Source of the DNA: Gammaproteobacteria bacterium
GTDB lineage: Bacteria > Pseudomonadota > Gammaproteobacteria > Eutrophobiales > Eutrophobiaceae
Assembly: GCA_965221695.1 (NCBI GenBank)
Contig: OZ244905.1
Span: 762,355 to 826,354 of the forward strand
Direction of reading: 5' to 3'
Length of the DNA: 64,000 nucleotides
Position 1 is the first letter of the stretch; every line of letters begins with the position of its first letter. Below, piece by piece: positions 1 through 64,000 of the stretch. The notes beneath the pieces are model-generated. The model ran no database searches. It was not told where the DNA came from and was given only the letters and a program-made list of their open reading frames with translations. Both the position numbers and the translations under genes were made by a program.

Positions 1-373
1 ATGATCTTAACGGCGTCGGCCAAATGTTCCGGTTCGTTTTCATCCAGGGGTTGCGGGCGGCCATGGGCCACGTCACAGAACGGGCAACGCCGGGTGCAGG
101 TATCGCCCATGATCATGAAGGTGGCGGTACCGCGCGCAAAGCACTCACCCAGGTTGGGACAGGAGGCCTCCTCACAGACCGTATGCAGAGAGCGTTCCCG
201 CAACAGCCGCTTCAATTCGATTACCTTGGGATCCGTAGGCGCTTTTGCCCTGATCCAGTCGGGCTTTCTCGGCGCTTTACCTTCCATGGGGATCACCTTT
301 ACGGGGATGCGCGCGGTTTTGAATTTGCCGCGCCGCTCTTCTTTTGTCAGGTTTTCCAGTGCTGTTGCCATAG
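1..373 (-). CDS. lipA: Lipoyl synthase LipA, N-terminal part; the C-terminus runs off the window edge
   Basis: Reverse-complement translation from the ATG at 373 gives [45 protein letters not shown]...[12 protein letters not shown]...[14 protein letters not shown]. This has the radical-SAM CxxxCxxC motif and the auxiliary-cluster cysteines typical of LipA. The gene is not in the supplied ORF track because it is truncated. Confidence 0.85.
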
Positions 374-381
374 TAATATCG

Positions 382-1029
382 CTATTCCGGTACAATTTTA
401 TCAAACAATTCGAACTCTTCGTATGCAAAAAGGTTCAGCAGGCAGGGCAAAAATTGCTTAACCGCGTCACCGACCGTCAAATCCACGCCCTGGTCCGCCA
501 GTTGGGTGACCTCCAGGCCGGGATAACCGCAGGGATTGATGCGCCGGAACGGGGACAAGTCCATGTTTATGTTCAGGGCCAGTCCGTGGTAGCAACATCC
601 TTTCCTCACCCGCACACCCAGGGCCGCGATCTTGCTGTCGGTCAGGTACACACCCGGCATACGCGGACGGCGGCGCCCGTCCAGGTCGAACATTGCCAGG
701 AAATCAATGACCGCCTGCTCCAGCAGGAAAACGTACTCTTTAATGGACATTTCCAGTCGTTTCAGGTCGAGCAACGGGTAAATGACCAATTGGCCTTGGC
801 CGTGGTAGGTCACCTGCCCGCCCCGGTCGGTTTTGTATACTGGAATGACCCCTGGGTCCAACAGGTGCTCAACCTTGCCGGCCAGGCCGAGGGTAAATAC
901 CGGCTCGTGTTCCAGGCACCAGATTTCATCCTCGCTGTCCGGGCCGCGCCGGTCAGTCAATGCAACCATATCGTCATAAATGGCCTGGTATTTCTGCAGG
1001 CCGAATTGTCGGATTAAGACCTTGCTCAC
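382..1029 (-). CDS. lipB: Octanoyltransferase (lipoyl(octanoyl) transferase) LipB
   Basis: 215 aa. The sequence ILVRQxGLQxYxxxxxxM...WLxEHxPVFTxGxAGKxEHLL...[13 protein letters not shown]...RINPCGY aligns along its length with E. coli LipB. GTG start. It lies immediately upstream of lipA on the same strand. Confidence 0.9.
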
Positions 1030-1035
1030 TGATGT

Positions 1036-1058
1036 TTCACATGGATGGACAGGATATA
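1036..1058. repeat. 23-bp exact repeat TTCACATGGATGGACAGGATATA, copy 1 (copy 2 is at 18253..18275)
   Basis: The same 23-mer occurs at 1036-1058 and at 18253-18275. Each copy lies 6-20 nt upstream of a minus-strand start codon (lipB here, the intradiol dioxygenase there). Both are embedded in imperfect palindromes. Confidence 0.6.
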
Positions 1059-1154
1059 TTCAAAAAATGCTGTATGATAGCCATGGTGTCGGACATACCG
1101 TAATTTCAGTATAATCCAAGGCAGTCAGAAAACCTTATGTTATAGGAGACGCTC

Positions 1155-1535
1155 ATGAAGTTCTCAACTTTGTGGTTACCATTTATCCTGGTTATCGGCA
1201 TTGCATTCATGCAGACCACGCTGGTCCGGGCCGATTCCGCATCCACTGAGGTCATTGAAACCTGTCCCATGCCGGAAAAGCCTTCCATCCCGAACGGACT
1301 GAAGTCCAGCGAGGAAGAAATGCTGACCGCGCAACGGAGCATCAAGGACTATATTACCAGCGGCGAGGCCGTATTAACCTGCCTTGATGGACTCAAACAA
1401 AGCTGGGGAGAGACCGCCACTGAGGAACAATTGCAGATTAACAACCTGTTCCACAATAAAATGGTGGATGAAATGCAGTCAATTGGCGAACTTTTCAATT
1501 CGGCTGTCAGGGCGTACAAGGGCAGAAACCAGTAA
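1155..1535 (+). CDS. Hypothetical secreted/periplasmic protein with an N-terminal signal peptide and two Cys
   Basis: 126-aa ORF. AGGAGA RBS 6 nt upstream. Hydrophobic N-terminus MKFSTLWLPFILVIGIAFMQTTLVRA. No recognisable catalytic motif. Confidence 0.5.
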   Translation: MKFSTLWLPFILVIGIAFMQTTLVRADSASTEVIETCPMPEKPSIPNGLKSSEEEMLTAQRSIKDYITSGEAVLTCLDGLKQSWGETATEEQLQINNLFHNKMVDEMQSIGELFNSAVRAYKGRNQ

Positions 1536-1606
1536 ATTGTTGTCAACCCGCGGCGCTCCCTAAACCCTCATAACCGGGCAAGCCGTGAGGTATTGTTTTA
1601 TTTCGC

Positions 1607-2536
1607 ATGAAAGCGCTGGAAATTAATCGCCTGGAAAAAACCTACGGGAATGGTTTCCAAGCGCTGAAGGGAATCGACCTGGACGTGGATGAAGGTGATT
1701 TCTTCGCGTTGCTCGGTCCTAATGGCGCCGGTAAATCCACGACCATCGGTATTATCACCTCGCTGGTTACCAAAACCGCGGGCAGCGTCAGAATCCTCGG
1801 GCTGGATATTGATACCCATGCCACCGAGAGCAAATCCCGGCTCGGCATCGTCCCCCAGGAGGTCAACTTCTCGCTGTTCGAGACTTGCCTCAATATCCTG
1901 CTGAACCAGGCCGGGTATTATGGAATCGGCCGCAAACAAGCATACAAAAGGGCGGAGAAATACCTCAAACAACTGGGAATGTGGGAGCGGCGCAACCAAA
2001 TCTCCCGTACCCTGTCCGGCGGGCTCAAACGCCGCCTGATGATAGCCAGGGCGCTGATCCATGAGCCGGAACTGTTATTGCTGGATGAACCGACTGCCGG
2101 AGTGGATGTGGAACTACGCCGTTCCACCTGGGATTTTCTGAAAGAGATCAATCGCAACGGCACGACCATTGTCCTGACCACCCATTACCTGGAAGAGGCA
2201 GAGAGCCTGTGCCGGAACATTGCCATTATCGACAAGGGAGCGATCATCGAATACGGCGATAAAAAAGACCTGCTGGCCCAATTGCATTCGGAGACGTTTA
2301 TCCTGGACCTGGTCAGCCCCATCGAGAAATTGCCGGAAATGCCGTTCCTGGATATACGCCAGATCGACCCGATGACCCTGGAAGTAGTCATCAACAAGGA
2401 GCAGAACGCGAACGCCGTGTTCGAAATGCTGTCTGAACACTGGATTATCGTGAGCAGCATGCGCAACAAGACCAATCGCCTGGAAGAGTTGTTTATCCGC
2501 TTACTCGACGACAACGGGCAGGAAAATGCCTCCTGA
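1607..2536 (+). CDS. ABC transporter ATP-binding protein (ABC-2 type, YadG-like)
   Basis: Walker A GPNGAGKST, signature LSGGLKRR, Walker B LLLLDEPT, H-loop. 309 aa. Confidence 0.9.
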   Translation: MKALEINRLEKTYGNGFQALKGIDLDVDEGDFFALLGPNGAGKSTTIGIITSLVTKTAGSVRILGLDIDTHATESKSRLGIVPQEVNFSLFETCLNILLNQAGYYGIGRKQAYKRAEKYLKQLGMWERRNQISRTLSGGLKRRLMIARALIHEPELLLLDEPTAGVDVELRRSTWDFLKEINRNGTTIVLTTHYLEEAESLCRNIAIIDKGAIIEYGDKKDLLAQLHSETFILDLVSPIEKLPEMPFLDIRQIDPMTLEVVINKEQNANAVFEMLSEHWIIVSSMRNKTNRLEELFIRLLDDNGQENAS

Positions 2537-3302
2537 TCGCCTTTTCATTGCCTACAGGACGATCGTTTCCAAGGAGATCACCCGGTTCATGCGCATCTGG
2601 TCGCAAACCATCCTGCCCGCGGCGATCAGCATGGCGCTCTACTTCATCATTTTCGGCAACCTGATCGGCCCTCGCATCGGCGTGATGGGCGGTTTTTCCT
2701 ACATGGAGTTCATTGCCCCCGGGATCATTATGATGTCGATCATCAACAACGCTTATTCCAATGTCTCCTCGTCTTTCTTCGGGGCGCGCTTTCAGCGCCA
2801 CATTGAAGAGATGCTGGTCGCACCCATACCGTACTGGATAATCCTCGCGGGTTACATCTCCGGCGGGGTGCTCAGGGGCCTGATGGTAGGCATGATCGTA
2901 ACGGTCATAGCGCTGTTTTTCATCGGTTTGCCTTCGGTTTACAGTCCTGTCATCGTCATCAGCACCGTGGTCCTGACCTCCGTCCTGTTCTCCCTGGGCG
3001 GTTTTCTCAACGGCATGTTTGCGAACAACTTCGATGACATCTCCATCATTCCGACGTTCGTTCTGACCCCGCTGATATACCTGGGCGGCGTGTTCTATTC
3101 CATAGACCTGTTGCCGGACATCTGGCAATCAATCTCCCGGGCCAACCCGATACTGTACATGGTAAACGCGTTCCGCTACGGCTTCCTGGGCGTCTCCGAC
3201 ATCAGCATCGAGGTCGCATTCATCATCATCCTGCTGTTTATCCTGATCCTGTCGTCCCTGTCCCTTTACCTGTTACATCGGGGAGCGGGGATAAAGACCT
3301 AA
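2526..3302 (+). CDS. ABC-2 family transporter permease (YadH-like)
   Basis: 258 aa, multiple TM segments. N-terminus KEITRFMRIWSQTILPAAISMALYFIIFGNLIG closely resembles E. coli YadH. Overlaps the ATPase gene by 11 nt. Confidence 0.9.
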   Translation: MPPDRLFIAYRTIVSKEITRFMRIWSQTILPAAISMALYFIIFGNLIGPRIGVMGGFSYMEFIAPGIIMMSIINNAYSNVSSSFFGARFQRHIEEMLVAPIPYWIILAGYISGGVLRGLMVGMIVTVIALFFIGLPSVYSPVIVISTVVLTSVLFSLGGFLNGMFANNFDDISIIPTFVLTPLIYLGGVFYSIDLLPDIWQSISRANPILYMVNAFRYGFLGVSDISIEVAFIIILLFILILSSLSLYLLHRGAGIKT

Positions 3303-3566
3303 TTACAAATCCAGCACTAGCAAATCGCTTTTGGAACGGGAGCAGCACAGGGTCATCTGGTTGTTGGCTGCCTTTTCCTCATCGGTTTGAAACATGTCAT
3401 TGTGCTCCGGTTCCCCTTCCAGCACGCCCGTCAGGCAGGTGCCGCAGATGCCTTGTTCGCAGGATACTGGGATGATAATCCCATGTTCGCCCAGTGCATC
3501 GACGATCCTGACGCCGTCTTCAACGGTAATTACCTCACCACTGCTTGCGATTTTTACTTTAAACAT
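3303..3566 (-). CDS. [2Fe-2S] ferredoxin (plant/adrenodoxin-type), probable oxygenase electron carrier
   Basis: Cys ligand pattern SCEQGICGTC...CC. The preferred start is the internal ATG at 3566 (MFKVKI...) with a GGAGATAAGGA RBS. The track ORF extends to a TTG at 3581. Confidence 0.7.
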   Translation of the reverse strand: MFKVKIASSGEVITVEDGVRIVDALGEHGIIIPVSCEQGICGTCLTGVLEGEPEHNDMFQTDEEKAANNQMTLCCSRSKSDLLVLDL

Positions 3567-3605
3567 TTCCTTATCTCCCAAGGCTTCGAATCAGTCACCG
3601 ATTAA

Positions 3606-3953
3606 CTAACCACCCAAGTCAGCTTGGCTGCGTAGAACTCTTACACAATAGTTGTTCAGACTCTCGTTTGCTTTCAAGGACTCAATCACGAGGCGTTGAT
3701 GGAGTTCTGGTCCGACTCGCAGATTAAATTTGCCGGAATATTTTTTGCCTGCTACTGCCGGTGGCAATGGCGTATTGTCCAAATGGTGGATTTCAATCCA
3801 TTCTTCGATTAGTTTGCTCAGTTCCTGATATACCTCAGTCTCATTTTGGCCATGGATTCCCCCGAGCGTCAGGCCAGGCGCCCTGCCAATATAGCACTGA
3901 TCTTCTTCAGACCATTCTACAATTCTGAGATACCGATCAGCTTTTTTCATCAC
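3606..3953 (-). CDS. hicB: Type II toxin-antitoxin HicB-family antitoxin
   Basis: 115 aa. HicB-like N-terminal domain plus a C-terminal RHH-like segment (KFNLRVGPELHQRLVIESLKANESLNNYCVRVL). Overlaps the upstream hicA by 17 nt. Confidence 0.75.
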   Translation of the reverse strand: MMKKADRYLRIVEWSEEDQCYIGRAPGLTLGGIHGQNETEVYQELSKLIEEWIEIHHLDNTPLPPAVAGKKYSGKFNLRVGPELHQRLVIESLKANESLNNYCVRVLRSQADLGG

Positions 3954-4140
3954 TAATCAATTGAAGTGCTTGTTTCACGTCTTTAACCTGATAATGCTTC
4001 GCATCATCACCTGTCTTGCCACTAATTGTAATATTCAATCCGACCGGGTGCCTGAAATTACGGTGGCTACCCTTCCCTCCTCGGTCAACAAAACCGTATC
4101 GTTTTAGTTCGTTGATCAAATCCCTAACTTTAGGAGGCAT
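3937..4140 (-). CDS. hicA: Type II toxin-antitoxin HicA-family mRNA interferase toxin
   Basis: 67 aa. KVRDLINELKRYGFVDRGGKGSHRNFRHP matches the HicA/YcfA signature (K..GF...R..GSH....HP). Confidence 0.8.
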   Translation of the reverse strand: MPPKVRDLINELKRYGFVDRGGKGSHRNFRHPVGLNITISGKTGDDAKHYQVKDVKQALQLISDEKS

Positions 4141-4462
4141 TGTGACATAGTACTATAACGGTACTATAAATCAAGTATATAATCCCGGACCAAATACCAT
4201 TTCGGGAATAACCACCTCCCACGCGTCGCACTTTGCGCGATCCTGGTATTGTGGTTCTGACTGTTCGTGACACAACAACCAATGCCATGTTTCTCCAGGC
4301 CTGTTACCTGGTCGGACATCAGCGCCACCAGCGGAGAAATGGCCACGGTAAGCGCGCCGGTTTTGTAACCTCAAGGTCCAGAGACAGGAAACAAGGCATA
4401 GCGCCTGGAGTTTTACCGGCTTGCTGTGGCATTTGCTGTGGCATAGCTTGTACAGCAAAGGA

Positions 4463-4492
4463 AATATCGATATTATTTATAATTGTTGTCAA
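4463..4492. promoter_or_regulatory. Putative operator/promoter element (site C): AATATCGATATT palindrome plus TTGTTGTCAA box, ~110-140 bp upstream of the Rieske oxygenase gene
   Basis: AATATCGATATT at 4463-4474 and TTGTTGTCAA at 4483-4492. Both boxes recur at 27814-27829 and 38187-38209. Confidence 0.5.
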
Positions 4493-4602
4493 TATATCAT
4501 CGCATAAGAATATAGCTTATTGATTTCATGGAATAAAGTAAACAGCATGGTAGTTATACTGAAGAACCATAGGGTGGCCTGATTAAGTAAGAGGGGATTA
4601 CA

Positions 4603-5727
4603 GTGTCAAAACCGTTTCTGAAAAATGCCTGGTATGCGGCGGCCTGGAGCTACGAGGTGAAAAAGGAATTGTTCGAACGTACCATCATCGGCGAATCGAT
4701 CCTGTTCTATCGCAAAGAGAACAACGAGGCGGTGGCCATCAACAACGCGTGCCCGCACCGCTATTCGCCGTTGCACCTCGGAACGCTGATCGGCGATGTG
4801 GTGGAATGCGCTTACCACGGATTGCGTTACGACAGCGGCGGGCGTTGCGTGCATAACCCCCACGGGGACGGCAAGATCCCGGAAAAGATGTGCACCCGGG
4901 CCTACCCGCTGGAAGAAACCCATAACATGTTATGGATCTGGATGGGCGACCCGTCGCTGGCCGATCCCGCAACGATTCCCGATTTCAGTTGCCATACCGA
5001 CGCTGACTACCCGTCCGTCCAGGGTGTAATTGAAATGCACGGCAACTACGAGCTGATCACCGATAACCTGATGGACCTGTCCCATGTCGAGTTCCTGCAT
5101 AAAGGCATACTCGGCAGCGATGCGATTAAACGCGGGCAACACGAACTGTTGCAGGACGGCACTACGGTGTGGTCCAACCGCTGGTGCCCGGACGGATTGG
5201 CGCCGCCGGCCTGGGACCACATGTTCAAGGACTACGGCAAGCCGGTTGACCACTGGTTATACATGCGCTGGGACGCGCCCAGCCACATGCTGCTGGACGT
5301 GGGCATCACCCCTACGGGCAGACCGCGCAGCGAAGGGATATGGATGTACGGCACGGACATTCTTACGCCTAAGAACCAGACCTCCACGTATTATTTCTGG
5401 GGCGTCGCCAGGGACCACGACAAGAACAGCGCGGAGATGGACAAAATCTGGACCACGGCCGTCGAGACAGCCTTCGGCACTCAGGACAAACCCATGATCG
5501 AAGCCCAGCAAGGCATGCTGGAAAATCTGGACGTCATCGATCTCGACGAAGTTGACCCGGTGTTGCTGCCCATGGACAGCGCCACGGTGCGCTGCCGGCG
5601 CGTGCTGGACCAACTGCGCCGTCAGGATGGCATCAAGCTTCCCGACCCCCGCAACCCGGCCCTGACGGACCTGGTCTGGAAAACGAATGCGGAGCAATAC
5701 CAAGGCATCGTAGAACCAGTGGTGTGA
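4603..5727 (+). CDS. Rieske [2Fe-2S] non-heme-iron oxygenase alpha subunit, VanA / phthalate-dioxygenase-like family (aromatic O-demethylase/hydroxylase type)
   Basis: 374 aa. Rieske motif CPHR...17 aa...CAYHG. Mononuclear-iron region with the DNLMDLSHVEFLH motif typical of VanA-like oxygenases. GTG start with a GAGGGG RBS. No reductase gene is adjacent. Confidence 0.85.
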   Translation: MSKPFLKNAWYAAAWSYEVKKELFERTIIGESILFYRKENNEAVAINNACPHRYSPLHLGTLIGDVVECAYHGLRYDSGGRCVHNPHGDGKIPEKMCTRAYPLEETHNMLWIWMGDPSLADPATIPDFSCHTDADYPSVQGVIEMHGNYELITDNLMDLSHVEFLHKGILGSDAIKRGQHELLQDGTTVWSNRWCPDGLAPPAWDHMFKDYGKPVDHWLYMRWDAPSHMLLDVGITPTGRPRSEGIWMYGTDILTPKNQTSTYYFWGVARDHDKNSAEMDKIWTTAVETAFGTQDKPMIEAQQGMLENLDVIDLDEVDPVLLPMDSATVRCRRVLDQLRRQDGIKLPDPRNPALTDLVWKTNAEQYQGIVEPVV

Positions 5728-5839
5728 AGGCCACCTACTCTGCCTGCGCGCGTACTTCGCGATTGATGCGTATCGCAGCCTACAGGCGGACGCGGAAAGA
5801 CATCGCGCAAGCCCTTGATCCGTAGGACTGGCGTCTCAA

Positions 5840-7435
5840 CTACTCCTCGAACGCCGGCTTTATTTCGGTTTTCGGGGTCCAGTCCGGACCATAAAGCCGT
5901 TTGTATCTTTCCGGCCGGTCCACCGACCCCTTGGCGCCGCCGCCCCGCCACAGGTCGTATTTTGCATCGGCATACTCGGCAAAGAACGCGGTGAGCCTGG
6001 CGTCCAGTTCCGCAACGACTTCCCGATAAGACGGATCATCTATGATGTTCCGGTTCTGATCCGGGTCTGCCTGCATATCATACAATGCCGGCTCGCCTGT
6101 TGCGCGCAGGCGTTTCCAGTAAGCATACTTCTCAGTCCTGATTACCCTGGTCTCTTCCTGTTCAAAGAAAACCGCATCAGGGCGGCGGCCGGTGGCGCCT
6201 GCCAGCGCATGTCTGAAACTCTTGCCGGGGCTGTTATCGAAACGTACAGCGCCCATGCCGAGATAATCCAGGATGGTCACGGGTATATCATATTGGCCTA
6301 CCAGCAGGTCGCTGGTTTGCCCCGCGCTGATCTTGCCCATATGCCTGATGATCAGCGGGACATTCATCGCCGTCTCATACATGCTGGACGGTGTCGTGAC
6401 CACGGTATGCTGCCAGAGGCCATGCTGTCCGTAAAAGTTGCCCTGGTAGGAAGAAAAAATGACCAGGGTATTGTTCTCCAGACCCTTTTCCTTCAACGCC
6501 GCCAATACCTTGCCCACACCGTCATCCACCAGCGTATTCTGGGAAGCGACATTGGCCATGGTAGCCGGATCGTTATGCATGGCCAGTCCTTCTCGCAGTT
6601 TGCCCCGTAAAAACGGGTTGGTATCATCACTCAGCAACTGCTCCACCAGGTTATCGTTATACGCCGTGCGCGGAAATGACTTGAATTCCTTGCCCGCGTA
6701 GTCCTGGTAAAACCGATTCCTCGCAGGCCCGTAATTCGTCGGCGGGTTGGTATAAGGCCCGTCGTAATTCAATTGCAGGTAGAACGGCTCCTCGCCGGTG
6801 TAAGCCCGCAGGTATTCAACTGCCTTGTCCGTGAAGAAATCGACGATGTGCCGGTCGTTTATCCGGTATGTTTCGTCATTGTCGATGATGGTGTTGTCCC
6901 AGAAATCAATGGTATGCCCGTCTGGAAATGTGACCCAGTACTGGTAACCGATGGAGGCTTTCCAGGGTTGGCCCAGGTGCCACTTGCCTATCATCGCGGT
7001 CCGGTAACCGCGGTTTCTTAACGTGAGCGGCAAGGTGCGGAACTCCGCCACCGCGGACCAGTTTTCCGGCCACTGATCCAGCAGTTCATCATCCAGCCAA
7101 CTGTGTATCCCGTGTTGCGATGGCATCAGTCCGGTCATCAGGGTTGCCCGGGTGGGAGAGCACATGCCGTTCACCGCATAGGCGCGGGTAAAGCGGATGC
7201 CATCTGCGGCCAGCCGGTCTATATTGGGTGTGCTGATATCGGGATTGCCGTACGCGCCCAGTAATGAGGCAGCCTGGTTATCAGTCAGGATGAATACTAT
7301 ATTCGGTCTTTGTTCACCTGACTGCGCGACGCTCGCCCATAATGCCATTACGACCAGTTGGGACAGAATTAACGAAGTTCTGATCAATCCGAAGCCTCCT
7401 GCGGCCGGTTTAGCTGCAAAATAGGTTTTAATCAT
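5840..7435 (-). CDS. Sulfatase (arylsulfatase family; formylglycine-dependent), secreted
   Basis: 531 aa. Signal peptide. Sulfatase signature C-S-P-T-R (MCSPTRATLMTG) followed by GKWHLG. Confidence 0.9.
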   Translation of the reverse strand: MIKTYFAAKPAAGGFGLIRTSLILSQLVVMALWASVAQSGEQRPNIVFILTDNQAASLLGAYGNPDISTPNIDRLAADGIRFTRAYAVNGMCSPTRATLMTGLMPSQHGIHSWLDDELLDQWPENWSAVAEFRTLPLTLRNRGYRTAMIGKWHLGQPWKASIGYQYWVTFPDGHTIDFWDNTIIDNDETYRINDRHIVDFFTDKAVEYLRAYTGEEPFYLQLNYDGPYTNPPTNYGPARNRFYQDYAGKEFKSFPRTAYNDNLVEQLLSDDTNPFLRGKLREGLAMHNDPATMANVASQNTLVDDGVGKVLAALKEKGLENNTLVIFSSYQGNFYGQHGLWQHTVVTTPSSMYETAMNVPLIIRHMGKISAGQTSDLLVGQYDIPVTILDYLGMGAVRFDNSPGKSFRHALAGATGRRPDAVFFEQEETRVIRTEKYAYWKRLRATGEPALYDMQADPDQNRNIIDDPSYREVVAELDARLTAFFAEYADAKYDLWRGGGAKGSVDRPERYKRLYGPDWTPKTEIKPAFEE

Positions 7436-7486
7436 AGCATGTTGCCTGTTTCAGGACAGTAGCAAATCCGTTACACTGCGCTTGAA

Positions 7487-7978
7487 ATGGACATAACACG
7501 CAGAGATTTTATCCGGCTTACTCTCAGCCTCGCGCTGCTCCCCCCGGGCACGCGCGCCGTCTCCCGGGATACGACAGATCTGTGGTTAAACGATGATGGT
7601 AAGTTCCTGTCGGATATTGTCTACCAATTGTTCCCCCATGCGCAGTTAAGCAAGGATGTGTATGAACAGGTCGCGCAACAACTGGACGACAAGATCATGC
7701 AATCCGCGGAACTGACGGCAATGCTGGACGACGCCATCGGGGTTATGGCCGCACAATCCCAGGAACAATGGCTTGCCTTGCCGGCGCATCAGAAAGTGGC
7801 GGCGCTTGAGAAAATACAGCGCACGCCATTCTTTCAATTCGTCCGCAACGAATCCCTGAACGGGGTCTACCGCAGTCCGCTGACCTGGGAATTACTCGGC
7901 TACGAGGGGTCTTCCCTCGAGTTCGGCGGCTATATCAACCGGGGCCTCAACGACATTGACTGGTTGCCTGAACCCTGA
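7487..7978 (+). CDS. Gluconate 2-dehydrogenase subunit-3-family protein (small Tat-exported partner of a GMC oxidoreductase)
   Basis: 163 aa. Twin-arginine signal MDITRRDFIRLTLSLALLPPGTRA. Lies directly upstream of the GMC flavoprotein gene. Confidence 0.7.
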   Translation: MDITRRDFIRLTLSLALLPPGTRAVSRDTTDLWLNDDGKFLSDIVYQLFPHAQLSKDVYEQVAQQLDDKIMQSAELTAMLDDAIGVMAAQSQEQWLALPAHQKVAALEKIQRTPFFQFVRNESLNGVYRSPLTWELLGYEGSSLEFGGYINRGLNDIDWLPEP

Positions 7979-8035
7979 TGATCAGGGCACTGCGCAACGG
8001 TATGTGCCAGATGGAACAGGCCAGGGTATTCTCCA

Positions 8036-8134
8036 GTACCACTCCCGCGAAAGCGGGAGTCCAGTCAAATACTGTATCGCCCGAAGGGCGACCTCTTGAC
8101 CCACTGGATTCCCGTTTGCACGGGAATGGTACCG
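8036..8134. repeat. REP-like compound hairpin repeat, copy 1
   Basis: CTCCCGCGAAAGCGGGAGTCCAGTCAAAT + TGTATCGCCCGAAGGGCGAC + GGATTCCCGTTTGCACGGGAATGG. Near-identical modules recur at 12634-12813, 31402-31510, 36670-36838 and 62350-62460. Confidence 0.8.
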
Positions 8135-8162
8135 GGCATAGGTTACACAGCATATAGCTTGT

Positions 8163-9716
8163 ATGACAACATTCTCACTCAATGATCCTTCGGTGGTCGT
8201 GGTCATCGGTTCCGGCGCCGGCGGTGGAACAGTGTCGGAAATATTGGCGCGTAACGGCATTGATGTGGTCTGTCTTGAAGCCGGCAAGCGGCTCGACCTC
8301 ACGGAGATCGTTACCAATGAAGCCGAGATGTTCGGCAAAATCACCTGGCTGGATGAACGCCAGGGCAGCGGGGTCGCGCTGCCGCCATTCCCGGTATGGA
8401 ACTGCAAGACGGTGGGCGGCACGACCGTGCACTGGACTGCGACCGGCATCCGGCTGCAGGAACATGAGTTCAACGCGCTCAGCCGCTACGGTGCGGTCTC
8501 CGATACGTCCCTGGTGGACTGGCCGCTCAGCCTGGCGGAACTGGAACCGTATTACACCGCCGCTGAAGACCGCCTGGGCGTGACCGGCACGCACGGGATT
8601 GAACGACTGCCGGAAAGCAACAATTACAGGGTATTCAAAGCCGGCGCAAAAAAATGCGGCTACCAGGAGATCAACACCGGCAACCTGGCGATTAATTCCC
8701 GCCCGCGCGACGGCAGGGGCAGTTGCCTGCAACTGGGGTTCTGCGCCAGCGGCTGCGCAACCGGCGCCAAGTGGTCAACCCTGTATACAGATATTCCTGC
8801 GGCGGAACAGAGCGGTCATTTTGAATTACGAACGGAATCCATGGCGATAACGGTAAACCACGACCGGAACAAGGCGACCGGGGTCGACTACCTGGACAAA
8901 CACGGGCAAAAACACACCCAGTCGGCAAGGGCAGTCTGCATTGCCGGCAACACCGTGGAAACCACCAGGTTGTTGCTCAACTCCCGCTCTGATCTGTTCC
9001 CGCAGGGGCTGGCCAACGGCAGCGGTCAGGTCGGCAAAAACTACATGCGCCACGTGATGGCCAGTATCGTCGGCATCATGCCCGGGAAGGTAAACCAGCA
9101 TCGCGGCGCGCACCAGGCCGGTATTGTTTACGACGAGCGTTACCACGACAACAAACGCGGCTTTTTCGGCGGCCTGTTATTCGAAACCGTGAGTTTCACG
9201 CCGGAATCCATGGCCAGGTTCCTGCGGCCCGGAGGCTGGGGTAGCGCTTATACGGAACTGCTGGAACAATACAACCGCATGGCCGCGCTGCTGATCGTGG
9301 GTGAGGACCCTCCGATTGAAACCAATACCATCACGTTGCATCCCACGCGCAAAGACCATTATGGCCTGCCGGTGCCTGTCGTCCATTATGCGCATCACGC
9401 CAACTCCAACAGGATGCTGCGCTACGGCTTGGAACGGGGACGCAAGATCTATGAAGTCCTGGGCGCGGAGCAAACACTCGAATTGGTGAATGTGTTCCCG
9501 GCCACCCACAACATGGGCACGGCGCGCATGGGTAATGACCCGGCCACCAGCGTCTGTAACCGGTGGGGACAGACCCATGAGCTGGACAACCTGTTCATCA
9601 GCGATGGGAGCCTCTTCCCCACCTCAGGCTGCGCCAACCCAACGCTGACGATTATCGCGCTGGCGCTGCGCCAGGCCGAGTATCTGACCGCACAGCTCCG
9701 GTCAAATTCGATATAA
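8163..9716 (+). CDS. GMC-family FAD-dependent oxidoreductase (large subunit)
   Basis: 517 aa. N-terminal FAD Rossmann motif VVVIGSGAGGGTVSEILARNGIDVVCLEAG. C-terminal GMC region ending ...ANPTLTIIALALR. Confidence 0.9.
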   Translation: MTTFSLNDPSVVVVIGSGAGGGTVSEILARNGIDVVCLEAGKRLDLTEIVTNEAEMFGKITWLDERQGSGVALPPFPVWNCKTVGGTTVHWTATGIRLQEHEFNALSRYGAVSDTSLVDWPLSLAELEPYYTAAEDRLGVTGTHGIERLPESNNYRVFKAGAKKCGYQEINTGNLAINSRPRDGRGSCLQLGFCASGCATGAKWSTLYTDIPAAEQSGHFELRTESMAITVNHDRNKATGVDYLDKHGQKHTQSARAVCIAGNTVETTRLLLNSRSDLFPQGLANGSGQVGKNYMRHVMASIVGIMPGKVNQHRGAHQAGIVYDERYHDNKRGFFGGLLFETVSFTPESMARFLRPGGWGSAYTELLEQYNRMAALLIVGEDPPIETNTITLHPTRKDHYGLPVPVVHYAHHANSNRMLRYGLERGRKIYEVLGAEQTLELVNVFPATHNMGTARMGNDPATSVCNRWGQTHELDNLFISDGSLFPTSGCANPTLTIIALALRQAEYLTAQLRSNSI

Positions 9717-9820
9717 AGCTGCTTGGATACTGATGAAGAAGTATGTATTGACCATTTGGAATATACTGCCTATACTCTGGACTACATTAAGTGCTATCCA
9801 ATAACAACATGGAGGTAATC

Positions 9821-9985
9821 ATGAATTACGAATTAGTCACCATTATGGTAACTATCATTGCGACTGGCTGCGCTGTTATCGGCTTAATCCGTCCCAGCAT
9901 AACAAATTTACAAGAACGCATGTCCGGCCTGGAGCAACGCATGGCGCGCCTGGAAGGTTTGTTTGAGGGTTTTACCGGAAAGTAG
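9821..9985 (+). CDS. Small hypothetical membrane protein (one TM plus a short coiled coil)
   Basis: Internal ATG preceded by a GGAGGTAATC RBS. MNYELVTIMVTIIATGCAVIGLIRPS... 54 aa. Confidence 0.35.
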   Translation: MNYELVTIMVTIIATGCAVIGLIRPSITNLQERMSGLEQRMARLEGLFEGFTGK

Positions 9986-10011
9986 CACATCGCCACAATC
10001 GGAGAGGCTTC

Positions 10012-10458
10012 TTATTCCTCCGCTTGCTGACCCCGGCGCCGTTTTTCAATATCCTCCAGCAACCGGTCACGCTCGCTGCCGACGGTGTTTCCGCCGCGGT
10101 ACTCCGTGCCGTCCTCTGTTACAATCAGTTTCCAGTCCATCTTGTAGCCGCCGTCCCGAGCCGGGTTCCCGGTTATCTCGATGATATCGCCGGGTTGCAG
10201 TGTATCCCTACTCCAACCTCGCCGGCGCAGAATTGCCGAGGCATTCCCCTCTGCAAACCAGTTCTGGACTTCCCCATCAGCGGTGGTGACATCGAAATAG
10301 ATGCGGGCATGGGGATTGATCAAGCGGAACTTCGTCACCACGCCGGTTACGGTTATCAGCCGGTCCACCAGGTAGTGTGATTCGGGACTGTGGTGCGAGT
10401 ACGCAGTTGCGCAGCAGAACATCCCGGCTAGCAACGCCGCAGTCAGTCGACTATACAT
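10012..10458 (-). CDS. Hypothetical secreted protein
   Basis: Preferred start is the ATG at 10458 (MYSRLTAALLAGMFCCATAYS, signal peptide) with a GAGGA RBS. No catalytic motif recognised. Confidence 0.5.
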   Translation of the reverse strand: MYSRLTAALLAGMFCCATAYSHHSPESHYLVDRLITVTGVVTKFRLINPHARIYFDVTTADGEVQNWFAEGNASAILRRRGWSRDTLQPGDIIEITGNPARDGGYKMDWKLIVTEDGTEYRGGNTVGSERDRLLEDIEKRRRGQQAEE

Positions 10459-10484
10459 GGTTCGGTTCCTCTGGTTAATAGCCA

Positions 10485-11297
10485 TCAGTATTCGCCCGTG
10501 ATTGCCTCGCAGACGAATTCCTCCAGTTCCCAGTCGGGCGCAGGCAAAAAGCTCCTCTGGTTTTCATACGGTCTGCGGAAATTCACCGGATCGATGATCG
10601 CCAGTTCCAGGTCGAGCCTGCCGTTATCGGGATGATACGTATAGCGTTCAACAAAACGCGTGTCCCGGTCCGGTTTCAGCGCGCCGCCGCCCGGGACGCC
10701 GATTACGTTGGGAATAACATGGGTCGTCTCCACAACCAGGGTGTTGCCTTCATAATAGCCGGTCGAATGGCCGAGCCGGGTAGCAGGGGCGTCAGGTGGT
10801 AGCGCGGGTCCATCAAGGTAAACCGTCCTGACGGCATTCCAGTATTCGTAACGGAAGACGACCTTGTCAGCATATTGCTCGATCTGCATCGGCACCGGCG
10901 CCAGGATCTGGTGGCGCAGGCTATCGCCTTTCGGGGTGCAATCCAGCGCCGCGCCCTGCGCCGGGTCGTATTGCGCCTGTTTTACCAGGCCATCGGGGGT
11001 CAGCAGGTTGCTGTTCTGCGCCTGCTCATACTCCCGCATCTGGTAGAACAGTTCCTTAACTGTCTGATCGTCATTCTCAGGGTCACGCAACAGGGATTGC
11101 AGGTATTTGAAGCCCACCAGGGAGCAGCCCGAGCGGGCGCAGGCAAGGTCTTCGATACGCCAGCGTTCATCATCAGGCGTCAGCAGCGCATTGCTCCAGA
11201 CACCGGAAATAGCCGGGCGCTCGCCGGCGCCGGCATACACCGCGCCGCAACCGGCAATGAGCAGCGCTATACCGACAAAACGATAAAGAGTGTTCAT
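10485..11297 (-). CDS. Hypothetical secreted protein / lipoprotein
   Basis: Preferred start is the ATG at 11297 (MNTLYRFVGIALLIAGCGAVYA, lipobox-like). The track ORF is extended upstream to 11471. Probably co-operonic with the downstream secreted protein. Confidence 0.5.
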   Translation of the reverse strand: MNTLYRFVGIALLIAGCGAVYAGAGERPAISGVWSNALLTPDDERWRIEDLACARSGCSLVGFKYLQSLLRDPENDDQTVKELFYQMREYEQAQNSNLLTPDGLVKQAQYDPAQGAALDCTPKGDSLRHQILAPVPMQIEQYADKVVFRYEYWNAVRTVYLDGPALPPDAPATRLGHSTGYYEGNTLVVETTHVIPNVIGVPGGGALKPDRDTRFVERYTYHPDNGRLDLELAIIDPVNFRRPYENQRSFLPAPDWELEEFVCEAITGEY

Positions 11298-11459
11298 GCC
11301 ACCGCAGTATAAATGAAAACAGGGTGTAAATCTGCCGGACTCCCAAAGGAGGATGTTGTCTGACGCGGGCGTGACGTCTGCAATACCTGGCTGGCGCCCA
11401 GGTTTTCCAACGCAATGCTGACTAAAACCAAAGGCCGAGAGGGTATAATTCAACCAGCC

Positions 11460-12662
11460 ATGAACAGACACCTCCTTCTTGCGCTGATCGTCTCAGCCAG
11501 CGTTATTACCATGATGTCGACAGACTTGTATGCGCCGAGCCTCGCAAGTTTGCCGGTATTGCTGAACACCAGCCCGGAACTGGTCAAGCTGACGGTCAGT
11601 CTTAATCTTCTGGCTTATGGCCTCGCCACCCTTATCCACGGTCCACTGTCAGAACGCTTCGGCAGAAAGCCGGTGCTGCTATGGGGTCTGGTCGGATTTA
11701 CCCTGGCCAGTTTCCTCTGCGCAACGGCCGCCGACATCGACCAATTGCTGGCTGCGCGCGTGCTTCAGGGCATTGCCGCCGCAGTAGAAGGTGTTGTTGT
11801 GCTGGCCATCATCCGCGATGTATTTACCGAAAAGGAACAGGTCAGGGCAATTGCCGTGTACGGCATTGCCACCTCTTTTGCGCCCGCGTTTGCCCCCATG
11901 ATAGGTGGTTATATCCACGTATTATTCGGCTGGAGGATGAATTTCTACCTGCTCACAGGCCTGGCGCTGATCGTGACTGCGCTGATCACGTTGTTCCTGA
12001 AAGAATCCGCCGAAAAAGACCCCGACGCGCTGAACCTGAAAGAAATCTACGCGGATTATATTGGCCTGCTCTGCAACAGGTCATTCCTGACTTATGTCGT
12101 CATCGGCGGTTGCAGCCTGGGCTGTATCTTCGTGTTTATTACCGCAGGCCCTTTTATCCTGATTAACAACCATGGCGTGGCAACCGAGCATTTCGGTTAT
12201 TACCAGGCAGTCCTTGTGATTGCCTATATTATCGGCAGCCTATTGGCAGCCCGCATGACCCGGCGCCACAGCGCCAGGGAAATACTGCGCGTCGGGGTTT
12301 GCTTCGCAGTGTGCGGCGCCCTGTTATTGCTGGGAATCCTGGCATCTGGTTGGGAGACACCGGAAACCCTGACCCTGGCTGTTGCGGTACTGCTGTTCGC
12401 GGAAGGACCGATATTTGCCGTGGTGCCCACCCTGGCAATGGATACATCCGACCGCAGAACCGGCGCCGCAGCCGCTTTCATCGTGGCGGCAGAAATGGCT
12501 ATCGGCTCAGTTGCGGCGCTGGCGGTAAGCTGGGCCCATGACGGCACGGCATTACCGATGCTAATCACGATGCCGGCGCTGGTCGTGGTTATCGTTCTGG
12601 CATACCTGTACAGTGGGAAACTGCCTACTTATACCATTCCCGTGAAAACGGGAATCCAGTGA
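11460..12662 (+). CDS. MFS transporter (DHA1/Bcr-CflA-like drug:H+ antiporter family)
   Basis: About 12 predicted TM segments. MFS motif region GPLSERFGRKPVLLWGL. The last 8 codons (PVKTGIQ*) are encoded by a REP-like repeat. Confidence 0.85.
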   Translation: MNRHLLLALIVSASVITMMSTDLYAPSLASLPVLLNTSPELVKLTVSLNLLAYGLATLIHGPLSERFGRKPVLLWGLVGFTLASFLCATAADIDQLLAARVLQGIAAAVEGVVVLAIIRDVFTEKEQVRAIAVYGIATSFAPAFAPMIGGYIHVLFGWRMNFYLLTGLALIVTALITLFLKESAEKDPDALNLKEIYADYIGLLCNRSFLTYVVIGGCSLGCIFVFITAGPFILINNHGVATEHFGYYQAVLVIAYIIGSLLAARMTRRHSAREILRVGVCFAVCGALLLLGILASGWETPETLTLAVAVLLFAEGPIFAVVPTLAMDTSDRRTGAAAAFIVAAEMAIGSVAALAVSWAHDGTALPMLITMPALVVVIVLAYLYSGKLPTYTIPVKTGIQ

Positions 12663-12813
12663 AACTAAGAGTCGCCCTGCGGGCGACACAGTATTTGACT
12701 GGACTCCCGCTTCCGCGGGAGTGGTTCTGTGGTAGCATTCACAGGAGTGCCCCGTCCCATTCCCTTGCAAGTGCCCCCCGTCCCATTCCCGCGCAAGCGG
12801 GAATCCAGTAAGC
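12634..12813. repeat. REP-like compound hairpin repeat cluster, copy 2
   Basis: TTCCCGTGAAAACGGGAATCCAGTGAAAC, GTCGCCCTGCGGGCGACACAGTAT, CTCCCGCTTCCGCGGGAG, and repeated CCCGTCCCATTCCC units ending TTCCCGCGCAAGCGGGAATCCAGTAAGC. Confidence 0.8.
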
Positions 12814-12875
12814 AATTCTTCCTTACAAGAAGTCTCGTTGTCTGAAATATTGACGGACAATCCCAGGTTGAGCAA

Positions 12876-14591
12876 CTACTCCTGTGCGTCCCGCTGGTAA
12901 ACAACTTCTCCATTGATGATGGTGTACATCACCCTGACCCGATGCAGTTCATTGACCGGGATAGTGTACGGATCACGGTCCACGACCACCAGGTCCGCCA
13001 GTTTGCCCGGTTCTATGCTGCCCAGCCGGTCCTCTGTACCCATGTGCCGGGCTGAATTGACCGTGAACAGTTCAATGGCCTGGTCCAGGGTGATGGCCTG
13101 TTCCTTGCCGAAGCTGTCCTCGCTTCCACCGGGTCTTTCCCTGGTCACCAGCGTCTCGATAGCAATCCACGGGTTGACCGAGGGCACCACGGACCAATCC
13201 GAACCCGGAACTGCCAGGGCGCCGGATGCGATGACCTCGCGTACCGGCCACACGCGTTTGATGCGCTGCGTTCCGACCGCCGCAATAATGCTGTCATTAA
13301 TCGGACTGGGACTCCACAGGTAAGGCGACATCTCAAAACTTGCGCCGATTTCCCGCGCCAGGGGCATGTCCTCGGCAGCGACGAAAGTGGAATGCCCGAT
13401 GTTATGCCGCAGGTCGCTGTCGCCATTGGCCTGGCGCGCGCTGGCTATTGCCTGCAACCCGGCGCGCGCAGACGCATCGCCGGCGGCATGGAACTTCACC
13501 GTCAGGCCCATGGCATCGTAGCGGGTGACTACGTCATTCAATACGCGCTGCTCTTCCAGCAACATGCCGTAGCGGCTGGCTTCATCGTCGCGCCCCTCGA
13601 CCGTGCCTGCATAAGGCTCCAGCATCGCTGCCGTGTGGCTGTCGGTCGGAACGCCGTCGAGAAATATCTTGACGCAATCGGGTGATACACGTTCTCTTGC
13701 ATACGTTGCGCGGGTCTCGATAAACGCCCCTGTGTCTGCATTGGCGCTGAACCATGGCATACACAACCTCACGCGTTGTTTCAGGATGCCTGAGTCAGCC
13801 AGCGCGGCATAGGCGCCGGCTTCTTTTTCGGGATTAGAGGAATACCCGGTCGCCGCCTCCGAAAAAGACGTGATACCGTGGACCAGCATTTCATCCAGCG
13901 CCCATTCCAGCGCGGCGCTGATCTGTTCACCCGTTGCTTCGGGAATATGCATCCGCACCAGCATCACCGCCTCTTCCCTGAGTATGCCGGTCGGCGCACC
14001 GGAACTGTCGCGTTCGATGATTCCATCTTCAGGATTGGGCGTGCCGGCGCTCAAGCCGGCAATCTCTAGCGCCCGGGTATTGGCCCAGGCGCTGTGTTCG
14101 CTGGTATCACTGAGCAAAACCGGATTGTCCGGTGTGACTCCATCAAGCATGGCTGCGTTCGGCGCCTGGCCGATTGCGGACACATCCCATTGGCCGCCGG
14201 TAATCCACTCGCCCGGTTCGGCCTGTTCGGCGCAGTCCTTGACGCGCTGTTGGACCTGCGCCAGCGTAAAGCCCTGGGGAATGACACAGCGTTGTGCCTG
14301 CATGCCGGCATAGATGGGATGTACGTGCAGATCGTGAAACCCCGGGAATACCACCTGACCATCCAGGTCAATCACCTTGGCGCCGGTACCGACCAGGGCG
14401 CTGATCGTCTCCGTTGCGCCGACCGACTCGATCCTCCCTTGCCGGACAATCACCGCTTCGGCCACGGGTTGCTCCGGGTTCAGGGTATAAATTTTCCCGT
14501 TTATCAGCGCCACCTCCTCGGGAGCCCGGGTGCAGGCAGCGAGCAGGAGCAGCGCGATAAATACAGACAGGCTGAGAGGTTTTGTCGGCAT
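12876..14591 (-). CDS. Amidohydrolase-family metal-dependent hydrolase (Amidohydro_3-like), lipoprotein
   Basis: 571 aa. Lipoprotein signal ...LLLAACTRA. Metal-binding HxH (FHDLHVHP) near the N-terminus. Confidence 0.85.
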   Translation of the reverse strand: MPTKPLSLSVFIALLLLAACTRAPEEVALINGKIYTLNPEQPVAEAVIVRQGRIESVGATETISALVGTGAKVIDLDGQVVFPGFHDLHVHPIYAGMQAQRCVIPQGFTLAQVQQRVKDCAEQAEPGEWITGGQWDVSAIGQAPNAAMLDGVTPDNPVLLSDTSEHSAWANTRALEIAGLSAGTPNPEDGIIERDSSGAPTGILREEAVMLVRMHIPEATGEQISAALEWALDEMLVHGITSFSEAATGYSSNPEKEAGAYAALADSGILKQRVRLCMPWFSANADTGAFIETRATYARERVSPDCVKIFLDGVPTDSHTAAMLEPYAGTVEGRDDEASRYGMLLEEQRVLNDVVTRYDAMGLTVKFHAAGDASARAGLQAIASARQANGDSDLRHNIGHSTFVAAEDMPLAREIGASFEMSPYLWSPSPINDSIIAAVGTQRIKRVWPVREVIASGALAVPGSDWSVVPSVNPWIAIETLVTRERPGGSEDSFGKEQAITLDQAIELFTVNSARHMGTEDRLGSIEPGKLADLVVVDRDPYTIPVNELHRVRVMYTIINGEVVYQRDAQE

Positions 14592-14699
14592 TGTTCAGTC
14601 TCTCCGGGCAAACAACGGCTATGACTCGATTTAAGGAAACTCTGGACAAGTCCATCCTGGACTTGTCAGAGTACGGAAAACAAAAATGCGATTTTTGTT

Positions 14700-14930
14700 T
14701 TCCTCACAATATCAATGCCTTACAGTCATTGATATTGACGATACATCCTTGTATCGTAGGAACCTCTGAGACTTAATCAGAGGTTCTATAAATTGCCCTC
14801 CTGACATCCTGACATTGCAAGATTTTAATATCAATGATAGCCTGTCGTTGGAAAATAAGATAGTTAAAGAACCTCTGTTGAGGAACCTCCAAGATTTAGT
14901 CTCAGGGGTTCCAACAGTACAGGGATGTGC
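14700..14930. promoter_or_regulatory. Divergent promoter region (amidohydrolase <-> TonB receptor) with multiple GAACCTC(T/C) repeats and nested inverted repeats
   Basis: ATATCAATG-9nt-CATTGATAT. CGATAC-5nt-GTATCG. Perfect hairpin GAACCTCTGA-gacttaa-TCAGAGGTTC. Further GAACCTCTG, GGAACCTCC and the inverted GGGGTTCC. Tandem CCTGACATCCTGACAT. Confidence 0.5.
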
Positions 14931-14993
14931 CGTTTGACAATGGATGGACTTGTTCAGCGGTTCCTTGAAAAATCATCTTGAGGGGGAATTAAT

Positions 14994-17336
14994 ATGTCGG
15001 CGATAAAACTTCCGTTCTTGAACGCGCCAATGGTTTGCCTGTTGTACATGCTGAGCGCTAGTCCCGGCCCGGCCCTGGGCCAGCAGACCATGCTTGAAGA
15101 AATCATCGTAACCGCGCAGAAGCGCGAGCAGGGCATCAACGATGTCGGCATTACCGTTAATGCATTCACCGGGGCCCAGCTTGAAAACTACGGTGTGAGA
15201 TCGGCGGAACACCTGGAAAGCATTACCCCGGGACTGACTATTACCAATGCGCAGCCCCATGGCGTTCCCGTGTATACCATTCGAGGCGTCGGTTTTGCGG
15301 ACTATACCACCTCGGCTTCAAGCACCGTCGGGCTTTACTTCGACGAAGTAAACCTTCCGTACAGTGTGATGACCCGCGGTGTGCTGTTTGACATGGAGCG
15401 CGTGGAAGTCCTGAAAGGGCCGCAGGGAGACCTTTACGGGCGCAACTCCACCGCCGGGCAGATCAATTTTGTCGGTCGCAAACCCACCGAAGAATTTACG
15501 GCCGGGCTAAAACTGGGATACAGCCGTTTTGATGTGATCGACGCCGAAGCCTATGTAAGCGGCTCGCTGGCCGCTAATGCGCGCGCACGCGTGGCGGTTA
15601 AAACCACCCAATCAGCCGGTGACGGCTGGCAGAAAAGCCTGAGCCGTCCCGGTGACAGGCTGGGCGAATATGACGATATCGCGGTACGCGGCCTGCTGGA
15701 TCTGGATATCAACGACAACGCATCCTTATTCATCAACCTGCACTGGTATGAGGACAATTCCGACAACATGGCGCCAACCCCGGTAGATGGAATGTCAATA
15801 GGCCTCCCGACCTCACTGGCGTTACCCACCCCCGGTAATATCATATTTTCCGAAGGAAAGACCCGTGTTGCCGACTGGTCGCCCGACCTTCCCCCTGAAC
15901 GGGACAATACTCTCAAGGGCGTTTCCGCGAAACTGGACTGGGATTTTGGTGGGGTAAACCTGACGGCAATCAGTTCCTACGACAAGTTTGATCGGGATGA
16001 AACGTTTGATCCGTCCGGTGTCGGGTTTGAAGATGCCGATGTCCTGAATACGACCGACCTTAAAGTTTTCTCACAGGAAATTCGCCTGTCGTCAAACAAC
16101 GACTCCAACCTGTACTGGCTGGTCGGCGCCCACTACTCCTGGGATGAGATCAGTGAGAGCTATATCTTGTTTATGGATGAGTCGTTTTTTGCCTTTTTCG
16201 GCAACCCGCCCGGACTGGATATTGATACCAGCTACGACCAAACAACGGAAGCCGTAGCCGCGTTCGGCCATATTGAATACGAATTCGCCCCGGATTTCCG
16301 CTTAACCCTGGGCGCGCGCTACACGGATGAGAAACGGAAATGGAGCGGCTGCACCTACGACACCGGTGACGGTTCGCTGGGCGCGCTGTGGAACTTTATT
16401 CTCACGCCTGCTGTAATGATACCGCAGGGCTTCCCGGACCCCGGCCCGCTGGAGCCGGGTGGTTGCGGCATTTATGATGAAAGGCCCGGTTCGCCGACAT
16501 TCGGCCAACTGGCCGTGTTTTCGGACAGCATCACAACTGAAAAGTGGATGTGGAAAGCAACGTTTGATTACAGCCCGATAGAAGATATGCTGCTGTACGG
16601 CACGGTGTCGAAAGGGTTCAAATCCGGTGGTTTCAACGGCGCCGCCGCCCAGACTCACACCCAGCTACTGCCGTACAAAGCGGAAACATTGTTGTCTTTT
16701 GAGGCAGGCTTGAAATCGACGCTGTTTGACGGCAGGCTGCAATTGAACCTTGCCGGCTTCTATTATGACTATGAAGACAAGCAGGAACCCACTGTGGCCG
16801 TCACGCCTGTCGGCAATATATCGGGACTCACCAACGTACCTGAATCGGAAGCCGTAGGCGTGGAGATGGAGTCACACTGGTTGATAACCTCCGGGTTGAC
16901 CCTGGACCTGGGTGTTGCCTGGCTCAATACGGAAATCAAGGAATATGAGGCTGTCGATGAATTGGCCAGCGCCTGGCCAGTTGAGATCAGGTTCGATGCT
17001 TCCGGTTCCGACCTGGCAAACTCGCCTAACTGGCAGGCTAACGGAACGCTGACCTACGAATGGCCTCTCACCGGTACAATGAACATGATGCTGGCAGGAG
17101 ATTTCTCCTACAAGGCCGACAACGACGGCGCCGTACAGCCGCCGATCAGCGATTATTTTCTTGTGAATGCCCGTGCCAGGTTGAGCGCTGCCGACGACCG
17201 CTGGGGTGTGACAATTTGGGGGCGCAATATCTTCAATGAAGAGTACTGGCACTCAACCTCCACCAGCAACTGCTGTTATGTGAGGATGAACGGCATGCCG
17301 GCCACTTACGGAGTTTCTCTGGATTATAATTATTAG
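14994..17336 (+). CDS. TonB-dependent outer-membrane receptor
   Basis: 780 aa. Signal peptide. Plug domain with the TonB-box-like EEIIVTAQKRE. ...ITPGLTI...IRGVG... Long beta-barrel region. Confidence 0.88.
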   Translation: MSAIKLPFLNAPMVCLLYMLSASPGPALGQQTMLEEIIVTAQKREQGINDVGITVNAFTGAQLENYGVRSAEHLESITPGLTITNAQPHGVPVYTIRGVGFADYTTSASSTVGLYFDEVNLPYSVMTRGVLFDMERVEVLKGPQGDLYGRNSTAGQINFVGRKPTEEFTAGLKLGYSRFDVIDAEAYVSGSLAANARARVAVKTTQSAGDGWQKSLSRPGDRLGEYDDIAVRGLLDLDINDNASLFINLHWYEDNSDNMAPTPVDGMSIGLPTSLALPTPGNIIFSEGKTRVADWSPDLPPERDNTLKGVSAKLDWDFGGVNLTAISSYDKFDRDETFDPSGVGFEDADVLNTTDLKVFSQEIRLSSNNDSNLYWLVGAHYSWDEISESYILFMDESFFAFFGNPPGLDIDTSYDQTTEAVAAFGHIEYEFAPDFRLTLGARYTDEKRKWSGCTYDTGDGSLGALWNFILTPAVMIPQGFPDPGPLEPGGCGIYDERPGSPTFGQLAVFSDSITTEKWMWKATFDYSPIEDMLLYGTVSKGFKSGGFNGAAAQTHTQLLPYKAETLLSFEAGLKSTLFDGRLQLNLAGFYYDYEDKQEPTVAVTPVGNISGLTNVPESEAVGVEMESHWLITSGLTLDLGVAWLNTEIKEYEAVDELASAWPVEIRFDASGSDLANSPNWQANGTLTYEWPLTGTMNMMLAGDFSYKADNDGAVQPPISDYFLVNARARLSAADDRWGVTIWGRNIFNEEYWHSTSTSNCCYVRMNGMPATYGVSLDYNY

Positions 17337-17363
17337 TACTCTTTCAACTTAATTTTGACATGT

Positions 17364-18233
17364 TCAGCGGGTCGGCATCAGGCCCATGTCGAATTGCAGG
17401 TGGCTGAACGGCACCGGGATGTTGTAGCGGGCAGCCAGGCCGGCATCGTCGGATTGTTCATAATGGCCTATCAGCGAACTCTTGGTGGCGAACACCGCGT
17501 CTGAGTCCAGATACTCGTCGCCTTCCGAAAATACGTGCGTTGTCAGCGGCTCGTAACCGTCCGCAGAGACGATGAAATGGATATGGGCCGGGCGCATGCC
17601 GTGACGGCTGCTGGTTCGCAACAAATCACCAACCGGTCCGTCAGTGGGTATGGAATAGGATAGCGGTTTTTCCGTGACAAAAGCGTAATTGCCTTGCTCA
17701 TCCGTGGTGAAGATGCCGCGCATATTGTTCTCCGGCATGGTTTGATCCTGCACATCATACGTACCGTTCGCTGCGGTTTGCCAGATGTCCAGCTTTGCTC
17801 CCGCTATGGGATTACCGTCCGGGTCAGTCACCCTGCCCTGTACCAGCGCAATATCTCCACCATAATGCCGCTTGATGATGCTGGCGCCGTTTTCGTATTC
17901 CGGCGCGCCGGGCACGTAAAACGGCCCTAACACTGTGGACTCGGTGCCCTGGCCGGACTTGGGGTGGTTGATCGCATCAACCAGCATGGATACGCCCAGC
18001 ACGTCTGACAACAGGATAAATTCCTGGCGCTTATCGTCGCAGATCTGGCCTGTAGCGGTTAGGAACATGATGGCCTTGAACCATTCCTCTTCCGTCAACT
18101 CCACATCCTTGACAAACGCATGGAGGTGTTTGAGCAACGAGGTAATGATCTGCCTGAACCTTGGATCTTCTGTCTTGGAACCGTATTCTTCCAACACGAT
18201 TTCCGTCAGATTATCGATTGTAAAATCACGCAT
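17364..18233 (-). CDS. Intradiol ring-cleavage dioxygenase (hydroxyquinol 1,2-dioxygenase / catechol 1,2-dioxygenase family)
   Basis: 289 aa. Intradiol dioxygenase motifs GPFY, the Tyr/His iron-ligand region, and RPAHIHF. GGGGAGGAAATC RBS. Confidence 0.85.
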   Translation of the reverse strand: MRDFTIDNLTEIVLEEYGSKTEDPRFRQIITSLLKHLHAFVKDVELTEEEWFKAIMFLTATGQICDDKRQEFILLSDVLGVSMLVDAINHPKSGQGTESTVLGPFYVPGAPEYENGASIIKRHYGGDIALVQGRVTDPDGNPIAGAKLDIWQTAANGTYDVQDQTMPENNMRGIFTTDEQGNYAFVTEKPLSYSIPTDGPVGDLLRTSSRHGMRPAHIHFIVSADGYEPLTTHVFSEGDEYLDSDAVFATKSSLIGHYEQSDDAGLAARYNIPVPFSHLQFDMGLMPTR

Positions 18234-18252
18234 GATTTCCTCCCCGTGTAGT

Positions 18253-18309
18253 ATTCACATGGATGGACAGGATATACAGGATGCTGTCATGTCTTGCATC
18301 CTGTATATC
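18253..18309. repeat. Copy 2 of the 23-bp repeat, fused to a perfect 15-bp-arm hairpin (GGATATACAGGATGC-11nt-GCATCCTGTATATCC)
   Basis: Sits between the DUF1329 stop (18320) and the dioxygenase start (18233). No U-tract follows on the transcribed strand. Confidence 0.6.
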
Positions 18310-18319
18310 CATGTTAATC

Positions 18320-19618
18320 TTAACGCCCTTTTGCGCGCAATGCCTGCACGGTGAAATCTGTTTCTTTAAATGGTTTTTCCGGCAATATCGCCTTGAACTG
18401 CAGGGTCGTGCAGTGCAGCGCCTGGATATCGATCATGGAGACCGCATCGATGATCGGCACGCCCATGCCCCGGTTGGAGGGATGATGCCGGTCCGGGTGG
18501 GAGTAGGCGGCGATGGCGACTTTCCACAGGTTGCCAGGCCTGTCGAAGATGTGGCCATAGACCGGTAACATGGTCTGGGCGTCCAGGTAATAGCGACGCT
18601 TGGACAACGGATGTTGTTTCCAGTAAGGCTCGGCCTCCAGGATATACGCCTTGCGCACGTGCCAGGTGACATTCGGAAAGCAGTTACCCTTGCCGTGGAA
18701 GCCGATGAACCTGAAACCATCGAGCTGTTGCCCCACCTCCTCCAGTTGCTGCTCGTCATGATGGAAGAACGGCAGCAGTACCCAGGTGATGCCTTTATAG
18801 GTCCACTTCTGATCCATGATGCGGCCGTTATAACCTAAAAAGTCCTCGATCATAATGTCACTGCCGAGGAATGCGTCCGTGGTCTGTCCAGACGCCAGGC
18901 GGCGCACACGCCGGTGGCCGGACAGGTACAGCCAGACCTGCTCCGGCTTGGTATCGTCTTCCAGTCGTTGTACCAGCAGTTGCGTCCCGCGCAGGTCGGG
19001 CGGCGCCAGTACTCTCAGGTACAGGCCGTGGTAGATTTCGGACGGATTTTTCGGCATCGACGGAATCGGCTCCTGCACATGCCTGTGCATAAACTTCAGC
19101 GAACTGGCATAGAAGGACAACTCTCTCTCGATTTTGTCATGCCGTATATTCCTGTATTGCCAGTAAAATCCATCCACCTCACCGCTGTCGTAAGAATAGG
19201 TATAGCGCAGGTTCCAGGCCAGCTTGTCCCCTGCCCTGGGATCGTCAAGTTGCGGCTCTCTGGGGAACGGCCGTCCCGCGATGTAATTGTGAATAATCCC
19301 CGGCGCATCGCCGAGTTCGGTTTGATCCAGGTAACGCCTCGTTGCGTCGATATACGCAGCATGCGTGGACATGGATATGACCTCGCCCGTGGTGATGGTC
19401 AAAAACTCATCACTGATCAGGTCCACCAGCTTAGGCGCCAGAATAGGGCGGAATGACTCCACATTTTCTTTTGTGATCACCGTGCCCGGCGCGGGGTTAA
19501 GCGAGGCAACATGTGCCAGGTCAAAGGTGAACGACTCCTCGACCACATCTGCCCTGAGCGCGGCGGTACCGGCCAGAAGACCAAGCAACGATACGCAGAT
19601 AAATCGTCGAGAAGTCAT
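18320..19618 (-). CDS. DUF1329-family secreted protein (paralog 1)
   Basis: 432 aa. Signal peptide. Strongly paralogous to 24278-25585 (RRLASGQTTDAFLGSDIMIEDFLGYN vs RRLATGQTTDAFLGTDIMIEDFEGYN; ALHCTTLQFKA vs AKHCTTGQFKG). Confidence 0.8.
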   Translation of the reverse strand: MTSRRFICVSLLGLLAGTAALRADVVEESFTFDLAHVASLNPAPGTVITKENVESFRPILAPKLVDLISDEFLTITTGEVISMSTHAAYIDATRRYLDQTELGDAPGIIHNYIAGRPFPREPQLDDPRAGDKLAWNLRYTYSYDSGEVDGFYWQYRNIRHDKIERELSFYASSLKFMHRHVQEPIPSMPKNPSEIYHGLYLRVLAPPDLRGTQLLVQRLEDDTKPEQVWLYLSGHRRVRRLASGQTTDAFLGSDIMIEDFLGYNGRIMDQKWTYKGITWVLLPFFHHDEQQLEEVGQQLDGFRFIGFHGKGNCFPNVTWHVRKAYILEAEPYWKQHPLSKRRYYLDAQTMLPVYGHIFDRPGNLWKVAIAAYSHPDRHHPSNRGMGVPIIDAVSMIDIQALHCTTLQFKAILPEKPFKETDFTVQALRAKGR

Positions 19619-19688
19619 GTTTGTCCGCTAATCATTCTTCCGCAGATGATACAGGCTGGCGTAAATGAGTTTTACGGTCTTACACCCG

Positions 19689-21239
19689 CTAATCTGTGGC
19701 ATCTTCGGGCTTTTTCATAAACAGGTTGACATCATGGGGATTGACCAGGTCTCCAACCGTCCAGCCGTTGATGTCGTATTCATCCATACACTGCTGGGCA
19801 AAGTCCTTGAGTTCCTGCTCCAGGCCCGAGGCCTGCGCCGATATCAACGCATCAATGCGGATGTTTTCGTTATTGCCCGAGTAATTGCGTTCATACAGTT
19901 CATGGCGGCCACCGAACTCCGTGCCGATGGCATCCCACAACAGGCGCATGGTCTTGACCCGGTCCTCCGCATCGTGGCCGTAAGAGCCCCGCAGGTATTT
20001 ATCCAGGTAGACTTTCAGCTCCGGCACGTTGAAATCCGTCGCATGGGAGTTCAGGTAGATCAGGCCGCTGGCAACCATGTTCTCGATTAATTCCTTGGCG
20101 CGGGGATAGGCCATCGTCATCAGCACCCGATATACCTGCCCGGCATGGCCGTTCGGCACTTTTGCGCCCTTGAAATCGTCAGGCATGCCGCACATCGCAT
20201 CCGACAAGGCCCAGAACAGGTGGCGCAACACGATCATTTCACCTATCGCCACTTGCACGCCGCGATACCCCTTGGAACCGGTGATCTCCAGGGCCTTCAT
20301 GAACAGACCGGTAATGAAATCAAATTTTACCGCAAGCCGGGTGCAGCCGTGAAAGGCAAAGGTATAACCCCAACCGGAAGTACCCAGGAACGTACTGGCC
20401 GCCTCCATGTCCTGGTAGATAAAGACGTCTTCCCAGCGCATCAGCGCATTGTCCAGAACCAGTATCGCATCATTCTCATCCAGGCGGCTGGACAGCGGGT
20501 TGTCGAACGGGCTGCCCATCACCTCCGCCGCGTACGCGTAGGACGGCCGGCAAATCAGCTTCACCCCCGGCGTGTCCATGCTCAACATGCCGGAAATCGC
20601 AAAACGCTTGTCCTTGACGGGGATGGGTCCGTACTGTCCAAGGAAATTGTAGTGTGTCAGGGCCGACCCGGTCGCCACCACCTTGGCCCCGGAAATGATG
20701 ATGCCCTCATCCGTTTCCCCGGTACAGTGCATGTAGACATCCTCGATCTCTTCATGGGGTTTATGCCGGTCCACCGGGGGATTCACCAGGGCATGGTTCA
20801 GGAACGGCACACTTTCCTGGGCGCGCCGGTACCAGTTCAGGGCATTGCCGGCATAGTCACCGAAATACTCCTGGTTGAATCCCAGGGTCAGCATCAGGCT
20901 GGCCTTGTAATCGGGGGTACGGCCCATCCAGCCGTAAGTCATGCGCGCCCACTGGGCGATGGCCTCGCGCTGGGCGATCACATCTTCGCGGCTCCTGGCG
21001 ACCTTGAAGTAAGGATGGGTAAAACCGCCGTTGCCGGTATCGGTATCGGTACGCAGGTGCGGAAATTGCTCTTCATTATGCAGCGCATCGTAGAGGCGCG
21101 CCATCATCCTTGCGGGGTTGCGGAAGGCCGGGTGTTCGGTCACGTCGCGGACCCGCTCCCCGTAAATCCAGATCTCCCGGTCGTCTTTCAGGTTCTCAAG
21201 AAATTCAGCGCCGGTATAGGGGCGAATATCGTTATCCAC
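19689..21239 (-). CDS. 4-hydroxyphenylacetate 3-hydroxylase (HpaB)-family FADH2-dependent aromatic monooxygenase, oxygenase component
   Basis: 516 aa, the family-typical length. Family-level assignment by global resemblance to HpaB / chlorophenol / nitrophenol two-component monooxygenases. Confidence 0.8.
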   Translation of the reverse strand: MDNDIRPYTGAEFLENLKDDREIWIYGERVRDVTEHPAFRNPARMMARLYDALHNEEQFPHLRTDTDTGNGGFTHPYFKVARSREDVIAQREAIAQWARMTYGWMGRTPDYKASLMLTLGFNQEYFGDYAGNALNWYRRAQESVPFLNHALVNPPVDRHKPHEEIEDVYMHCTGETDEGIIISGAKVVATGSALTHYNFLGQYGPIPVKDKRFAISGMLSMDTPGVKLICRPSYAYAAEVMGSPFDNPLSSRLDENDAILVLDNALMRWEDVFIYQDMEAASTFLGTSGWGYTFAFHGCTRLAVKFDFITGLFMKALEITGSKGYRGVQVAIGEMIVLRHLFWALSDAMCGMPDDFKGAKVPNGHAGQVYRVLMTMAYPRAKELIENMVASGLIYLNSHATDFNVPELKVYLDKYLRGSYGHDAEDRVKTMRLLWDAIGTEFGGRHELYERNYSGNNENIRIDALISAQASGLEQELKDFAQQCMDEYDINGWTVGDLVNPHDVNLFMKKPEDATD

Positions 21240-21275
21240 TAAATATGACCTCTGTGATCTTTGTGTCCTCTGTGG

Positions 21276-23513
21276 CTAGCTCACCTTCCGCGCCTTGTAC
21301 TCCTCCGGACTTTCCGCGGTTTTGTATTTTTCCACTGCGATCTTCCGATGCAGGATGACCGGTTGTTCCGCGACCGGCGGTGATGCTATCTCCGCAGGGT
21401 AACAACCCATGGTTTGCTTAGCCGGGTCCATGTTGGTGCGTTTCGAGAACTGGCGCCGGTTGGTACGCTCGGCGGGGATAATATTGCCTTCACTGTCGCT
21501 GTCGAGGTCCCACCACCACTTCTTCACCGGGTTGATCAAACCGTTGCCCACCACGTCATCCAGTTTTGCGATCCAGCTTCGGGTAAACGGCAGGTTCATC
21601 GCCGCCCACAGGAACGGCCTCTCAGCCAACACCCCCTCAATGTTCCAGGGGCAGGTCTTCATACAGCGGCCGCACAGCGCGCCGGCGGCGTTGGTAATCC
21701 GATAACGCGCGCATTTTTCCACGTCCGGCTTCCACATTTCATAGCCGTTGAACATGATTTTGTCGCCGTAGGGGATCGCCTGGCACGGGCACTCCCGCGC
21801 GCACTTGGTGCATTTCTCACAAAAATCCTGCAAGCCGAAATCGATCGGTTTATCCGGCAATAACGGCAAATCAGTCGTGATAATACCGGACTTGAAGCGC
21901 GGACCCACGTAGGGATTCAACACCAGTTCACCGATGCGGCTCAGTTCGCCCAGCCCCGCTTCCAGGATGATAGGAATATGCAGAACATCCTGGTCCATCA
22001 CGCTGTGGCCCCGGGCGGAATACCCCAGGGAGCGGATATGGGCGCCGACAACACCGCCGATGAGCTGGGCGCGCAAGTAGGCGCGCATGCTTTGTGCGCC
22101 ACTGATCCAGTCATCCCCGCTGGCGCCTTCCATGGTCTCGTAGCCCTGGTCCACCAGGATGGCGATTCCGTACTTGTGGTACGGCTTTATCTCCGAACCG
22201 TCGGTATCGTGGGAATACCAGGCATAGTCGGGCAGCTCGCAGATGCCCACCATGTCCGCTCCCATGTAATACAGGGCGGCCTTCACCGCCTCGGCGTTTT
22301 TTTTCGGATCATCGGTACCGGGGGCAATAGCATCCGCTTCCTTGCCATACTGCAGCGGCACCATTGCACCCAGCGGCGGTATCATCGCATGGCCGTATGG
22401 CGACTTGGTGATCATGCGAAAATTGTGCAATTCCTGCTGCGGTTTATCACCGAGATCGCCCAGGGCAGCGCGGATAAACATATCGTGACGTTTGGGAACC
22501 CGCGGCACGTTCGGCCGGTCAATAAACGTAGTGGTGGTGTCCTGCGTTTTCAGTTTTTCCATCGGATAAGGACCCAGGCGGAACGGCCTGTTTTTGAACA
22601 GCTTGCCCTTGTAGCCCGGTCGCGCCCCGCCCATTCCCAGCCACCAGCCCGGGCCATGAGACTTCAGCGATTGCATCATCCCGCGTTGCGCCAGCGGTTT
22701 ATCGGCCGCCAGCTCCATGGTTGTCGAGACCACGGCCATACCGAATTGATCCCCAAGGTAGGGGTTGGTGACCTTGCCACCGCCGTTGGCGCCGGTTACC
22801 TCTCCCAGGCCGCTGCAAAGCAACAGGTAATCGAGATCGAGGTCGCTTGCCGATGCGGTGTGCAATGTCGCCTCATATCCCAGAAAACGGATGTAATTCA
22901 CCATCACCGCCGCCGCTTCGGCCACTCTTAGCGCTGCCCGCTGTGGCTGGGTACCGACCAGCCAGGTTTCGCTCTCAGCATGAGATTCCGGTTCCCTGGT
23001 GTACTCGAACAGTAGGACCAGCGCATAGCCATGACTGAAATCCTTGTTCGCGTCCTCCATGGAACGCTGCCAGGCTTCCTGGCCTTCCCGGACGGTAAAC
23101 TCTGCCATCGCATTGGCCGCCGACCCGGCCTGGTATTCTTTTTCCTGCGCTTGCGCCAGCGACTCATTGATGATGGGTTGTGCCAGTATCGCTTGTTCGG
23201 GTATCGCGCAGGTCGCCGCCATACTGACATCGAGGTTGTAACAACCGGCTTTCAGGTGATTGGCGCGTTCTTGCGGGTCTGACGGAATGGGCGCCTGCTT
23301 GGGCGCCGGGTCGCCCAGGCGCATGCGGTCGAACAGGTCGAGGTATTCACGGAACGCGCCGGCCATGGATTCCGGATTGCCGGGCGTAACCGCTTCCCGC
23401 GTTCGTTGCCCTGCAGCCGGTGAATAGTCGGGTATGGAATTACCGCGTGCCAGCCGTTCCAGCGGGAATGGACCCATGTGCATGGCACGATGTTTATGGG
23501 AAAAGAGTCGCAT
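21276..23513 (-). CDS. Reductive dehalogenase-family protein, long 'catabolic/aerobic' type (NpRdhA-like; cobalamin + two [4Fe-4S])
   Basis: About 745 aa. C-terminal Fe-S motifs FCEKCTKCARECPCQAIP (CxxCxxCxxxCP) and CGRCMKTCPWN (CxxCxxxCP), the arrangement diagnostic of RdhA/QueG-type enzymes. The long N-terminal extension fits the self-contained catabolic RdhA class. No TAT signal or RdhB anchor is present. The start is ambiguous (TTG at 23522, ATG at 23513/23483/23477). Confidence 0.6.
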   Translation of the reverse strand: MRLFSHKHRAMHMGPFPLERLARGNSIPDYSPAAGQRTREAVTPGNPESMAGAFREYLDLFDRMRLGDPAPKQAPIPSDPQERANHLKAGCYNLDVSMAATCAIPEQAILAQPIINESLAQAQEKEYQAGSAANAMAEFTVREGQEAWQRSMEDANKDFSHGYALVLLFEYTREPESHAESETWLVGTQPQRAALRVAEAAAVMVNYIRFLGYEATLHTASASDLDLDYLLLCSGLGEVTGANGGGKVTNPYLGDQFGMAVVSTTMELAADKPLAQRGMMQSLKSHGPGWWLGMGGARPGYKGKLFKNRPFRLGPYPMEKLKTQDTTTTFIDRPNVPRVPKRHDMFIRAALGDLGDKPQQELHNFRMITKSPYGHAMIPPLGAMVPLQYGKEADAIAPGTDDPKKNAEAVKAALYYMGADMVGICELPDYAWYSHDTDGSEIKPYHKYGIAILVDQGYETMEGASGDDWISGAQSMRAYLRAQLIGGVVGAHIRSLGYSARGHSVMDQDVLHIPIILEAGLGELSRIGELVLNPYVGPRFKSGIITTDLPLLPDKPIDFGLQDFCEKCTKCARECPCQAIPYGDKIMFNGYEMWKPDVEKCARYRITNAAGALCGRCMKTCPWNIEGVLAERPFLWAAMNLPFTRSWIAKLDDVVGNGLINPVKKWWWDLDSDSEGNIIPAERTNRRQFSKRTNMDPAKQTMGCYPAEIASPPVAEQPVILHRKIAVEKYKTAESPEEYKARKVS

Positions 23514-23580
23514 TTCAATCAATCGCCAATGTTATGATTCGATGTTCGATAACGGGTTTGGATGCTGCCCCTGTTGATCT

Positions 23581-24174
23581 TTATGTTTTTTGCAGTCCGA
23601 GTTCGCGCAAGTAGTCATGCACGAAATCAATCCGGTCATTGCCCCAGAATATCTGGTCGCCTTGCACAAATGTCGGCACGCCGATCACACCGGCTTCCTG
23701 CGCCTCCTGCCAGTTGTCCTCCAGGACCTTCTGCCTGGCCGGATCATCCAGTGACGCACTGAACTCATCGGGGTCTAGGCCACACTCACGGGCGATGTCC
23801 ACCAGGGTATCAAGCTGTCCAATATCCTTACCCAGCGCCCATTCGGTATCCATCACCCGGTTGATATAGTCTCGCAGGCAGCCTTTTTCTTCGGCCAATA
23901 GAGAACCAACACCCGCCGGAGTCGGATCAGTGGTAATGGGTGGAGGGTTGCAAGGGATATTCATCCGTTTTGCCCAGCGGGCAACATCCTGGCGGGTAAG
24001 CGGGATTTTGACCTTTGCCCGGTCCGGCGCCGAGCGGCCGTTCCATCCTGCCAGCGGCCGCCAAACCAGGTTGACATGGTAGTCATCCACCAGGCTGAAC
24101 ATGGTCTTGCTGGCGAGATAACAATAAGGACTTCGAAAATTGAAGAAAAACTTTAAATCAACAGACTCCCTCAC
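23581..24174 (-). CDS. DsbA-like thioredoxin-fold protein, 2-hydroxychromene-2-carboxylate (HCCA) isomerase / kappa-GST-like family
   Basis: 197 aa. N-terminal hallmark DLKFFFNFRSPYCYLA (FxFxSPxxYL). C-terminal VPTF...G...FWG. Confidence 0.7.
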   Translation of the reverse strand: MRESVDLKFFFNFRSPYCYLASKTMFSLVDDYHVNLVWRPLAGWNGRSAPDRAKVKIPLTRQDVARWAKRMNIPCNPPPITTDPTPAGVGSLLAEEKGCLRDYINRVMDTEWALGKDIGQLDTLVDIARECGLDPDEFSASLDDPARQKVLEDNWQEAQEAGVIGVPTFVQGDQIFWGNDRIDFVHDYLRELGLQKT

Positions 24175-24277
24175 CTGTGCTGCTCCTTACGTCTGCCAAA
24201 GAGGGCACGAATGTCGCAGAGCAATCAAGTCAAACTCTGTGAATTCTGTACCCTCTGTGGCAATAAAATAAGTGATG

Positions 24278-25585
24278 TTACCTGCCGCTCTTGCGCAGGT
24301 TTTGCACCGTGAACATCTGCGGCGGGTTCAACGTGGGATCCAACTGGCCCTTGAACTGGCCGGTGGTGCAGTGTTTTGCCTGCACGTCATACATCATGAA
24401 GCAATTATCGATGGCGACGCCGGAACCCTTGTTACCGGGCAAGTGCCGGTCCGGATAGGCCTGGCAGATGGAAAACGACTTCCACAGGTCGCCCTTGCGG
24501 TCGAACTCGGCCTGGCGCGGAATGGTGTATGTCTGCGCATCGATATACATTACGCGCCGGCTCAACGGGTGATTCGGATCCTTCGGCGTCCCGTGCAGCT
24601 CATAGACCTTGCGCAGTTCCCAGGTGGTCTTAGGATAACAACCATCCACGTCAACGAACTGGTAACCATCGGGTTCGGGCGGCATATCGGTGGCCAGTTC
24701 CAGCTCGTCATGGTTATGGAACGGCAGAAAACCGTTCTTTGTGCCGATATACTCCCAGTTGTAGTCGGATACGCGGTTGTTGTAGCCTTCAAAGTCCTCG
24801 ATCATGATATCCGTGCCCAGGAATGCATCCGTCGTCTGCCCCGTGGCCAGACGCCGTACTCGCCGCTGGAAACCCAGGTACAGCCAGGCGTCATCCCGCT
24901 TCAGGTCGTTCTTGTAACGATGAATGAGAAGCTGGGTATTGGCGATATCAAACGGCTCCAGCGCGCGCACATAAATTGAGCGGAACAATTGCGCGGGATT
25001 GTCTTCAAACTCCGGAACCGGTTCCTGGTTCACCCGATGTTTCCAATTCAGGAAATGGAAGCTCCACTTGATAGTGCGTTCGAGCTTTCCTGATTTGGCG
25101 TTCCTGAACTTCCAGTAGAACGGCGAGATTGCGGCGTTATCGCCCCAGTTATAACCGTACTGGTAATTCCAGGCGACTTTCAGTCCAGCCTGGGGGTCAT
25201 TCACATCCGGTTCAGCAGGAAATGCCCGCCCGGCAACAAAATTATCCACCAGCCCATCCGCATTCAAGGATGGTTGATTGTTGACCGCTTCCATGGTTGC
25301 CTTGATATAGTTCGGGTGTAACTCCAATGATTCCGTTACCTTAGTCTGCAATGCCGTCTCACCGTTTTTGATATGGTCGTACAACGCCGGATCGAGAATC
25401 TCCTTGAACTGCTCCACGTTACCCTGGTCGATGACCATCCCGGGCGTGTATCCTGGAAACTCCGGTGTCCAGTTTTCATAAGGATAAAACGATTTCCTTA
25501 CATCTTCTTCGGTAAAATCGGCTGAGACCGCCAGGCTCAGGGCAACCAGCGGCATAACAGCGAGATACTTGACATACTTGAACAT
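24278..25585 (-). CDS. DUF1329-family secreted protein (paralog 2)
   Basis: 435 aa. Signal peptide MFKYVKYLAVMPLVALSLAVSA. Paralog of 18320-19618. Confidence 0.8.
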   Translation of the reverse strand: MFKYVKYLAVMPLVALSLAVSADFTEEDVRKSFYPYENWTPEFPGYTPGMVIDQGNVEQFKEILDPALYDHIKNGETALQTKVTESLELHPNYIKATMEAVNNQPSLNADGLVDNFVAGRAFPAEPDVNDPQAGLKVAWNYQYGYNWGDNAAISPFYWKFRNAKSGKLERTIKWSFHFLNWKHRVNQEPVPEFEDNPAQLFRSIYVRALEPFDIANTQLLIHRYKNDLKRDDAWLYLGFQRRVRRLATGQTTDAFLGTDIMIEDFEGYNNRVSDYNWEYIGTKNGFLPFHNHDELELATDMPPEPDGYQFVDVDGCYPKTTWELRKVYELHGTPKDPNHPLSRRVMYIDAQTYTIPRQAEFDRKGDLWKSFSICQAYPDRHLPGNKGSGVAIDNCFMMYDVQAKHCTTGQFKGQLDPTLNPPQMFTVQNLRKSGR

Positions 25586-25615
25586 AATAATTAAGCCTCC
25601 TTCCTGAAAATAGTG

Positions 25616-27769
25616 TTAGAAGCGATAGCGAATCAGAACTTGAAACTCGTCCTCGTGCTGCGCCATGCCGATGGGACCGGAACGGAATCGGCCCAGTGGT
25701 TCAAAACCCCTGCGGTCTCCGCAACTGGAACCCACAACATAGGGTTCGGTACAACCGGGGCCATTAGTAAACGGCGGAAATGCATTGGAAGTACGACCGT
25801 CATCCGCGACTCGGGCGCCGGTGCCCAACTTGATATTGGCGCCGAAGATCAAACGCAGGTTATCGTTGATCAGGTAGTCCACACCCGGGGCCACGACGGC
25901 CGCCTTGGCGCGAAAATCATACGCGGTGATAATTCGCGGCAGTACCCGGTCGTTCCTGAAGAAACCCTGGAACAGGAAAGTGCCGATATAACCATTCTTC
26001 CAGTCCTGGAAACCGATCTGCTGCCCGCTGATGGGATGACTGATTGATTTGTGATCAAGCAGGTGCTGGCCGAAAATCTGGGCCGACAGCAGGAAGGTCC
26101 TGTTCGGGTTCAACCAGCGGATATAGGTGGGGCGGTCCCAACCGATGACCCAGCGAATCACGTCTGATTCGGAATTCAGGTCAGATGCCGAGGTATCGGC
26201 AAACTCCTCGCCACTGGTATGGGCCAGTTCCACCCGGAACGCCGACTTCAGTGGATCAATGTAAAAGTCCGCCGAGCCGCCTATCAGGGTAACCCTTGGG
26301 AAGTGGATATCAAATGCCGGCACATATTGCCTGACCCGTTCAAGACCGGGCGTATCGGTAGGATCAAGCGGGCTGAAGCCCAACGGGCATCCGGCAAACG
26401 CCGGGCTCCACAGTCCCGGCGCAGGTGTAGTCGGTGGGCAACCCTGGGGTGGAATCAAGGTTCCCAGGAACGGGTTGACGCCTTCGATCTCGGCGCGTAA
26501 AGCCGGGAGTTGCGAATAAAATGTCATCGCGTTAAGCGAGAAACCCACGCCCCTGAACACACCTTCCAAACGCACCCCGCCCTGGTCGAAGTCCCAGCCG
26601 GGCAAGTGGATATCACGGATACCGATAACATGACGGGGGAAATCCGTTGCCAGGTTCCCATCCGGGGCAAGATGACCGGCAAAGTTATTGACGGTACACC
26701 CATTGTCCCAACAATTCTTCAGCGCCCGGAACAGGTCACCGGCAAGCAGGATATTGTAAGGCTGCCCGCCTTGACCCAGGTTGTTCGGACGGAATTTCTC
26801 GAAGTTCCAGATCACCTGGAAGTTCAGGTCATCAAAGGCGCCTACAGCGCCGGCACGGTACTCCGCAGAAAAGATCCCCAGCGGGATACGGCTGTCCTCG
26901 AACTCCTCGTAAATACTCTGGATAGAAAAATCGATCGGGTTGACCTGGTCCAGTACCCGAAACAGGTCGGTGCGGCCCCAGACCACCTGCTGGCGGCCGA
27001 TGCGGAAGTTGATCTCATCGCCGTTGTTGACCGGCATGGTCGCGTCAACGTAGATCTCCCGCAACCAACCATGGTCATCAGTGAATTCTGGAAAGCGCAG
27101 GTCGTCCAGGGTCGCATCCATATAACCGGGGATACAACCGCGGGGATCGACATCACAGGGCCGGGTCGGGGTAAACAGTTCCAACCCGCCGCCGTACTCA
27201 CCGTTATTGTTGCTGGCTGCAAGTTCGCCACCCACCCTTTTCAGTCCTTCATTGGGATTGACTGTGGTATCGAAACCAAAGCCTCCGCCCCCGGGCAGGG
27301 CCGGCACACCCGCAGAGACCGGTGAGAAGCCCCAGGGCGCATCCACGGTGGGATGATTTGTGAGTTCAGAAACATTGACCATTTGCAACTCGGCATCAGG
27401 ACCGAATCCGACCGGAAGATAGACCCCTGAACCGGAACTGGTGGTCGTGACCGGTCCTCCCGAACGCTTGCCAAAGGTATCGTCGTTCAGGTCGTAGACG
27501 CCATCATAGGTGGCTCGCAGGGTTCCATGAAAGGACAACTCGGAGAACAATCCCGTGGGCTTGAATATTTTCGACCACTCAATCTGACCGCGTATGCGTT
27601 CCTTGGTAATGCCGTAACTGTCACGGTGGTGGTAGGTGTTGTCGACAAAGCCGTGGATTGTCAGGGTGCCGTCACTCGAGTTCCACGCAGATACCGACAG
27701 TGGCGCGATGGCAACAGCGCCTGCGATCGCACTCGATAACAGGGTGAGAGAAAACCTGCGGATATTCAT
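25616..27769 (-). CDS. DUF1302-family outer-membrane beta-barrel protein
   Basis: 717 aa. Signal peptide ...AIAPLSVSA. C-terminal aromatic ...LIRYRF typical of OM barrels. Classical partner of DUF1329. Confidence 0.8.
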   Translation of the reverse strand: MNIRRFSLTLLSSAIAGAVAIAPLSVSAWNSSDGTLTIHGFVDNTYHHRDSYGITKERIRGQIEWSKIFKPTGLFSELSFHGTLRATYDGVYDLNDDTFGKRSGGPVTTTSSGSGVYLPVGFGPDAELQMVNVSELTNHPTVDAPWGFSPVSAGVPALPGGGGFGFDTTVNPNEGLKRVGGELAASNNNGEYGGGLELFTPTRPCDVDPRGCIPGYMDATLDDLRFPEFTDDHGWLREIYVDATMPVNNGDEINFRIGRQQVVWGRTDLFRVLDQVNPIDFSIQSIYEEFEDSRIPLGIFSAEYRAGAVGAFDDLNFQVIWNFEKFRPNNLGQGGQPYNILLAGDLFRALKNCWDNGCTVNNFAGHLAPDGNLATDFPRHVIGIRDIHLPGWDFDQGGVRLEGVFRGVGFSLNAMTFYSQLPALRAEIEGVNPFLGTLIPPQGCPPTTPAPGLWSPAFAGCPLGFSPLDPTDTPGLERVRQYVPAFDIHFPRVTLIGGSADFYIDPLKSAFRVELAHTSGEEFADTSASDLNSESDVIRWVIGWDRPTYIRWLNPNRTFLLSAQIFGQHLLDHKSISHPISGQQIGFQDWKNGYIGTFLFQGFFRNDRVLPRIITAYDFRAKAAVVAPGVDYLINDNLRLIFGANIKLGTGARVADDGRTSNAFPPFTNGPGCTEPYVVGSSCGDRRGFEPLGRFRSGPIGMAQHEDEFQVLIRYRF

Positions 27770-27813
27770 CGTTTATCCCCCTTCGCTAAGTGAACTTGAT
27801 TAGTGTAGTTATG

Positions 27814-27840
27814 AAAATATCGATATTTTTTCATTATAGC
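27814..27840. promoter_or_regulatory. Putative operator/promoter element (site A): AAAATATCGATATTTT perfect palindrome followed by TTTTTTC...TTATAGC, 45-70 bp upstream of the DUF1302 start
   Basis: 16-bp perfect palindrome. The ATATCGATATTTTTTC(N)TTATAGC string is shared with site B (38200-38245). The core is shared with site C (4463-4474). Confidence 0.5.
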
Positions 27841-27933
27841 CTCTTTATTCGCCATTACCATGAATATTTTTTGGGCGGGGACAGGACGTGCCTGTCTCCA
27901 CCTATTGCATAATGATTCCCCAATTCCTCGCTG

Positions 27934-30333
27934 TCAGTCCATGTCAATCTCATCGATCATCGAACCAGTGCCTTTTTCCCAGCGCTCCTCTCCAGCCTTC
28001 ATGATGAATTTCGGCTTGAAAATGTTCACCCAGGCTGGCACCAGGAACATCGCAGACGCCATGTTCATGATCAGCATGATGATAAGCAGGCGGGCCGCGT
28101 CCGCCTGGAAACGCAATTCGGAAATGAACACCCACATGATAATTCCGCCCACCAGGGTCGTAGCAGTCAGCGCAATGGCAACGCCGGTGGTGCTGACCGC
28201 GCGCCGGATCGCGTCCTGCACATTGTCGGCTACATGCATCTCCTCCTTGATGCGGTCCATCATGTAAATCGCGTAATCCACCCCAAGACCGATACCCACG
28301 GCTATCATCGGCACGGTATTGACGTTCAGCCCCATGTTCAGCAATCCCATGCAGGCATAGGTGAGCGTGGTGGCGAAGGTCATGGATACCAGCATCATGA
28401 AGCCGGAGTGGAACGAACCGTAAAACCAGAGAGTAAACGCCAGGATCAGCACCAATACCGCGGGCACGACGATGACATTGGTCTCAAAAGCCTCTTCGTT
28501 GATGGCCGCGGTCACCCCGACCGGGCCGCCTGCCAGGTCGATGTGCAGCCCCTCAATCCGGCTGCCGGTTGTATCTATCCATTCCTTGGCCATGTGGATC
28601 GCGCGCCGTATGGTCTCGCCTGTATGGTCCTTGTAATAGAACACCATGTTGGCCAGCCGGTCATCGGTATCGATATATTCCAGCAATGCGCCCTGGGTCG
28701 GCGCCGACATCATAAACATGAACAGCAGCCCGCCGATATTCTGGTCGATGGACGGGATCACCGCCCAACGCGGGTCATTGTTGCGAGTCATCTGGTTCAC
28801 CTGGGTCAGCAGGTTGTTGACCCCCTTCACACCGCCCAGTTTCGGGTCCAACAGCATGTGGTTCTGGAAATCCGCCAACGCTTTCATGATCTCCGGTTTT
28901 TTCAAACCACCTATTTCATCGGCGCGGGCAATGATGAACAGTTCCTCCGCTCCCGGAAAACGTTCATTGATCGCAGTGGATGAAACATTGAAATCATGGT
29001 CGTGATAGAGCAACGGTGAGCCCGGTTCCGGTTCCCCGATCTGCACCCAGGAACTGAAATACGTCGCGCAAAGAGCAATGATGAGACAGGTAATGAGCAC
29101 CGCTTTCGAACGTCCCCTGGTACCGACAACCTGGGCAAACTTGGGAAAGATCGCCCGCGCCAGGGTATGCTTGACGGCCACATCTTTGGGCCTTGGCAGT
29201 TCCGCCAGCAGCATCGGGATCACGATCAGCACGGTGACCACCATGCAGACCGCCCAGAACGACGCGTAAATGGCCATCTTGTCATTAATCGGCACCGAAC
29301 CCAAGCCGATGAGGTACAGCGCGGAGGCATCCGCAACGATGGCCAGCGCGCCGGGCCTGAACAACGCGTTGAAGGTGTTTCGGGCCGCTGGCACCTTCTC
29401 GCCGGTGCGCGACAACTCAAGGAAATAGCGTTCCATTTTCTGGATGCCGTGGGACATGGCGCGCGCAGAGATCAGAAACGGCACCACCAGCATCAGCGGA
29501 TCCAGGTTATAACCGAACACCCCCATGAAACCCACACCCCAGATACTGGTCAGGATCATGCCCAGCAACGGCAGCAGGATACCGTAAAGCCGGCGCGAGT
29601 AGAAAACCAGGATGCCCAGTACGATCAATATGGTATAGAAGAAGATGAGTAGGATATCGCCACTGTAGGAATCCACCCAACCCACCAGCACCGGGTGGCC
29701 GGTGGCGTGGATTTTCACTCCCGGCGCGGCCTCTTCCGCCCGGATCGCCTGGATTTCCTCAAACACCTTGCCGTAATCGAGCTGGCCTTCATTTAAGGTG
29801 CCCTTGATCAAGGCCGCTTTCATGTCCGGCGAAACCAGCAATCCGTAGACATTGGTACTGGCCAGCACGTCCCGTTGAATCTGCGCCAGTTGTTCTTCCG
29901 TGTATTCTTCGTGGTGCGGGTCGTAATAGTTCTGCGAACGGATGGTGCCATCCGGAGTCAGGAAGATCTTCCTGGTGTTGCGGTGGGTCAGGCTGGTCAC
30001 CAGGTTGTGGTTGATATTGGACACGCTGTCCAGCTTTTGGGTAATGCGGTGAATCCGGTCGAGGGCATCATTCGTGAAGATCGTCCCCTCCTCCACTTCC
30101 ATCGCCATGACGATGATATTGGCCCCGCCGAACGTATCGCGGATACTGTTATGCAGTTGTATGTACGGGTGTTCCTGGGGCAACAGGTCGGCAAAGTCCG
30201 AGAGCATGCGCACGGTGGGAATATTCCAGGCAAACATCGCGGTAATCAGGAATATCAGCGCCAGCACGAATTTCCGGTTGTTGAACAGGAAATTACCGAA
30301 TACCGGAAAAATCTGGCTGGTATCTAGTTTCAT
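27934..30333 (-). CDS. RND-superfamily exporter (MMPL/COG1033-like, two 6-TM bundles)
   Basis: 799 aa. Two hydrophobic multi-TM blocks separated by large soluble loops. Overlaps the upstream Ycf48-like gene by 4 nt. Confidence 0.8.
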   Translation of the reverse strand: MKLDTSQIFPVFGNFLFNNRKFVLALIFLITAMFAWNIPTVRMLSDFADLLPQEHPYIQLHNSIRDTFGGANIIVMAMEVEEGTIFTNDALDRIHRITQKLDSVSNINHNLVTSLTHRNTRKIFLTPDGTIRSQNYYDPHHEEYTEEQLAQIQRDVLASTNVYGLLVSPDMKAALIKGTLNEGQLDYGKVFEEIQAIRAEEAAPGVKIHATGHPVLVGWVDSYSGDILLIFFYTILIVLGILVFYSRRLYGILLPLLGMILTSIWGVGFMGVFGYNLDPLMLVVPFLISARAMSHGIQKMERYFLELSRTGEKVPAARNTFNALFRPGALAIVADASALYLIGLGSVPINDKMAIYASFWAVCMVVTVLIVIPMLLAELPRPKDVAVKHTLARAIFPKFAQVVGTRGRSKAVLITCLIIALCATYFSSWVQIGEPEPGSPLLYHDHDFNVSSTAINERFPGAEELFIIARADEIGGLKKPEIMKALADFQNHMLLDPKLGGVKGVNNLLTQVNQMTRNNDPRWAVIPSIDQNIGGLLFMFMMSAPTQGALLEYIDTDDRLANMVFYYKDHTGETIRRAIHMAKEWIDTTGSRIEGLHIDLAGGPVGVTAAINEEAFETNVIVVPAVLVLILAFTLWFYGSFHSGFMMLVSMTFATTLTYACMGLLNMGLNVNTVPMIAVGIGLGVDYAIYMMDRIKEEMHVADNVQDAIRRAVSTTGVAIALTATTLVGGIIMWVFISELRFQADAARLLIIMLIMNMASAMFLVPAWVNIFKPKFIMKAGEERWEKGTGSMIDEIDMD

Positions 30334-31319
30334 GATTTATCTCCCACCAGTTCCTGAGCTGAAAAAATTTCCAATACGCCTGCGGGTCCGCTCACGATCA
30401 AGCGCTGATCGGGTAACGGCATGATCCCGCGCAGGTACTGGCGGAACGGCCGGCCATGATCGAACGGCAACCACCTGTCTCCATCCAAACGGAAAATGCT
30501 GCCTTCACCACCGGTGACAAACAACTGGCCGTTGGCTTTTGCCAGCGTATACAATGTCACCAGGCTGCCGGTAGCTTGTGTCTCCCAGGTCTCTCCGCCA
30601 TCGTCCGTAGCCAGGACCACGCCGCCCAGGCCGGCGATCCAGCCCCGGTTCGGATCCTCAAAATACATGCTTTGCGGATAAAACTCGTCCGGCATCGGCG
30701 GCATGAATTCCCAGTTGGAGCCGGCATCGGCGGTTTTCAGCAAAGTGCCGAACTCGCCGGCGATATAGATGTTCTGATCATCGAAAAACTGGATGTCCGT
30801 AAAAATAATATCCTCATCCAGGGAGGTTACGTCCCAACTCACGCCGCCATCCCGGCTGACCGAGATGGTGGAAAAGCTGCCTACCACCCACAGGTTGCCG
30901 GCAGGGTCACACTGTATGGCCTGGGGCGCCTCCTCGGTCGCGAGTTGGCTCCTGTTCCAGCTCTCACCCTGGTCGTTCGACAGCCATACTTCACCTTCAA
31001 AGGCCAGCGCGGCAAACAGGCCACCGGCGCAACTGGTAATGTCCAGGAACGCCGGCCAGGAAGGGATTTGATAGCGTTGCCAGCTCGCGCCATCGTCTTG
31101 TGACGACAGGATGACACCACCGGAGCCGACTGCGACGATATTTTGCTGAAATGCACTGACGGCCTGGAAATTGTCGGTCCTGCGAATCGGGTTTTGCAGG
31201 GCTTTCTCGACCTCATCCAGCACCAACGGCGACTCGCAAGCGGATGCCAACACGCAGGCCACAGCCAACAGCCAGCGGCTTGCAAACCGGGCGCTCTCTT
31301 TGATGTAATTATTATTCAT
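30330..31319 (-). CDS. Ycf48-like BNR/Asp-box repeat lipoprotein (photosystem II stability/assembly-factor homolog)
   Basis: 329 aa. Lipobox LASAC. Four SxDxGxSW-type Asp-box repeats (SQDDGASW, SNDQGESW, SRDGGVSW, TDDGGETW, TADAGSNW). Confidence 0.8.
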   Translation of the reverse strand: MNNNYIKESARFASRWLLAVACVLASACESPLVLDEVEKALQNPIRRTDNFQAVSAFQQNIVAVGSGGVILSSQDDGASWQRYQIPSWPAFLDITSCAGGLFAALAFEGEVWLSNDQGESWNRSQLATEEAPQAIQCDPAGNLWVVGSFSTISVSRDGGVSWDVTSLDEDIIFTDIQFFDDQNIYIAGEFGTLLKTADAGSNWEFMPPMPDEFYPQSMYFEDPNRGWIAGLGGVVLATDDGGETWETQATGSLVTLYTLAKANGQLFVTGGEGSIFRLDGDRWLPFDHGRPFRQYLRGIMPLPDQRLIVSGPAGVLEIFSAQELVGDKS

Positions 31320-31401
31320 GTTTCCCCTAAATTAACCCTCATAAACAGCGCGCTGCGCATCCTGGCCGCATGTAATTGTTGACATAATCCAAATCACGCC
31401 C

Positions 31402-31510
31402 CCGTACCACTCGTGCGAAACACCACCTTACCACTCCCGCAAAACACCAACTTACCACTCCCGCGAAAGCGGGAGTCCAGTCAATTACTGTGTCGCCCGC
31501 AGGGCGACCC
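31402..31510. repeat. REP-like compound hairpin repeat, copy 3
   Basis: CCACTCGTGCGAAACACC, CCACTCCCGCAAAACACC, CCACTCCCGCGAAAGCGGGAGTCCAGTCAATTACTGTGTCGCCCGCAGGGCGACC. The ~50-nt core is nearly identical to 8041-8095. Confidence 0.8.
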
Positions 31511-31523
31511 GTTATTATAGTTT

Positions 31524-32312
31524 TCAAACCATCCGAAAACTGACCTTCCCCAAGTCCTGGAAGCGCACATTGATCGTATCGCCTTTGTCCAGAGCAACCG
31601 CCGCCGTGATTCCCCCGGTCATTATGAACGTCCCTGCGGGTATGGTCTCACCGCGCGCAGCCAGCATGTTCGCCAGCATCGCCACGCTCAGGGCAGGATG
31701 CCCCAACACTGCGGCGCCGGCGCCGGTCTCAACCACTTCTCCGTTTTTCTCCATCACCACCCCAAGGGCCGGCAAGTCCAGGGAGTCCGCGCCACGCAAG
31801 ACACTGCCGACGACAAAGCCTGCGGCGGAAGTATTATCGGCAATGACGCTCTTCAGGTCAAAACGAAAATTTTCATAGCGGGAATCGATGATCTCCAACG
31901 CCGCCGTAACAAAATCAACGGCTTGCAATACCTGGCCGATATGGCATCCGGGACCGGCCAGTTCCGCTTTTGTCACGACAGCCACCTCCGCTTCCACGCG
32001 CGGGTGGATAAACGCTGAGCAGTCAATCTCAGCGCCATCGGCGTAACCGCCGGTAGCAGGCAGGAAACCGTATACCGGATCGGACACCCCCATCTGCCGC
32101 ATCTTGGCCTGGGAGGTCAGGCCCATTTTCAGGCCGGCGATGCGGATGCCGCGTTCTTCTTTGCGCCGGCGGATCTCGTACTGGATGGCGTAGGCGTCCT
32201 CCCAGTCCAGTTCCGGGTAGTCATCGGTAATCTTCGTTACCGCTTGCCGGTTGAGTTCGGCATTCTCCAGCCGCTCGGCCAGTTGCCTGATGGTTTTTTG
32301 ATCCAGCGTCAT
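31524..32312 (-). CDS. 4-oxalocrotonate decarboxylase (XylI/DmpH-like)
   Basis: 262 aa. Collinear high similarity to XylI ([10 protein letters not shown]...GLKMGLTS...[21 protein letters not shown]...[27 protein letters not shown]). Position at the end of the meta operon. Confidence 0.85.
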
Positions 32313-33349
32313 TGCACTGCCTTTATTTCACGCCGCGCCCGCGCCATGTTCAGCGCAACGTCTTCGATCATGTCTTCCTGGCCGCCGATGGTCTTCATCT
32401 TCCCCAGCTCGACCAGGATGTCGCCCGAAGGCAGCTTGTATTTTTCACCGACGCGCTTCGCGTGCAGCAGGAACGAAGAGTAGACACCGGCATAACCCAT
32501 GATCAACGAGTCACGGTCGACCCGGATCAACTGGTCCATTATCGGCACCACCACATCTTCCGCAACGTTCATCAATTTGAATACATCCACGCCGGTTTTG
32601 ACGCCCATGCGGTCCAGCACCGCGTTGAACACCTCAAGCGGCGTGTTGCCGGCGCCGGCGCCCAGCCCCGCGGCGGAACCGTCAATCCGGTCGGCGCCCG
32701 CTTCGACTGCGGCCAGTGAATTGGCAATGCCCATTGCCAGGTTATGGTGCCCGTGAAAGCCAATCTCGGTATCGGCTTGCAGGCCGGCGCGCAATGCCCC
32801 GATGCGGGCCGTGACATCATCCGGCAGCATATAGCCGGCAGAATCGGTGCAGTAAATGCAGTTGGCGCCATAGGATTCCATCAATTTGCCCTGTTCAAGC
32901 AACTGTTCCGGTTCCACCATATGCGCCATCATCAGGAAACCGACGGTATCCAGGCCCAGTTTTCGAGCTGAACTGATATGTTGTTCCGAGACATCCGCCT
33001 CGGTGCAATGGGTCGCGACGCGGATGGTATGGACTCCACAATCCCGCGCCATGTTCAAATGATCCACGGTGCCGATACCCGGCAACAGCAAGGCCGACAC
33101 ATTTGCCTGCTTCATACGCGGCGTGACCGCTTGCAGGTACTCTTCATCGGAGCTGGCAGGAAAGCCGTAATTGATGGAGGCGCCACCCAGGCCATCGCCA
33201 TGGGTCACTTCGATAAGGTGGACGCCTGCGTCATCCAGCGCGGAAGCGACATCGATCATCTGCTCAGTCGTGATCTGGTGGCGCTTGGCATGCATCCCGT
33301 CGCGCAGGCACATATCATGCAGTTTTACTGTTTTTCCGTTTAGATTCAT
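32309..33349 (-). CDS. 4-hydroxy-2-oxovalerate aldolase (DmpG/MhpE/BphI-like)
   Basis: 346 aa. DRE-TIM N-terminus [13 protein letters not shown]...[13 protein letters not shown]. 4-nt overlap with the decarboxylase gene. Confidence 0.9.
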
Positions 33350-33392
33350 GGTGTTGTTGTATCAGTTTCGACTTGATCGCTGTTTTGTGGGG

Positions 33393-34301
33393 CTAAGCGT
33401 TGGCCGCATCCAGGCGCAATGCGCCGTTGATGATTTCTTCCGCGAACATCTCACCGGTTCGCAGCGCCGCGGCGGTCATGATGTCCAGGTTGCCCGCGTA
33501 ATCCGGCAGGTAATCTCCCAGACCCTTCACCTCCATGAAGATGGAGACGCGCCGGCCGTCGAATACCGGGCCGTTTTTCAATTGGTAGCCGGGCACGTAC
33601 TTCTGCACTTCCCGGATCATGTCGTGGACGGATTTGCGGATAGCATCCTGGTCGGGATCGTCCTGCGTCAGGCAATGGATGGTGTCGCGCATGATCAGCG
33701 GGGGTTCAGCAGGGTTGAGGATGATGATGGCCTTGCCGCGTCCGGCGCCGCCTACCCGTTCCAGCCCGTTGGCCGTGGTGCGGGTGAACTCATCGATATT
33801 CTTGCGGGTGCCCGGGCCGGCGGATTTCGACGCGACAGTCGCCACGATCTCTGCGTATTCCACCGGTTGTACCCTGCTTACCGCGGCTACCATCGGGATT
33901 GTCGCCTGGCCACCGCAACTGACCATGTTCACGTTGGTCTCCTGTTTGCCGACATGTTCCTGCAGGTTTACGGGCGGCACACAATACGGGCCGATGGCAG
34001 CCGGCGTCAGGTCGATGACCAGCACACCCCGTTGTTCCAGCTTCCGGGAGTTCTCCGGGTGGACCGAGGCAGAGGTCGCATCGAAGGCGATCCTGATACC
34101 GTCTTTTTCAATATGTTCGAGCAACGCATCCACGCCTTCGTGGGTGGTCTTCAGGCCGCTCGCGCCGGCCTTTGCCAGGCCGTCCGAGTTCGGGTCGATT
34201 CCCACCATCCACACCGGGTTGATGCGATCACTGCGCAGCGCCTTTATCATCAGGTCCGTGCCGATATTGCCGGAACCGACCAAAGCAGCATTAACTTTCA
34301 T
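33393..34301 (-). CDS. Acetaldehyde dehydrogenase (acetylating) (DmpF/MhpF/BphJ-like)
   Basis: 302 aa. [27 protein letters not shown]-binding start. Catalytic Cys region [12 protein letters not shown]. Confidence 0.9.
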
Positions 34302-34327
34302 ATTCAGTTTACCCCTGTCCTCTATCC

Positions 34328-35119
34328 TCAGTTGAACCGCACCGATGCGTTGCCGATTCCGCCGACAGCCAGGGTCATTACATCTCCGGGCACGACGGGG
34401 TGCAGCGGCACCAGGGAACCGGACAGGATCACTTCACCCGCTTCCAGCTTGATACCGAACTCGCCCAGGGTGTTCGCCAACCAGGCCACACAGTTTACTG
34501 GTGAACCCAGCGCCGCGGCGCCGGCGCCGGTGGCGATAACTTCACCATTTTTGGTATGTACCATGCCGCAGGTCACCAGGTCCACGGCGCGCGGGCTCAC
34601 GGCCCGATCTCCGAGCAGGAACGCCCCGCAGGACGCGTTATCGGCAATGGTGTCTTGTATCTTTATCTTCCAATCCTGAATACGGGAATCCACGATTTCA
34701 AAACAGGGCATCACACATTCCGTGGCGCGCAGCACCTCGGCATTGGTGATACCCGGACCATCCAGGTCGTGTTTCAGGATGAACGCGATCTCACCCTCTG
34801 CCCTGGGCTGGATCATTTCCGCGCTGATGGGTACTTCGTCGCCGTCGTTGTAGACCATGCGGTCGGTCAGGTAACCGAAGTCCGGCTGGTTGACCTGCAG
34901 CATATTCATAACCGCCTTGCTAGTAACACCAATCTTCTTGCCGATGATTTTCTCGCCGTCATCCAGGCGCCGTTGCAGTAATTGCAGCGAAATGCGGTAG
35001 GAGTCCTCAATGGTGATATCCGGTTCCTGGTCTGTCAGTGGCTCGATGGTCTTGCGCGCGCGCAGGCAATCGTACAAGGTATTGCCATAAGACAGTATTT
35101 TTTCTTCAGTCAGGCTCAT
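34328..35119 (-). CDS. 2-oxopent-4-enoate hydratase (XylJ/DmpE/MhpD-like)
   Basis: About 263 aa from the ATG at 35119. Close similarity to XylJ ([28 protein letters not shown]...[47 protein letters not shown]). Confidence 0.85.
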
Positions 35120-35148
35120 TATTTCTGTCACAGTGTCGGATTGAATTC

Positions 35149-36639
35149 CTACAGTTTCACACACACGTTGCGCATCTCGGTGTAGAACTCAAGTGAGTGT
35201 ACACCACCTTCGCGGCCTATGCCCGATTGTTTGGAGCCGCCGAACGGAGTCCTGAGATCGCGCAGGAACCAGCAGTTGACCCAGGTGATGCCGACATCAA
35301 TGGCGGCGGCGACCCGGTGCGCGCGGGATGCATTCCCGGTCCAGATCGCCGTTGCCAGGCCGTAGCGCGTGTCATTGGCCATCGCAATCACTTCGGCCTC
35401 ATCGTCAAAAGGCTGTACATGGCAGCAAGGACCAAAGATCTCCTCCCGGATGACCGGCGATGATTCAGGCAGGCCCGTCCAGATGGTCGGTTCCACCCAG
35501 AAGCCGCCGGCCAGATCGTCGTGCACTTGCGGAATACCGCCGCCGGTTACGACCTGCGCGCCCTCTTCCCTGGCCTTTTCATAGTAGGACAGCACTTTTT
35601 CCCGCTGCTGCCGGCTAATCATCGGCCCCAGAGTGGTGGTTGCCAGTTCCGGCTTGCCGGTTGCCAGGTTTTCGGCGCCCAGTCTGAGCCGGTCCACGAA
35701 TTCATCGAATACCGGGCGCTCCACGTAAACCCGTTCCGTTCCCAGGCAGACCTGGCCGCAGTTGGCGAATACCGAACGCATGGCCCCTTCCAGGGCCTTG
35801 TCCATATCGCAGTCGGCAAACACCACGCCCGCGTTTTTGCCGCCCATTTCAAAGGAGACATCGCGCAGCCCTACGGCTGCGGCTTTCATGATTTGCGAAC
35901 CGGTGGTTGTCTCACCGGTAAACGTGATCGCGTCCACGCCCTGGTGCGTGGTCAGGTACTCGCCGGCAGATTCCGGCCCGAAACCATGCACGACATTGTA
36001 TACGCCAGCGGGAATACCCACCGCATTCATCACCTCACCCAACAGGGTCGCGGTCGCCGGAGTCTCTTCGGACGGCTTGACCACGACCGCATTACCACAG
36101 GCCAGCGCCGGACCGACCTTCCAGGTCATCAGTAACAGCGGCAGGTTCCAGGGACAGATCACGCCGATGACCCCCTTGGGCACGCGCAGCGCATAATTCA
36201 ATGCGCCGGCGCCGTCCGGCGTGTCCATCATGAAGGATTCCGCCGGCACATTCTTGATCACATCGGCAAATATCTTGAAATTGGCCGCGCCCCGGGGTAT
36301 ATCCACATGCCGCGCGAGCGACCAGGGCTTGCCGGTATCAAGACACTCCGCTTCGACAAAATCATCGAACCTGGCGTTGATGCCATCGGCCAGCTCATAC
36401 AGTAAAGCCACGCGTTGCTCTACGGTCAGTGAACCCCAAGGGCCTTCGAGAGCGGCCCGCGCCGCTTCGACTGCCGCATCGACTTCATCACGACCCGCTT
36501 CATGGACCTGCGCATAGGCCTCCCCCGTCACCGGGTTCAGCGTGTCAAACATTCTGCCGCCGGCAGATCCGACAAACTCGCCGCCGATAAAATGGCAGAA
36601 CGGCGACCCGGATACAACCTGTTTTACTTGAGCATGCAT
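35149..36639 (-). CDS. 2-hydroxymuconic semialdehyde dehydrogenase (XylG/DmpC-like NAD+ aldehyde dehydrogenase)
   Basis: About 496 aa from the ATG at 36639 (GGAG RBS). ALDH motifs and XylG-like segments PDGAGALNYA, VICPWNLPLLLMTWKVGPALACGN, FGGSKQSGIGREGG, C-terminal ...EFYTEMRNVCVKL. The track ORF is over-extended to 36666. Confidence 0.88.
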   Translation of the reverse strand: MHAQVKQVVSGSPFCHFIGGEFVGSAGGRMFDTLNPVTGEAYAQVHEAGRDEVDAAVEAARAALEGPWGSLTVEQRVALLYELADGINARFDDFVEAECLDTGKPWSLARHVDIPRGAANFKIFADVIKNVPAESFMMDTPDGAGALNYALRVPKGVIGVICPWNLPLLLMTWKVGPALACGNAVVVKPSEETPATATLLGEVMNAVGIPAGVYNVVHGFGPESAGEYLTTHQGVDAITFTGETTTGSQIMKAAAVGLRDVSFEMGGKNAGVVFADCDMDKALEGAMRSVFANCGQVCLGTERVYVERPVFDEFVDRLRLGAENLATGKPELATTTLGPMISRQQREKVLSYYEKAREEGAQVVTGGGIPQVHDDLAGGFWVEPTIWTGLPESSPVIREEIFGPCCHVQPFDDEAEVIAMANDTRYGLATAIWTGNASRAHRVAAAIDVGITWVNCWFLRDLRTPFGGSKQSGIGREGGVHSLEFYTEMRNVCVKL

Positions 36640-36669
36640 TTTTTTCTGACTCCTATTACACCCCAATAT

Positions 36670-36838
36670 TATTCCCGCTTAAGCGGAAAGCCAGCTAACA
36701 AAGTATCGCCTGTCAGGCGATACGCTATCATACTGGACTCCCGCTTACGTGGGAGTAGTACGAGCATCGCTCCTACTCCAGTACCATTCCCGCGAAAGCG
36801 GGAATCCAGTGAAACAAACCGTCGCTTCAGCGACACTA
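36670..36838. repeat. REP-like compound hairpin repeat cluster, copy 4 (fills the HMSD-GlcG intergenic region)
   Basis: TTCCCGCTTAAGCGGGAAAG, GTATCGCCTGTCAGGCGATAC, CTCCCGCTTACGTGGGAG, TTCCCGCGAAAGCGGGAATCCAGTGAAAC, CGTCGCTTCAGCGACACTAT. Confidence 0.8.
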
Positions 36839-36840
36839 TA

Positions 36841-37269
36841 TTATTCCGGGGCCAAATACCCCAGCGCATATTCGGCTATTTCCCCATCCTGTTGTTCCGA
36901 AGCGCCGGAAACGCCTATCGCGCCGATACGGCGCCCGCCAATCTCAATCGGCGCCCCACCACCACAAACCATCAACCGGTCAGCATTGGGGAGACCGATT
37001 CTGCACGCCGGCGACAGGGAATCCAATACTTCTCCCCATTTCGATGTCGGCATGCCGAAACTCATAGCCGTGTAAGCCTTGTTGATCGCCAGGTCAACGG
37101 AATGAAACGCCGAACCCGGCATGCGCAAAAACGCGGCAAGATGCCCGCCGCTGTCCACTACTGCGACATTGACTTTCACGCCTAACTCCTCCGCCCGCGT
37201 TACCGCAGCCTGAACCAGTGCGTGAGCCGCTTCCCAGTGGATGCTGCCCTGATCTACCACCACTTTCAT
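36841..37269 (-). CDS. GlcG/HbpS-family (DUF336) haem-binding-like protein
   Basis: 142 aa. Family-typical length and the pattern ...AVVDSGGHL.AF.RMDGA...A..KA.TA... 4-nt overlap with the upstream GST gene. Confidence 0.65.
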   Translation of the reverse strand: MKVVVDQGSIHWEAAHALVQAAVTRAEELGVKVNVAVVDSGGHLAAFLRMPGSAFHSVDLAINKAYTAMSFGMPTSKWGEVLDSLSPACRIGLPNADRLMVCGGGAPIEIGGRRIGAIGVSGASEQQDGEIAEYALGYLAPE

Positions 37270-38054
37270 CTGTTCAGATGCGCTTGTATCTTGCGCCAGG
37301 GGGCCTGCCCCTTGTGCTTGAGTTCAGCCATTTTTTCCGCAGAAAAATCAGCCGCGACCCCAACCTGGTAAGACGGCCGGTCAACGCAACGCGCATACCA
37401 GTCAGCGACCCGTTTGCGCGACTGGTACCAGTCTGCCCAGCCGAATTGGAACAGGGTTTGAAAATACGGGGACATGGCCGCGTCCGCCAGCGAGAACCGA
37501 TCGCCCGCAAGCCAATCCTGGGTTTCCAGCGTGCGTTCCATGTCGGCAATGGTCTTCTCGTAGGTCGCCACTGCGTCGACGATATCGGGCGCATCATAGC
37601 CCATCTTCAGCAGCCGCCTCTGCCGCTCTCGCCGGGGTTTCTCGACAACCCGGTCAATGACAGCATTCATCTCCGCTTCTGAAAGCATTTTGAGCTTGTC
37701 CGCCATAACCAGCGGCCATTGCAACGCGCCGCAACTCGGGTGCACCTTGATGTCAATGTGTTTCATCCACAGACGCATCTGCGCGCTATGGTAGGGATTG
37801 TCCGGACGCATATCCGGTTCAGGAAACTTGTCCTGCAGGTACTCGCAGATGATGGAGGATTCGATTACCGACCTGCCATCGTCGACCAGGGTCGGCACCA
37901 CGCCCAACGGGTTCAGCTTGAGATAGTCCGGCGCAAGATTTTCCTTCTCCGCCAGTTCCACGTGACGCTTTTCCCAATCCAGGTCTTTTTCTGCCAGTAC
38001 GATGCGCACCTTCTGCGAACAGGGCGACATGGGATGAGTGTATAATTCAAGCAT
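37266..38054 (-). CDS. Glutathione S-transferase-family protein (Cys-containing N-terminal thioredoxin-like domain)
   Basis: 262 aa. N-terminus LELYTHPMSPCSQKVRIVLAEKDL (GST_N with an active-site-region Cys). C-terminal alpha-helical GST_C-like domain. Confidence 0.75.
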   Translation of the reverse strand: MLELYTHPMSPCSQKVRIVLAEKDLDWEKRHVELAEKENLAPDYLKLNPLGVVPTLVDDGRSVIESSIICEYLQDKFPEPDMRPDNPYHSAQMRLWMKHIDIKVHPSCGALQWPLVMADKLKMLSEAEMNAVIDRVVEKPRRERQRRLLKMGYDAPDIVDAVATYEKTIADMERTLETQDWLAGDRFSLADAAMSPYFQTLFQFGWADWYQSRKRVADWYARCVDRPSYQVGVAADFSAEKMAELKHKGQAPWRKIQAHLNR

Positions 38055-38186
38055 TATGGGTTCGCCTCATCGTTATCGTCATCGTTAATTCCTGCGGCCC
38101 GCGCGTATGTTCTTCGGGCTTATGTTCTTGGCGCTTGTGCTGCCAGTGGATTGCATCTGATATTATGGATATAATTTATTTTATCG

Positions 38187-38245
38187 TTGTTGTCAAATAA
38201 TATCGATATTTTTTCGTTTTGTCGATATTTTTTTATAGCATATTG
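38187..38245. promoter_or_regulatory. Putative operator/promoter element (site B) in the GST <-> GntR divergent region: TTGTTGTCAA + AATAATATCGATATTTTTTC + GTCGATATTTTTTTATAGC
   Basis: TTGTTGTCAA at 38187-38196 (its reverse complement contains TTGACA for the minus-strand operon). ATATCGATAT at 38200-38209. A second TCGATATTTTTTT at 38222. TTATAGC shared with site A. Confidence 0.5.
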
Positions 38246-38333
38246 TTTTACTGTAACGCCAGTTGAGCATGAACTTATTCAAAAAACCTCACAGACCCCG
38301 CTTTTCACCCTTCACAACAGCCTTGCCGGGTAA

Positions 38334-39014
38334 TTGACGATGCGCGCCAAAACGCTGGTTGAAGCGTCTTATGACCGGATCCGTTCCGATATTATCGCGG
38401 GGAAACTGGCGCCGGGTTCCAAGCTGCGCATTGAGGAGTTGCGGGAAGACTATAACATCGGCGCAAGCCCGTTACGCGAGGCCCTGAACCGGCTGGCCGG
38501 CGAAGGCTTTGTCACCGCGGAAAGGCAGCGAGGGTTCAAGGTTGCGCCGGTTTCTACAGAGGACCTGAAAGACCTGAGTCGCATGCGGGTGATGCTGGAA
38601 TGCCAGGCGTTGCGCGACAGTATCAGGAACGGCGATGATGAATGGGAGGTAAACCTGGTCGCATCCCACCACCGCCTGCAAAAGGCGGAACAGCATTACG
38701 GTAAGAACCTGGCGGAATGGGAACAACGCAACGATGAATTCCACGAAGCCCTGGTGGCGGCCTGCGGCTCAACATGGTTACTGCGCTTGCGCCACCTGCT
38801 CTACGAACAGCATAAGCGCTACCGTTTCATCGCGATACTGTCCCAACAGGAAGGGCGGGATGTTCACCAGGAACATCGCGAGATACTGGAAGCGACTCTG
38901 GCGCGTGACATCAACGCGGCCTGCAAAGCCACGCAACAACATATACAGCAGACGTTGGACACCAGCATCCGGGTATTCACTGAGCTGGAAAAAAACAGCC
39001 CCCTCTCCGTATAA
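38334..39014 (+). CDS. GntR-family transcriptional regulator (FadR/FCD subfamily)
   Basis: 226 aa. N-terminal wHTH (AKTLVEASYDRIRSDIIAGKLAPGSKLRIEELREDYNIGASPLREAL), then a helical FCD-like effector domain. Divergent from the catabolic operon. The start may be the ATG ~6 nt downstream of the track TTG. Confidence 0.85.
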   Translation: MTMRAKTLVEASYDRIRSDIIAGKLAPGSKLRIEELREDYNIGASPLREALNRLAGEGFVTAERQRGFKVAPVSTEDLKDLSRMRVMLECQALRDSIRNGDDEWEVNLVASHHRLQKAEQHYGKNLAEWEQRNDEFHEALVAACGSTWLLRLRHLLYEQHKRYRFIAILSQQEGRDVHQEHREILEATLARDINAACKATQQHIQQTLDTSIRVFTELEKNSPLSV

Positions 39015-39034
39015 CTGCCCGGGGTAGTACCGTC

Positions 39035-41329
39035 TTGAACAATACGTTTCTCCGTTCAATCCCGGCGGCCATCATAGCTGTGTTGACAACATTTGCCGGC
39101 CTGGCCCAGGAAACTGCGCCATTGCTGGAAGAGATCATCGTGACCGCCGAAAAACGCGCCGAAAGCCTGCAGGACTTGTCCCAGGCCGTGACCGCGCTGT
39201 CGGGCGAGGCACTGGACAACCGCAATATCACCAGCTTTGTGGACCTCAGCGGCATAGCCCCGGGCGTTACCGTCGCCAAGAACGAAGGGGTAAGAACCGT
39301 CATCTCCATACGCGGCGTGGGCAACGAGGCCAACCAGAACTCGATAGCCAACCCTTCCGTGTCCTACCACCTGGACGGAATCTACGTGGCATCGCCGTTT
39401 GCCCTGCGCACCGACTTCCTGGACCTGGAACGTATTGAAGTGTTGCGCGGCCCCCAGGGCACCCTGTTCGGCCAGAACTCCACGGGCGGTGCGATCAATG
39501 TGATTACGCAGGCGCCGGATACAGGGGAATTCTTCGGCAAGGCCGATATCACAGTGGGGAACTACAGCCTGACGCGGGTGCGCGGTTCGGTCAACATCCC
39601 CATCAGCGATACCACGGCCTTGCGCGCCTCGGTCGCTACCCACAACCATGACGGCTTCAGCAAGAACATCTTGCTGGACCAGGAACTGGATCAGGCCGAC
39701 AACTTTTCCGGCCGCACCCGCCTGCTCTGGGCGCCGGCTGAAAACCTGCGCTTCAACTTCACTGCGCAGTATTTTGACGAAAACACCAACGGCGCGGCAC
39801 AGAAAGGTATTTTCGACTCCACCCCGAACCCGCGCCGTCTGACCCAGGACCGGCACAGCAGTTACCAACTGGAGAGCCAGCTCTACAGTCTGGTCGCTGA
39901 ATGGGAACTGCCCGCGTTCACGGTCAAGTCGCTGACCAGCTACCAGGACGATGAGGTCTCCGCGTCACGGGACAACGACCGTCATGATTTTTCCACGCTG
40001 ATTAACCGCGGGACCTTCCTGTTGCCAGCCAGCGTTGATCCGGAGGCTGTCGGCCAGAAGACCATCACACAGGAGCTCAACCTTATCTCCTACGAACCGC
40101 TGTTCGGCCGACTCGATTGGGTGGTCGGGATGTTCTACCTGGATACCGATGTGGACATCCTGTTTCGAGAATATATCGACTTTAATACCGACGGCGTTTA
40201 TGGTCCCGACAAGGTCAGTGTGGAGGAGGTGCTGAACTTCGGGGGAGAAGTCGGCTTCATCTCTGATTCAAATCCGCAGCGGGAATCGATCTCCGTCTAT
40301 GGCCAGGGCGCGTACAATCTTACCGACAGTCTGCGCCTGGTCGCCGGGCTGCGTTATACGGAAGATCAGGTTAACTCCAAGGTCACCAATTTCTTCGGCC
40401 GCGCCGGCACCGCTGTTCTTGAAACCCGGAGCGAGAAGCTTACCGGCCGCGGCGTGGTGGAAATCGATCTCAACATTAACGCGATGGCATATGCGTCATA
40501 CACCCGCGGTTTCAAACCGGGCGGCAGCAACCTGACCTACGGCCGGGAGGATGTGGTGGCTCCCATCCTGGTGCTGCCCACCTACAAGGATGAGACGGTA
40601 CAGGCCTGGGAAGTCGGCCTCAAGACCGACTTTGCCGGCAACCGGGTGCGGGTCAACGCCGCGGCGTTCTACTACGACTACGAAAACCTGCAATTCCAGG
40701 CGACCGACCCCGAAGTGTTCGAGGGTGGGGTCGGCAACCTGCCGGGATCGGAAATCTACGGCGCCGAGATGGAACTGCTGGCGTTCGTCACAGACAGCCT
40801 GACCCTGGATGCGCGCCTGTCCTGGCTGGAAACGAAGATCTCCGAATCACACCTGGCGCTGGACAACGTGCGCTCCGATGACGCCACCAACGCGCTCTTG
40901 CCCCAGTGCCAGTTCAACCTGTTCTGCGACGACATCCAGCGCGCCCGCGCCGCGGCGGTGACGGACGTAAAAGGCAACCAACTCGCCAAGACGCCCAATT
41001 TCACCGCGGACGTGATGCTGCGCTACCTGACTCGCCTGGGCAATTGGAGCGATTTCGAGACCAGCGTGCAATACCTCTACCGGGGCGGCTTCCAGCACCG
41101 CATCTTCAACAACCCGAAAACCGATGATGTGCCCAGCTACCATATCGTCAACCTGGTATTGACGATTGCGCCGGACGCGTACCCCTGGCACATCGACCTG
41201 ATGGGAATGAACCTGACTGACGAAGATGGTATTAACGCCCGCTTCACCGATGTCTTCGGCGTCGGCTCCACCAGCGACGAACTGATCCCACCCCGGCAAT
41301 ACATGGTACGCTTCGGCATGGAGTTCTGA
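39035..41329 (+). CDS. TonB-dependent outer-membrane receptor
   Basis: 764 aa. Signal peptide. TonB box/plug EEIIVTAEKRAE. C-terminal ...MVRFGMEF with terminal Phe. Confidence 0.9.
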   Translation: MNNTFLRSIPAAIIAVLTTFAGLAQETAPLLEEIIVTAEKRAESLQDLSQAVTALSGEALDNRNITSFVDLSGIAPGVTVAKNEGVRTVISIRGVGNEANQNSIANPSVSYHLDGIYVASPFALRTDFLDLERIEVLRGPQGTLFGQNSTGGAINVITQAPDTGEFFGKADITVGNYSLTRVRGSVNIPISDTTALRASVATHNHDGFSKNILLDQELDQADNFSGRTRLLWAPAENLRFNFTAQYFDENTNGAAQKGIFDSTPNPRRLTQDRHSSYQLESQLYSLVAEWELPAFTVKSLTSYQDDEVSASRDNDRHDFSTLINRGTFLLPASVDPEAVGQKTITQELNLISYEPLFGRLDWVVGMFYLDTDVDILFREYIDFNTDGVYGPDKVSVEEVLNFGGEVGFISDSNPQRESISVYGQGAYNLTDSLRLVAGLRYTEDQVNSKVTNFFGRAGTAVLETRSEKLTGRGVVEIDLNINAMAYASYTRGFKPGGSNLTYGREDVVAPILVLPTYKDETVQAWEVGLKTDFAGNRVRVNAAAFYYDYENLQFQATDPEVFEGGVGNLPGSEIYGAEMELLAFVTDSLTLDARLSWLETKISESHLALDNVRSDDATNALLPQCQFNLFCDDIQRARAAAVTDVKGNQLAKTPNFTADVMLRYLTRLGNWSDFETSVQYLYRGGFQHRIFNNPKTDDVPSYHIVNLVLTIAPDAYPWHIDLMGMNLTDEDGINARFTDVFGVGSTSDELIPPRQYMVRFGMEF

Positions 41330-41343
41330 CGGGAATGGTTCCG

Positions 41344-43650
41344 TCATTTTCCATCTGCATCTCTCAACACCGTCGTTTCATAGCGAACTCCATCCGGTAT
41401 CGGCACCGCCTGGTGCACGGTCACACCGTACTCCCCCTCGGTGGGTTTGGATGAATCCACGGCTACGAACGATGTGTAACTGGACACAAGCTGGTATTGC
41501 AGTGCAACCCGCCTGATGGCGTCACGCAACTCCCCATGGGGGTCTCCCACAGTCGACTGCCGATCCGATAGCTCGGCGATATTGGTACGCGCCCAGACCT
41601 TGGCGAGAGACGGACCGGCATTGCTTGCGCCAGTAGCATCCAGCGCAAAAGCACGGCGCGTGCCGTCAACCGTCCCGGATACGGTCACCGTTGTGGGTTC
41701 GTCCCGGAACTTTCCTGCAACAACCAGTGGTCGTCCTACAAACAGGTCGGGGAGGTGGCCGGGATAGGTATTGGATACGGCCATGTTACCCCAATCAATT
41801 TCAATGTCGGTGAGCGCCGCGCGGCTTACGCGCTTGAAAAATTCCTCCATCACCTGTTCCGCCGGATCATTCAGTCCCAAGTAGGCGACGGCGCCGCGCC
41901 CGACTTTAGCCATTCGTTCCATAAGATAGCGGTTGACGGATTCTCCAACACCAAAACTGAAAATGCGGGCATTGCTGATACGCTTGTACACCTCGGCCAA
42001 AATCTCTGCTTCATTACCGATATAACCATCCGTTAGAAACGAGACAAACCGGAACCGCGACGGGTTGTGAGGAAAATCCAGGGCTGCCCTGATCCCCTCG
42101 ATCATCATCGTGCCGCCCTGGCTGTCCAGTTTCGCAAGATATCGACGGGCAGCCGCCAGGTTTTTCTCCGTCGCGGCGACAGGCTCCCGGCCAAATTGGG
42201 AGGCATTATCCGAAAAACGGATGATCTGGAACGTATCGGTCGGGTGAAGCAGTCCCAATGCCGTATCGATAGCCTGTTTGGCCTGAGCCAGTGGACGGCC
42301 GCTCATCGAACCGGAACAGTCGATGACGAACACCATCTCCATCGGTCGGCGAGAAACCCGCAAAGTATCTATCGGTGGGATCATCATCAGTGAAAAGAAC
42401 CCTTCTCCCGTCTCCGGGTCTTGGTAGGTCATCAGGCTGGATTTGACGGCCTCTCCGGCGATGCGATAATCGAGCACGAAATCCCGATTGGGAAGAGTAG
42501 TCTGTTGCGCCAGTTGTACGGTCGCAGACGCAGACCCGTCCCGATTGACATTGATCTCATGGGTCGATTTCAGCTCTTCGATGTGCACGCCGGCGTCGAT
42601 GCGCACGCTGATACCCAGGTCATGACCTGATCGCTCCGAAGGCGTAAGGTATTCAACACCTATTGCACCCGGCGTTGCCGTGCGGCCACCGCGCGGGAGC
42701 GCCACTACCGGGTCGTGGCTTTTGGGCGGGTTGAAGCGCGGACCGACCACCGTGGGAAATACGAAAGAGTACCACCCATCCTTGTACGCGAGGGTGTGAA
42801 AGTAGGTGATGTCGACATCGATTGCCTTACCGGGCTCAATGTTGGCGACTTTCTGCTCGAATATGTTCGGACGATGCTGGACCAACAGACTTGCATGGTA
42901 GCCCTGCTCCCGCGCCGCGTGATAGATGGCCTCAGCTTCTTCCTTCTCCCGCAAGATGCCACGAATGGTGCGCTCCCCGATGACCATCAGGAATTCTGAG
43001 ACCGCGGCTTTCTCCGGCAGTGGAAACACATAGACGGCCTCGATCTTTGTATCAAACGGGTTGGCAAACTGCTGTTTAACCCGAACTGTGCTGATGTGGC
43101 CGGCAATAGATGCGTCTACGTCCGTGTGTTGCAACGGCAGCGGCACCTCTGCTGTTTCTCCGGCTTTATCTTGGGGTGGAACGTTCGCAATCAGACTTCC
43201 GGAACCGGGAACCTGTGTGCCTTCACCGACTGAAGGAGTGGAAGCCGCATAATCGGTAATTTCTTCAGAAGATGACGCCTTGGCGATGATCCAGATTTCC
43301 TCTGAAAAGGATTTTGACACCGCGCCCGGAGAAGCCAGGACGCCTTCCTGGGCTGGCACATCAAGTGGCAAGCCACTAACGTTACCCAGCCTTTCCCGAA
43401 AAACCTGGTAAGACTGCGTTTGTGACAGTGGCGCTGTGTCCAAGTGCGGGTAGACGGCTGGTTCCCCAGGTATCGGCAAGCCACCTGCTCCTTCCATTGT
43501 CTTCTCCGGAGGCGCGGACTGGGAAGTCTGCCCCTGAGGTGGTGGTGAAGCGGGCATCGGTGGTGGGCTGGAGCACGATGCCAGCAACTTGATGCCGATC
43601 ATCATCAGCAAAATTATCATGCAGGATACAAATTGGAACTGTCTATTCAT
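41344..43650 (-). CDS. VIT + von Willebrand factor A domain lipoprotein
   Basis: 768 aa. Signal/lipobox ...LLASCSS. Pro-rich linker. vWA MIDAS motif VFVIDCSGSMSG. N-terminal VIT-like region. Confidence 0.75.
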   Translation of the reverse strand: MNRQFQFVSCMIILLMMIGIKLLASCSSPPPMPASPPPQGQTSQSAPPEKTMEGAGGLPIPGEPAVYPHLDTAPLSQTQSYQVFRERLGNVSGLPLDVPAQEGVLASPGAVSKSFSEEIWIIAKASSSEEITDYAASTPSVGEGTQVPGSGSLIANVPPQDKAGETAEVPLPLQHTDVDASIAGHISTVRVKQQFANPFDTKIEAVYVFPLPEKAAVSEFLMVIGERTIRGILREKEEAEAIYHAAREQGYHASLLVQHRPNIFEQKVANIEPGKAIDVDITYFHTLAYKDGWYSFVFPTVVGPRFNPPKSHDPVVALPRGGRTATPGAIGVEYLTPSERSGHDLGISVRIDAGVHIEELKSTHEINVNRDGSASATVQLAQQTTLPNRDFVLDYRIAGEAVKSSLMTYQDPETGEGFFSLMMIPPIDTLRVSRRPMEMVFVIDCSGSMSGRPLAQAKQAIDTALGLLHPTDTFQIIRFSDNASQFGREPVAATEKNLAAARRYLAKLDSQGGTMMIEGIRAALDFPHNPSRFRFVSFLTDGYIGNEAEILAEVYKRISNARIFSFGVGESVNRYLMERMAKVGRGAVAYLGLNDPAEQVMEEFFKRVSRAALTDIEIDWGNMAVSNTYPGHLPDLFVGRPLVVAGKFRDEPTTVTVSGTVDGTRRAFALDATGASNAGPSLAKVWARTNIAELSDRQSTVGDPHGELRDAIRRVALQYQLVSSYTSFVAVDSSKPTEGEYGVTVHQAVPIPDGVRYETTVLRDADGK

Positions 43651-44108
43651 TGCGACCTCTCCTGTAGGTAGTCGTCAGGTTCTGTTAAAGAAATCTTCGC
43701 ATTGATTACACGCCCTTCTCGTGTGGTAGCCACAATCAGGCGCAATTCGAAATCGGGTTCTCCTTCCAGCATCAGGTGTAGCCTGGCGAGACGAACGCGA
43801 CCACTTGGCAATGTGCTTTCATCGGCCAGCGAGTAATCGGCAACGACTATCCGGTCAGCATTACCACCGGCGACAGGTTCCCGGTCATAGTACGGCGCCC
43901 GCTGAAAAGCAGGGTGACCGCCGTTCTCGACACCCACCACTTTCATCGCGCCGTTGCGGTCTTTGAGTTCGAACTGCCAGGCGGCCACGGTAGTCGGGCT
44001 GTCCAAGTAGATGTCCAGCGACGCAAAACGCGTGCTTGACCTGCTGTCCGCACAGACGAAACCCGTAAGCAAGATGAGAAAGGCTGCTACGAAGAGCCGA
44101 CTGTTCAT
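43647..44108 (-). CDS. Hypothetical secreted protein (operon partner of the VIT-vWA protein)
   Basis: 153 aa. Signal peptide MNSRLFVAAFLILLTGFVCA. 4-nt overlaps with both neighbours. Confidence 0.5.
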   Translation of the reverse strand: MNSRLFVAAFLILLTGFVCADSRSSTRFASLDIYLDSPTTVAAWQFELKDRNGAMKVVGVENGGHPAFQRAPYYDREPVAGGNADRIVVADYSLADESTLPSGRVRLARLHLMLEGEPDFELRLIVATTREGRVINAKISLTEPDDYLQERSQ

Positions 44109-44500
44109 AGCATGCCGTCCCGGTCCAAAGCCACCAGGCGATAAGCGAAAGCATCCAGGTCAGCTTGGGTAACATCCTGGTCCGCGCGAGCCAGGGCCAG
44201 GACATCGGCAATATCGATCCGGCCGGAGCCGTCAAAATCTGCGTAAATCGGAATGTCGTCTTGTTGAGTAAGCTGTATTGTCATAAACAGGGCAACCACG
44301 AGCACACAGGCCGCAGCTACGCGCCAGGCGCCCAGTGGTTGCCAAAGAGGGATACGGCGTGGTGCGAACTGGGCGTGCGTCATGCCGGCCAGCCTGCGGT
44401 CGACCCGGGAGGTGATAATATCGGGTGCCGCGTCGATGCGCTTCAGCTCATCGATCAGGGCTTCGGGCAGTTGCTCGTTTTGTTCGTTTACGCCAGTCAT
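44105..44500 (-). CDS. Putative anti-sigma factor (single TM) with a dockerin/EF-hand-like DxDxSGxIDxxD motif
   Basis: 131 aa. Central TM (WRVAAACVLVVALFMTI). DFDGSGRIDIADVLAL. Located directly downstream of the ECF sigma gene. Confidence 0.5.
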   Translation of the reverse strand: MTGVNEQNEQLPEALIDELKRIDAAPDIITSRVDRRLAGMTHAQFAPRRIPLWQPLGAWRVAAACVLVVALFMTIQLTQQDDIPIYADFDGSGRIDIADVLALARADQDVTQADLDAFAYRLVALDRDGML

Positions 44501-44545
44501 GTCATGAGTTCCCTGTCCATATAACGCACTACATGGAAAAAAGGT

Positions 44546-45130
44546 TCATTCGACTGAAAAATAATCCGCAAGCAGAGGAGAATCCCTGAGAATTGCGATG
44601 CCCCCGTGCAGTCGGGACTTCACGGTACCCACAGGGATGCCCAGGACTTGTGCGATCTCATCCAGCGACATCCCGTCCACGAATCGAAGCATCAGGGTCT
44701 CCCGTTGGCCGAGCGGCAGATTCGCAAGCAACTTGCCGAGGTCTCTGTTGTCTCTATCCTGGGGGGCGGGCATATCTTCGGGCGTTATATCATCGGCAAT
44801 CGGGAACCGTCCTGCCTTGCGCGTTGCTGAAATTGCCGCGTTTTTTGCTATGGGATAGAGCAGCGTCGTCAGCTTGGCTGTCAGTATTATCCCTTCACCG
44901 GCAGGCGGAAAACGACGTAGCAGTTGGACAAAGGTATCTTGGAGCACATCCAGTGCGACATCGATATCAGGAGTAAAGCGTAGCGCTACGCGCAACACGT
45001 AATCCTTGTGGCGCAGATACAGGGCTTCAAACGCGGCCGCCGCTGCGACTGCATCACCATGGTTGCAAACGTCCACCAGCGTTTCGTCGTTACGAGGGTC
45101 TTGCCGATGGCTCCGGACCATGATGTGCAA
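44546..45130 (-). CDS. RNA polymerase ECF-type sigma-70 factor
   Basis: 194 aa. Region 2 (YLRHKDYVLRVALRFT...DVLQDTFVQLL) and region 4 HTH (LPLGQRETLMLRFVDGMSLDEIAQVLGIPVGTVKSRL). Confidence 0.85.
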   Translation of the reverse strand: MHIMVRSHRQDPRNDETLVDVCNHGDAVAAAAAFEALYLRHKDYVLRVALRFTPDIDVALDVLQDTFVQLLRRFPPAGEGIILTAKLTTLLYPIAKNAAISATRKAGRFPIADDITPEDMPAPQDRDNRDLGKLLANLPLGQRETLMLRFVDGMSLDEIAQVLGIPVGTVKSRLHGGIAILRDSPLLADYFSVE

Positions 45131-45285
45131 TCACTCAAGAGTTAGCGCCGGTTAGTCACCGGACGGTAAACCATCCTTATTTGTTGTCCGCCTGCAAAAT
45201 CGGCAAACCATGCCCGCAGATGTTAGCATTTGATCTGGTTATTACTGTGCTAATTGAAAATCAAATTTACAATTAGCACATGTTT

Positions 45286-45735
45286 TTAGCTCTCCATTGT
45301 CATGGTTTCAGCGGCCCTGTCACCTACAACAAGGCTTCTTCCCACAGATCGTAAGGCCACTTCAACACTGCTGATATGCGAACGATGATCTGGGTCAACG
45401 AGCTTTCGGGCCGCAGCCTCGCTCAGACCAAGACGTTTTGCCAGCGCTGTCTTGCTAATACCCTGGCGGCGCATGGCCGTATACAGCGCCAATTTTGCAG
45501 CTACGACTGGTGAAACCGCAACAAGTTCCTGGCCATCCACCACGGCGCTCGGTACCGGAATGTCCCAATGCTGCCGAACATACCCTGCCAAAGCGGCTGT
45601 TAACGCATCTTCAGCCATTGCCAGCGCTTCGCTCCTGTCCTTACCGCCGGTAAGCGCCCCCGGCACATCCGGGAAGGTGACATAGAAACCCCCTCCCTCT
45701 TCCGGGGATAAAACACATGGATAAACGTAGTACAT
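45286..45735 (-). CDS. hicB: Type II toxin-antitoxin HicB-family antitoxin (second copy)
   Basis: 149 aa. N-terminal HicB-like fold (YVYPCVLSPEEGGGFYVTFPDVPGALTGG). C-terminal HTH/RHH-like (ISKTALAKRLGLSEAAARKL). 1-nt overlap with the upstream hicA. Confidence 0.75.
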   Translation of the reverse strand: MYYVYPCVLSPEEGGGFYVTFPDVPGALTGGKDRSEALAMAEDALTAALAGYVRQHWDIPVPSAVVDGQELVAVSPVVAAKLALYTAMRRQGISKTALAKRLGLSEAAARKLVDPDHRSHISSVEVALRSVGRSLVVGDRAAETMTMES

Positions 45736-45941
45736 CAGAATTCCTCTTTTTCGATATCAAGGTCTTTCAGCATCGCCGCAAGAAGCCCCTTACCGATTTC
45801 TTTTCGCGGTACAGTCGTAAACCGGTTGCCAAGATGAAGACGCCCGTGACTTCCCTTGCCACGTCTGGGGTCATAATGGCATCTCAACCCTTTCTTCCTA
45901 GCATAACGCTTGACGCGCCAAATGAATTCCGTTCCGTCCAT
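45735..45941 (-). CDS. hicA: Type II toxin-antitoxin HicA-family toxin (second copy)
   Basis: 68 aa. KRYARKKGLRCHYDPRRGKGSHGRLH matches the HicA signature. Confidence 0.8.
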   Translation of the reverse strand: MDGTEFIWRVKRYARKKGLRCHYDPRRGKGSHGRLHLGNRFTTVPRKEIGKGLLAAMLKDLDIEKEEF

Positions 45942-46144
45942 GGTAATATAATAGTGCTATATACTACGAAAATCGATAGAATTCGTACTTTTATATTCGC
46001 ATAGTGGTGTCGGGTTCATCAAACTCAATTCCGTGAAATAAATTCTCATACTCACGTTTGTACTAAACATCAAATCGTGCTGTATATTATTCCCCTATCA
46101 AAGCGTCCGACAGACTGCAAGTGGTGAAATTGGAGTAAAACCTC

Positions 46145-48394
46145 GTGCCAACATTAGATCACAAGCTCGTAGAAATTGCACTTGAACATACAGGTGGGAC
46201 TGAGTTTGAGAAGTTTTGCCAGACTTTTTTCACAAATGTGGTGGGTGTCGAATTAGTTCCCTTGGGTGGGATGCATGATGGTGGAGCTGATGCTTTCTTA
46301 GGTGAAGGCTTGCTCCAAGGCAGTCATACCAAGCCTGATGTTTTCTTTCAAGCAACAACTCAAGCAGACCACCGTTCTAAAATTCGAGCAGACCACCGTT
46401 CTAAAATTCGACACACCGTTGAAAGATTACGAAAAGTCGGACGACAGCCCAAACTTGTTAACTATTGTACATCTCGCATGATAGGCATGATTGACAAGGA
46501 AGAAGAGGCGCTTTCAAATGAACTAAATGTCGATGTTAGAATTAGAGATCGTAACTGGATTGTCAGCAATATAAATCACTCTCCACAGACAATTGCGGCT
46601 TTCAATAGCTATTTAGCGCCATCGCTAAGTTTCCTTGAGGATTTCAATACATCCTTGAAAATAAAAGTATTGCCCGATATATCTGCACGTACTATGTGTG
46701 TATTTCTGGGGCAAGAAATAGACCGGCGGCGTGGCAATACAGATCTTCTTGAGGCGGTAACTGATAGCTTAATCTTATGGGCATTAGAAGATACTGACCC
46801 AGACACCAAAATTTTTATGAAGCGCCAAGATATTATAAATAAAATTGAAGGAACATTGCCTTCTGCAAAACAGTTCATCCGCGGCGTATTTGATAACCGA
46901 ATAAGACTATTAGCATCCAAAACTAATACTACAGGTAGAGAGATCCGTTGGTATAAGAAAGAAGATAAATTTTGTCTCCCGTATGAAACTCGTAAAATCA
47001 TAATAAATGAAAAAACTGAGGATGAATTCTTAAAAATTAAAGTCATGGATCTATACAGAAAAAGAGCCAATGAGTGTCTTAATGAGGAAACAATTGCACT
47101 TTCTGATGAGGTTGCAAACATCGCACACAGGGCGCTCGAACTGACGTTTGAAAATGAGGGGCTATTACTGGCTGCTTTTCTGACGGGAGAAAATACTCAA
47201 AACCAATACGATGGCACGATCTCAGATCAAGTTGATGAAGCCATTAATGAAACTAAACTGACCGGTGAAACCGCAACTAGTTACAAGGAGGTAGCACTGT
47301 CGATTCTTCGGCAAGCTTTTTACAAAAGTACAGAAGAAGAACGCATATATTATGGCAAACTTTCCCGCACCTATACTCTAATGTTCACATTACGCAATGA
47401 GCCGAGAATCGTTGAATATTTCAAAAGTATGTCATCAAATTTTGTTTTGTTCATTGGCTCCGACATCATCATCCGAGCGCTATCAGAGAGATATTTGGCA
47501 CCTGAAGATCAGATGACTATCAATATGCTGTATATTCTTCAAGATGCAGGCTCCTCCCTTATCCTAACCCAAATGGCAGTCAGAGAAGTTCAAGCTCACT
47601 TGAGAGCCACAAATCAGGAATTCCAGAATTACTTCGTAAGCTTGGAGCACAATGTCGACAAAGAAATTGCTCGTCACTCCGATAAAATTTTGATCCGTTC
47701 TTATTTCTATGCAAAATTTAATCCATCACTAGATTCAAAGCCCAATAGTTGGCGAGATTTCGCTGGACAGATTTGTAGCCACGAAAAACTTCATAAGACG
47801 GAAGAATCCAGGATTGAGGTGAAGAATTATTTAATTGAAAAATTCAATTTCGAGTATTTAGATGACAATGATTTGGAAAAGATCACAAATGAGAACGAAA
47901 TAAATAATCTTGCTGAAAAACTTACAGAAATCAAATCAGAGGAAGTACTAGCCCTTAACGATGCAAAACATATTCTTGGAGTCTATGGAAAACGTCGTGA
48001 CCTGCGAGAAAATCATATATCTAATCCTTATGGATATCGAACTTGGTGGCTTACGCATGAAACTAAGGTCCGAAGCGTCACTAAAGATATTGTTGATAAT
48101 CAGGGGGCAGAATATATCATCCGTCCCGAATTTATCCTGAATTTCATCGCGCTTTCACCAACAATGGCGCAAGTGCGCAAAAGTTATAATACCATTTTCC
48201 CCACTCTTTTAGGTATCAGGTTATCTAATAGAATGAGGAAAGATATTTTCCAAAAAGTAATGGGAAAAGTACAGGAAGTAAGAAGAATTGATGATGCACG
48301 CGCCAAAGCCAAGCTTGCACAGATGTCAAACGATCTAAAAGGTGACAATTTCAAGCAGTATGAAAATAATTTTGAACTCCTTTTTCAAGAATAA
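46145..48394 (+). CDS. Large hypothetical protein with an N-terminal Mrr-like (PD-(D/E)xK restriction-endonuclease) domain; candidate defence protein; low GC
   Basis: 749 aa. N-terminus TGGTEFEKFCQTFFTNVVGVELVPLGGMHDGGADAF resembles the Mrr catalytic-domain signature (…FE.F…G..V…GG.DGG.D…). About 650 further residues have no recognisable motif. GC content is visibly much lower than in the flanking genes. Contains a perfect in-frame 24-bp tandem duplication. Confidence 0.6.
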   Translation: MPTLDHKLVEIALEHTGGTEFEKFCQTFFTNVVGVELVPLGGMHDGGADAFLGEGLLQGSHTKPDVFFQATTQADHRSKIRADHRSKIRHTVERLRKVGRQPKLVNYCTSRMIGMIDKEEEALSNELNVDVRIRDRNWIVSNINHSPQTIAAFNSYLAPSLSFLEDFNTSLKIKVLPDISARTMCVFLGQEIDRRRGNTDLLEAVTDSLILWALEDTDPDTKIFMKRQDIINKIEGTLPSAKQFIRGVFDNRIRLLASKTNTTGREIRWYKKEDKFCLPYETRKIIINEKTEDEFLKIKVMDLYRKRANECLNEETIALSDEVANIAHRALELTFENEGLLLAAFLTGENTQNQYDGTISDQVDEAINETKLTGETATSYKEVALSILRQAFYKSTEEERIYYGKLSRTYTLMFTLRNEPRIVEYFKSMSSNFVLFIGSDIIIRALSERYLAPEDQMTINMLYILQDAGSSLILTQMAVREVQAHLRATNQEFQNYFVSLEHNVDKEIARHSDKILIRSYFYAKFNPSLDSKPNSWRDFAGQICSHEKLHKTEESRIEVKNYLIEKFNFEYLDDNDLEKITNENEINNLAEKLTEIKSEEVLALNDAKHILGVYGKRRDLRENHISNPYGYRTWWLTHETKVRSVTKDIVDNQGAEYIIRPEFILNFIALSPTMAQVRKSYNTIFPTLLGIRLSNRMRKDIFQKVMGKVQEVRRIDDARAKAKLAQMSNDLKGDNFKQYENNFELLFQE
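46364..46411 (+). repeat. Perfect 24-bp tandem duplication (GCAGACCACCGTTCTAAAATTCGA x2) inside the 749-aa ORF, encoding ADHRSKIR x2
   Basis: Direct read of the sequence at 46364-46387 and 46388-46411. The duplication is in frame. Confidence 0.9.
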
Positions 48395-48449
48395 TCCAGA
48401 GGGTGTACTGAGCGCATGCAAGTGTCGTCGTGATTAATGCTTAAATCCA

Positions 48450-48836
48450 ATGCAAACATTGCAAACAAACTCAGATATTCCGGATGACACTGCAGCGGTC
48501 ATCGAGGGTAAACACAGGACGGGTTTAACTGTTGTTCCTGACGGCTACAGGGTAAAAAAGTTGGCTGAAGTGAAAAACTATCTAAACCACAATATGGATC
48601 TGTTGGGTTTTTTATCGTCGCTGCCCGCATCTATCTCTAAATCGAAAGGCGTGGAATCCATTGACCTGGAGTTCTATCATGATATTGAGGAACATTGGGA
48701 TAAGCTGTTTGTAGTCGTCAACACTCAAATCGAAGATATGGATGAACTCGATGCCCTGGAAGACTCATTATATTCTTCTTTGTTTGAACCCAAGGATGAT
48801 ATGCTATCAGGTCGAGTGGTGCTATCCGTAGGATGA
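48450..48836 (+). CDS. Hypothetical protein (acidic C-terminus)
   Basis: 128-aa ORF with no recognised motif. The HEPN-like ORF follows 4 nt downstream. Confidence 0.4.
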   Translation: MQTLQTNSDIPDDTAAVIEGKHRTGLTVVPDGYRVKKLAEVKNYLNHNMDLLGFLSSLPASISKSKGVESIDLEFYHDIEEHWDKLFVVVNTQIEDMDELDALEDSLYSSLFEPKDDMLSGRVVLSVG

Positions 48837-48839
48837 CCT

Positions 48840-49061
48840 ATGCCGATTGAACCAAGGGACATGGTTGCGTACGCGCATGGGATGCTTAAAACAGCAGGAT
48901 CAGAAATCGAGTATAGAAACGTTGTAAATCGCGCCTATTATGGGGCTTTTATCACCGCCAGAGACTTTGCAGAAATTACTACCGATAGCGGGAGCGTACA
49001 TCGTGAAGTCGTTGAGCACTACCGCGTCGATGTAGTTACTCATGTGGCGGGTGGCGCGTAA
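48840..49061 (+). CDS. Small HEPN-like protein (possible HepT-type toxin domain); conflicts with an antisense ORF
   Basis: 73 aa. RAYYGAFITARDF resembles the HEPN helix. C-terminal R-x4-H-x-Y (VHREVVEHYRVD) resembles the HEPN RX4-6H nuclease motif. AGGATGA RBS. Overlaps the minus-strand ORF 48900-49163 by 162 bp. Confidence 0.3.
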   Translation: MPIEPRDMVAYAHGMLKTAGSEIEYRNVVNRAYYGAFITARDFAEITTDSGSVHREVVEHYRVDVVTHVAGGA

Positions 49062-49163
49062 CAGCTTGTCTATCTCTTTATCGGTCCTGGCCTGTGAAAT
49101 AGCAAGTTTATCCAAGGAAGCCGATATGTCCGCCAAGGACCGGAGAGTTTTTTCTTCATTCAT
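48900..49163 (-). CDS. Alternative small hypothetical ORF antisense to the HEPN-like ORF
   Basis: 87 aa. Strong AAAGGAG RBS 8 nt upstream of the ATG. No motif recognised. It is mutually exclusive with the plus-strand HEPN-like ORF over 162 bp. Confidence 0.3.
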   Translation of the reverse strand: MNEEKTLRSLADISASLDKLAISQARTDKEIDKLLRATRHMSNYIDAVVLNDFTMYAPAIGSNFCKVSGGDKSPIIGAIYNVSILDF

Positions 49164-49616
49164 GATGAGATCTCCTTTCTGGGATAACCGGAATAATCAG
49201 GATCGAGGCACACACCCAACGGCGTGTCCGGCAGTATTGTCGCATGTTCCCGGTGCAATGAATATGTGAAAGGCTCGGTATGTGTGCCCCAGGTCGGAAT
49301 GCAGTATAATCAACTTTCCTTGATATTTTGTCAGCCCGCACAAATTACAATACAAATATGAAACAGGCTGATTTCAAACAACCGGCCCAACGAATTTATC
49401 GCGCCCGGCAAACAGAAGGTGTGGAATGCAGACTGGAGTTCCACAGGCAGGATAGATCGTTCCGGTTCATCGACTCACTGTGCTGGTAGGATAGACGAAG
49501 CGCCAGAGGCAGGATGATTCGGGTGGAATTTATAGCGGTAGATACGACTGCTGACCCTGAGAGTGCAGGCAATAAAGTCAAGCGCCTCCGTAGTGCCGCA
49601 ATCAAGTAACAAGCAT

Positions 49617-51164
49617 ATGGCAAAGCCAGAAAAAAACAAAGGCGCTCATCTCGGGTTCGAGTCGAAGCTCTGGGCGACCGCGGACAAGTTGCGCGGCAAC
49701 ATGGAACCGTCCGACTACAAGCATGTCGCTCTCGGCCTGATCTTCCTCAAGTACATCTCGGACGCTTTCGAAGCAAAGCGAAGCGAGTTGCTAAAGAACA
49801 AGAATGCCGATGCCGAGGATCCGCTGGAATATCTCGCCTATAACCTCTTCTGGGTTCCTAAGGCAGCTCGCTGGTCGCGTCTGCAGGCCAGAGCCAAGCA
49901 GACGACGATTGGCAAAGACATCGACGATGCCATGCTAGCCATTGAAGCCAGCAATACCTCGCTCAAGGGCGTCCTGCCGAAAGATTACGCCCGACCGGCG
50001 CTCAATAAGGTCATGCTCGGCGAACTGATCGACCTGGTGAGCGGCATCGGCATGGCCGAAGAGGCGGACCGCTCCCGCGACATACTCGGGCGGGTGTACG
50101 AGTACTTCCTCGGCGGCTTTGCCGGGGCGGAAGGCAAGCGAGGCGGCGAGTTCTACACGCCCCGCTCCGTCGTCCGGCTACTGGTCGAAATGCTGGAGCC
50201 TTACAAGGGCCGCGTCTATGACCCCTGCTGCGGTTCCGGCGGCATGTTCGTGCAGTCAGAGCGTTTCGTCGAGGAACACGGCGGACGCGTAGGCGACATT
50301 GCTATCTACGGCCAGGAAAGCAACTACACGACCTGGCGTCTCGCCAAGATGAACCTTGCGGTGCGCGGTATCGACGCCGATATCCGCTGGAACAATGAAG
50401 GCAGCTTCCACAAAGACGAACTACCGGACCTCAAGGCCGACTTCATCCTGGCCAATCCACCCTTCAATGTCTCCGATTGGGGTGGCGACCGGCTACGCGA
50501 CGATGTCCGCTGGACGTTCGGCGTGCCACCGGTAGGCAACGCCAACTACGCCTGGCTCCAGCACATCCACCATCACCTTGCACCCAATGGATCAGCAGGG
50601 GTGGTACTCGCTAACGGTTCCATGTCCACCACAACGTCAGGTGAAGGAGACATCCGTCGCGCCATGGTCGAAGCCGATGCGGTGGATTGTATGATCGCAC
50701 TGCCGGGACAGCTCTTCTATTCGACACAGATCCCCGCTTGCCTCTGGTTCCTCGCTCGCAACAAGAATCCTGGCCAAGGTCAACGTGACCGGCGCGGCGA
50801 GGTGCTGTTCATCGACGCCCGCAAGGTCGGGCACATGGTCGACCGGACCCGTAAGGAGTTTTCTGACGAGGATATCGCACGGATCGCAGATTGCTACCAT
50901 ACCTGGCGCGGAGAACCCGACATGGCCCTATATGAAGATGAACCGGGCTTTTGCAAGTCCGCCACGCTGGAGGAGATTACGAAACACGGCCACGTTCTGA
51001 CACCCGGCCGCTATGTTGGTGCTGCGGCAATCAAAGATGATGACGTGCCATTTGAGGAGCGGTTCGCGGAGTTAAAGGAGACGCTGGCTGAGCAATTCAC
51101 CGAGTCCCGAAACCTGACCAAGATCATTCAGAATAAACTGGACGAAATCGGTACTCATGAATAG
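49617..51164 (+). CDS. hsdM: Type I restriction-modification system DNA methyltransferase subunit HsdM
   Basis: N-terminal [38 protein letters not shown] motif. N6-adenine MTase catalytic motif NPPFN ([12 protein letters not shown]). Preferred start is the ATG at 49617. Confidence 0.9.
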
Positions 51165-52449
51165 ATGGTCCATACTTTCATTGCGGGACGTCGGTGTCGA
51201 GTTGATTGACTGTCTACACAAGACACCCGCAGCACAAACGGAGGGATATCCATACGTAGGTATTCCTCAGATGAGGGACGGATGGATAGACTTTGGCAGC
51301 GCTCGAAAGATATCACATGACGACTTTGTCGAATGGACGACGAAGGCAATGCCTCAACAACACGACGTAATTCTCTCGCGGCGTACAAATCCTGGGGTAA
51401 CGGCCATTGACAGGACAGGCACTGAATTCGCGCTCGGTCAGAATCTCGTCTTACTTCGCGCAGATGGCATCCAAATCGATCCACCATTTTTGAAATGGCT
51501 CGTACGCTCGCCTGCTTGGTGGCAGCAGGTTGAAAAATTCATGAACGTTGGCGCTGTATTCAACAGCTTGAGGTGTGCTGATGTGCCTAACTTCGAGCTC
51601 CCAGTTCCGCCCTTCGAGACTCAACGGCGAATGGGAAACTTGCTTGATGTCCTTGAAAGCGCAATTGACATGAATCGTCGAATGAACGAAACACTGGAGG
51701 CGATGGCTCGGGCAATCTTCAAGGACTGGTTCGTCGATTTCGGCCCCACGCGTGCCAAGGCTGAAGGGCGCGCTCCCTACCTCGCCCCCGACATCTGGGA
51801 TCTGTTCCCTGACGCACTGGACGACGAGGGCAAGCCGGTTGGATGGGATTGGTCAAAAATCGCGTCGATGGCGAGCACTAAGCTAGGAGGTACTCCTTCG
51901 CGCAAGAAACCCGAATTGTGGGGTGGCAGTGTGCCTTGGATAAACTCGGGAAAGGTCAATCAGCTCCGTGTGATATCCCCCAGCGAATTCATCACAACTG
52001 AAGGATTAGAGAATTCCTCGGCTAAGCTACTGCCCAAGAGAACGACTCTAATTGCCATTACTGGCGCCACTTTAGGCCAAGTTAGTCTTAGCGAGTGTGA
52101 GACTAGCACCAATCAATCTGTGGTTGGCATAGTCGGCAATGATCGAATGCTGAATGAGTTTCTATATTGTTGGATAAGAGAAAATATTGGCGAGCTTCTT
52201 GCGTTACAGACAGGTGCCGCTCAACAACACATCAACAAGGGCAATGTTGACCAATTAGCGGTTCTGTCTCCAGCCGCGGAAGTATTGAACTCTTGGGTTA
52301 GTCTGTCACGGCCGCTCTTTGACTTGATTGCGTTGAATTGCTTCGAAAGTGAAACCCTATCCGTAACTCGCGACCTTCTCCTTCCAAAACTCATGTCCGG
52401 CGAAATCCGTCTTCGGGATGCCGAAAGGGCTGTTGAGGCCGTGGCATGA
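51157..52449 (+). CDS. hsdS: Type I restriction-modification specificity subunit HsdS
   Basis: 430 aa. Two target-recognition-domain halves with conserved spacer helices. Overlaps hsdM by 8 nt. Confidence 0.8.
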
Positions 52450-53594
52450 TCCGCGTCCCCGTCAACCCCGATCTTCTGCGCTGGGCCCGCGAGCGCGCCA
52501 GAGTCACGCAGGATGACCTGACCGTTAAGTTCAAGAAGCTGCCCAGTTGGGAGGACGGAGAGGCGCAACCTACTCTCAAGCAATTGGAAAAGTTCGCTCG
52601 CGCCGTCCATGTGCCATTCGGTTACCTTTTTCTCACAGAGCCTCCCGAGGAACCTCTCCCGATTTCGGATTTTCGTACGGTCACGGATACTGCAACCGCC
52701 AGACCAAGTCCGGATTTGCTCGACACACTCTACGCCATGCAGCGGCGGCAGGCGTGGTTACGCGAATACCTCGTTGAGAACGACGCGGAGCCGCTGACAT
52801 TCGTGGCTAGCGCCCGACTTGCTGACGACCCAAGCGTCGTAGGTCGTGAAATGCGGCGCACCCTTGGTCTTGAAGAGGGTTGGGCCGAGGGAGTCACCAC
52901 TTGGCAAGATGCCGTGAATGAACTACGCCGCATGATCGAAGGGCTAGGCGTAATGGCCGTGATCAATGGCGTGGTCGGCAACAATACGCACCGTCGGTTG
53001 AGTGTGGCGGAGTTTCGCGGGTTCGCGCTCTCGGATCGCTACGCGCCCCTGCTCTTCGTGAATGGTGCGGATGCGAAGTCCGCCCAAATGTTCACACTGG
53101 CTCACGAACTGGCGCACATCTGGCTCGGTGAAGCGGGGATTTCCAATTTCGAGAACCTCCTTCCCGGCGGCATGAAGGTGGAAGATTGGTGCAACCAGGC
53201 AGCGGCCGAATTCCTCGTACCTTCGGGAGAGTTGCGGGAGCGATGGATTGAGGTGAGACGGGGACAGAATCCCTTCGAGGACCTTGCACGCTCGTTCAAG
53301 GTGAGCCCCGTGGTCGCCGCCCGTCGAGCTATGGACCTCAATCTCCTTGAGCGTAACGCCTTTTTCGATTTCTATCAGCGCTACTTCAACCAGGAACGCA
53401 GGCCTGGCAAGACATCGTCCGGAGGCGATTTCTACAACAACCAAAATGCGCGCGTCGGTAAGCTTTTCGCAACCTGTGTGATGAGAGCGGCTCTGGAAGG
53501 TCAAATCGGATTCAGAGTGGCTTACGAATTGACCGGTCTCCGGGGCGGAACATTTCAGGATTACGCCGGGCGATTGGGCATCAGGCTCCCGTGA
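52446..53594 (+). CDS. XRE-family HTH + ImmA/IrrE-family Zn-metallopeptidase (COG2856-like)
   Basis: 382 aa. N-terminal HTH region. Zinc-peptidase HExxH motif in FTLAHELAHIWLGE. 4-nt overlap with hsdS. Confidence 0.75.
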   Translation: MIRVPVNPDLLRWARERARVTQDDLTVKFKKLPSWEDGEAQPTLKQLEKFARAVHVPFGYLFLTEPPEEPLPISDFRTVTDTATARPSPDLLDTLYAMQRRQAWLREYLVENDAEPLTFVASARLADDPSVVGREMRRTLGLEEGWAEGVTTWQDAVNELRRMIEGLGVMAVINGVVGNNTHRRLSVAEFRGFALSDRYAPLLFVNGADAKSAQMFTLAHELAHIWLGEAGISNFENLLPGGMKVEDWCNQAAAEFLVPSGELRERWIEVRRGQNPFEDLARSFKVSPVVAARRAMDLNLLERNAFFDFYQRYFNQERRPGKTSSGGDFYNNQNARVGKLFATCVMRAALEGQIGFRVAYELTGLRGGTFQDYAGRLGIRLP

Positions 53595-54112
53595 TGGCAG
53601 ATCGACTCTATCTTGTAGACTCCGATGTCCTGATTACGGCGAAGAACCTTTACTATGCTTTCGATATTTGCCCGGGTTTTTGGAAGTGCTTGATTCAACG
53701 GCACCGGGAGGGTCTTGTTTTCAGCGTCGACCGGGTACGCAACGAACTGCTGGCAGGTCGCGAAACAGAGGAGCTTGTTCGCTGGGTCAGGAACGAAGTT
53801 CCGGAGGGTTTTTTCCTGGCTATGGATTCCGATGAGGTAGCTCGCGTCTATACGGAAATCATGTTGTGGGTACAGCGGCATCCGAATTACTTTGACCAGG
53901 CTAAGGCGCAATTCGCAACAAGCGCCGATGGCTGGCTCGTCGCATGCGCACAGGTGCGAAGTGCAACGGTTGTGACGAATGAGCAGCCTTCCCCGGAGTC
54001 CAGGAAAGTCGTAAAGCTGCCGGATGTCTGCGACAAGTTCAATGTTCCTTGGAGGAATACCTTTGAGATGCTTCGAGCGTTAGGGGCGCAGTTCGATTTG
54101 GAGAAGAGTTAG
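53591..54112 (+). CDS. DUF4411-family (PIN-like fold) protein, partner of the XRE/ImmA protein
   Basis: 173 aa. N-terminal LYLVDSDVLITAKNLYY (PIN-like acidic start). 4-nt overlap with the upstream gene. Confidence 0.65.
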   Translation: MMADRLYLVDSDVLITAKNLYYAFDICPGFWKCLIQRHREGLVFSVDRVRNELLAGRETEELVRWVRNEVPEGFFLAMDSDEVARVYTEIMLWVQRHPNYFDQAKAQFATSADGWLVACAQVRSATVVTNEQPSPESRKVVKLPDVCDKFNVPWRNTFEMLRALGAQFDLEKS

Positions 54113-54249
54113 ATGGCTGATGCCAGAGGCTGGAGAATCAAGATTCCGAATGCCTGCATCATGCTCGGCCTACGCTGCATGAACCCCGACGAGATGCTCC
54201 ATCGCGAGTGCGCAAGATTTATCCTGGGGACGAGAAGAGACACGGCCTG

Positions 54250-57525
<3,276 letters not shown>

Positions 57526-57573
57526 CCTCAAAGACCTTCGAGATACAGGTTCAGGACTATCTGGATAGGAACT

Positions 57574-57831
57574 TCACGAGGTTTCCCGAGTGAATATCCC
57601 CTCATGTATTTCCTCTTCGGCCACTGAGCGGTAGGCGTAGAGCAGGCAGGCGTGAATGTCCTCCGGTTCCAGGATAGGATATTCACTTAAGATCGTATCC
57701 ACTGTGTCTCCTGCGGCAAGTTTTGCCAGGACATGTTCTACAGCGAATCGCATGCCGCGAATAATCGGTTTACCACCGAAGATGTCGGGGCGAACAGAGA
57801 TACGGTTGAGTAGTTCGGTCTCTTGAGTCAT
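57574..57831 (-). CDS. DUF433-family small protein (antitoxin-like); no cognate PIN/DUF5615 partner in the window
   Basis: 85 aa. ISVRPDIFGGKPIIRGMRFAVEHVL matches the DUF433 signature. Confidence 0.65.
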   Translation of the reverse strand: MTQETELLNRISVRPDIFGGKPIIRGMRFAVEHVLAKLAAGDTVDTILSEYPILEPEDIHACLLYAYRSVAEEEIHEGIFTRETS

Positions 57832-57879
57832 GGTTACCTCCCTCGGTCGTATTCTCTCGTTCCTTTATTATTGCCATTA

Positions 57880-57911
57880 TAATGCACAAATTTTGCAAAA
57901 TTTGTGCATTA
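57880..57911. promoter_or_regulatory. Perfect 32-bp palindrome TAATGCACAAATTTTGCAAAATTTGTGCATTA abutting a TATAAT box, upstream of the DUF433 gene
   Basis: The reverse complement is identical. TATAAT lies immediately adjacent and is oriented for minus-strand transcription. Located 49-80 bp upstream of the DUF433 start codon. Confidence 0.6.
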
Positions 57912-57976
57912 CAAGCTTTCCTGTAACCAACTTCCCGTTCTTACGGCAGATGCCGATGGGGAGGCGGAAGAAGTCC

Positions 57977-59131
57977 CTAGAATGAATCCTCACCCCCGAT
58001 ATAGCCCTTGATGGGTACCCCGGACAGGGGTTCGCCGCCGTCTTTGCCTACCCGGTAGGTTTCCTGGAAGTACAGTGAGTGGGTGCGTTCCTGGTTCATG
58101 AAGTGCGGGTGCATTGAGCAGACCATGTTCTCCGGCAGTACGAAGTCAAAGCCCTCGCCTATCCTGGGCATTTCGATCATGGTCATGCCGATGGAGTGGC
58201 CGCAAACATGGCCTGAGCGGTAGCCGCGGTCGAAGATCGGCTTCATGCAGGCGTTGCTGGCTGCCTCGGCGGTGTTGCCGGCCTTCATATGCTCTTTGGC
58301 AAGTTCATGGAACTCCTGGTAAGCGGTCATCATTTCTGCGGTAGTCGCATCCATGCCTTGGGGGAACACGGGGCGGGAGAATTCGACCCAGTGGCCGCCC
58401 TCGCCGGAGACCTCGAGCCCGTACATCATACCGTCGCTGTCCTGTATGGGCCGTTGGGTGGGAAACACCATCTGCGGTTCCAGGGAGCCGTTGGGTCCCA
58501 TCTGTATCATGTCCATGGTGTTGCGGGCGCAACCGGCCGCGGCAAAAGTATTCTCGGCAATGCCCATCAGTTCCGCTTCCGTTTTGCCCGGCCCGTAGGC
58601 GCGGATCACATCCAGCACACCTTGCTTGTTGATCTCCATCGAATGGCGCACCGACGCGATTTCCTCCTCGCTCTTCTGCGCGCGGGCATAGTCGAACTGG
58701 ATTTCAAAATCGATAATCTCGAAGTCTTTTGCCGCCAGCGCGGAATAATCACGCACGTTGATGATGTATTGCAGGCCGTAGATGCCCAGCCGTTTCACCC
58801 CACTGCCCTGCAGAAACTCCGCCATCCACTCGCCGCAATGGGGGGGGAACTCGCGTTGTTCTATGAAGGTCGCGGTATGATCGCCCACCCAGGTCGCTTC
58901 CCGAGGAAATACGCACACGGGGTCGCCGTCGGCGGGGATAACCACGTACGCATAGCGGTGCAGGATCAGGAACCCGCACAGGTAACGCACTGCGCCCTCG
59001 AACCCGGTATATTCGCTGCCGCTGACCACCAGCGCGTCCAGTCCTTCTTTTTCCATAGCCGCGCGCACGTTCGCGTAACGGCGCTCTATCTCGGCCTGGC
59101 TGGGGCGAAAACGGTTAATATAATCAGTCAT
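57977..59131 (-). CDS. M24-family metallohydrolase (creatinase / Xaa-Pro peptidase-like)
   Basis: 384 aa. N-terminal creatinase-like domain. C-terminal pita-bread fold with metal-ligand His/Glu pattern (…HGLGH-like GHSIGM…E…). Confidence 0.75.
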   Translation of the reverse strand: MTDYINRFRPSQAEIERRYANVRAAMEKEGLDALVVSGSEYTGFEGAVRYLCGFLILHRYAYVVIPADGDPVCVFPREATWVGDHTATFIEQREFPPHCGEWMAEFLQGSGVKRLGIYGLQYIINVRDYSALAAKDFEIIDFEIQFDYARAQKSEEEIASVRHSMEINKQGVLDVIRAYGPGKTEAELMGIAENTFAAAGCARNTMDMIQMGPNGSLEPQMVFPTQRPIQDSDGMMYGLEVSGEGGHWVEFSRPVFPQGMDATTAEMMTAYQEFHELAKEHMKAGNTAEAASNACMKPIFDRGYRSGHVCGHSIGMTMIEMPRIGEGFDFVLPENMVCSMHPHFMNQERTHSLYFQETYRVGKDGGEPLSGVPIKGYIGGEDSF

Positions 59132-59145
59132 TTCTTGTTTCCTCT

Positions 59146-60093
59146 TTAGTGTTCAGGATATTCCAGGGACCATGAAGCTTCCAGGCCCTTGATGATCGCC
59201 GCGCATGCTTCGTTCATCGGACAGGGGATACCCAGTTCCCGGCCCAGCCTGGCGATGCCGCCGTTCAGGGCATCCACCTCGGTCAACCTTTCCGCCATCA
59301 CGTCCTGCAACATGCTGGGCGGGTGGTAATAGGCCTTTTCCCTGCCGTAGTCGATCAACGCCTCCGGGTCGCTGTCCAGGGTAATTCCCAGTGCGTCCGC
59401 GACGGCCACGCCTTCACTTACCAGCGCCGACATGACCTTGCGCACGCCTTCCTGGTCGCAGGCCACGCCGTGGGGCAGGCGAGTCAGCGCGCCCATCGCG
59501 TTGGAAGCGGAGTTGAAGATTAGCTTGGTCCACTGGGCGCCGCGGGCATCCTCCATGGCCAAGCACTCCATGCCGCTGCGGTTCAGCGCATCGGCCAGCC
59601 GTTCAACCTCTTGCATGGTAGCGGGATTCACGGCAAACGGGCCGATCCAGGTCTTGCCGCCAGCATCATGGTTGACCACGCCCGGCGCACTGATATGTCC
59701 CGCCGGGAAGATGGTGCCCTGGATCACCCGCGGCGCATACTCGGCCACTATCTCCTCGTTACCGATACCGTTCTGCACCGAGCAGACTGCGCCATCGCGG
59801 AAGATCGGCGCCACGGCTTCCATGGCCGACCGGGTGAACATGGTCTTCGTGGCGATAATGCCGAACTCGCACTGCGGGATCTCGCTCACCTGCGTGCGCG
59901 CATGGACGGTGGCAACAAAATCGCTCAATCCGGTCAGGCGCAGACCATTCTCATTGATCGCGTCCACATGTTTGCGGTCAAGGTCAAAGGCCCAGACCTC
60001 GACATCGTCCAGCCGGGCCAGATACGCGCCGTACAGACCGCCAATGGCGCCACAACCGATGATACATACCTTCATTAAATTCTCCTCACCCAT
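59146..60093 (-). CDS. 2-dehydropantoate 2-reductase (PanE/ApbA)-family oxidoreductase
   Basis: 315 aa. N-terminal Rossmann motif MKVCIIGCGAIGGLYGAYLARL. Confidence 0.75.
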   Translation of the reverse strand: MGEENLMKVCIIGCGAIGGLYGAYLARLDDVEVWAFDLDRKHVDAINENGLRLTGLSDFVATVHARTQVSEIPQCEFGIIATKTMFTRSAMEAVAPIFRDGAVCSVQNGIGNEEIVAEYAPRVIQGTIFPAGHISAPGVVNHDAGGKTWIGPFAVNPATMQEVERLADALNRSGMECLAMEDARGAQWTKLIFNSASNAMGALTRLPHGVACDQEGVRKVMSALVSEGVAVADALGITLDSDPEALIDYGREKAYYHPPSMLQDVMAERLTEVDALNGGIARLGRELGIPCPMNEACAAIIKGLEASWSLEYPEH

Positions 60094-60161
60094 TGTGTTG
60101 CCGGCAATGGATTATGTTATGGCAGTTCTGACTTAAGCAGAGTGGTACGGGAGCGGGAGCG

Positions 60162-61118
60162 TTACCCATGACTGTAACTGCTTTCATACGCCTTGACCAA
60201 GCGGTACAAGGTCTCATGGTACGGCGCCGGAATACCAGCCTTGTGCGCCTCACGCACGATGGAACCCGTGATCCAGTCTATCTCCGTTGCGCGCTTGTTG
60301 CGCACGTCATCAAGCATTGAGGGAATATGGGCATAGTCCTCGCCGCTGGTCGTGCCCTGGTTAACCGCTCTGACGTTCATTGCCCAGGGGTCATCCGCCA
60401 GGGTCACGCCGCGTGCTTCTGCGATAGATTTGGCCTCACCCATCATCGCGTAGACCAGATGACCCAGATCCTCCAGTCTGTCCTGCGCCGCAAAGGCCTT
60501 CGCATGAGGCAGGTCTGTCAACGCTGAGATGCTGTTCACCGCGGAGTTGAAGATCAGCTTGGACCACTGGTGCGGCAGCAGGTCTTCGTAGGCCTCCGCC
60601 TTCAGTCCGGAACGAACAAACAGTTCCTCAACCTGTTTCACGAAATCAAACGTCGCGCTGCCCTGCGCCCAAGGCCCCATCCAGGTGGCCGTATCCAACT
60701 CATATTCGACATGCGTATCCGTATGGCGGGTACCGCTCATAAAGGTCACGCCGGATATGATGGGCCAGTCACCAAAGCGGCTTACCATTTCCTCGCAACC
60801 AAGGCCGTTCTGGATCATCAACACGTGGGCGCTGGTGAAATGGCCCTCAATCATCCGACTACAGTCTTCCACGGCAAGCGCCTTGGACGCAATGATTACC
60901 AGGTCAACATCGCCCAGTTCTGCCGCGTGCGCCGACGCGCGCACGTTTGCGTGCAGTTCGGATTTGCCGCTGACCCGCAGGCCCTCGGCATTCAACGCCT
61001 GCGCGTGCTCCTTGCGCCGCGTCAGTACCGCCATGTCCACGATAGCGCCCAGGTGCCCCACCAGCAAGCTGCCGATGGCGCCGGCGCCGACAACGCAAAC
61101 CTTTTCGATTTCTTTCAT
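60162..61118 (-). CDS. 2-dehydropantoate 2-reductase (PanE/ApbA)-family oxidoreductase, second paralog
   Basis: 318 aa. N-terminal motif KVCVVGAGAIGSLLVGHLGA. Confidence 0.75.
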   Translation of the reverse strand: MKEIEKVCVVGAGAIGSLLVGHLGAIVDMAVLTRRKEHAQALNAEGLRVSGKSELHANVRASAHAAELGDVDLVIIASKALAVEDCSRMIEGHFTSAHVLMIQNGLGCEEMVSRFGDWPIISGVTFMSGTRHTDTHVEYELDTATWMGPWAQGSATFDFVKQVEELFVRSGLKAEAYEDLLPHQWSKLIFNSAVNSISALTDLPHAKAFAAQDRLEDLGHLVYAMMGEAKSIAEARGVTLADDPWAMNVRAVNQGTTSGEDYAHIPSMLDDVRNKRATEIDWITGSIVREAHKAGIPAPYHETLYRLVKAYESSYSHG

Positions 61119-62314
61119 ACAACCCGGCCGACGATGTCCTTGAATTCCTCGTCGGTGACCAGGCGCGCATTTCGGACGCCGAGTTCCTTGACTTCTGCAA
61201 GGACTCCGGCGCGCTTGTCTTCCGGTATATTCAACCCCAGCTCCTCACCCTTGAGCTTGATGTTGGACAGCCCACTCTTCTTGCCCAGCACGATGCGGCG
61301 TTCGGCGTCCACGATCTCGGAAGAATACGGCTCAATGGCCTGGGGGATATGGAACTGGTTCGCGACTGCGCCGCTCTCGCGGGTGTAGAGAAATTCGCCG
61401 ACCACGGGTTTCCAGCCATCCACGCTGTAGCCACCCGCCTGTTGCACCACTTTCGAGGTCTCCCTGGCTTGGGCCAGATCCAGCTCCACCGGCATGTCGT
61501 ACAGGCATTGCAAGGCCAGGGCCACTTCGCAGATGTCCGCATTGCCGGCGCGCTCGCCCATGCCGTTGATCGTGCCTTGGATCCAGCGGGCGCCGCCGCG
61601 CACGGCCGCCACTGCGCTTGCGGTGGCAAGACCGAAATCATTATGGCCGTGCCAGTGGATGGGGATGTCAGGCCCGACCCAACTGCTGACCTCGCCGATC
61701 AATCGTTCCACCGCTTCAGGTGAACAGACACCGATAGTATCCACCACGGACACCTCATCGGCGCCCTGCTCAATGGCCGTCGAATACACGTCGCGCAGGA
61801 ACCCCAGGTCGCTGCGCGTGGAGTCCACGGCAAAGAAGTTCACGGTTTTTATGCCGTTGTCCTTCGCATGCCTGATGGCATCGGTAACGCGCTGCAGGAC
61901 GACGTCCCGGGTGAAACCGTATGCCTTGATCTTCATATCGCTGGTCGAAATTTCAATCAGCACATGTTCCGTGCCCAATTCAATATGGGCGTCGATATCC
62001 GCCTTGACGGCGCGGGAAAACCCCCAGATTTCAGAGCGCAGTCCCGCATCCAGGATGCGTTTCACCGCCTTGGTATCGTCCTCGGAGACCCGGGGAAACC
62101 CCGATTCAATCCGAGCCACGCCCAGGTCGCTGAGTTTGCAGGCGATAGTAAATTTTTCCTCGGGGGTGAAGCAAACGCCAACGGATTGCTCGCCGTCGCG
62201 CAAGGTCGTGTCGTAAAAACGCACGGGTGTGGAGCGGTCGAAGCGGGAAAGAATGTCATCGCTGCGGTTCAACTCGCTGGTCCAGATCTTGTCCTGTGCA
62301 ATGCTTGTGTTCAT
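61115..62314 (-). CDS. HMGL-like DRE-TIM metallolyase (isopropylmalate / homocitrate / citramalate-synthase-like aldolase family)
   Basis: 399 aa. YDTTLRDGEQS at the N-terminus. HxH metal site (IHWHGHNDFGLATA). Confidence 0.75.
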   Translation of the reverse strand: MNTSIAQDKIWTSELNRSDDILSRFDRSTPVRFYDTTLRDGEQSVGVCFTPEEKFTIACKLSDLGVARIESGFPRVSEDDTKAVKRILDAGLRSEIWGFSRAVKADIDAHIELGTEHVLIEISTSDMKIKAYGFTRDVVLQRVTDAIRHAKDNGIKTVNFFAVDSTRSDLGFLRDVYSTAIEQGADEVSVVDTIGVCSPEAVERLIGEVSSWVGPDIPIHWHGHNDFGLATASAVAAVRGGARWIQGTINGMGERAGNADICEVALALQCLYDMPVELDLAQARETSKVVQQAGGYSVDGWKPVVGEFLYTRESGAVANQFHIPQAIEPYSSEIVDAERRIVLGKKSGLSNIKLKGEELGLNIPEDKRAGVLAEVKELGVRNARLVTDEEFKDIVGRVV

Positions 62315-62349
62315 CGTAATTTACTCATAATAGTTATACAATTTTATCG

Positions 62350-62460
62350 GGATTCCAGTTGACAATAATACTCCTTATAAGGAAGGTCTGCTTACTGGAT
62401 TCCCGTTTTCACGGGAATGGTACGGAGGGCGCCATGAACGGAGCCACAGTACCACTCCTT
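62350..62460. repeat. REP-like hairpin repeat, copy 5
   Basis: ACTGGATTCCCGTTTTCACGGGAATGGTAC matches the module at 8101-8134. Confidence 0.7.
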
Positions 62461-62482
62461 CGAATGTCACCGACGCCTCAAT

Positions 62483-63352
62483 TCAACTGCTGCTGAACCA
62501 GTCGTACAACTCATCGGCCGTGGCAAACCATACGTCATTCTTCGCAAGCATATAATCCAGGGCTTGCTCGAAATATTTTATCCGGTGTGGCACACCCATG
62601 ATATAAGGATGAACGCCTAACGACATGACTCTGGGCTGGCGCGCGCCTTCCTGGTAGAGCCGGTCGAACTGGTCCACAGCGCGTTGCAGCCAGACTTCCG
62701 ATGTGTGCGCGTGCACAACCATCATAGGCAGGTCGCTGAGTTCAAAGGAATACGGCATGGCCATCATCGGTCCAGCCGCGGTTTTCATGGCAACGGGGTG
62801 TTCATCCATGGGCCAGTCACAGACAAATTTGAACCCGGCCGAGGCCAGATAATCCAGCGTATCCAGGGTCTCGTGCAGGCCGGGGCCCAACCATCCTTTA
62901 GGAGATTTGCCGATATAATCGCGTAGCGCGGCGAAGGATTTATTGATGACCTCCTGCTGGTTTTCAACTACATGAACCGGCGCTTGGGCATAACCATGGC
63001 CCATGAAATCCCATCCCGCATCCAGCATGGCCCGGGCCACCGGCTCGCCGGCGCCCTCCAGGACTCGCGCGTTGATCGGCGCGCTGGCCTTGAGATTGCG
63101 TTCAGCGAGCGCTTCCATGATGCGCCAGATGCCCACCCGCATACCGTATTCGTGCCAGGCCCAGTTGGGAATGTTGGGCACGGTGGCGACCCCGGCCGGC
63201 GAGGTCACGTACTCTCTGGCCACGGGTTTTTCGATATTCCATTCTTCGATGTTGACTACCAGGTATACCGCGACGCGCGCGCCGTTCGGAAACCGGAGCT
63301 GCTCGCGTTGCGGCATGGCGGAATAATCAAATCGTTCGTGTGGCAGTTTCAT
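62483..63352 (-). CDS. Polysaccharide-deacetylase-family protein (PuuE/allantoinase-like)
   Basis: 289 aa. Family resemblance (…VAVYLVVNIEEW…HGY…). Confidence 0.65.
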   Translation of the reverse strand: MKLPHERFDYSAMPQREQLRFPNGARVAVYLVVNIEEWNIEKPVAREYVTSPAGVATVPNIPNWAWHEYGMRVGIWRIMEALAERNLKASAPINARVLEGAGEPVARAMLDAGWDFMGHGYAQAPVHVVENQQEVINKSFAALRDYIGKSPKGWLGPGLHETLDTLDYLASAGFKFVCDWPMDEHPVAMKTAAGPMMAMPYSFELSDLPMMVVHAHTSEVWLQRAVDQFDRLYQEGARQPRVMSLGVHPYIMGVPHRIKYFEQALDYMLAKNDVWFATADELYDWFSSS

Positions 63353-63459
63353 TTCCGTATTTTAACCTTTAGCCCGGATATCTCACAAGTTCAGAGATAT
63401 TCGGGCTCCCGCGCCTGTTGTGCCAGTGCGTGTGGGATTGCGATGAAAAGGTTGCGTTA

Positions 63460-63497
63460 TTACAAAAAAAACAAGGGCGGCCATCGCCGCCCTCGTG
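63460..63497 (-). terminator. Rho-independent terminator downstream of the TonB-receptor gene
   Basis: On the minus strand: GGGCGGCGATGGCCGCCC hairpin followed by TTGTTTTTTTTG. Confidence 0.7.
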
Positions 63498-63522
63498 TTC
63501 GCAATGCGCCTGAAAATCCGGG

Positions 63523-64000
63523 TTAGAAACTATAGCGCGCCTTGACGTAGTACTGACCACCGTTATAGCCGAACGGCGCAGTGGCCGGGTACTTGGAACC
63601 GGCGACGCCACCCCACTCATTCTTGTCGGGATAGTTGTCGAACAGGTTCGCGGCGCCGGCGATCAACTCCATCCCATCGAACAGACTGTAGGCCGCTTCC
63701 GCATCGAAGGTGATCTCGCCGCCGAGTTCAAGCGGTAAATCTTCAGAGTCAAGATGAGCCTCAAAATAATCCGAGTGGAAATTCAATCGCGCCAGCACGC
63801 GCCACTTGTCCTGCCGGTGGCGGAAACTGAGGTTGCCTTTCCAGTGCGGCACGTTTTCTTCCAATTGTCGTAACCGGTGATCTTTCAACAATCCGCGCTG
63901 GGTTACATTGGTGTCGACATAGCTGACCGCCAAAGACAGCACGCTGTCGCCGGCGCCCAGGCTGAAGCGGTGGTTGGCAACGATGTCCACCCCCTGGGTG
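63523..64000 (-). CDS. TonB-dependent receptor, C-terminal part; the gene continues beyond the window edge
   Basis: Beta-barrel C-terminal region ending ...YYVKARYSF with terminal Phe. Truncated. Confidence 0.75.
   Translation of the reverse strand, partial: TQGVDIVANHRFSLGAGDSVLSLAVSYVDTNVTQRGLLKDHRLRQLEENVPHWKGNLSFRHRQDKWRVLARLNFHSDYFEAHLDSEDLPLELGGEITFDAEAAYSLFDGMELIAGAANLFDNYPDKNEWGGVAGSKYPATAPFGYNGGQYYVKARYSF

Follow-up and report, generated by a model that had tools for sequence, protein, structure and literature searches.

The lowest GC content in a 64-kb stretch of gammaproteobacterial DNA (hereafter the window) coincides with a single large gene, which raises the question of what this gene encodes and how it came to lie there. 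A sequence-only reading of the window had proposed that a 749-aa fusion protein with an Mrr-like nuclease block, encoded between a HicAB pair and a Type I R-M system, is an uncharacterised defence gene on a horizontally acquired insert. The features of the locus are as follows.

45286-45735, minus strand: hicB antitoxin gene (Pfam HicB_lk_antitox)
45735-45941, minus strand: hicA toxin gene (Pfam HicA_toxin), holding the left cassette breakpoint in codon 2
45936-48410, no strand assigned: single-gene cassette, 2,475 bp, GC 0.39 (blastn blocks, breakpoints, GC)
46145-48394, plus strand: 749-aa ORF, GTG start, GGAG about 8 nt upstream, N-terminus aligned with homologues
48450-48836, plus strand: conserved 128-aa small protein (29 homologues of about 131 aa; synteny)
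48840-49061, plus strand: HEPN-like gene remnant, 73 of about 111 aa (homologues of 111-112 aa)
49563-57525, plus strand: Type I R-M operon hsdM-hsdS-[M78 peptidase-DUF4411]-hsdR (Pfam, synteny)
49563-51164, plus strand: HsdM (Pfam)
51157-52449, plus strand: HsdS (Pfam)
52446-53594, plus strand: M78/ImmA-IrrE peptidase (Pfam)
53591-54112, plus strand: DUF4411 (Pfam)
54208-57525, plus strand: HsdR (Pfam)

The base composition of the segment was examined in sliding windows of 2,475 bp. Their mean GC content over the 64 kb is 0.555 (SD 0.038), and the interval 45936-48410 has the lowest value, 0.390, about 4 SD under the mean; values below 0.45 were obtained only for sliding windows overlapping the low-GC region. 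The AT-rich character announced by the sequence-only reading is thereby confirmed as the most extreme drop of the window (0.39 against 0.565-0.587 in the flanking backbone), and the GC profile recommended in that reading marks 45936-48410 as the unique minimum. The insert had been drawn from 45942 to 49560, a span with a GC content of 0.414.

A sister genome, about 98% identical in the flanks, carries an unrelated gene in the same slot, where a segment of 1,812 bp takes the place of the 2,475 bp found here. The two were compared by blastn, and the breakpoints were placed to the base. The left breakpoint falls inside hicA codon 2 and the right one 16 nt past the stop codon of the 749-aa ORF, so that the swapped unit is a 2,475-bp single-gene cassette. 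It stops at 48410 and the larger extent drawn earlier has to be abandoned: the DNA between 48411 and 49378 (128-aa gene, 73-aa ORF and decayed DNA; GC about 0.45) also occurs in the sister genome and belongs to an older part of the island, outside the cassette. No inverted or direct repeats were found bounding the cassette, and DNA similarity to other loci of the 749-aa family is restricted to 46132-48395. Presence/absence polymorphism, sharp breakpoints between close relatives and atypical composition were all observed. The interval 45936-48410 is a horizontally acquired, self-contained one-gene cassette, and the acquisition first proposed from composition is now seen directly in the with/without comparison of sister genomes, with which the GC deficit of the family agrees.

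The cassette belongs to a variable 'hotspot' island located between an ECF-sigma operon and the pepM24 gene. The HicAB, Type I R-M and ImmA/DUF4411 neighbours listed in the first reading were all matched by Pfam. HicAB is a separate, complete TA pair, present in the sister genome without the 749-aa gene. The 128-aa gene, outside the cassette, is 96% identical at the nucleotide level to the sister copy; in other genomes its partner is the HEPN-like gene (adjacent locus tags in one MAG). Among the 'small HEPN-like ORFs' once reported, the 73-aa ORF alone is retained, in truncated form: it matches phrog_5176 over profile positions 1-63 of 132, and even its full-length homologues score below the Pfam HEPN threshold (E 0.0016-0.0038). 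The approximately 500 bp from 49062 to hsdM contain no ORF longer than 75 aa. The R-M operon itself sits in the second variable block of the island (49379-57914), which is missing from the sister genome.

The 749-aa main ORF is present as first described. Searches of the protein against Pfam, NCBIfam, PADLOC, PHROG and PDB sequences gave no match, PADLOC-DB v2.0.0 (2023) returning 0 matches at E<=1 for the window protein. No published work on the family was found in a literature search, and the gene can still be called uncharacterised. The statement that no motif is assignable in the roughly 650 C-terminal residues does not hold, a putative winged helix and a PIN_12-like PIN domain having been found there. 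The predicted full-length model (pLDDT 77, pTM 0.75) goes with the following domain layout.

46145-46654, plus strand: N-terminal PD-(D/E)xK (Mrr-like) nuclease domain, aa 1-170
46679-46984, plus strand: winged-helix-like domain, aa ~179-280
46985-47434, plus strand: all-helical region, aa ~281-430 (secondary structure; no domain matches)
47435-48079, plus strand: PIN-like domain (VapC-group, PIN_12/DUF4935-like), aa ~431-645
48080-48391, plus strand: family-conserved C-terminal helical tail, aa ~646-749

The N-terminal domain shows the alpha-beta-beta-beta-alpha-beta core of the restriction-endonuclease-like fold and contains the 'GG.HDGG.D' block, of which D45 and D49 are invariant across the family. 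E22, D45, D49, Q69 and K87 here, and E448 and E481 in the PIN domain, are candidates for metal binding and catalysis and are invariant among members 24-59% identical; S/T71 is invariant too. E22, D45, D49 and Q69 are found in 50/50 members, all of which carry Ser or Thr (S/T71) at the position of the canonical lysine; DNase activity is consequently not assured. K87, on the helix following strand beta3, may substitute for the canonical residue. The Mrr/PD-(D/E)xK block of the first reading is borne out as to the presence of the block and the fold; the canonical lysine is however replaced, and Mrr_cat (PF04471; gathering threshold 21 bits) gives no match to the window protein at E<=1. Weak Mrr_cat matches were obtained for 5/50 divergent members (best E 0.0013; 15.6 and 16.3 bits, below 21). 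Together with PIN_12 (3) and PIN (3), they are the sole recurrent weak Pfam matches in these 50 members, and they fall at aa 10-99 and 416-529. The REase head of the PADLOC profile Aga_REase-TIR-PNTD is matched by 13/50 members (best E 4.5e-7, aa 13-133). In structural comparisons, the top neighbours of the domain are AspBHI (9.0), LlaBIII (8.2) and MspJI (8.1), which are modification-dependent or Mrr-like catalytic domains.

The closest known relatives of this domain are accordingly the Mrr-like/PD-(D/E)xK heads of Mrr_cat, short-pAgo Mrr-TIR-APAZ effectors, Avs4, LlaBIII, AspBHI and MspJI. The window copy nevertheless lies below every curated threshold, without a match, and the family differs from these heads by the Ser/Thr replacing the (E/Q)xK lysine in 50/50 members and by the invariant lysine on the next helix. 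The family proteins bear no TIR, APAZ, STAND, helicase or methylase module. An assignment to short-pAgo Mrr-TIR-APAZ systems (SPARTA subclade) was rejected, the PADLOC match covering the REase head only (profile 3-121 of 572) and the Pfam scans giving no TIR or APAZ match; no Argonaute gene occurs in the annotated family contexts.

The region that we infer to be a winged helix carries a conserved 'ALEGTDPD' segment, L214 and T217 being invariant, and the all-helical region behind it is a candidate regulatory or sensor part. Residues ~431-645 show the three-layer alpha/beta/alpha PIN fold with a parallel sheet, and strand 2 is followed by a long insert made of helices. D440, S447, E448, E481, D606, S/T637 and D/E639 are conserved, the putative active-site acids of the window copy being D440, E481, D606 and E639. 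E481 is kept in 50/50, D606 in 46/50 and D/E639 in 49/50 members. All 44 close members carry D440. Of 50 divergent ones, only 36 are acidic at position 438 or 440, and 14 lack the canonical first PIN aspartate, for which the invariant E448 may compensate. The best PIN_12 match in the family spans aa 416-522 and profile positions 1-109 of 172; its 19.7 bits (E 0.0012) stay below the gathering threshold of 32, and the window protein has no PIN_12 match in the Pfam scan. The closest relatives are the PIN_12/DUF4935 and VapC-group PIN domains (Matelska et al. 2017, PMC5499597). DUF4935 proteins are about 350 aa long with an N-terminal PIN domain, while here the domain occupies aa ~431-645 of 749, behind a second nuclease domain. 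A VapBC-type TA system was discarded as an identification: no antitoxin neighbour is conserved in 37 loci, and the adjoining HicAB is a pair of its own.

The preferred reading, with a probability of about 0.55, is that the 749-aa protein is an auto-inhibited single-polypeptide dual-nuclease effector, directed against phages or plasmids and borne on an acquired cassette. Domain content, mobility and genomic context make a defence role plausible. The protein would be held auto-inhibited in the resting state. Recognition of an invader cue, be it nucleic acid or protein, would fall to the winged-helix and helical parts. Cleavage would follow, of DNA by the PD-(D/E)xK domain and of RNA or structured nucleic acid by the PIN domain, and the invader would be destroyed or the infection aborted. 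The supposed sensor and auto-inhibition steps parallel the logic of single-protein nuclease defences such as Upx, a dual-nuclease protein whose auto-inhibition is relieved by a phage protein (PMC13099982). Both are encoded by a stand-alone gene, include a PD-(D/E)xK domain and consist of one polypeptide with two nuclease domains split by a middle that would be regulatory; one Upx core is also non-canonical (DxR). DUF1308 is the only described family found with the same order, PD-(D/E)xK-like N-terminal and PIN-like C-terminal (PMC5499597). Its members are eukaryotic or viral, with a PIN domain probably devoid of active-site acidic residues (PMC5499597); they are much shorter, no module of the winged-helix or helical kind has been described in them, and Pfam scans of the 749-aa family showed no similarity to DUF1308.

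The window copy carries an exact tandem duplication of 24 bp (two copies, 46363-46411, plus strand; TRF, 100% match). In the protein it reads, in frame, as two successive 8-aa units, ADHRSKIR/ADHRSKIR, located after strand beta3 (Q69) and before the K87 helix; pLDDT is below 50 at aa 74-81. The repeat is unique to this copy, none of the 93 aligned homologues having it. Being exact, the duplication is recent, and its position beside the putative active site may impair the window copy. A stronger version, namely that the gene is decaying, its PD-(D/E)xK site inactivated or weakened and nothing functional encoded here, is unlikely. The exact, recent and unique character of the repeat, its predicted disorder between the invariant Q69/S71 and the invariant K87, and the truncated HEPN-like ORF and ORF-poor 500 bp of the same island are consistent with it. 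The 749 codons are however otherwise intact with all family-invariant residues kept, and the repeat is in frame, in a loop, leaving one complete copy of the K-helix beside the native downstream sequence. AlphaFold predicts a folded N-terminal domain all the same (pLDDT 84.7), although it is insensitive to such changes.

The same domains could compose a Type IV-like restriction enzyme, in which foreign DNA, bound directly through the winged helix, would be cut by the Mrr-like domain, with no abortive-infection or suicide logic and an accessory or structural PIN domain. E. coli Mrr, SdaI and FokI likewise combine a nuclease with a winged helix; SdaI and FokI also turned up in this analysis. The winged helix adjoins the nuclease domain, whose structural neighbours AspBHI, MspJI and LlaBIII and weak Mrr_cat matches point in the same direction, and the gene stands alone as do many Type IV enzymes, with R-M or GmrSD adjacent in several loci. 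This interpretation is nonetheless improbable: the domain order is reversed relative to Mrr, the canonical lysine is missing, no SRA, PUA, YTH or DUF3427 modification-reading domain was detected, and the role of about 470 other conserved residues, among them a PIN domain whose acidic residues are invariant, would go unexplained.

The dual-nuclease reading can also be considered at the level of the family, which comprises at least 602 clusters (90% identity) and 1,278 representatives (50% identity) of about 740 aa with full-length alignments. Complete members share one architecture: PD-(D/E)xK, winged helix, helical region, PIN and helical tail. A scan by two peptide patterns yielded 43 loci, a lower bound, in 185,579 GTDB species representatives, scattered over Proteobacteria, Acidobacteriota, Nitrospirota, Bacteroidota, Verrucomicrobiota, Spirochaetota and Binatia. 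The distribution is patchy across phyla; distant copies lie on 8 IncF plasmids, and none was found in 50,697 phage genomes. The GC content of the gene is below that of flanks or host in 35/37 loci (mean deficit 0.12). No neighbour gene is conserved within +/-6 kb in 37 loci, and the family gene stands alone, without a conserved partner. An HsdM-type methylase is found in 5/37 loci, a resolvase in 5/37 and HsdR in 4/37; R-M genes lie within 6 kb in 5/37 (raw count). The annotated loci also hold SMODS+SLATT, GmrSD, AAA_21-DUF4276, ParE, VapBC, SocA, integrases and IS elements. Other defence or TA genes occur in most of the approximately 10 Pfam-annotated contexts, but clearly recognised defence genes are present at a minority of loci, many neighbours being metabolic or mobile-element genes, and the defence association of the family appears only moderate.

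Such surroundings could also suit a nuclease serving selfish or mobile elements, be it an island-stabilising addiction toxin, an inter-element weapon or a recombination/processing nuclease. Recombinases are what most often lies directly next to the gene (a resolvase in 5 loci and IS66 in 3; also IS21, IS110, IS1595, integrases and a prophage), IncF copies sit between IS elements, GC deficit is strong and distribution patchy, and the PIN domain is a classic toxin of TA systems (PMC5499597). The probability of this explanation is low, as neither an antitoxin-like partner nor a type of recombinase or element is constant. The families of the flanking recombinases are unrelated, and the gene accordingly behaves like cargo, not like machinery; the lack of bounding repeats and the absence from phage genomes also argue against it. 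A housekeeping DNA-repair or RNA-processing enzyme, present in the island by chance, is effectively refuted by the presence/absence pattern: the sister genome, whose flanks are ~98% identical, lacks the gene, which is known from only 43/185,579 species representatives (lower bound), with foreign GC in 35/37 loci, variable context and plasmid copies.

PrrC and RloC are R-M-linked latent anticodon nucleases. The family gene resembles them in that, at 5/37 loci including that of the window, it directly adjoins a Type I R-M operon or lies within one; it differs in that this adjacency is a minority situation and that no ABC-ATPase or anticodon-nuclease domain is found. HTH-DUF955-PIN modules are another kind of insertion in hsd operons, of which the window island has a textbook ImmA/DUF4411 example; the link of such modules with hsd has been discussed (PMC5499597). 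For the family, the dual-nuclease reading leads to a more tentative proposal, a little short of an even chance: an unrecognised, widespread one-gene immune system that would combine a DNase with relocated lysine, a PIN_12-like RNase or structure-specific nuclease and an internal sensor, and would move as a bare cassette.

Present in at least eight phyla and on enterobacterial plasmids, the family is still without a model in Pfam, NCBIfam or PADLOC. Its domain definition offers annotators a basis and experimenters a short list of point mutants. The replacement of the canonical lysine by Ser/Thr, with an invariant lysine on the next helix, is a clean test of active-site plasticity in the restriction-endonuclease fold. 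If the role is in defence, the combination of PD-(D/E)xK and PIN in a stand-alone protein would join the few known single-protein dual-nuclease systems, and it would become of interest whether such a protein attacks both DNA and RNA at once. The sister pair, finally, is a natural with/without case in which the 'slots' of a defence island swap single genes at base-pair precision.

Between about 45750 and 48750, GC content lies at 0.37-0.44, down from 0.51-0.60, and it is back up by about 49500. The segment 45936-48410 has a GC content of 0.390, against a mean of 0.555 (SD 0.038) for sliding 2,475-bp windows over the whole 64 kb, and values below 0.45 are confined to such windows overlapping this region. 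The profile thus bears out the AT-rich segment described in the sequence-only reading. The features relevant here are the following.

Features of the island in the window
46145-48394, + strand: ORF of 749 aa, GTG start, GGAG about 8 nt upstream
46363-46411: exact 24-bp tandem duplication in this ORF, doubling ADHRSKIR (+8 residues)
48450-48836: ORF of 128 aa, conserved family of about 131 aa
48840-49061: ORF of 73 aa, truncated copy of a 111-aa protein
52446-53594: M78 (ImmA/IrrE-type) peptidase gene, between hsdS and hsdR
53591-54112: DUF4411 PIN-like gene, between hsdS and hsdR

An opposite-strand ORF of 170 aa (46609-47121) is contained within the conserved + strand ORF and was dismissed as spurious on that ground. 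Promoter and terminator scans gave chance-level matches only. A 23-nt direct repeat (91% identity) with copies in hicB (45505-45527) and in the 749-aa ORF (47260-47282) was attributed to chance, as were the remaining two-copy repeats.

The extent of the insert was determined by comparison with a sister genome, in which a 95%-identical homologue of the 128-aa ORF is found on a 3.5-Mb contig, at a locus (L054/L055) syntenic with the window. Blocks were defined by blastn and breakpoints by base-level alignments.

Sister locus L054 compared with the window
L054 1-7438, window 37834-45285: 97.8% identical
L054 7665-8149, window 45451-45935: 99% identical
L054 8150-9961, window 45936-48410: unrelated; in L054 a 445-aa Peptidase_M10_C/HemolysinCabind gene on the opposite strand
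L054 9962-10424, window 48411-48873: 96% identical
L054 10920-11327, window 49026-49378: 78% identical
L054 11328-13256, window 49379-57914: unrelated; a 174-aa gene and an AAA_14/DUF4143 gene against the whole Type I R-M operon
L054 13461 onward, window 57977 onward: 92-98% identical

The left breakpoint, between 45935 and 45936, falls within codon 2 of hicA, whose start is intact in the window and lost in the sister genome; the right one, between 48410 and 48411, lies 16 nt past the stop of the 749-aa ORF. Given these breakpoints, the differing unit is a single-gene cassette of 2,475 bp, and the insert ends at 48410 rather than at 49560 as first proposed. DNA similarity between the segment as first delimited and 50 other family loci is limited to the ORF (about 46132-48395). 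No direct or inverted repeats were found flanking the cassette, nor any tRNA gene in the 64-kb window. At least two slots of the island, which lies between the ECF-sigma operon and pepM24, vary independently, giving it a mosaic structure. The segment of the sister genome at L054 8150-9961 has a GC content of 0.45 and its 445-aa gene is RTX-like. HicB is called there at 100 aa versus 149, and L054 7439-7664 and window 45286-45450 also differ, which makes a third, smaller patch of variation within hicB.

The sequence-only reading listed small HEPN-like ORFs among the neighbours, and the insert as first delimited takes in two ORFs downstream of the 749-aa gene. Both also occur in the sister genome and lie outside the cassette, and the HEPN likeness holds below threshold only: full-length homologues (about 111 aa) of the 73-aa ORF match Pfam HEPN with E-values of 0.0016-0.0038. 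The family of about 131 aa has no Pfam domain, its recurrent weak matches to Cpf1 REC2 being probably noise. Homologues of both ORFs have adjacent locus tags in one Gammaproteobacteria MAG (OXI88_10290/10285), pointing to a two-gene module that may be toxin-antitoxin-like. As neither ORF has a tblastn match in any other family locus, they do not travel with the 749-aa gene. The stretch 49062-49560 contains no ORF above 75 aa and looks decayed.

All the neighbours named in the sequence-only reading were recovered by Pfam. HicA and HicB lie to the left of the 749-aa ORF, and HsdM, HsdS, the M78 peptidase, DUF4411 and HsdR to the right. Past HicAB are ordinary chromosomal genes (ECF sigma factor, VIT/VWA protein, TonB-dependent receptor). 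The M78 and DUF4411 genes, embedded in 51157-57525 with overlapping stops and starts, form a protease and PIN module of the kind described in association with Type I R-M operons (PMC5499597). At least three copies of a short dispersed repeat (about 55-170 bp, 76-96% identity), perhaps a REP- or MITE-like element, occur in the window (12628-12724, 7968-8131, 31455-31508). In the sister genome, one more copy lies between pepM24 and the ApbA gene (L054 14662-14834); it is missing at the equivalent place in the window, about 59146.

The 749-aa protein matched nothing above noise in Pfam, PADLOC, NCBIfam and PHROGs, hits to YggL, DUF6899 and phrog_7624 (E 0.1-0.3) being dismissed as chance, and neither the protein nor the family profile matched any PDB sequence at E<=10. 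Nevertheless, its homologues form at least 602 clusters at 90% identity with full-length alignments, all labelled 'hypothetical'. When 1.84 billion representatives were searched with the family profile, 1,278 proteins matched at E<=1e-3 and 410 at E<=1e-30. The length of complete members is about 730-760 aa throughout, and they match end to end. In one-genome-per-species collections, the family has a scattered occurrence, with members in Alpha-, Beta- and Gammaproteobacteria, Acidobacteriota, Nitrospirales, Rhodothermales, Verrucomicrobiota, Spirochaetota and Binatia. Eight IncF-type plasmids of Escherichia, Klebsiella and Citrobacter carry distant copies (23.5% identity, 92% coverage). The plasmid member WP_016156503.1 (735 aa) is encoded on E. 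coli pSYM5/6 (NZ_CP060076.1 13174-15381). On this plasmid and on K. pneumoniae pM63-1, the two inspected, the family gene is preceded by the same 146-aa hypothetical gene and followed by a convergent gene for a 'TrlF family AAA-like ATPase'; the three may form a conserved block specific to the enterobacterial branch. A phage origin was set aside, no homologue being found among 50,697 phage genomes. The family gene is lower in GC than its surroundings in 35 of 37 loci, by 0.12 on average.

Clustering of all ORFs within 6 kb on either side of the family gene in 37 loci revealed no conserved partner, so that two-gene-system and toxin-antitoxin readings of the 749-aa gene were set aside. Found most often near the family gene are an HsdM-type methylase (in 5 loci), a serine resolvase (5), HsdR (4) and a transposase (3), and when the 121 nearest neighbours are tallied by Pfam and PADLOC the picture is the same.

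Gene contexts of the family in other genomes
L001: Type I-like R-M system and SocA
L002-L004 (Rhizobium): SMODS+SLATT and resolvase
L005 (Brucella): P2-like prophage
L007: IS21, IS110, WYL, PDDEXK_4
L008: transposon genes, resolvase, IS66
L056: ParE, integrases, N6_N4 methylase, ResIII
L057: GmrSD and IS1595
L058: VapBC, Phd, AAA_21-DUF4276
Plasmids: IS1, IS3, TrlF-family ATPase, RES/ParD toxin-antitoxin genes

Judged from these contexts, the neighbourhood looks as expected for accessory defence and mobile cargo. Among rival readings of the gene, a selfish or element-serving nuclease is improbable. In some MAG loci, genes are split into several ORFs: the adjoining hsdM/hsdR at L035 2609-8722 and possibly the family gene itself at L039 9995-12430, either by pseudogenisation or by frameshifts in long-read assemblies.

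The N-terminal domain scored 8.8 against AspBHI, 8.5 against AF1548, 8.0 against Avs4, 7.9 against MspJI, 7.8 against FokI and 7.5 against LlaBIII, all PD-(D/E)xK restriction-type catalytic domains. As a rival reading of the protein, a Type IV-like restriction enzyme is unlikely. Under relaxed thresholds, the only Pfam families matched by more than two of 50 divergent members were Mrr_cat (5), PIN_12 (3) and PIN (3). Mrr_cat matches map to aa 10-99, and PIN_12, PIN and PIN_3 matches in individual members begin at aa 416-421. One member matches SMEK_N (aa 18-114), and PMC10810196 lists SMEK among the nuclease domains that occur in short-pAgo partner proteins. The PADLOC model Aga_REase-TIR-PNTD1-PNTD2, which corresponds to Mrr-TIR-APAZ effectors of a SPARTA subclade (PMC9097488), was matched by 13 of the 50 (best E 4.5e-7) over aa 13-133 only, against profile positions 3-121 of 572, i.e. 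the REase head. All these scores are below curated thresholds, and the window's own copy has none of the Mrr_cat, PIN, SMEK_N and Aga_REase matches. The matches in members agree independently with the predicted folds. In the modelled PIN-like domain, a long helical insertion follows strand 2 and extra helices follow strand 3, exactly the topology described for DUF4935 (Pfam PIN_12), which is related to 1y82 and 1w8i and whose genes are usually monocistronic (Matelska et al., PMC5499597).

Residue conservation was read from family members aligned down to 24% identity, with counts given for 50 divergent or for 44 close members.

Conserved residues, numbered as in the 749-aa protein
N-terminal F21, E22, G41, D45, D49, Q69, K87: invariant, 50/50
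N-terminal S/T71, T/S91: 50/50
N-terminal D135: 48/50
PIN-like E448, E481, W634, W635: invariant, 50/50
PIN-like S/T637: 50/50
PIN-like D/E639: 49/50
PIN-like D606: 46/50
PIN-like D440 (canonical first Asp): 44/44 close, 24/50 divergent
PIN-like acidic residue at 438 or 440: 36/50 divergent

In the N-terminal domain, a Glu in helix 1 is followed by 'hDGGxDg' entering strand 2 and, about 20 residues on, by 'YQxS' on strand 3. This layout parallels the Mrr-type D...(E/Q)xK signature, but the Lys is always Ser/Thr; the invariant K87 on the next helix is a candidate relocated lysine. Both putative nuclease sites look functional, although neither is canonical. The 24-bp duplication, placed after strand 3 and before the K87 helix, beside the putative PD-(D/E)xK active site, is found in none of 93 aligned homologues and is therefore recent; it could be neutral or impairing. 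A decaying allele in the window is a doubtful explanation.

Finally, the presence/absence pattern effectively excludes a housekeeping enzyme. The gene is a mobile, stand-alone one with two nuclease-type domains and belongs to a large unannotated family; here it has been exchanged into a variable island, where it lies alongside HicAB, a Type I R-M system and an ImmA/DUF4411 module. Each domain type is already known, as are single-gene nuclease defences as a kind. What is new is the family itself, for which no curated model was found and no description in the literature on this architecture or on DUF4935 in defence, together with the joining of PD-(D/E)xK, winged-helix and PIN_12 domains in one stand-alone prokaryotic protein, and a nuclease signature that departs from the canonical one. 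Overall, rather than a conceptual surprise, the 749-aa gene is a well-delimited and experimentally tractable defence candidate.

Follow-up and report, generated by a model that had tools for sequence, protein, structure and literature searches.

What do five neighbouring genes downstream of a TonB-dependent receptor (TBDR) gene have in common, and does the receptor belong to them? The genes lie at one end of the window, i.e. the whole 64-kb stretch of gammaproteobacterial DNA analysed here. Gene calling recovered all five, intact, on the minus strand and of the families originally predicted, downstream of the TBDR gene and its terminator (Table 1). Their spacing from the CE4 to the M24 gene (168 nt, a 4-nt overlap, 68 nt and 14 nt) looks operon-like. 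An alternative start of PanE2 at Met7 would yield 309 aa, matching the gene call in L081 (309 aa; L001, L020, L081 etc. denote related loci compared with the window). The other end of the block adjoins a convergent plus-strand ORF (54208-57525, 1105 aa). Although it might be mistaken for the receptor gene, it encodes the R subunit of a type I restriction system (604 bits on TIGR00348). Mobile and defence DNA is located on this side, opposite the TBDR.

Table 1. Features of the five-gene block and its upstream border (window positions).
Feature	Position	Strand	Remarks
TBDR gene, 3' end	63523-64000	-	open to window edge; neighbour, judged outside the conserved system
Intrinsic terminator of TBDR gene	63461-63496 (hairpin 63496-63471)	-	stem and T8
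Last 25 nt before CE4 ATG, still homologous to relatives	63353-63377	-	blastn
CE4/PuuE-like hydrolase, 289 aa	62483-63352	-	PF01522, TIGR03212, PDB PuuE matches
CE4-IPMS spacer, 168 nt	62315-62482	-	apparent recombination junction ~62411
HMGL/IPMS-like DRE-TIM metalloenzyme, 399 aa	61115-62314	-	PF00682
PanE1, 318 aa	60162-61118	-	ApbA and ApbA_C; TIGR00745
PanE2, 315 aa	59146-60093	-	ApbA and ApbA_C; TIGR00745
M24 hydrolase, 384 aa	57977-59131	-	Creatinase_N and Peptidase_M24

The TBDR frame runs off the window, has an aromatic C-terminus (...YYVKARYSF) and gives a weak TIGR01782 match (22.5 bits, E 3e-5). It is co-directional with the block and ends only 170 nt upstream of the CE4 gene, as would be expected if the receptor brought the substrate through the outer membrane and the five genes belonged with it to a single uptake-and-catabolism locus. 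We consider this quite unlikely. First, a strong terminator separates the two (GGGCGGC-GATG-GCCGCCC followed by T8; 11-bp stem with 8 G-C pairs, 4-nt loop). Second, homology to the closest, 98%-identical relatives stops 25 nt before the CE4 start codon: blastn alignments with L081, L083 and L001 end at 63377-63381, which places the breakpoint at ~63377. Third, this TBDR was present upstream of the CE4 gene at 0 of about 90 related loci. The nearest relatives carry instead a divergent glutamine-synthetase-like (GS-like) gene, found upstream of the block in L001-6, L049, L081-84 and L094; the ancestral neighbour is either this gene or FbiC. Because L036 and L020 also have TBDR genes close to the cluster, uptake of the substrate by some TBDR is not implausible; yet these genes are not orthologous to the TBDR of the window (BLASTP E 0.63), and the one in L036 has no more than the family in common with it. 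A weak promoter-like match (63388-63359) spans the breakpoint; shuffled sequence yields matches of this kind at least as often. A riboswitch or other ligand-reporting element was not found, nor was an Rfam match in the CE4-IPMS spacer. Because of the terminator, the synteny breakpoint and the GS-like gene upstream in relatives, we exclude the TBDR from the system and regard it as an accidental neighbour. Probably a rearrangement in this genome put an unrelated TBDR gene with its terminator directly upstream of the block. The description of the locus as led by a TonB receptor is thus abandoned.

The five genes themselves stay together. Many genomes contain them in the same order at 68-94% protein identity and with different flanks. 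The complete order CE4-IPMS-PanE1-PanE2-M24 was observed in L001-3, L005, L007-10, L012, L014, L019, L049, L053 and L081-84; in L020 and L032-35 the PanE1-PanE2-M24 module is shifted upstream on the opposite strand, yet still present. Of the 36 loci with enough flank, 32 have the CE4 and IPMS-like genes side by side, and PanE1, PanE2 and M24 are present in 17-18 of 25. All five genes are under purifying selection (Ka/Ks 0.01-0.11). By these comparisons the grouping is far beyond chance, in agreement with the original view of one co-inherited functional unit.

The CE4 protein is probably a cyclic-amide or deacylating hydrolase (PF01522, 25 bits). Homology to the metal-independent CE4-fold allantoinase PuuE is full-length (residues 4-282; 1z7a, E 1e-25; 3cl6, E 1e-23), and the common motif scaffold is kept in 40 orthologues. 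However, it is only about 30% identical, it scores 118 bits on the PuuE model TIGR03212 (cutoff 424.6), the first His of the PuuE motif GHEICSHGY is a Trp, and purine-catabolism neighbours are absent around the gene.

The second protein had been called an HMGL-like lyase. By sequence it is of the IPMS/HCS type and closest to homocitrate and isopropylmalate synthases (PF00682, 228 bits; best PDB match 6ktq, a homocitrate synthase, E 1e-59). With the DRE-TIM Claisen-condensing homocitrate, isopropylmalate and citramalate synthases (6ktq, 3rmj, 2ztj, 3ble; about 35-40% identity) it has in common the TIM barrel plus accessory subdomain and the LRDGEQ and HxHxHND motifs for metal and 2-oxoacid. The regulatory domain is missing, as in the HCS-like architecture (PMC9860122). 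In contrast to these synthases, V163 stands in place of the Glu of x-E-D, and R312 and V317 in place of the two His of HESGIH, invariantly across 17 orthologues; Glu and His were conserved in every characterised synthase aligned. The missing residues are presumably the acetyl-CoA-activating pair. All NCBIfam equivalog cutoffs, those of LeuA, CimA and NifV included, are missed (e.g. 353 vs 517), and the gene sits among hydrolases, not among LeuCD/LeuB or nif/lys genes. Because Glu and His are missing, a lyase function is nevertheless plausible. Within a broad, uncharacterised branch without Glu/His, the protein belongs to the V/R/V group. To judge from gene neighbourhoods, members of this branch usually adjoin amide hydrolases and hydroxyacid dehydrogenases. 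This theme appears to recur independently around distant homologues: M24, 2-Hacid_dh, isochorismatase and HMGL-like genes in L085; amidohydrolase, creatininase and HMGL-like in L086; a cyclase-type amidase in L088 (HxDxPxH motif, judged by eye); M29 peptidase, HMGL-like, LarA and an ILVD_EDD dehydratase in L089; ABC importer, HMGL-like, 3HCDH, SDR, cyclase and Amidohydro_2 in L093. The homologues of L091 and L092 lie among sulfur-carrier genes and do not fit.

PanE1 and PanE2 are paralogues (34% identical). Both pass the subfamily model TIGR00745 (214 and 230 bits; cutoff 141) and no equivalog cutoff. In PanE1 a conserved L-x-R-R follows beta-2, in PanE2 a conserved Asp37; the catalytic motifs are present in PanE1 and complete in PanE2. 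With the roles that we assume for PanE catalytic residues and for cofactor-specificity residues of Rossmann folds, PanE1 is predicted to be an NADP(H)-preferring 2-oxo/2-hydroxyacid dehydrogenase of the ketopantoate-reductase (KPR) family, and PanE2 is predicted to prefer NAD(H). The M24 protein has the two domains of the pita-bread hydrolases creatinase, prolidase and ectoine hydrolase DoeA, and its best PDB matches are prolidases (E 1e-11 to 1e-12); yet the DoeA profile is matched weakly (35 bits; cutoff 613) and the PepQ cutoff of 630 is missed by far. Compared with the prolidases 1pv9, 1wy2 and 2zsg, D220 corresponds to E250, H284 to H312, E313 to H341 and E327 to Q356 (E357 is adjacent); the first Asp ligand falls on G238 or E240, according to where the gap is set. 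In place of the canonical ligands D, D, H, E, E the protein has (G/E), E, H, H, Q(E), invariantly in 13-16 orthologues, and the metal-ligand set is non-canonical yet fixed.

Could these be unrelated housekeeping genes, i.e. leuA or cimA, two panE copies and pepQ, adjacent by chance? Family-level names would permit it, as would the NCBI label of the IPMS-like protein, 'homoaconitate hydratase'. The missed equivalog cutoffs of the IPMS-like and both PanE-like proteins, the lost Glu and His, the altered M24 ligands and the co-inheritance of the block across orders while flanks change effectively refute this explanation. In support of the original reading, these are not genes of leucine or pantothenate biosynthesis.

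Relatives have the block within a larger system of 9-12 genes. Its other members are a luciferase-like (LLM) oxidoreductase with top matches exclusively in F420 families (Mer TIGR03555, 170 bits), a FAH protein most similar to 2,4-didehydro-3-deoxy-L-rhamnonate hydrolase, an M20 protein of the ArgE/DapE subfamily, the FO synthase FbiC (1130 bits on NF006687, cutoff 1018), the GS-like ligase and a FeaR-like AraC regulator. M20 and FAH were present in 17-18 of 25 loci and FbiC in 14. In L081-84, whose IPMS-like protein is 98% identical to that of the window, FAH-M20-FbiC precede Rieske beta, Rieske alpha and GS-like, which lie on the opposite strand, and the five genes come last. MFS, NCS1-like and TBDR transporters and AraC occur near the cluster, varying by lineage. 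This extended system is uncharacterised and includes genes for the synthesis and use of a deazaflavin (F420-type) cofactor. It might be biosynthetic, its product being a small molecule or a modified cofactor of deazaflavin type, with the IPMS-like and KPR-like enzymes building a hydroxy-acid moiety and the hydrolases serving maturation or deprotection. Both of these enzyme families are classically biosynthetic, which speaks against a catabolic reading, and FbiC, located mid-operon between M20 and CE4 in its 14 loci, could equally mean a biosynthetic cluster; moreover, little is known of what F420 does physiologically in Proteobacteria (PMC8498797). Nevertheless, ligase, transferase, kinase and CofC/CofD/CofE-type genes occurred in none of the annotated flanks. 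The system comprises four hydrolases plus the FAH C-C hydrolase, a FeaR-like regulator and importer-type transporters; its composition is modular and patchy, with FbiC dispensable in several lineages. The Glu/His loss in the IPMS-like protein and the importers and amidases next to distant homologues also argue against biosynthesis, which we hold to be unlikely.

The LLM, FAH, M20, FbiC, GS-like and AraC genes are absent from the entire window. Is the block here a stranded remnant, severed from regulator, promoter region and partners, and silent or decaying? The breakpoint close to the CE4 gene and the mobile and defence DNA beyond the other end are in line with this. So is a mosaic structure: identity to L083 falls from 94.7% to 82.9% at 62411, an apparent recombination junction inside the CE4-IPMS spacer, and relative to L081 the CE4 gene is more diverged (Ks 0.86) than the other four. 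Among the relatives, L083 carries an inserted IS, and the M24 gene of L084 is split. Yet in the window all five ORFs are full-length, retain every conserved residue and have the low Ka/Ks given above. Physical separation is tolerated, because L001-type genomes keep the block >10 kb from LLM-FAH-M20-FbiC, and the 3.5-Mb chromosome may carry the partners at another place. A remnant is very unlikely.

We favour, by a narrow measure, the view that the five genes together make up a conserved module for catabolism, not led by the TBDR, which contributes the hydrolytic and C-C-cleaving part of an undescribed route that degrades a nitrogen-containing organic acid. As initially proposed, the best guess is still the breakdown of a small compound, either nitrogen-containing or a hydroxy acid, and a described pathway matching the set was not found in the literature. 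We infer catabolic direction, step order, cofactor use and substrate class as follows. The PuuE-like CE4 and atypical M24 enzymes would hydrolyse C-N bonds of a small imported nitrogen-containing organic acid; these bonds could belong to a cyclic amide or ureide, to an N-acyl group or to an amidino group. The PanE-type dehydrogenases, one with NADP(H), the other with NAD(H), would interconvert the resulting 2-hydroxy and 2-oxo acids and may invert stereochemistry via the keto acid. Rather than acting as a Claisen synthase, the IPMS/HCS-fold enzyme, with the metal and 2-oxoacid site kept, would probably be a metal-dependent lyase, aldolase or decarboxylase that forms or cleaves a C-C bond. The module is physically linked, in most relatives, to the Mer-like F420-type oxidoreductase, FAH-family C-C hydrolase, M20 deacylase, FbiC and AraC/FeaR-type regulator, and in the window's own clade also to the GS-like gamma-glutamyl ligase. 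Because of these partners the set as a whole looks like a pathway of reductions and hydrolyses that is largely free of oxygenases.

Three further known systems invite comparison. A Mer-like LLM protein and bifunctional FbiC in one operon, as in relatives, are reminiscent of F420-dependent hydride transfer and FO synthesis in Actinobacteria and archaea; the hosts here, however, are Gammaproteobacteria, cofC, cofD and cofE were not seen in the flanks of related loci, and the window has neither LLM nor FbiC. The GS-like ligase and two-subunit Rieske oxygenase directly upstream of CE4 in L081-84 resemble the gamma-glutamylation module of aniline-dioxygenase type (AtdA1/TdnQ with Rieske alpha/beta). 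Yet an amidotransferase-like hydrolase or reductase component was not seen, the Rieske pair is limited to few strains, the GS-like gene stands alone upstream in L001-6, L049 and L094, and the window lacks the module. Finally, hydantoinase-carbamoylase, allantoin and creatinine-type pathways have no enzyme orthologous to those described here and no counterpart of the DRE-TIM lyase, the two KPR-type dehydrogenases, FAH or the F420-type reductase. What they do have in common with the block is the logic of a cyclic amidohydrolase combined with an M20 or M24 hydrolase, and distant Glu/His-lacking homologues adjoin creatininase, isochorismatase-type and cyclase-type amidases.

The five families that the original prediction had read by eye (a PuuE-like deacetylase of the CE4 type, an HMGL-like lyase, two PanE-like reductases and an M24 hydrolase) were all right at the family level in profile and PDB comparisons. 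A spacer of 168 nt follows the CE4 gene, the HMGL-like gene and PanE1 overlap by 4 nt, and the last two gaps are 68 and 14 nt long. All five are under purifying selection, with Ka/Ks ratios of 0.01-0.11 against the related loci L081 and L001. The large convergent frame on the plus strand is not the receptor; it encodes the R subunit of a type I restriction enzyme. The number of sigma-70 promoter matches did not exceed that in shuffled sequence, and an Rfam scan of the block and five related loci detected no riboswitch or leader. The sole Rfam match was a ZMP/ZTP riboswitch (RF01750, 61.5 bits) in the related locus L032 (19556-19640, minus strand). It is located about 7 kb from the cluster and is probably unrelated to it.

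Features of the five-gene block and its surroundings (window positions)
Feature	Position	Strand	Remarks
TonB-dependent receptor (TBDR), C-terminus	window edge to 63523	-	frame open to edge, ends ...GGQYYVKARYSF; TIGR01782 22.5 bits, E 3e-5
Intrinsic terminator	63496-63471	-	strong; 11-bp stem, 8 G-C pairs, T8 tail
CE4/PuuE-like	62483-63352	-	
HMGL/IPMS-like	61115-62314	-	PF00682 228 bits
PanE1	60162-61118	-	ApbA + ApbA_C
PanE2	59146-60093	-	ApbA + ApbA_C
M24	57977-59131	-	PF01321 32 bits, PF00557 67.6 bits
HsdR, type I restriction R subunit	54208-57525	+	convergent with block
DUF4411	53591-54112		embedded pair with M78 peptidase
M78/IrrE-like	52446-53594		embedded pair with DUF4411
HsdS	51157-52449		type I restriction-modification
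HsdM	49563-51164		type I restriction-modification
ORF	48450-48836		no match of any kind
749-aa ORF	46145-48394	+	no Pfam match
HicB-like	45286-45735		
ECF-type sigma-70 factor	44546-45130	-	adjoins HicB-like gene

The block recurs in other genomes. With the five window proteins as tblastn queries it was recovered in identical order, with 73-94% identity, from some 14 genomes of uncultured Gammaproteobacteria. A one-genome-per-species scan for relatives of the CE4 protein yielded 80 loci. With truncated contigs allowed for, the CE4 and isopropylmalate synthase (IPMS)-like genes were adjacent in 32 of 36 loci with enough flank; PanE1, PanE2 and M24 were found in 17-18 of 25 such loci. The CE4/IPMS-like pair is kept without the other genes in Thiodiazotropha, Lysobacterales, Exilibacterium and others. 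L020 and L032-L035 have the PanE1-PanE2-M24 module upstream, on the other strand. The cultured species Elongatibacter sediminis has a CE4 homologue of 71% identity. Exact-sequence look-ups with the window's CE4 and M24 proteins, and with a 100%-identical IPMS-like protein (P0001), gave no contig on record. Some close relatives carry a damaged block: in L083 an IS110-family transposase (6522-7598) lies between the CE4 and IPMS-like genes, and in L084 the M24 gene is split in two ORFs (13388-14532).

The original prediction had placed the block in an uptake and catabolism operon led by the TonB receptor. This part did not hold. Receptor and block are separated by the terminator. Furthermore, L081-L084, the loci with a 98%-identical IPMS-like protein, align to window positions 57977-63377 only, and this synteny breakpoint leaves just 25 nt of homology ahead of the CE4 start codon. 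The window's TBDR C-terminus adjoined the CE4 gene in none of the related loci compared. In L081-L084, L001-L006, L049 and L094, whose CE4 allele is the closest (89% identity), a divergently transcribed glutamine-synthetase (GS)-like gene lies upstream of CE4. L036 and L020 do have TBDR genes in the vicinity of the cluster; the L036 receptor is without specific similarity to that of the window (E 0.63). Terminator, breakpoint and the lack of this TBDR next to CE4 elsewhere mark the receptor lead as a peculiarity of the source genome and a product of rearrangement; a TBDR-led locus is therefore improbable.

Divergence along the block is mosaic. Compared with L081, the CE4 gene has a Ks of 0.86 and 84% amino acid identity, whereas the four downstream genes have Ks values of 0.09-0.26 and 95-100% identity. 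Within the spacer between the CE4 and IPMS-like genes, nucleotide identity to L083 falls from 94.7% to 82.9% at 62411. The contrast in Ks and the drop in identity suggest a recombination junction at about 62411, which may have arrived together with the upstream rearrangement. The native upstream region being lost, the block might be a stranded, silent remnant in the source genome; yet its ORFs are intact, and we consider this slightly less probable even than the receptor-led locus.

Beyond the M24 gene, the region at 45.8-57.9 kb looks like a variable defence island. Its type I system occupies a site with a different content in relatives: L081 has an AAA_14/DUF4143 ATPase and small ORFs there, and L001 almost nothing. 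The HicB-like gene directly follows the M24 gene in L001 and L049 and is about 12 kb away from it in the window. GC content goes down to 0.42 at 48-49 kb, and the 749-aa ORF lies at the edge of this stretch. The ECF-type sigma factor, with 98-99% nucleotide identity to L081, marks the far boundary of the island.

The designation 'HMGL-like lyase' was correct for the family; by sequence the protein is of the IPMS/homocitrate synthase (HCS) type. The best PDB match was homocitrate synthase 6ktq (E 1e-59), and the architecture is HCS-like, i.e. a TIM barrel plus accessory subdomain without a regulatory domain. All equivalog cutoffs were missed (NF002085, 353 vs 517 bits; TIGR02090, 346 vs 485; NifV, 291 vs 463). 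We aligned the protein with five solved synthases and compared it with 17 orthologues, down to 68% identity. The DRE-TIM metal/2-oxoacid site is kept and invariant in the orthologues (LRDGEQ with R39 and D40; HWHGHND with H220, H222 and H224). The Glu of the x-E-D motif is replaced by an equally invariant V163 (VNFFAVD), where the solved synthases have VRFTAED, VEFSCED, IEFGCED, VQFSPED and VEFFCED. The motif H-E/K-S/A-G-I-H of the accessory subdomain is changed to an invariant tRESGAVANQ (R312, V317). The missing Glu is what we take to be E218 in Mycobacterium tuberculosis LeuA (MtLeuA) and E155 in yeast HCS (ScHCS); the missing His corresponds to H379 in MtLeuA and H297 in NmeIPMS. In MtLeuA and yeast HCS this Glu/His pair presumably enolises acetyl-CoA. 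The accessory domain with His379 is essential for activity (PMC9860122). The Glu/His-lacking branch probably cannot carry out a Claisen condensation. The branch is large: when 1.84 billion representative proteins were searched exhaustively, only 56 of the best 150 representatives inspected had the canonical E/H/H. The others are diverse proteins of about 400 aa with the metal site kept and hydrophobic or basic residues at the three positions; among them, the window protein falls in a V/R/V group. The NCBI label 'homoaconitate hydratase' on six records of the IPMS-like protein (P0011, P0044, P0049, P0056, P0103 and P0119) is a clear misannotation. A place in the lower meta-cleavage pathway was rejected, as the DmpG model reached only 75-81 bits versus 353 for the IPMS model.

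Next to distant Glu/His-lacking homologues (37-43% identity) we found M24, 2-hydroxyacid dehydrogenase and isochorismatase-family amidase genes (L085), amidohydrolase and creatininase (L086), a cyclase/arylformamidase-type protein recognized by eye from its HxDxPxH motif (L088), M29 peptidase, LarA-type 2-hydroxyacid racemase and dihydroxy-acid dehydratase (L089), and an ABC importer, 3-hydroxyacyl dehydrogenase, SDR, cyclase and Amidohydro_2 (L093). Sulfur-carrier genes in L091 and L092 are the exception. Amide or peptide hydrolases recur together with hydroxyacid/ketoacid dehydrogenases or racemases; the combination seen in the block is repeated with non-orthologous parts, which lends independent support to the functional theme. 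A gene of the 3-hydroxyacyl/3-hydroxybutyryl-CoA dehydrogenase family directly follows the HMGL-like gene in Thiodiazotropha (L022, L024, L025, L027) and in L093 (9232-10218), a hint that such enzymes are recurrent partners where PanE-type genes are missing.

The CE4 protein has the PuuE-type fold over its full length (phmmer matches to 1z7a, 3cl6 and 3s6o, residues 4-282, E 1e-22 to 1e-25); its TIGR03212 score was 118.3 bits versus an equivalog-domain cutoff of 424.6. No annotated flank carried genes for uricase, HIU hydrolase, OHCU decarboxylase or allantoicase. The contexts of more remote CE4 homologues (Rokubacteria, Burkholderiales and Alphaproteobacteria, 45-60% identity) were heterogeneous and uninformative, including ABC transporters, Amidohydro_2, class V aminotransferase and acyl-CoA-dehydrogenase-like proteins.

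PanE1 and PanE2 are 34% identical and have both Pfam domains; TIGR00745 scores were 214 and 230 bits (cutoff 141). The catalytic motifs QNGxG, W(S/T)K-IFN, PSMLxDV and TExD are kept in both paralogues and in 18-19 orthologues. Their Asn, Lys, Ser and Glu we take to be N98, K176, S244 and E256 of E. coli PanE. After beta-2, PanE1 has a conserved Arg-Arg and PanE2 a conserved Asp; by general Rossmann-fold rules this suggests a preference for NADPH in PanE1 and for NAD(H) in PanE2. All PanE equivalog cutoffs were missed (e.g. 158 vs 252; 185 vs 500), and panB, panC and panD were absent among the neighbours. Together with the cutoffs missed by the IPMS-like protein, this effectively excludes housekeeping leucine or pantothenate genes, the reading which the original prediction had set against its own.

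In the M24 protein, aligned with three prolidase structures (1pv9 numbering), His284 corresponds to H312 and is the only one of five canonical metal ligands that is kept. Asp209 aligns with G238 or E240, according to where the gap is put. Asp220 is replaced by E250, Glu313 by H341 and Glu327 by Q356, with E357 adjacent. All replacing residues, and H312, are invariant across orthologues. The only PDB matches to the profile of the M24 alignment were to prolidases, to aminopeptidase P enzymes and, weakly, to one creatinase, with no ectoine hydrolase among them. The scores against the DoeA/EutD equivalogs were 35.4 vs 613 bits (TIGR02993) and 31.6 vs 575 (NF038259). A single-sequence structure model was too poor to use (pLDDT 34.6).

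In relatives the five genes make up one section of a larger gene system. A conserved set 5' of the CE4 gene comprises a FeaR-like AraC regulator, a luciferase-like (LLM) oxidoreductase, a fumarylacetoacetate hydrolase (FAH) family protein closest to 2,4-didehydro-3-deoxy-L-rhamnonate hydrolase, and an M20 deacylase of the ArgE/DapE type. FbiC, a bifunctional FO synthase (CofGH/FbiC, 1130 bits vs an equivalog cutoff of 1018), joins them in 14 of 25 loci. The 15 best NCBIfam matches of the LLM protein were all F420-dependent families, with a methylene-H4MPT reductase model on top (170 bits). L010 and L053 have the full order AraC, LLM, FAH, M20, FbiC, CE4, IPMS-like, PanE1, PanE2, M24. In L081-L084, the window's own clade, a GS-like ligase and a Rieske alpha/beta oxygenase of the benzoate/anthranilate class are inserted between FbiC and CE4 on the opposite strand. 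In L001-type genomes the partners are more than 10 kb away from the five genes, with defence and mobile genes in between. LLM, FAH, M20, FbiC, GS-like and Rieske genes are absent from the 64-kb window (LLM and FbiC by tblastn); an F420-type LLM and an FO synthase at one locus are thus a property of the relatives, not of the window. Uptake genes differ by lineage: MFS transporters in several loci, TBDRs in Halieaceae-like loci and a divergent NCS1-type permease near the cluster in Thiodiazotropha. Two molybdenum enzymes were seen in addition. A three-subunit molybdenum hydroxylase of the CoxLMS/xanthine-dehydrogenase type, divergent from AraC, is present in L010 (1-2569), L011 and L053 (1-2902); its FAD subunit scored 258 bits with a glyceraldehyde dehydrogenase beta model, and the enzyme could be an additional part of the pathway in certain lineages. 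A PsrABC-like molybdopterin oxidoreductase (Fe4S4 and molybdopterin domains, 4Fe-4S subunit, NrfD) with FdhD recurs near CE4 in the Halieaceae-like L018, L031, L036 (11590-14758) and L037.

What might this system do? The main alternative to catabolism is a biosynthetic role, which would suit the embedded FbiC and the IPMS and ketopantoate reductase families; however, there is no ligase or transferase, hydrolases are many, and importers and an AraC regulator are present, so that we regard it as unlikely. A catabolic role with a nitrogen-containing substrate has, in our judgement, an even chance. The substrate would be an imported nitrogen-containing organic acid, for example a cyclic amide or ureide, an N-acyl compound or a gamma-glutamyl-amine compound. 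Where present, the F420-type LLM protein would reduce it and the GS-like ligase would activate an amine. CE4, M20 and M24 might cleave C-N bonds, a 2-hydroxy/2-oxo acid may get its oxidation state or its stereochemistry from PanE1 and PanE2, and the FAH protein and the IPMS-like enzyme would cut C-C bonds to yield central metabolites. More tentatively, the block may be the hydrolase/lyase half of an undescribed deazaflavin (F420 or FO)-linked route by which marine and host-associated Gammaproteobacteria degrade a compound largely without oxygenases. The IPMS/HCS-fold enzyme at its core could then stand for a reaction class new to this fold, as a C-C lyase or decarboxylase that depends on a metal and has lost the acetyl-CoA-activating Glu/His, and become the founding characterised member of a large, widespread branch that partners amide hydrolases and hydroxyacid dehydrogenases; the M24 protein (E/E/H/H/Q) would be a second new catalytic variant. 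To name 5-substituted hydantoins, creatinine-like compounds, opines or isatin-like compounds as substrates is pure speculation. Siderophore or opine-metallophore biosynthesis, F420 tail synthesis, purine/allantoin catabolism, ectoine catabolism and lysine biosynthesis via alpha-aminoadipate were each rejected because no gene supported them.

The analysis marks out a conserved and environmentally abundant gene system without an assigned pathway. The IPMS-like protein alone forms more than 120 protein clusters at at least 90% identity. By record titles, carriers include Thiodiazotropha clam symbionts and apparent sponge- and coral-derived MAGs, for which nitrogen-rich host metabolites are plausible substrates. 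A large IPMS/HCS-like branch is routinely misannotated, as '2-isopropylmalate synthase' as well as 'homoaconitate hydratase', which bears on metabolic reconstruction. F420 is patchy and variable in Proteobacteria, and what it does beyond Actinobacteria and archaea is ill-defined (2021 review, PMC8498797). In relatives, a specific gammaproteobacterial operon carries both an FO synthase and an F420-type reductase, which offers a concrete and testable candidate function.

How does the block compare with known systems? A literature search found no paper on the five-gene cluster or on the missing Glu/His. The CE4 protein shares its fold with PuuE allantoinase, but neither the cutoff score nor the purine/ureide context. 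With ketopantoate reductase PanE/ApbA the two reductases share subfamily, domains and catalytic motifs, but not equivalog orthology or a pantothenate context. The M24 protein has the Creatinase_N and pita-bread domains of prolidase and aminopeptidase P without their Asp, Asp, His, Glu, Glu set, and is far below the cutoffs for ectoine hydrolase DoeA/EutD. The IPMS-like protein shares the DRE-TIM Arg-Asp and His-x-His site with the LeuA/CimA/NifV synthases, but lacks both their x-E-D Glu and their accessory His. The superfamily of every protein is known already, and many conserved operons lack an assigned function; the remarkable features are the Glu/His-lacking IPMS/HCS branch, the atypical M24 site and, in relatives, the operon-embedded FO synthase with its F420-type reductase.
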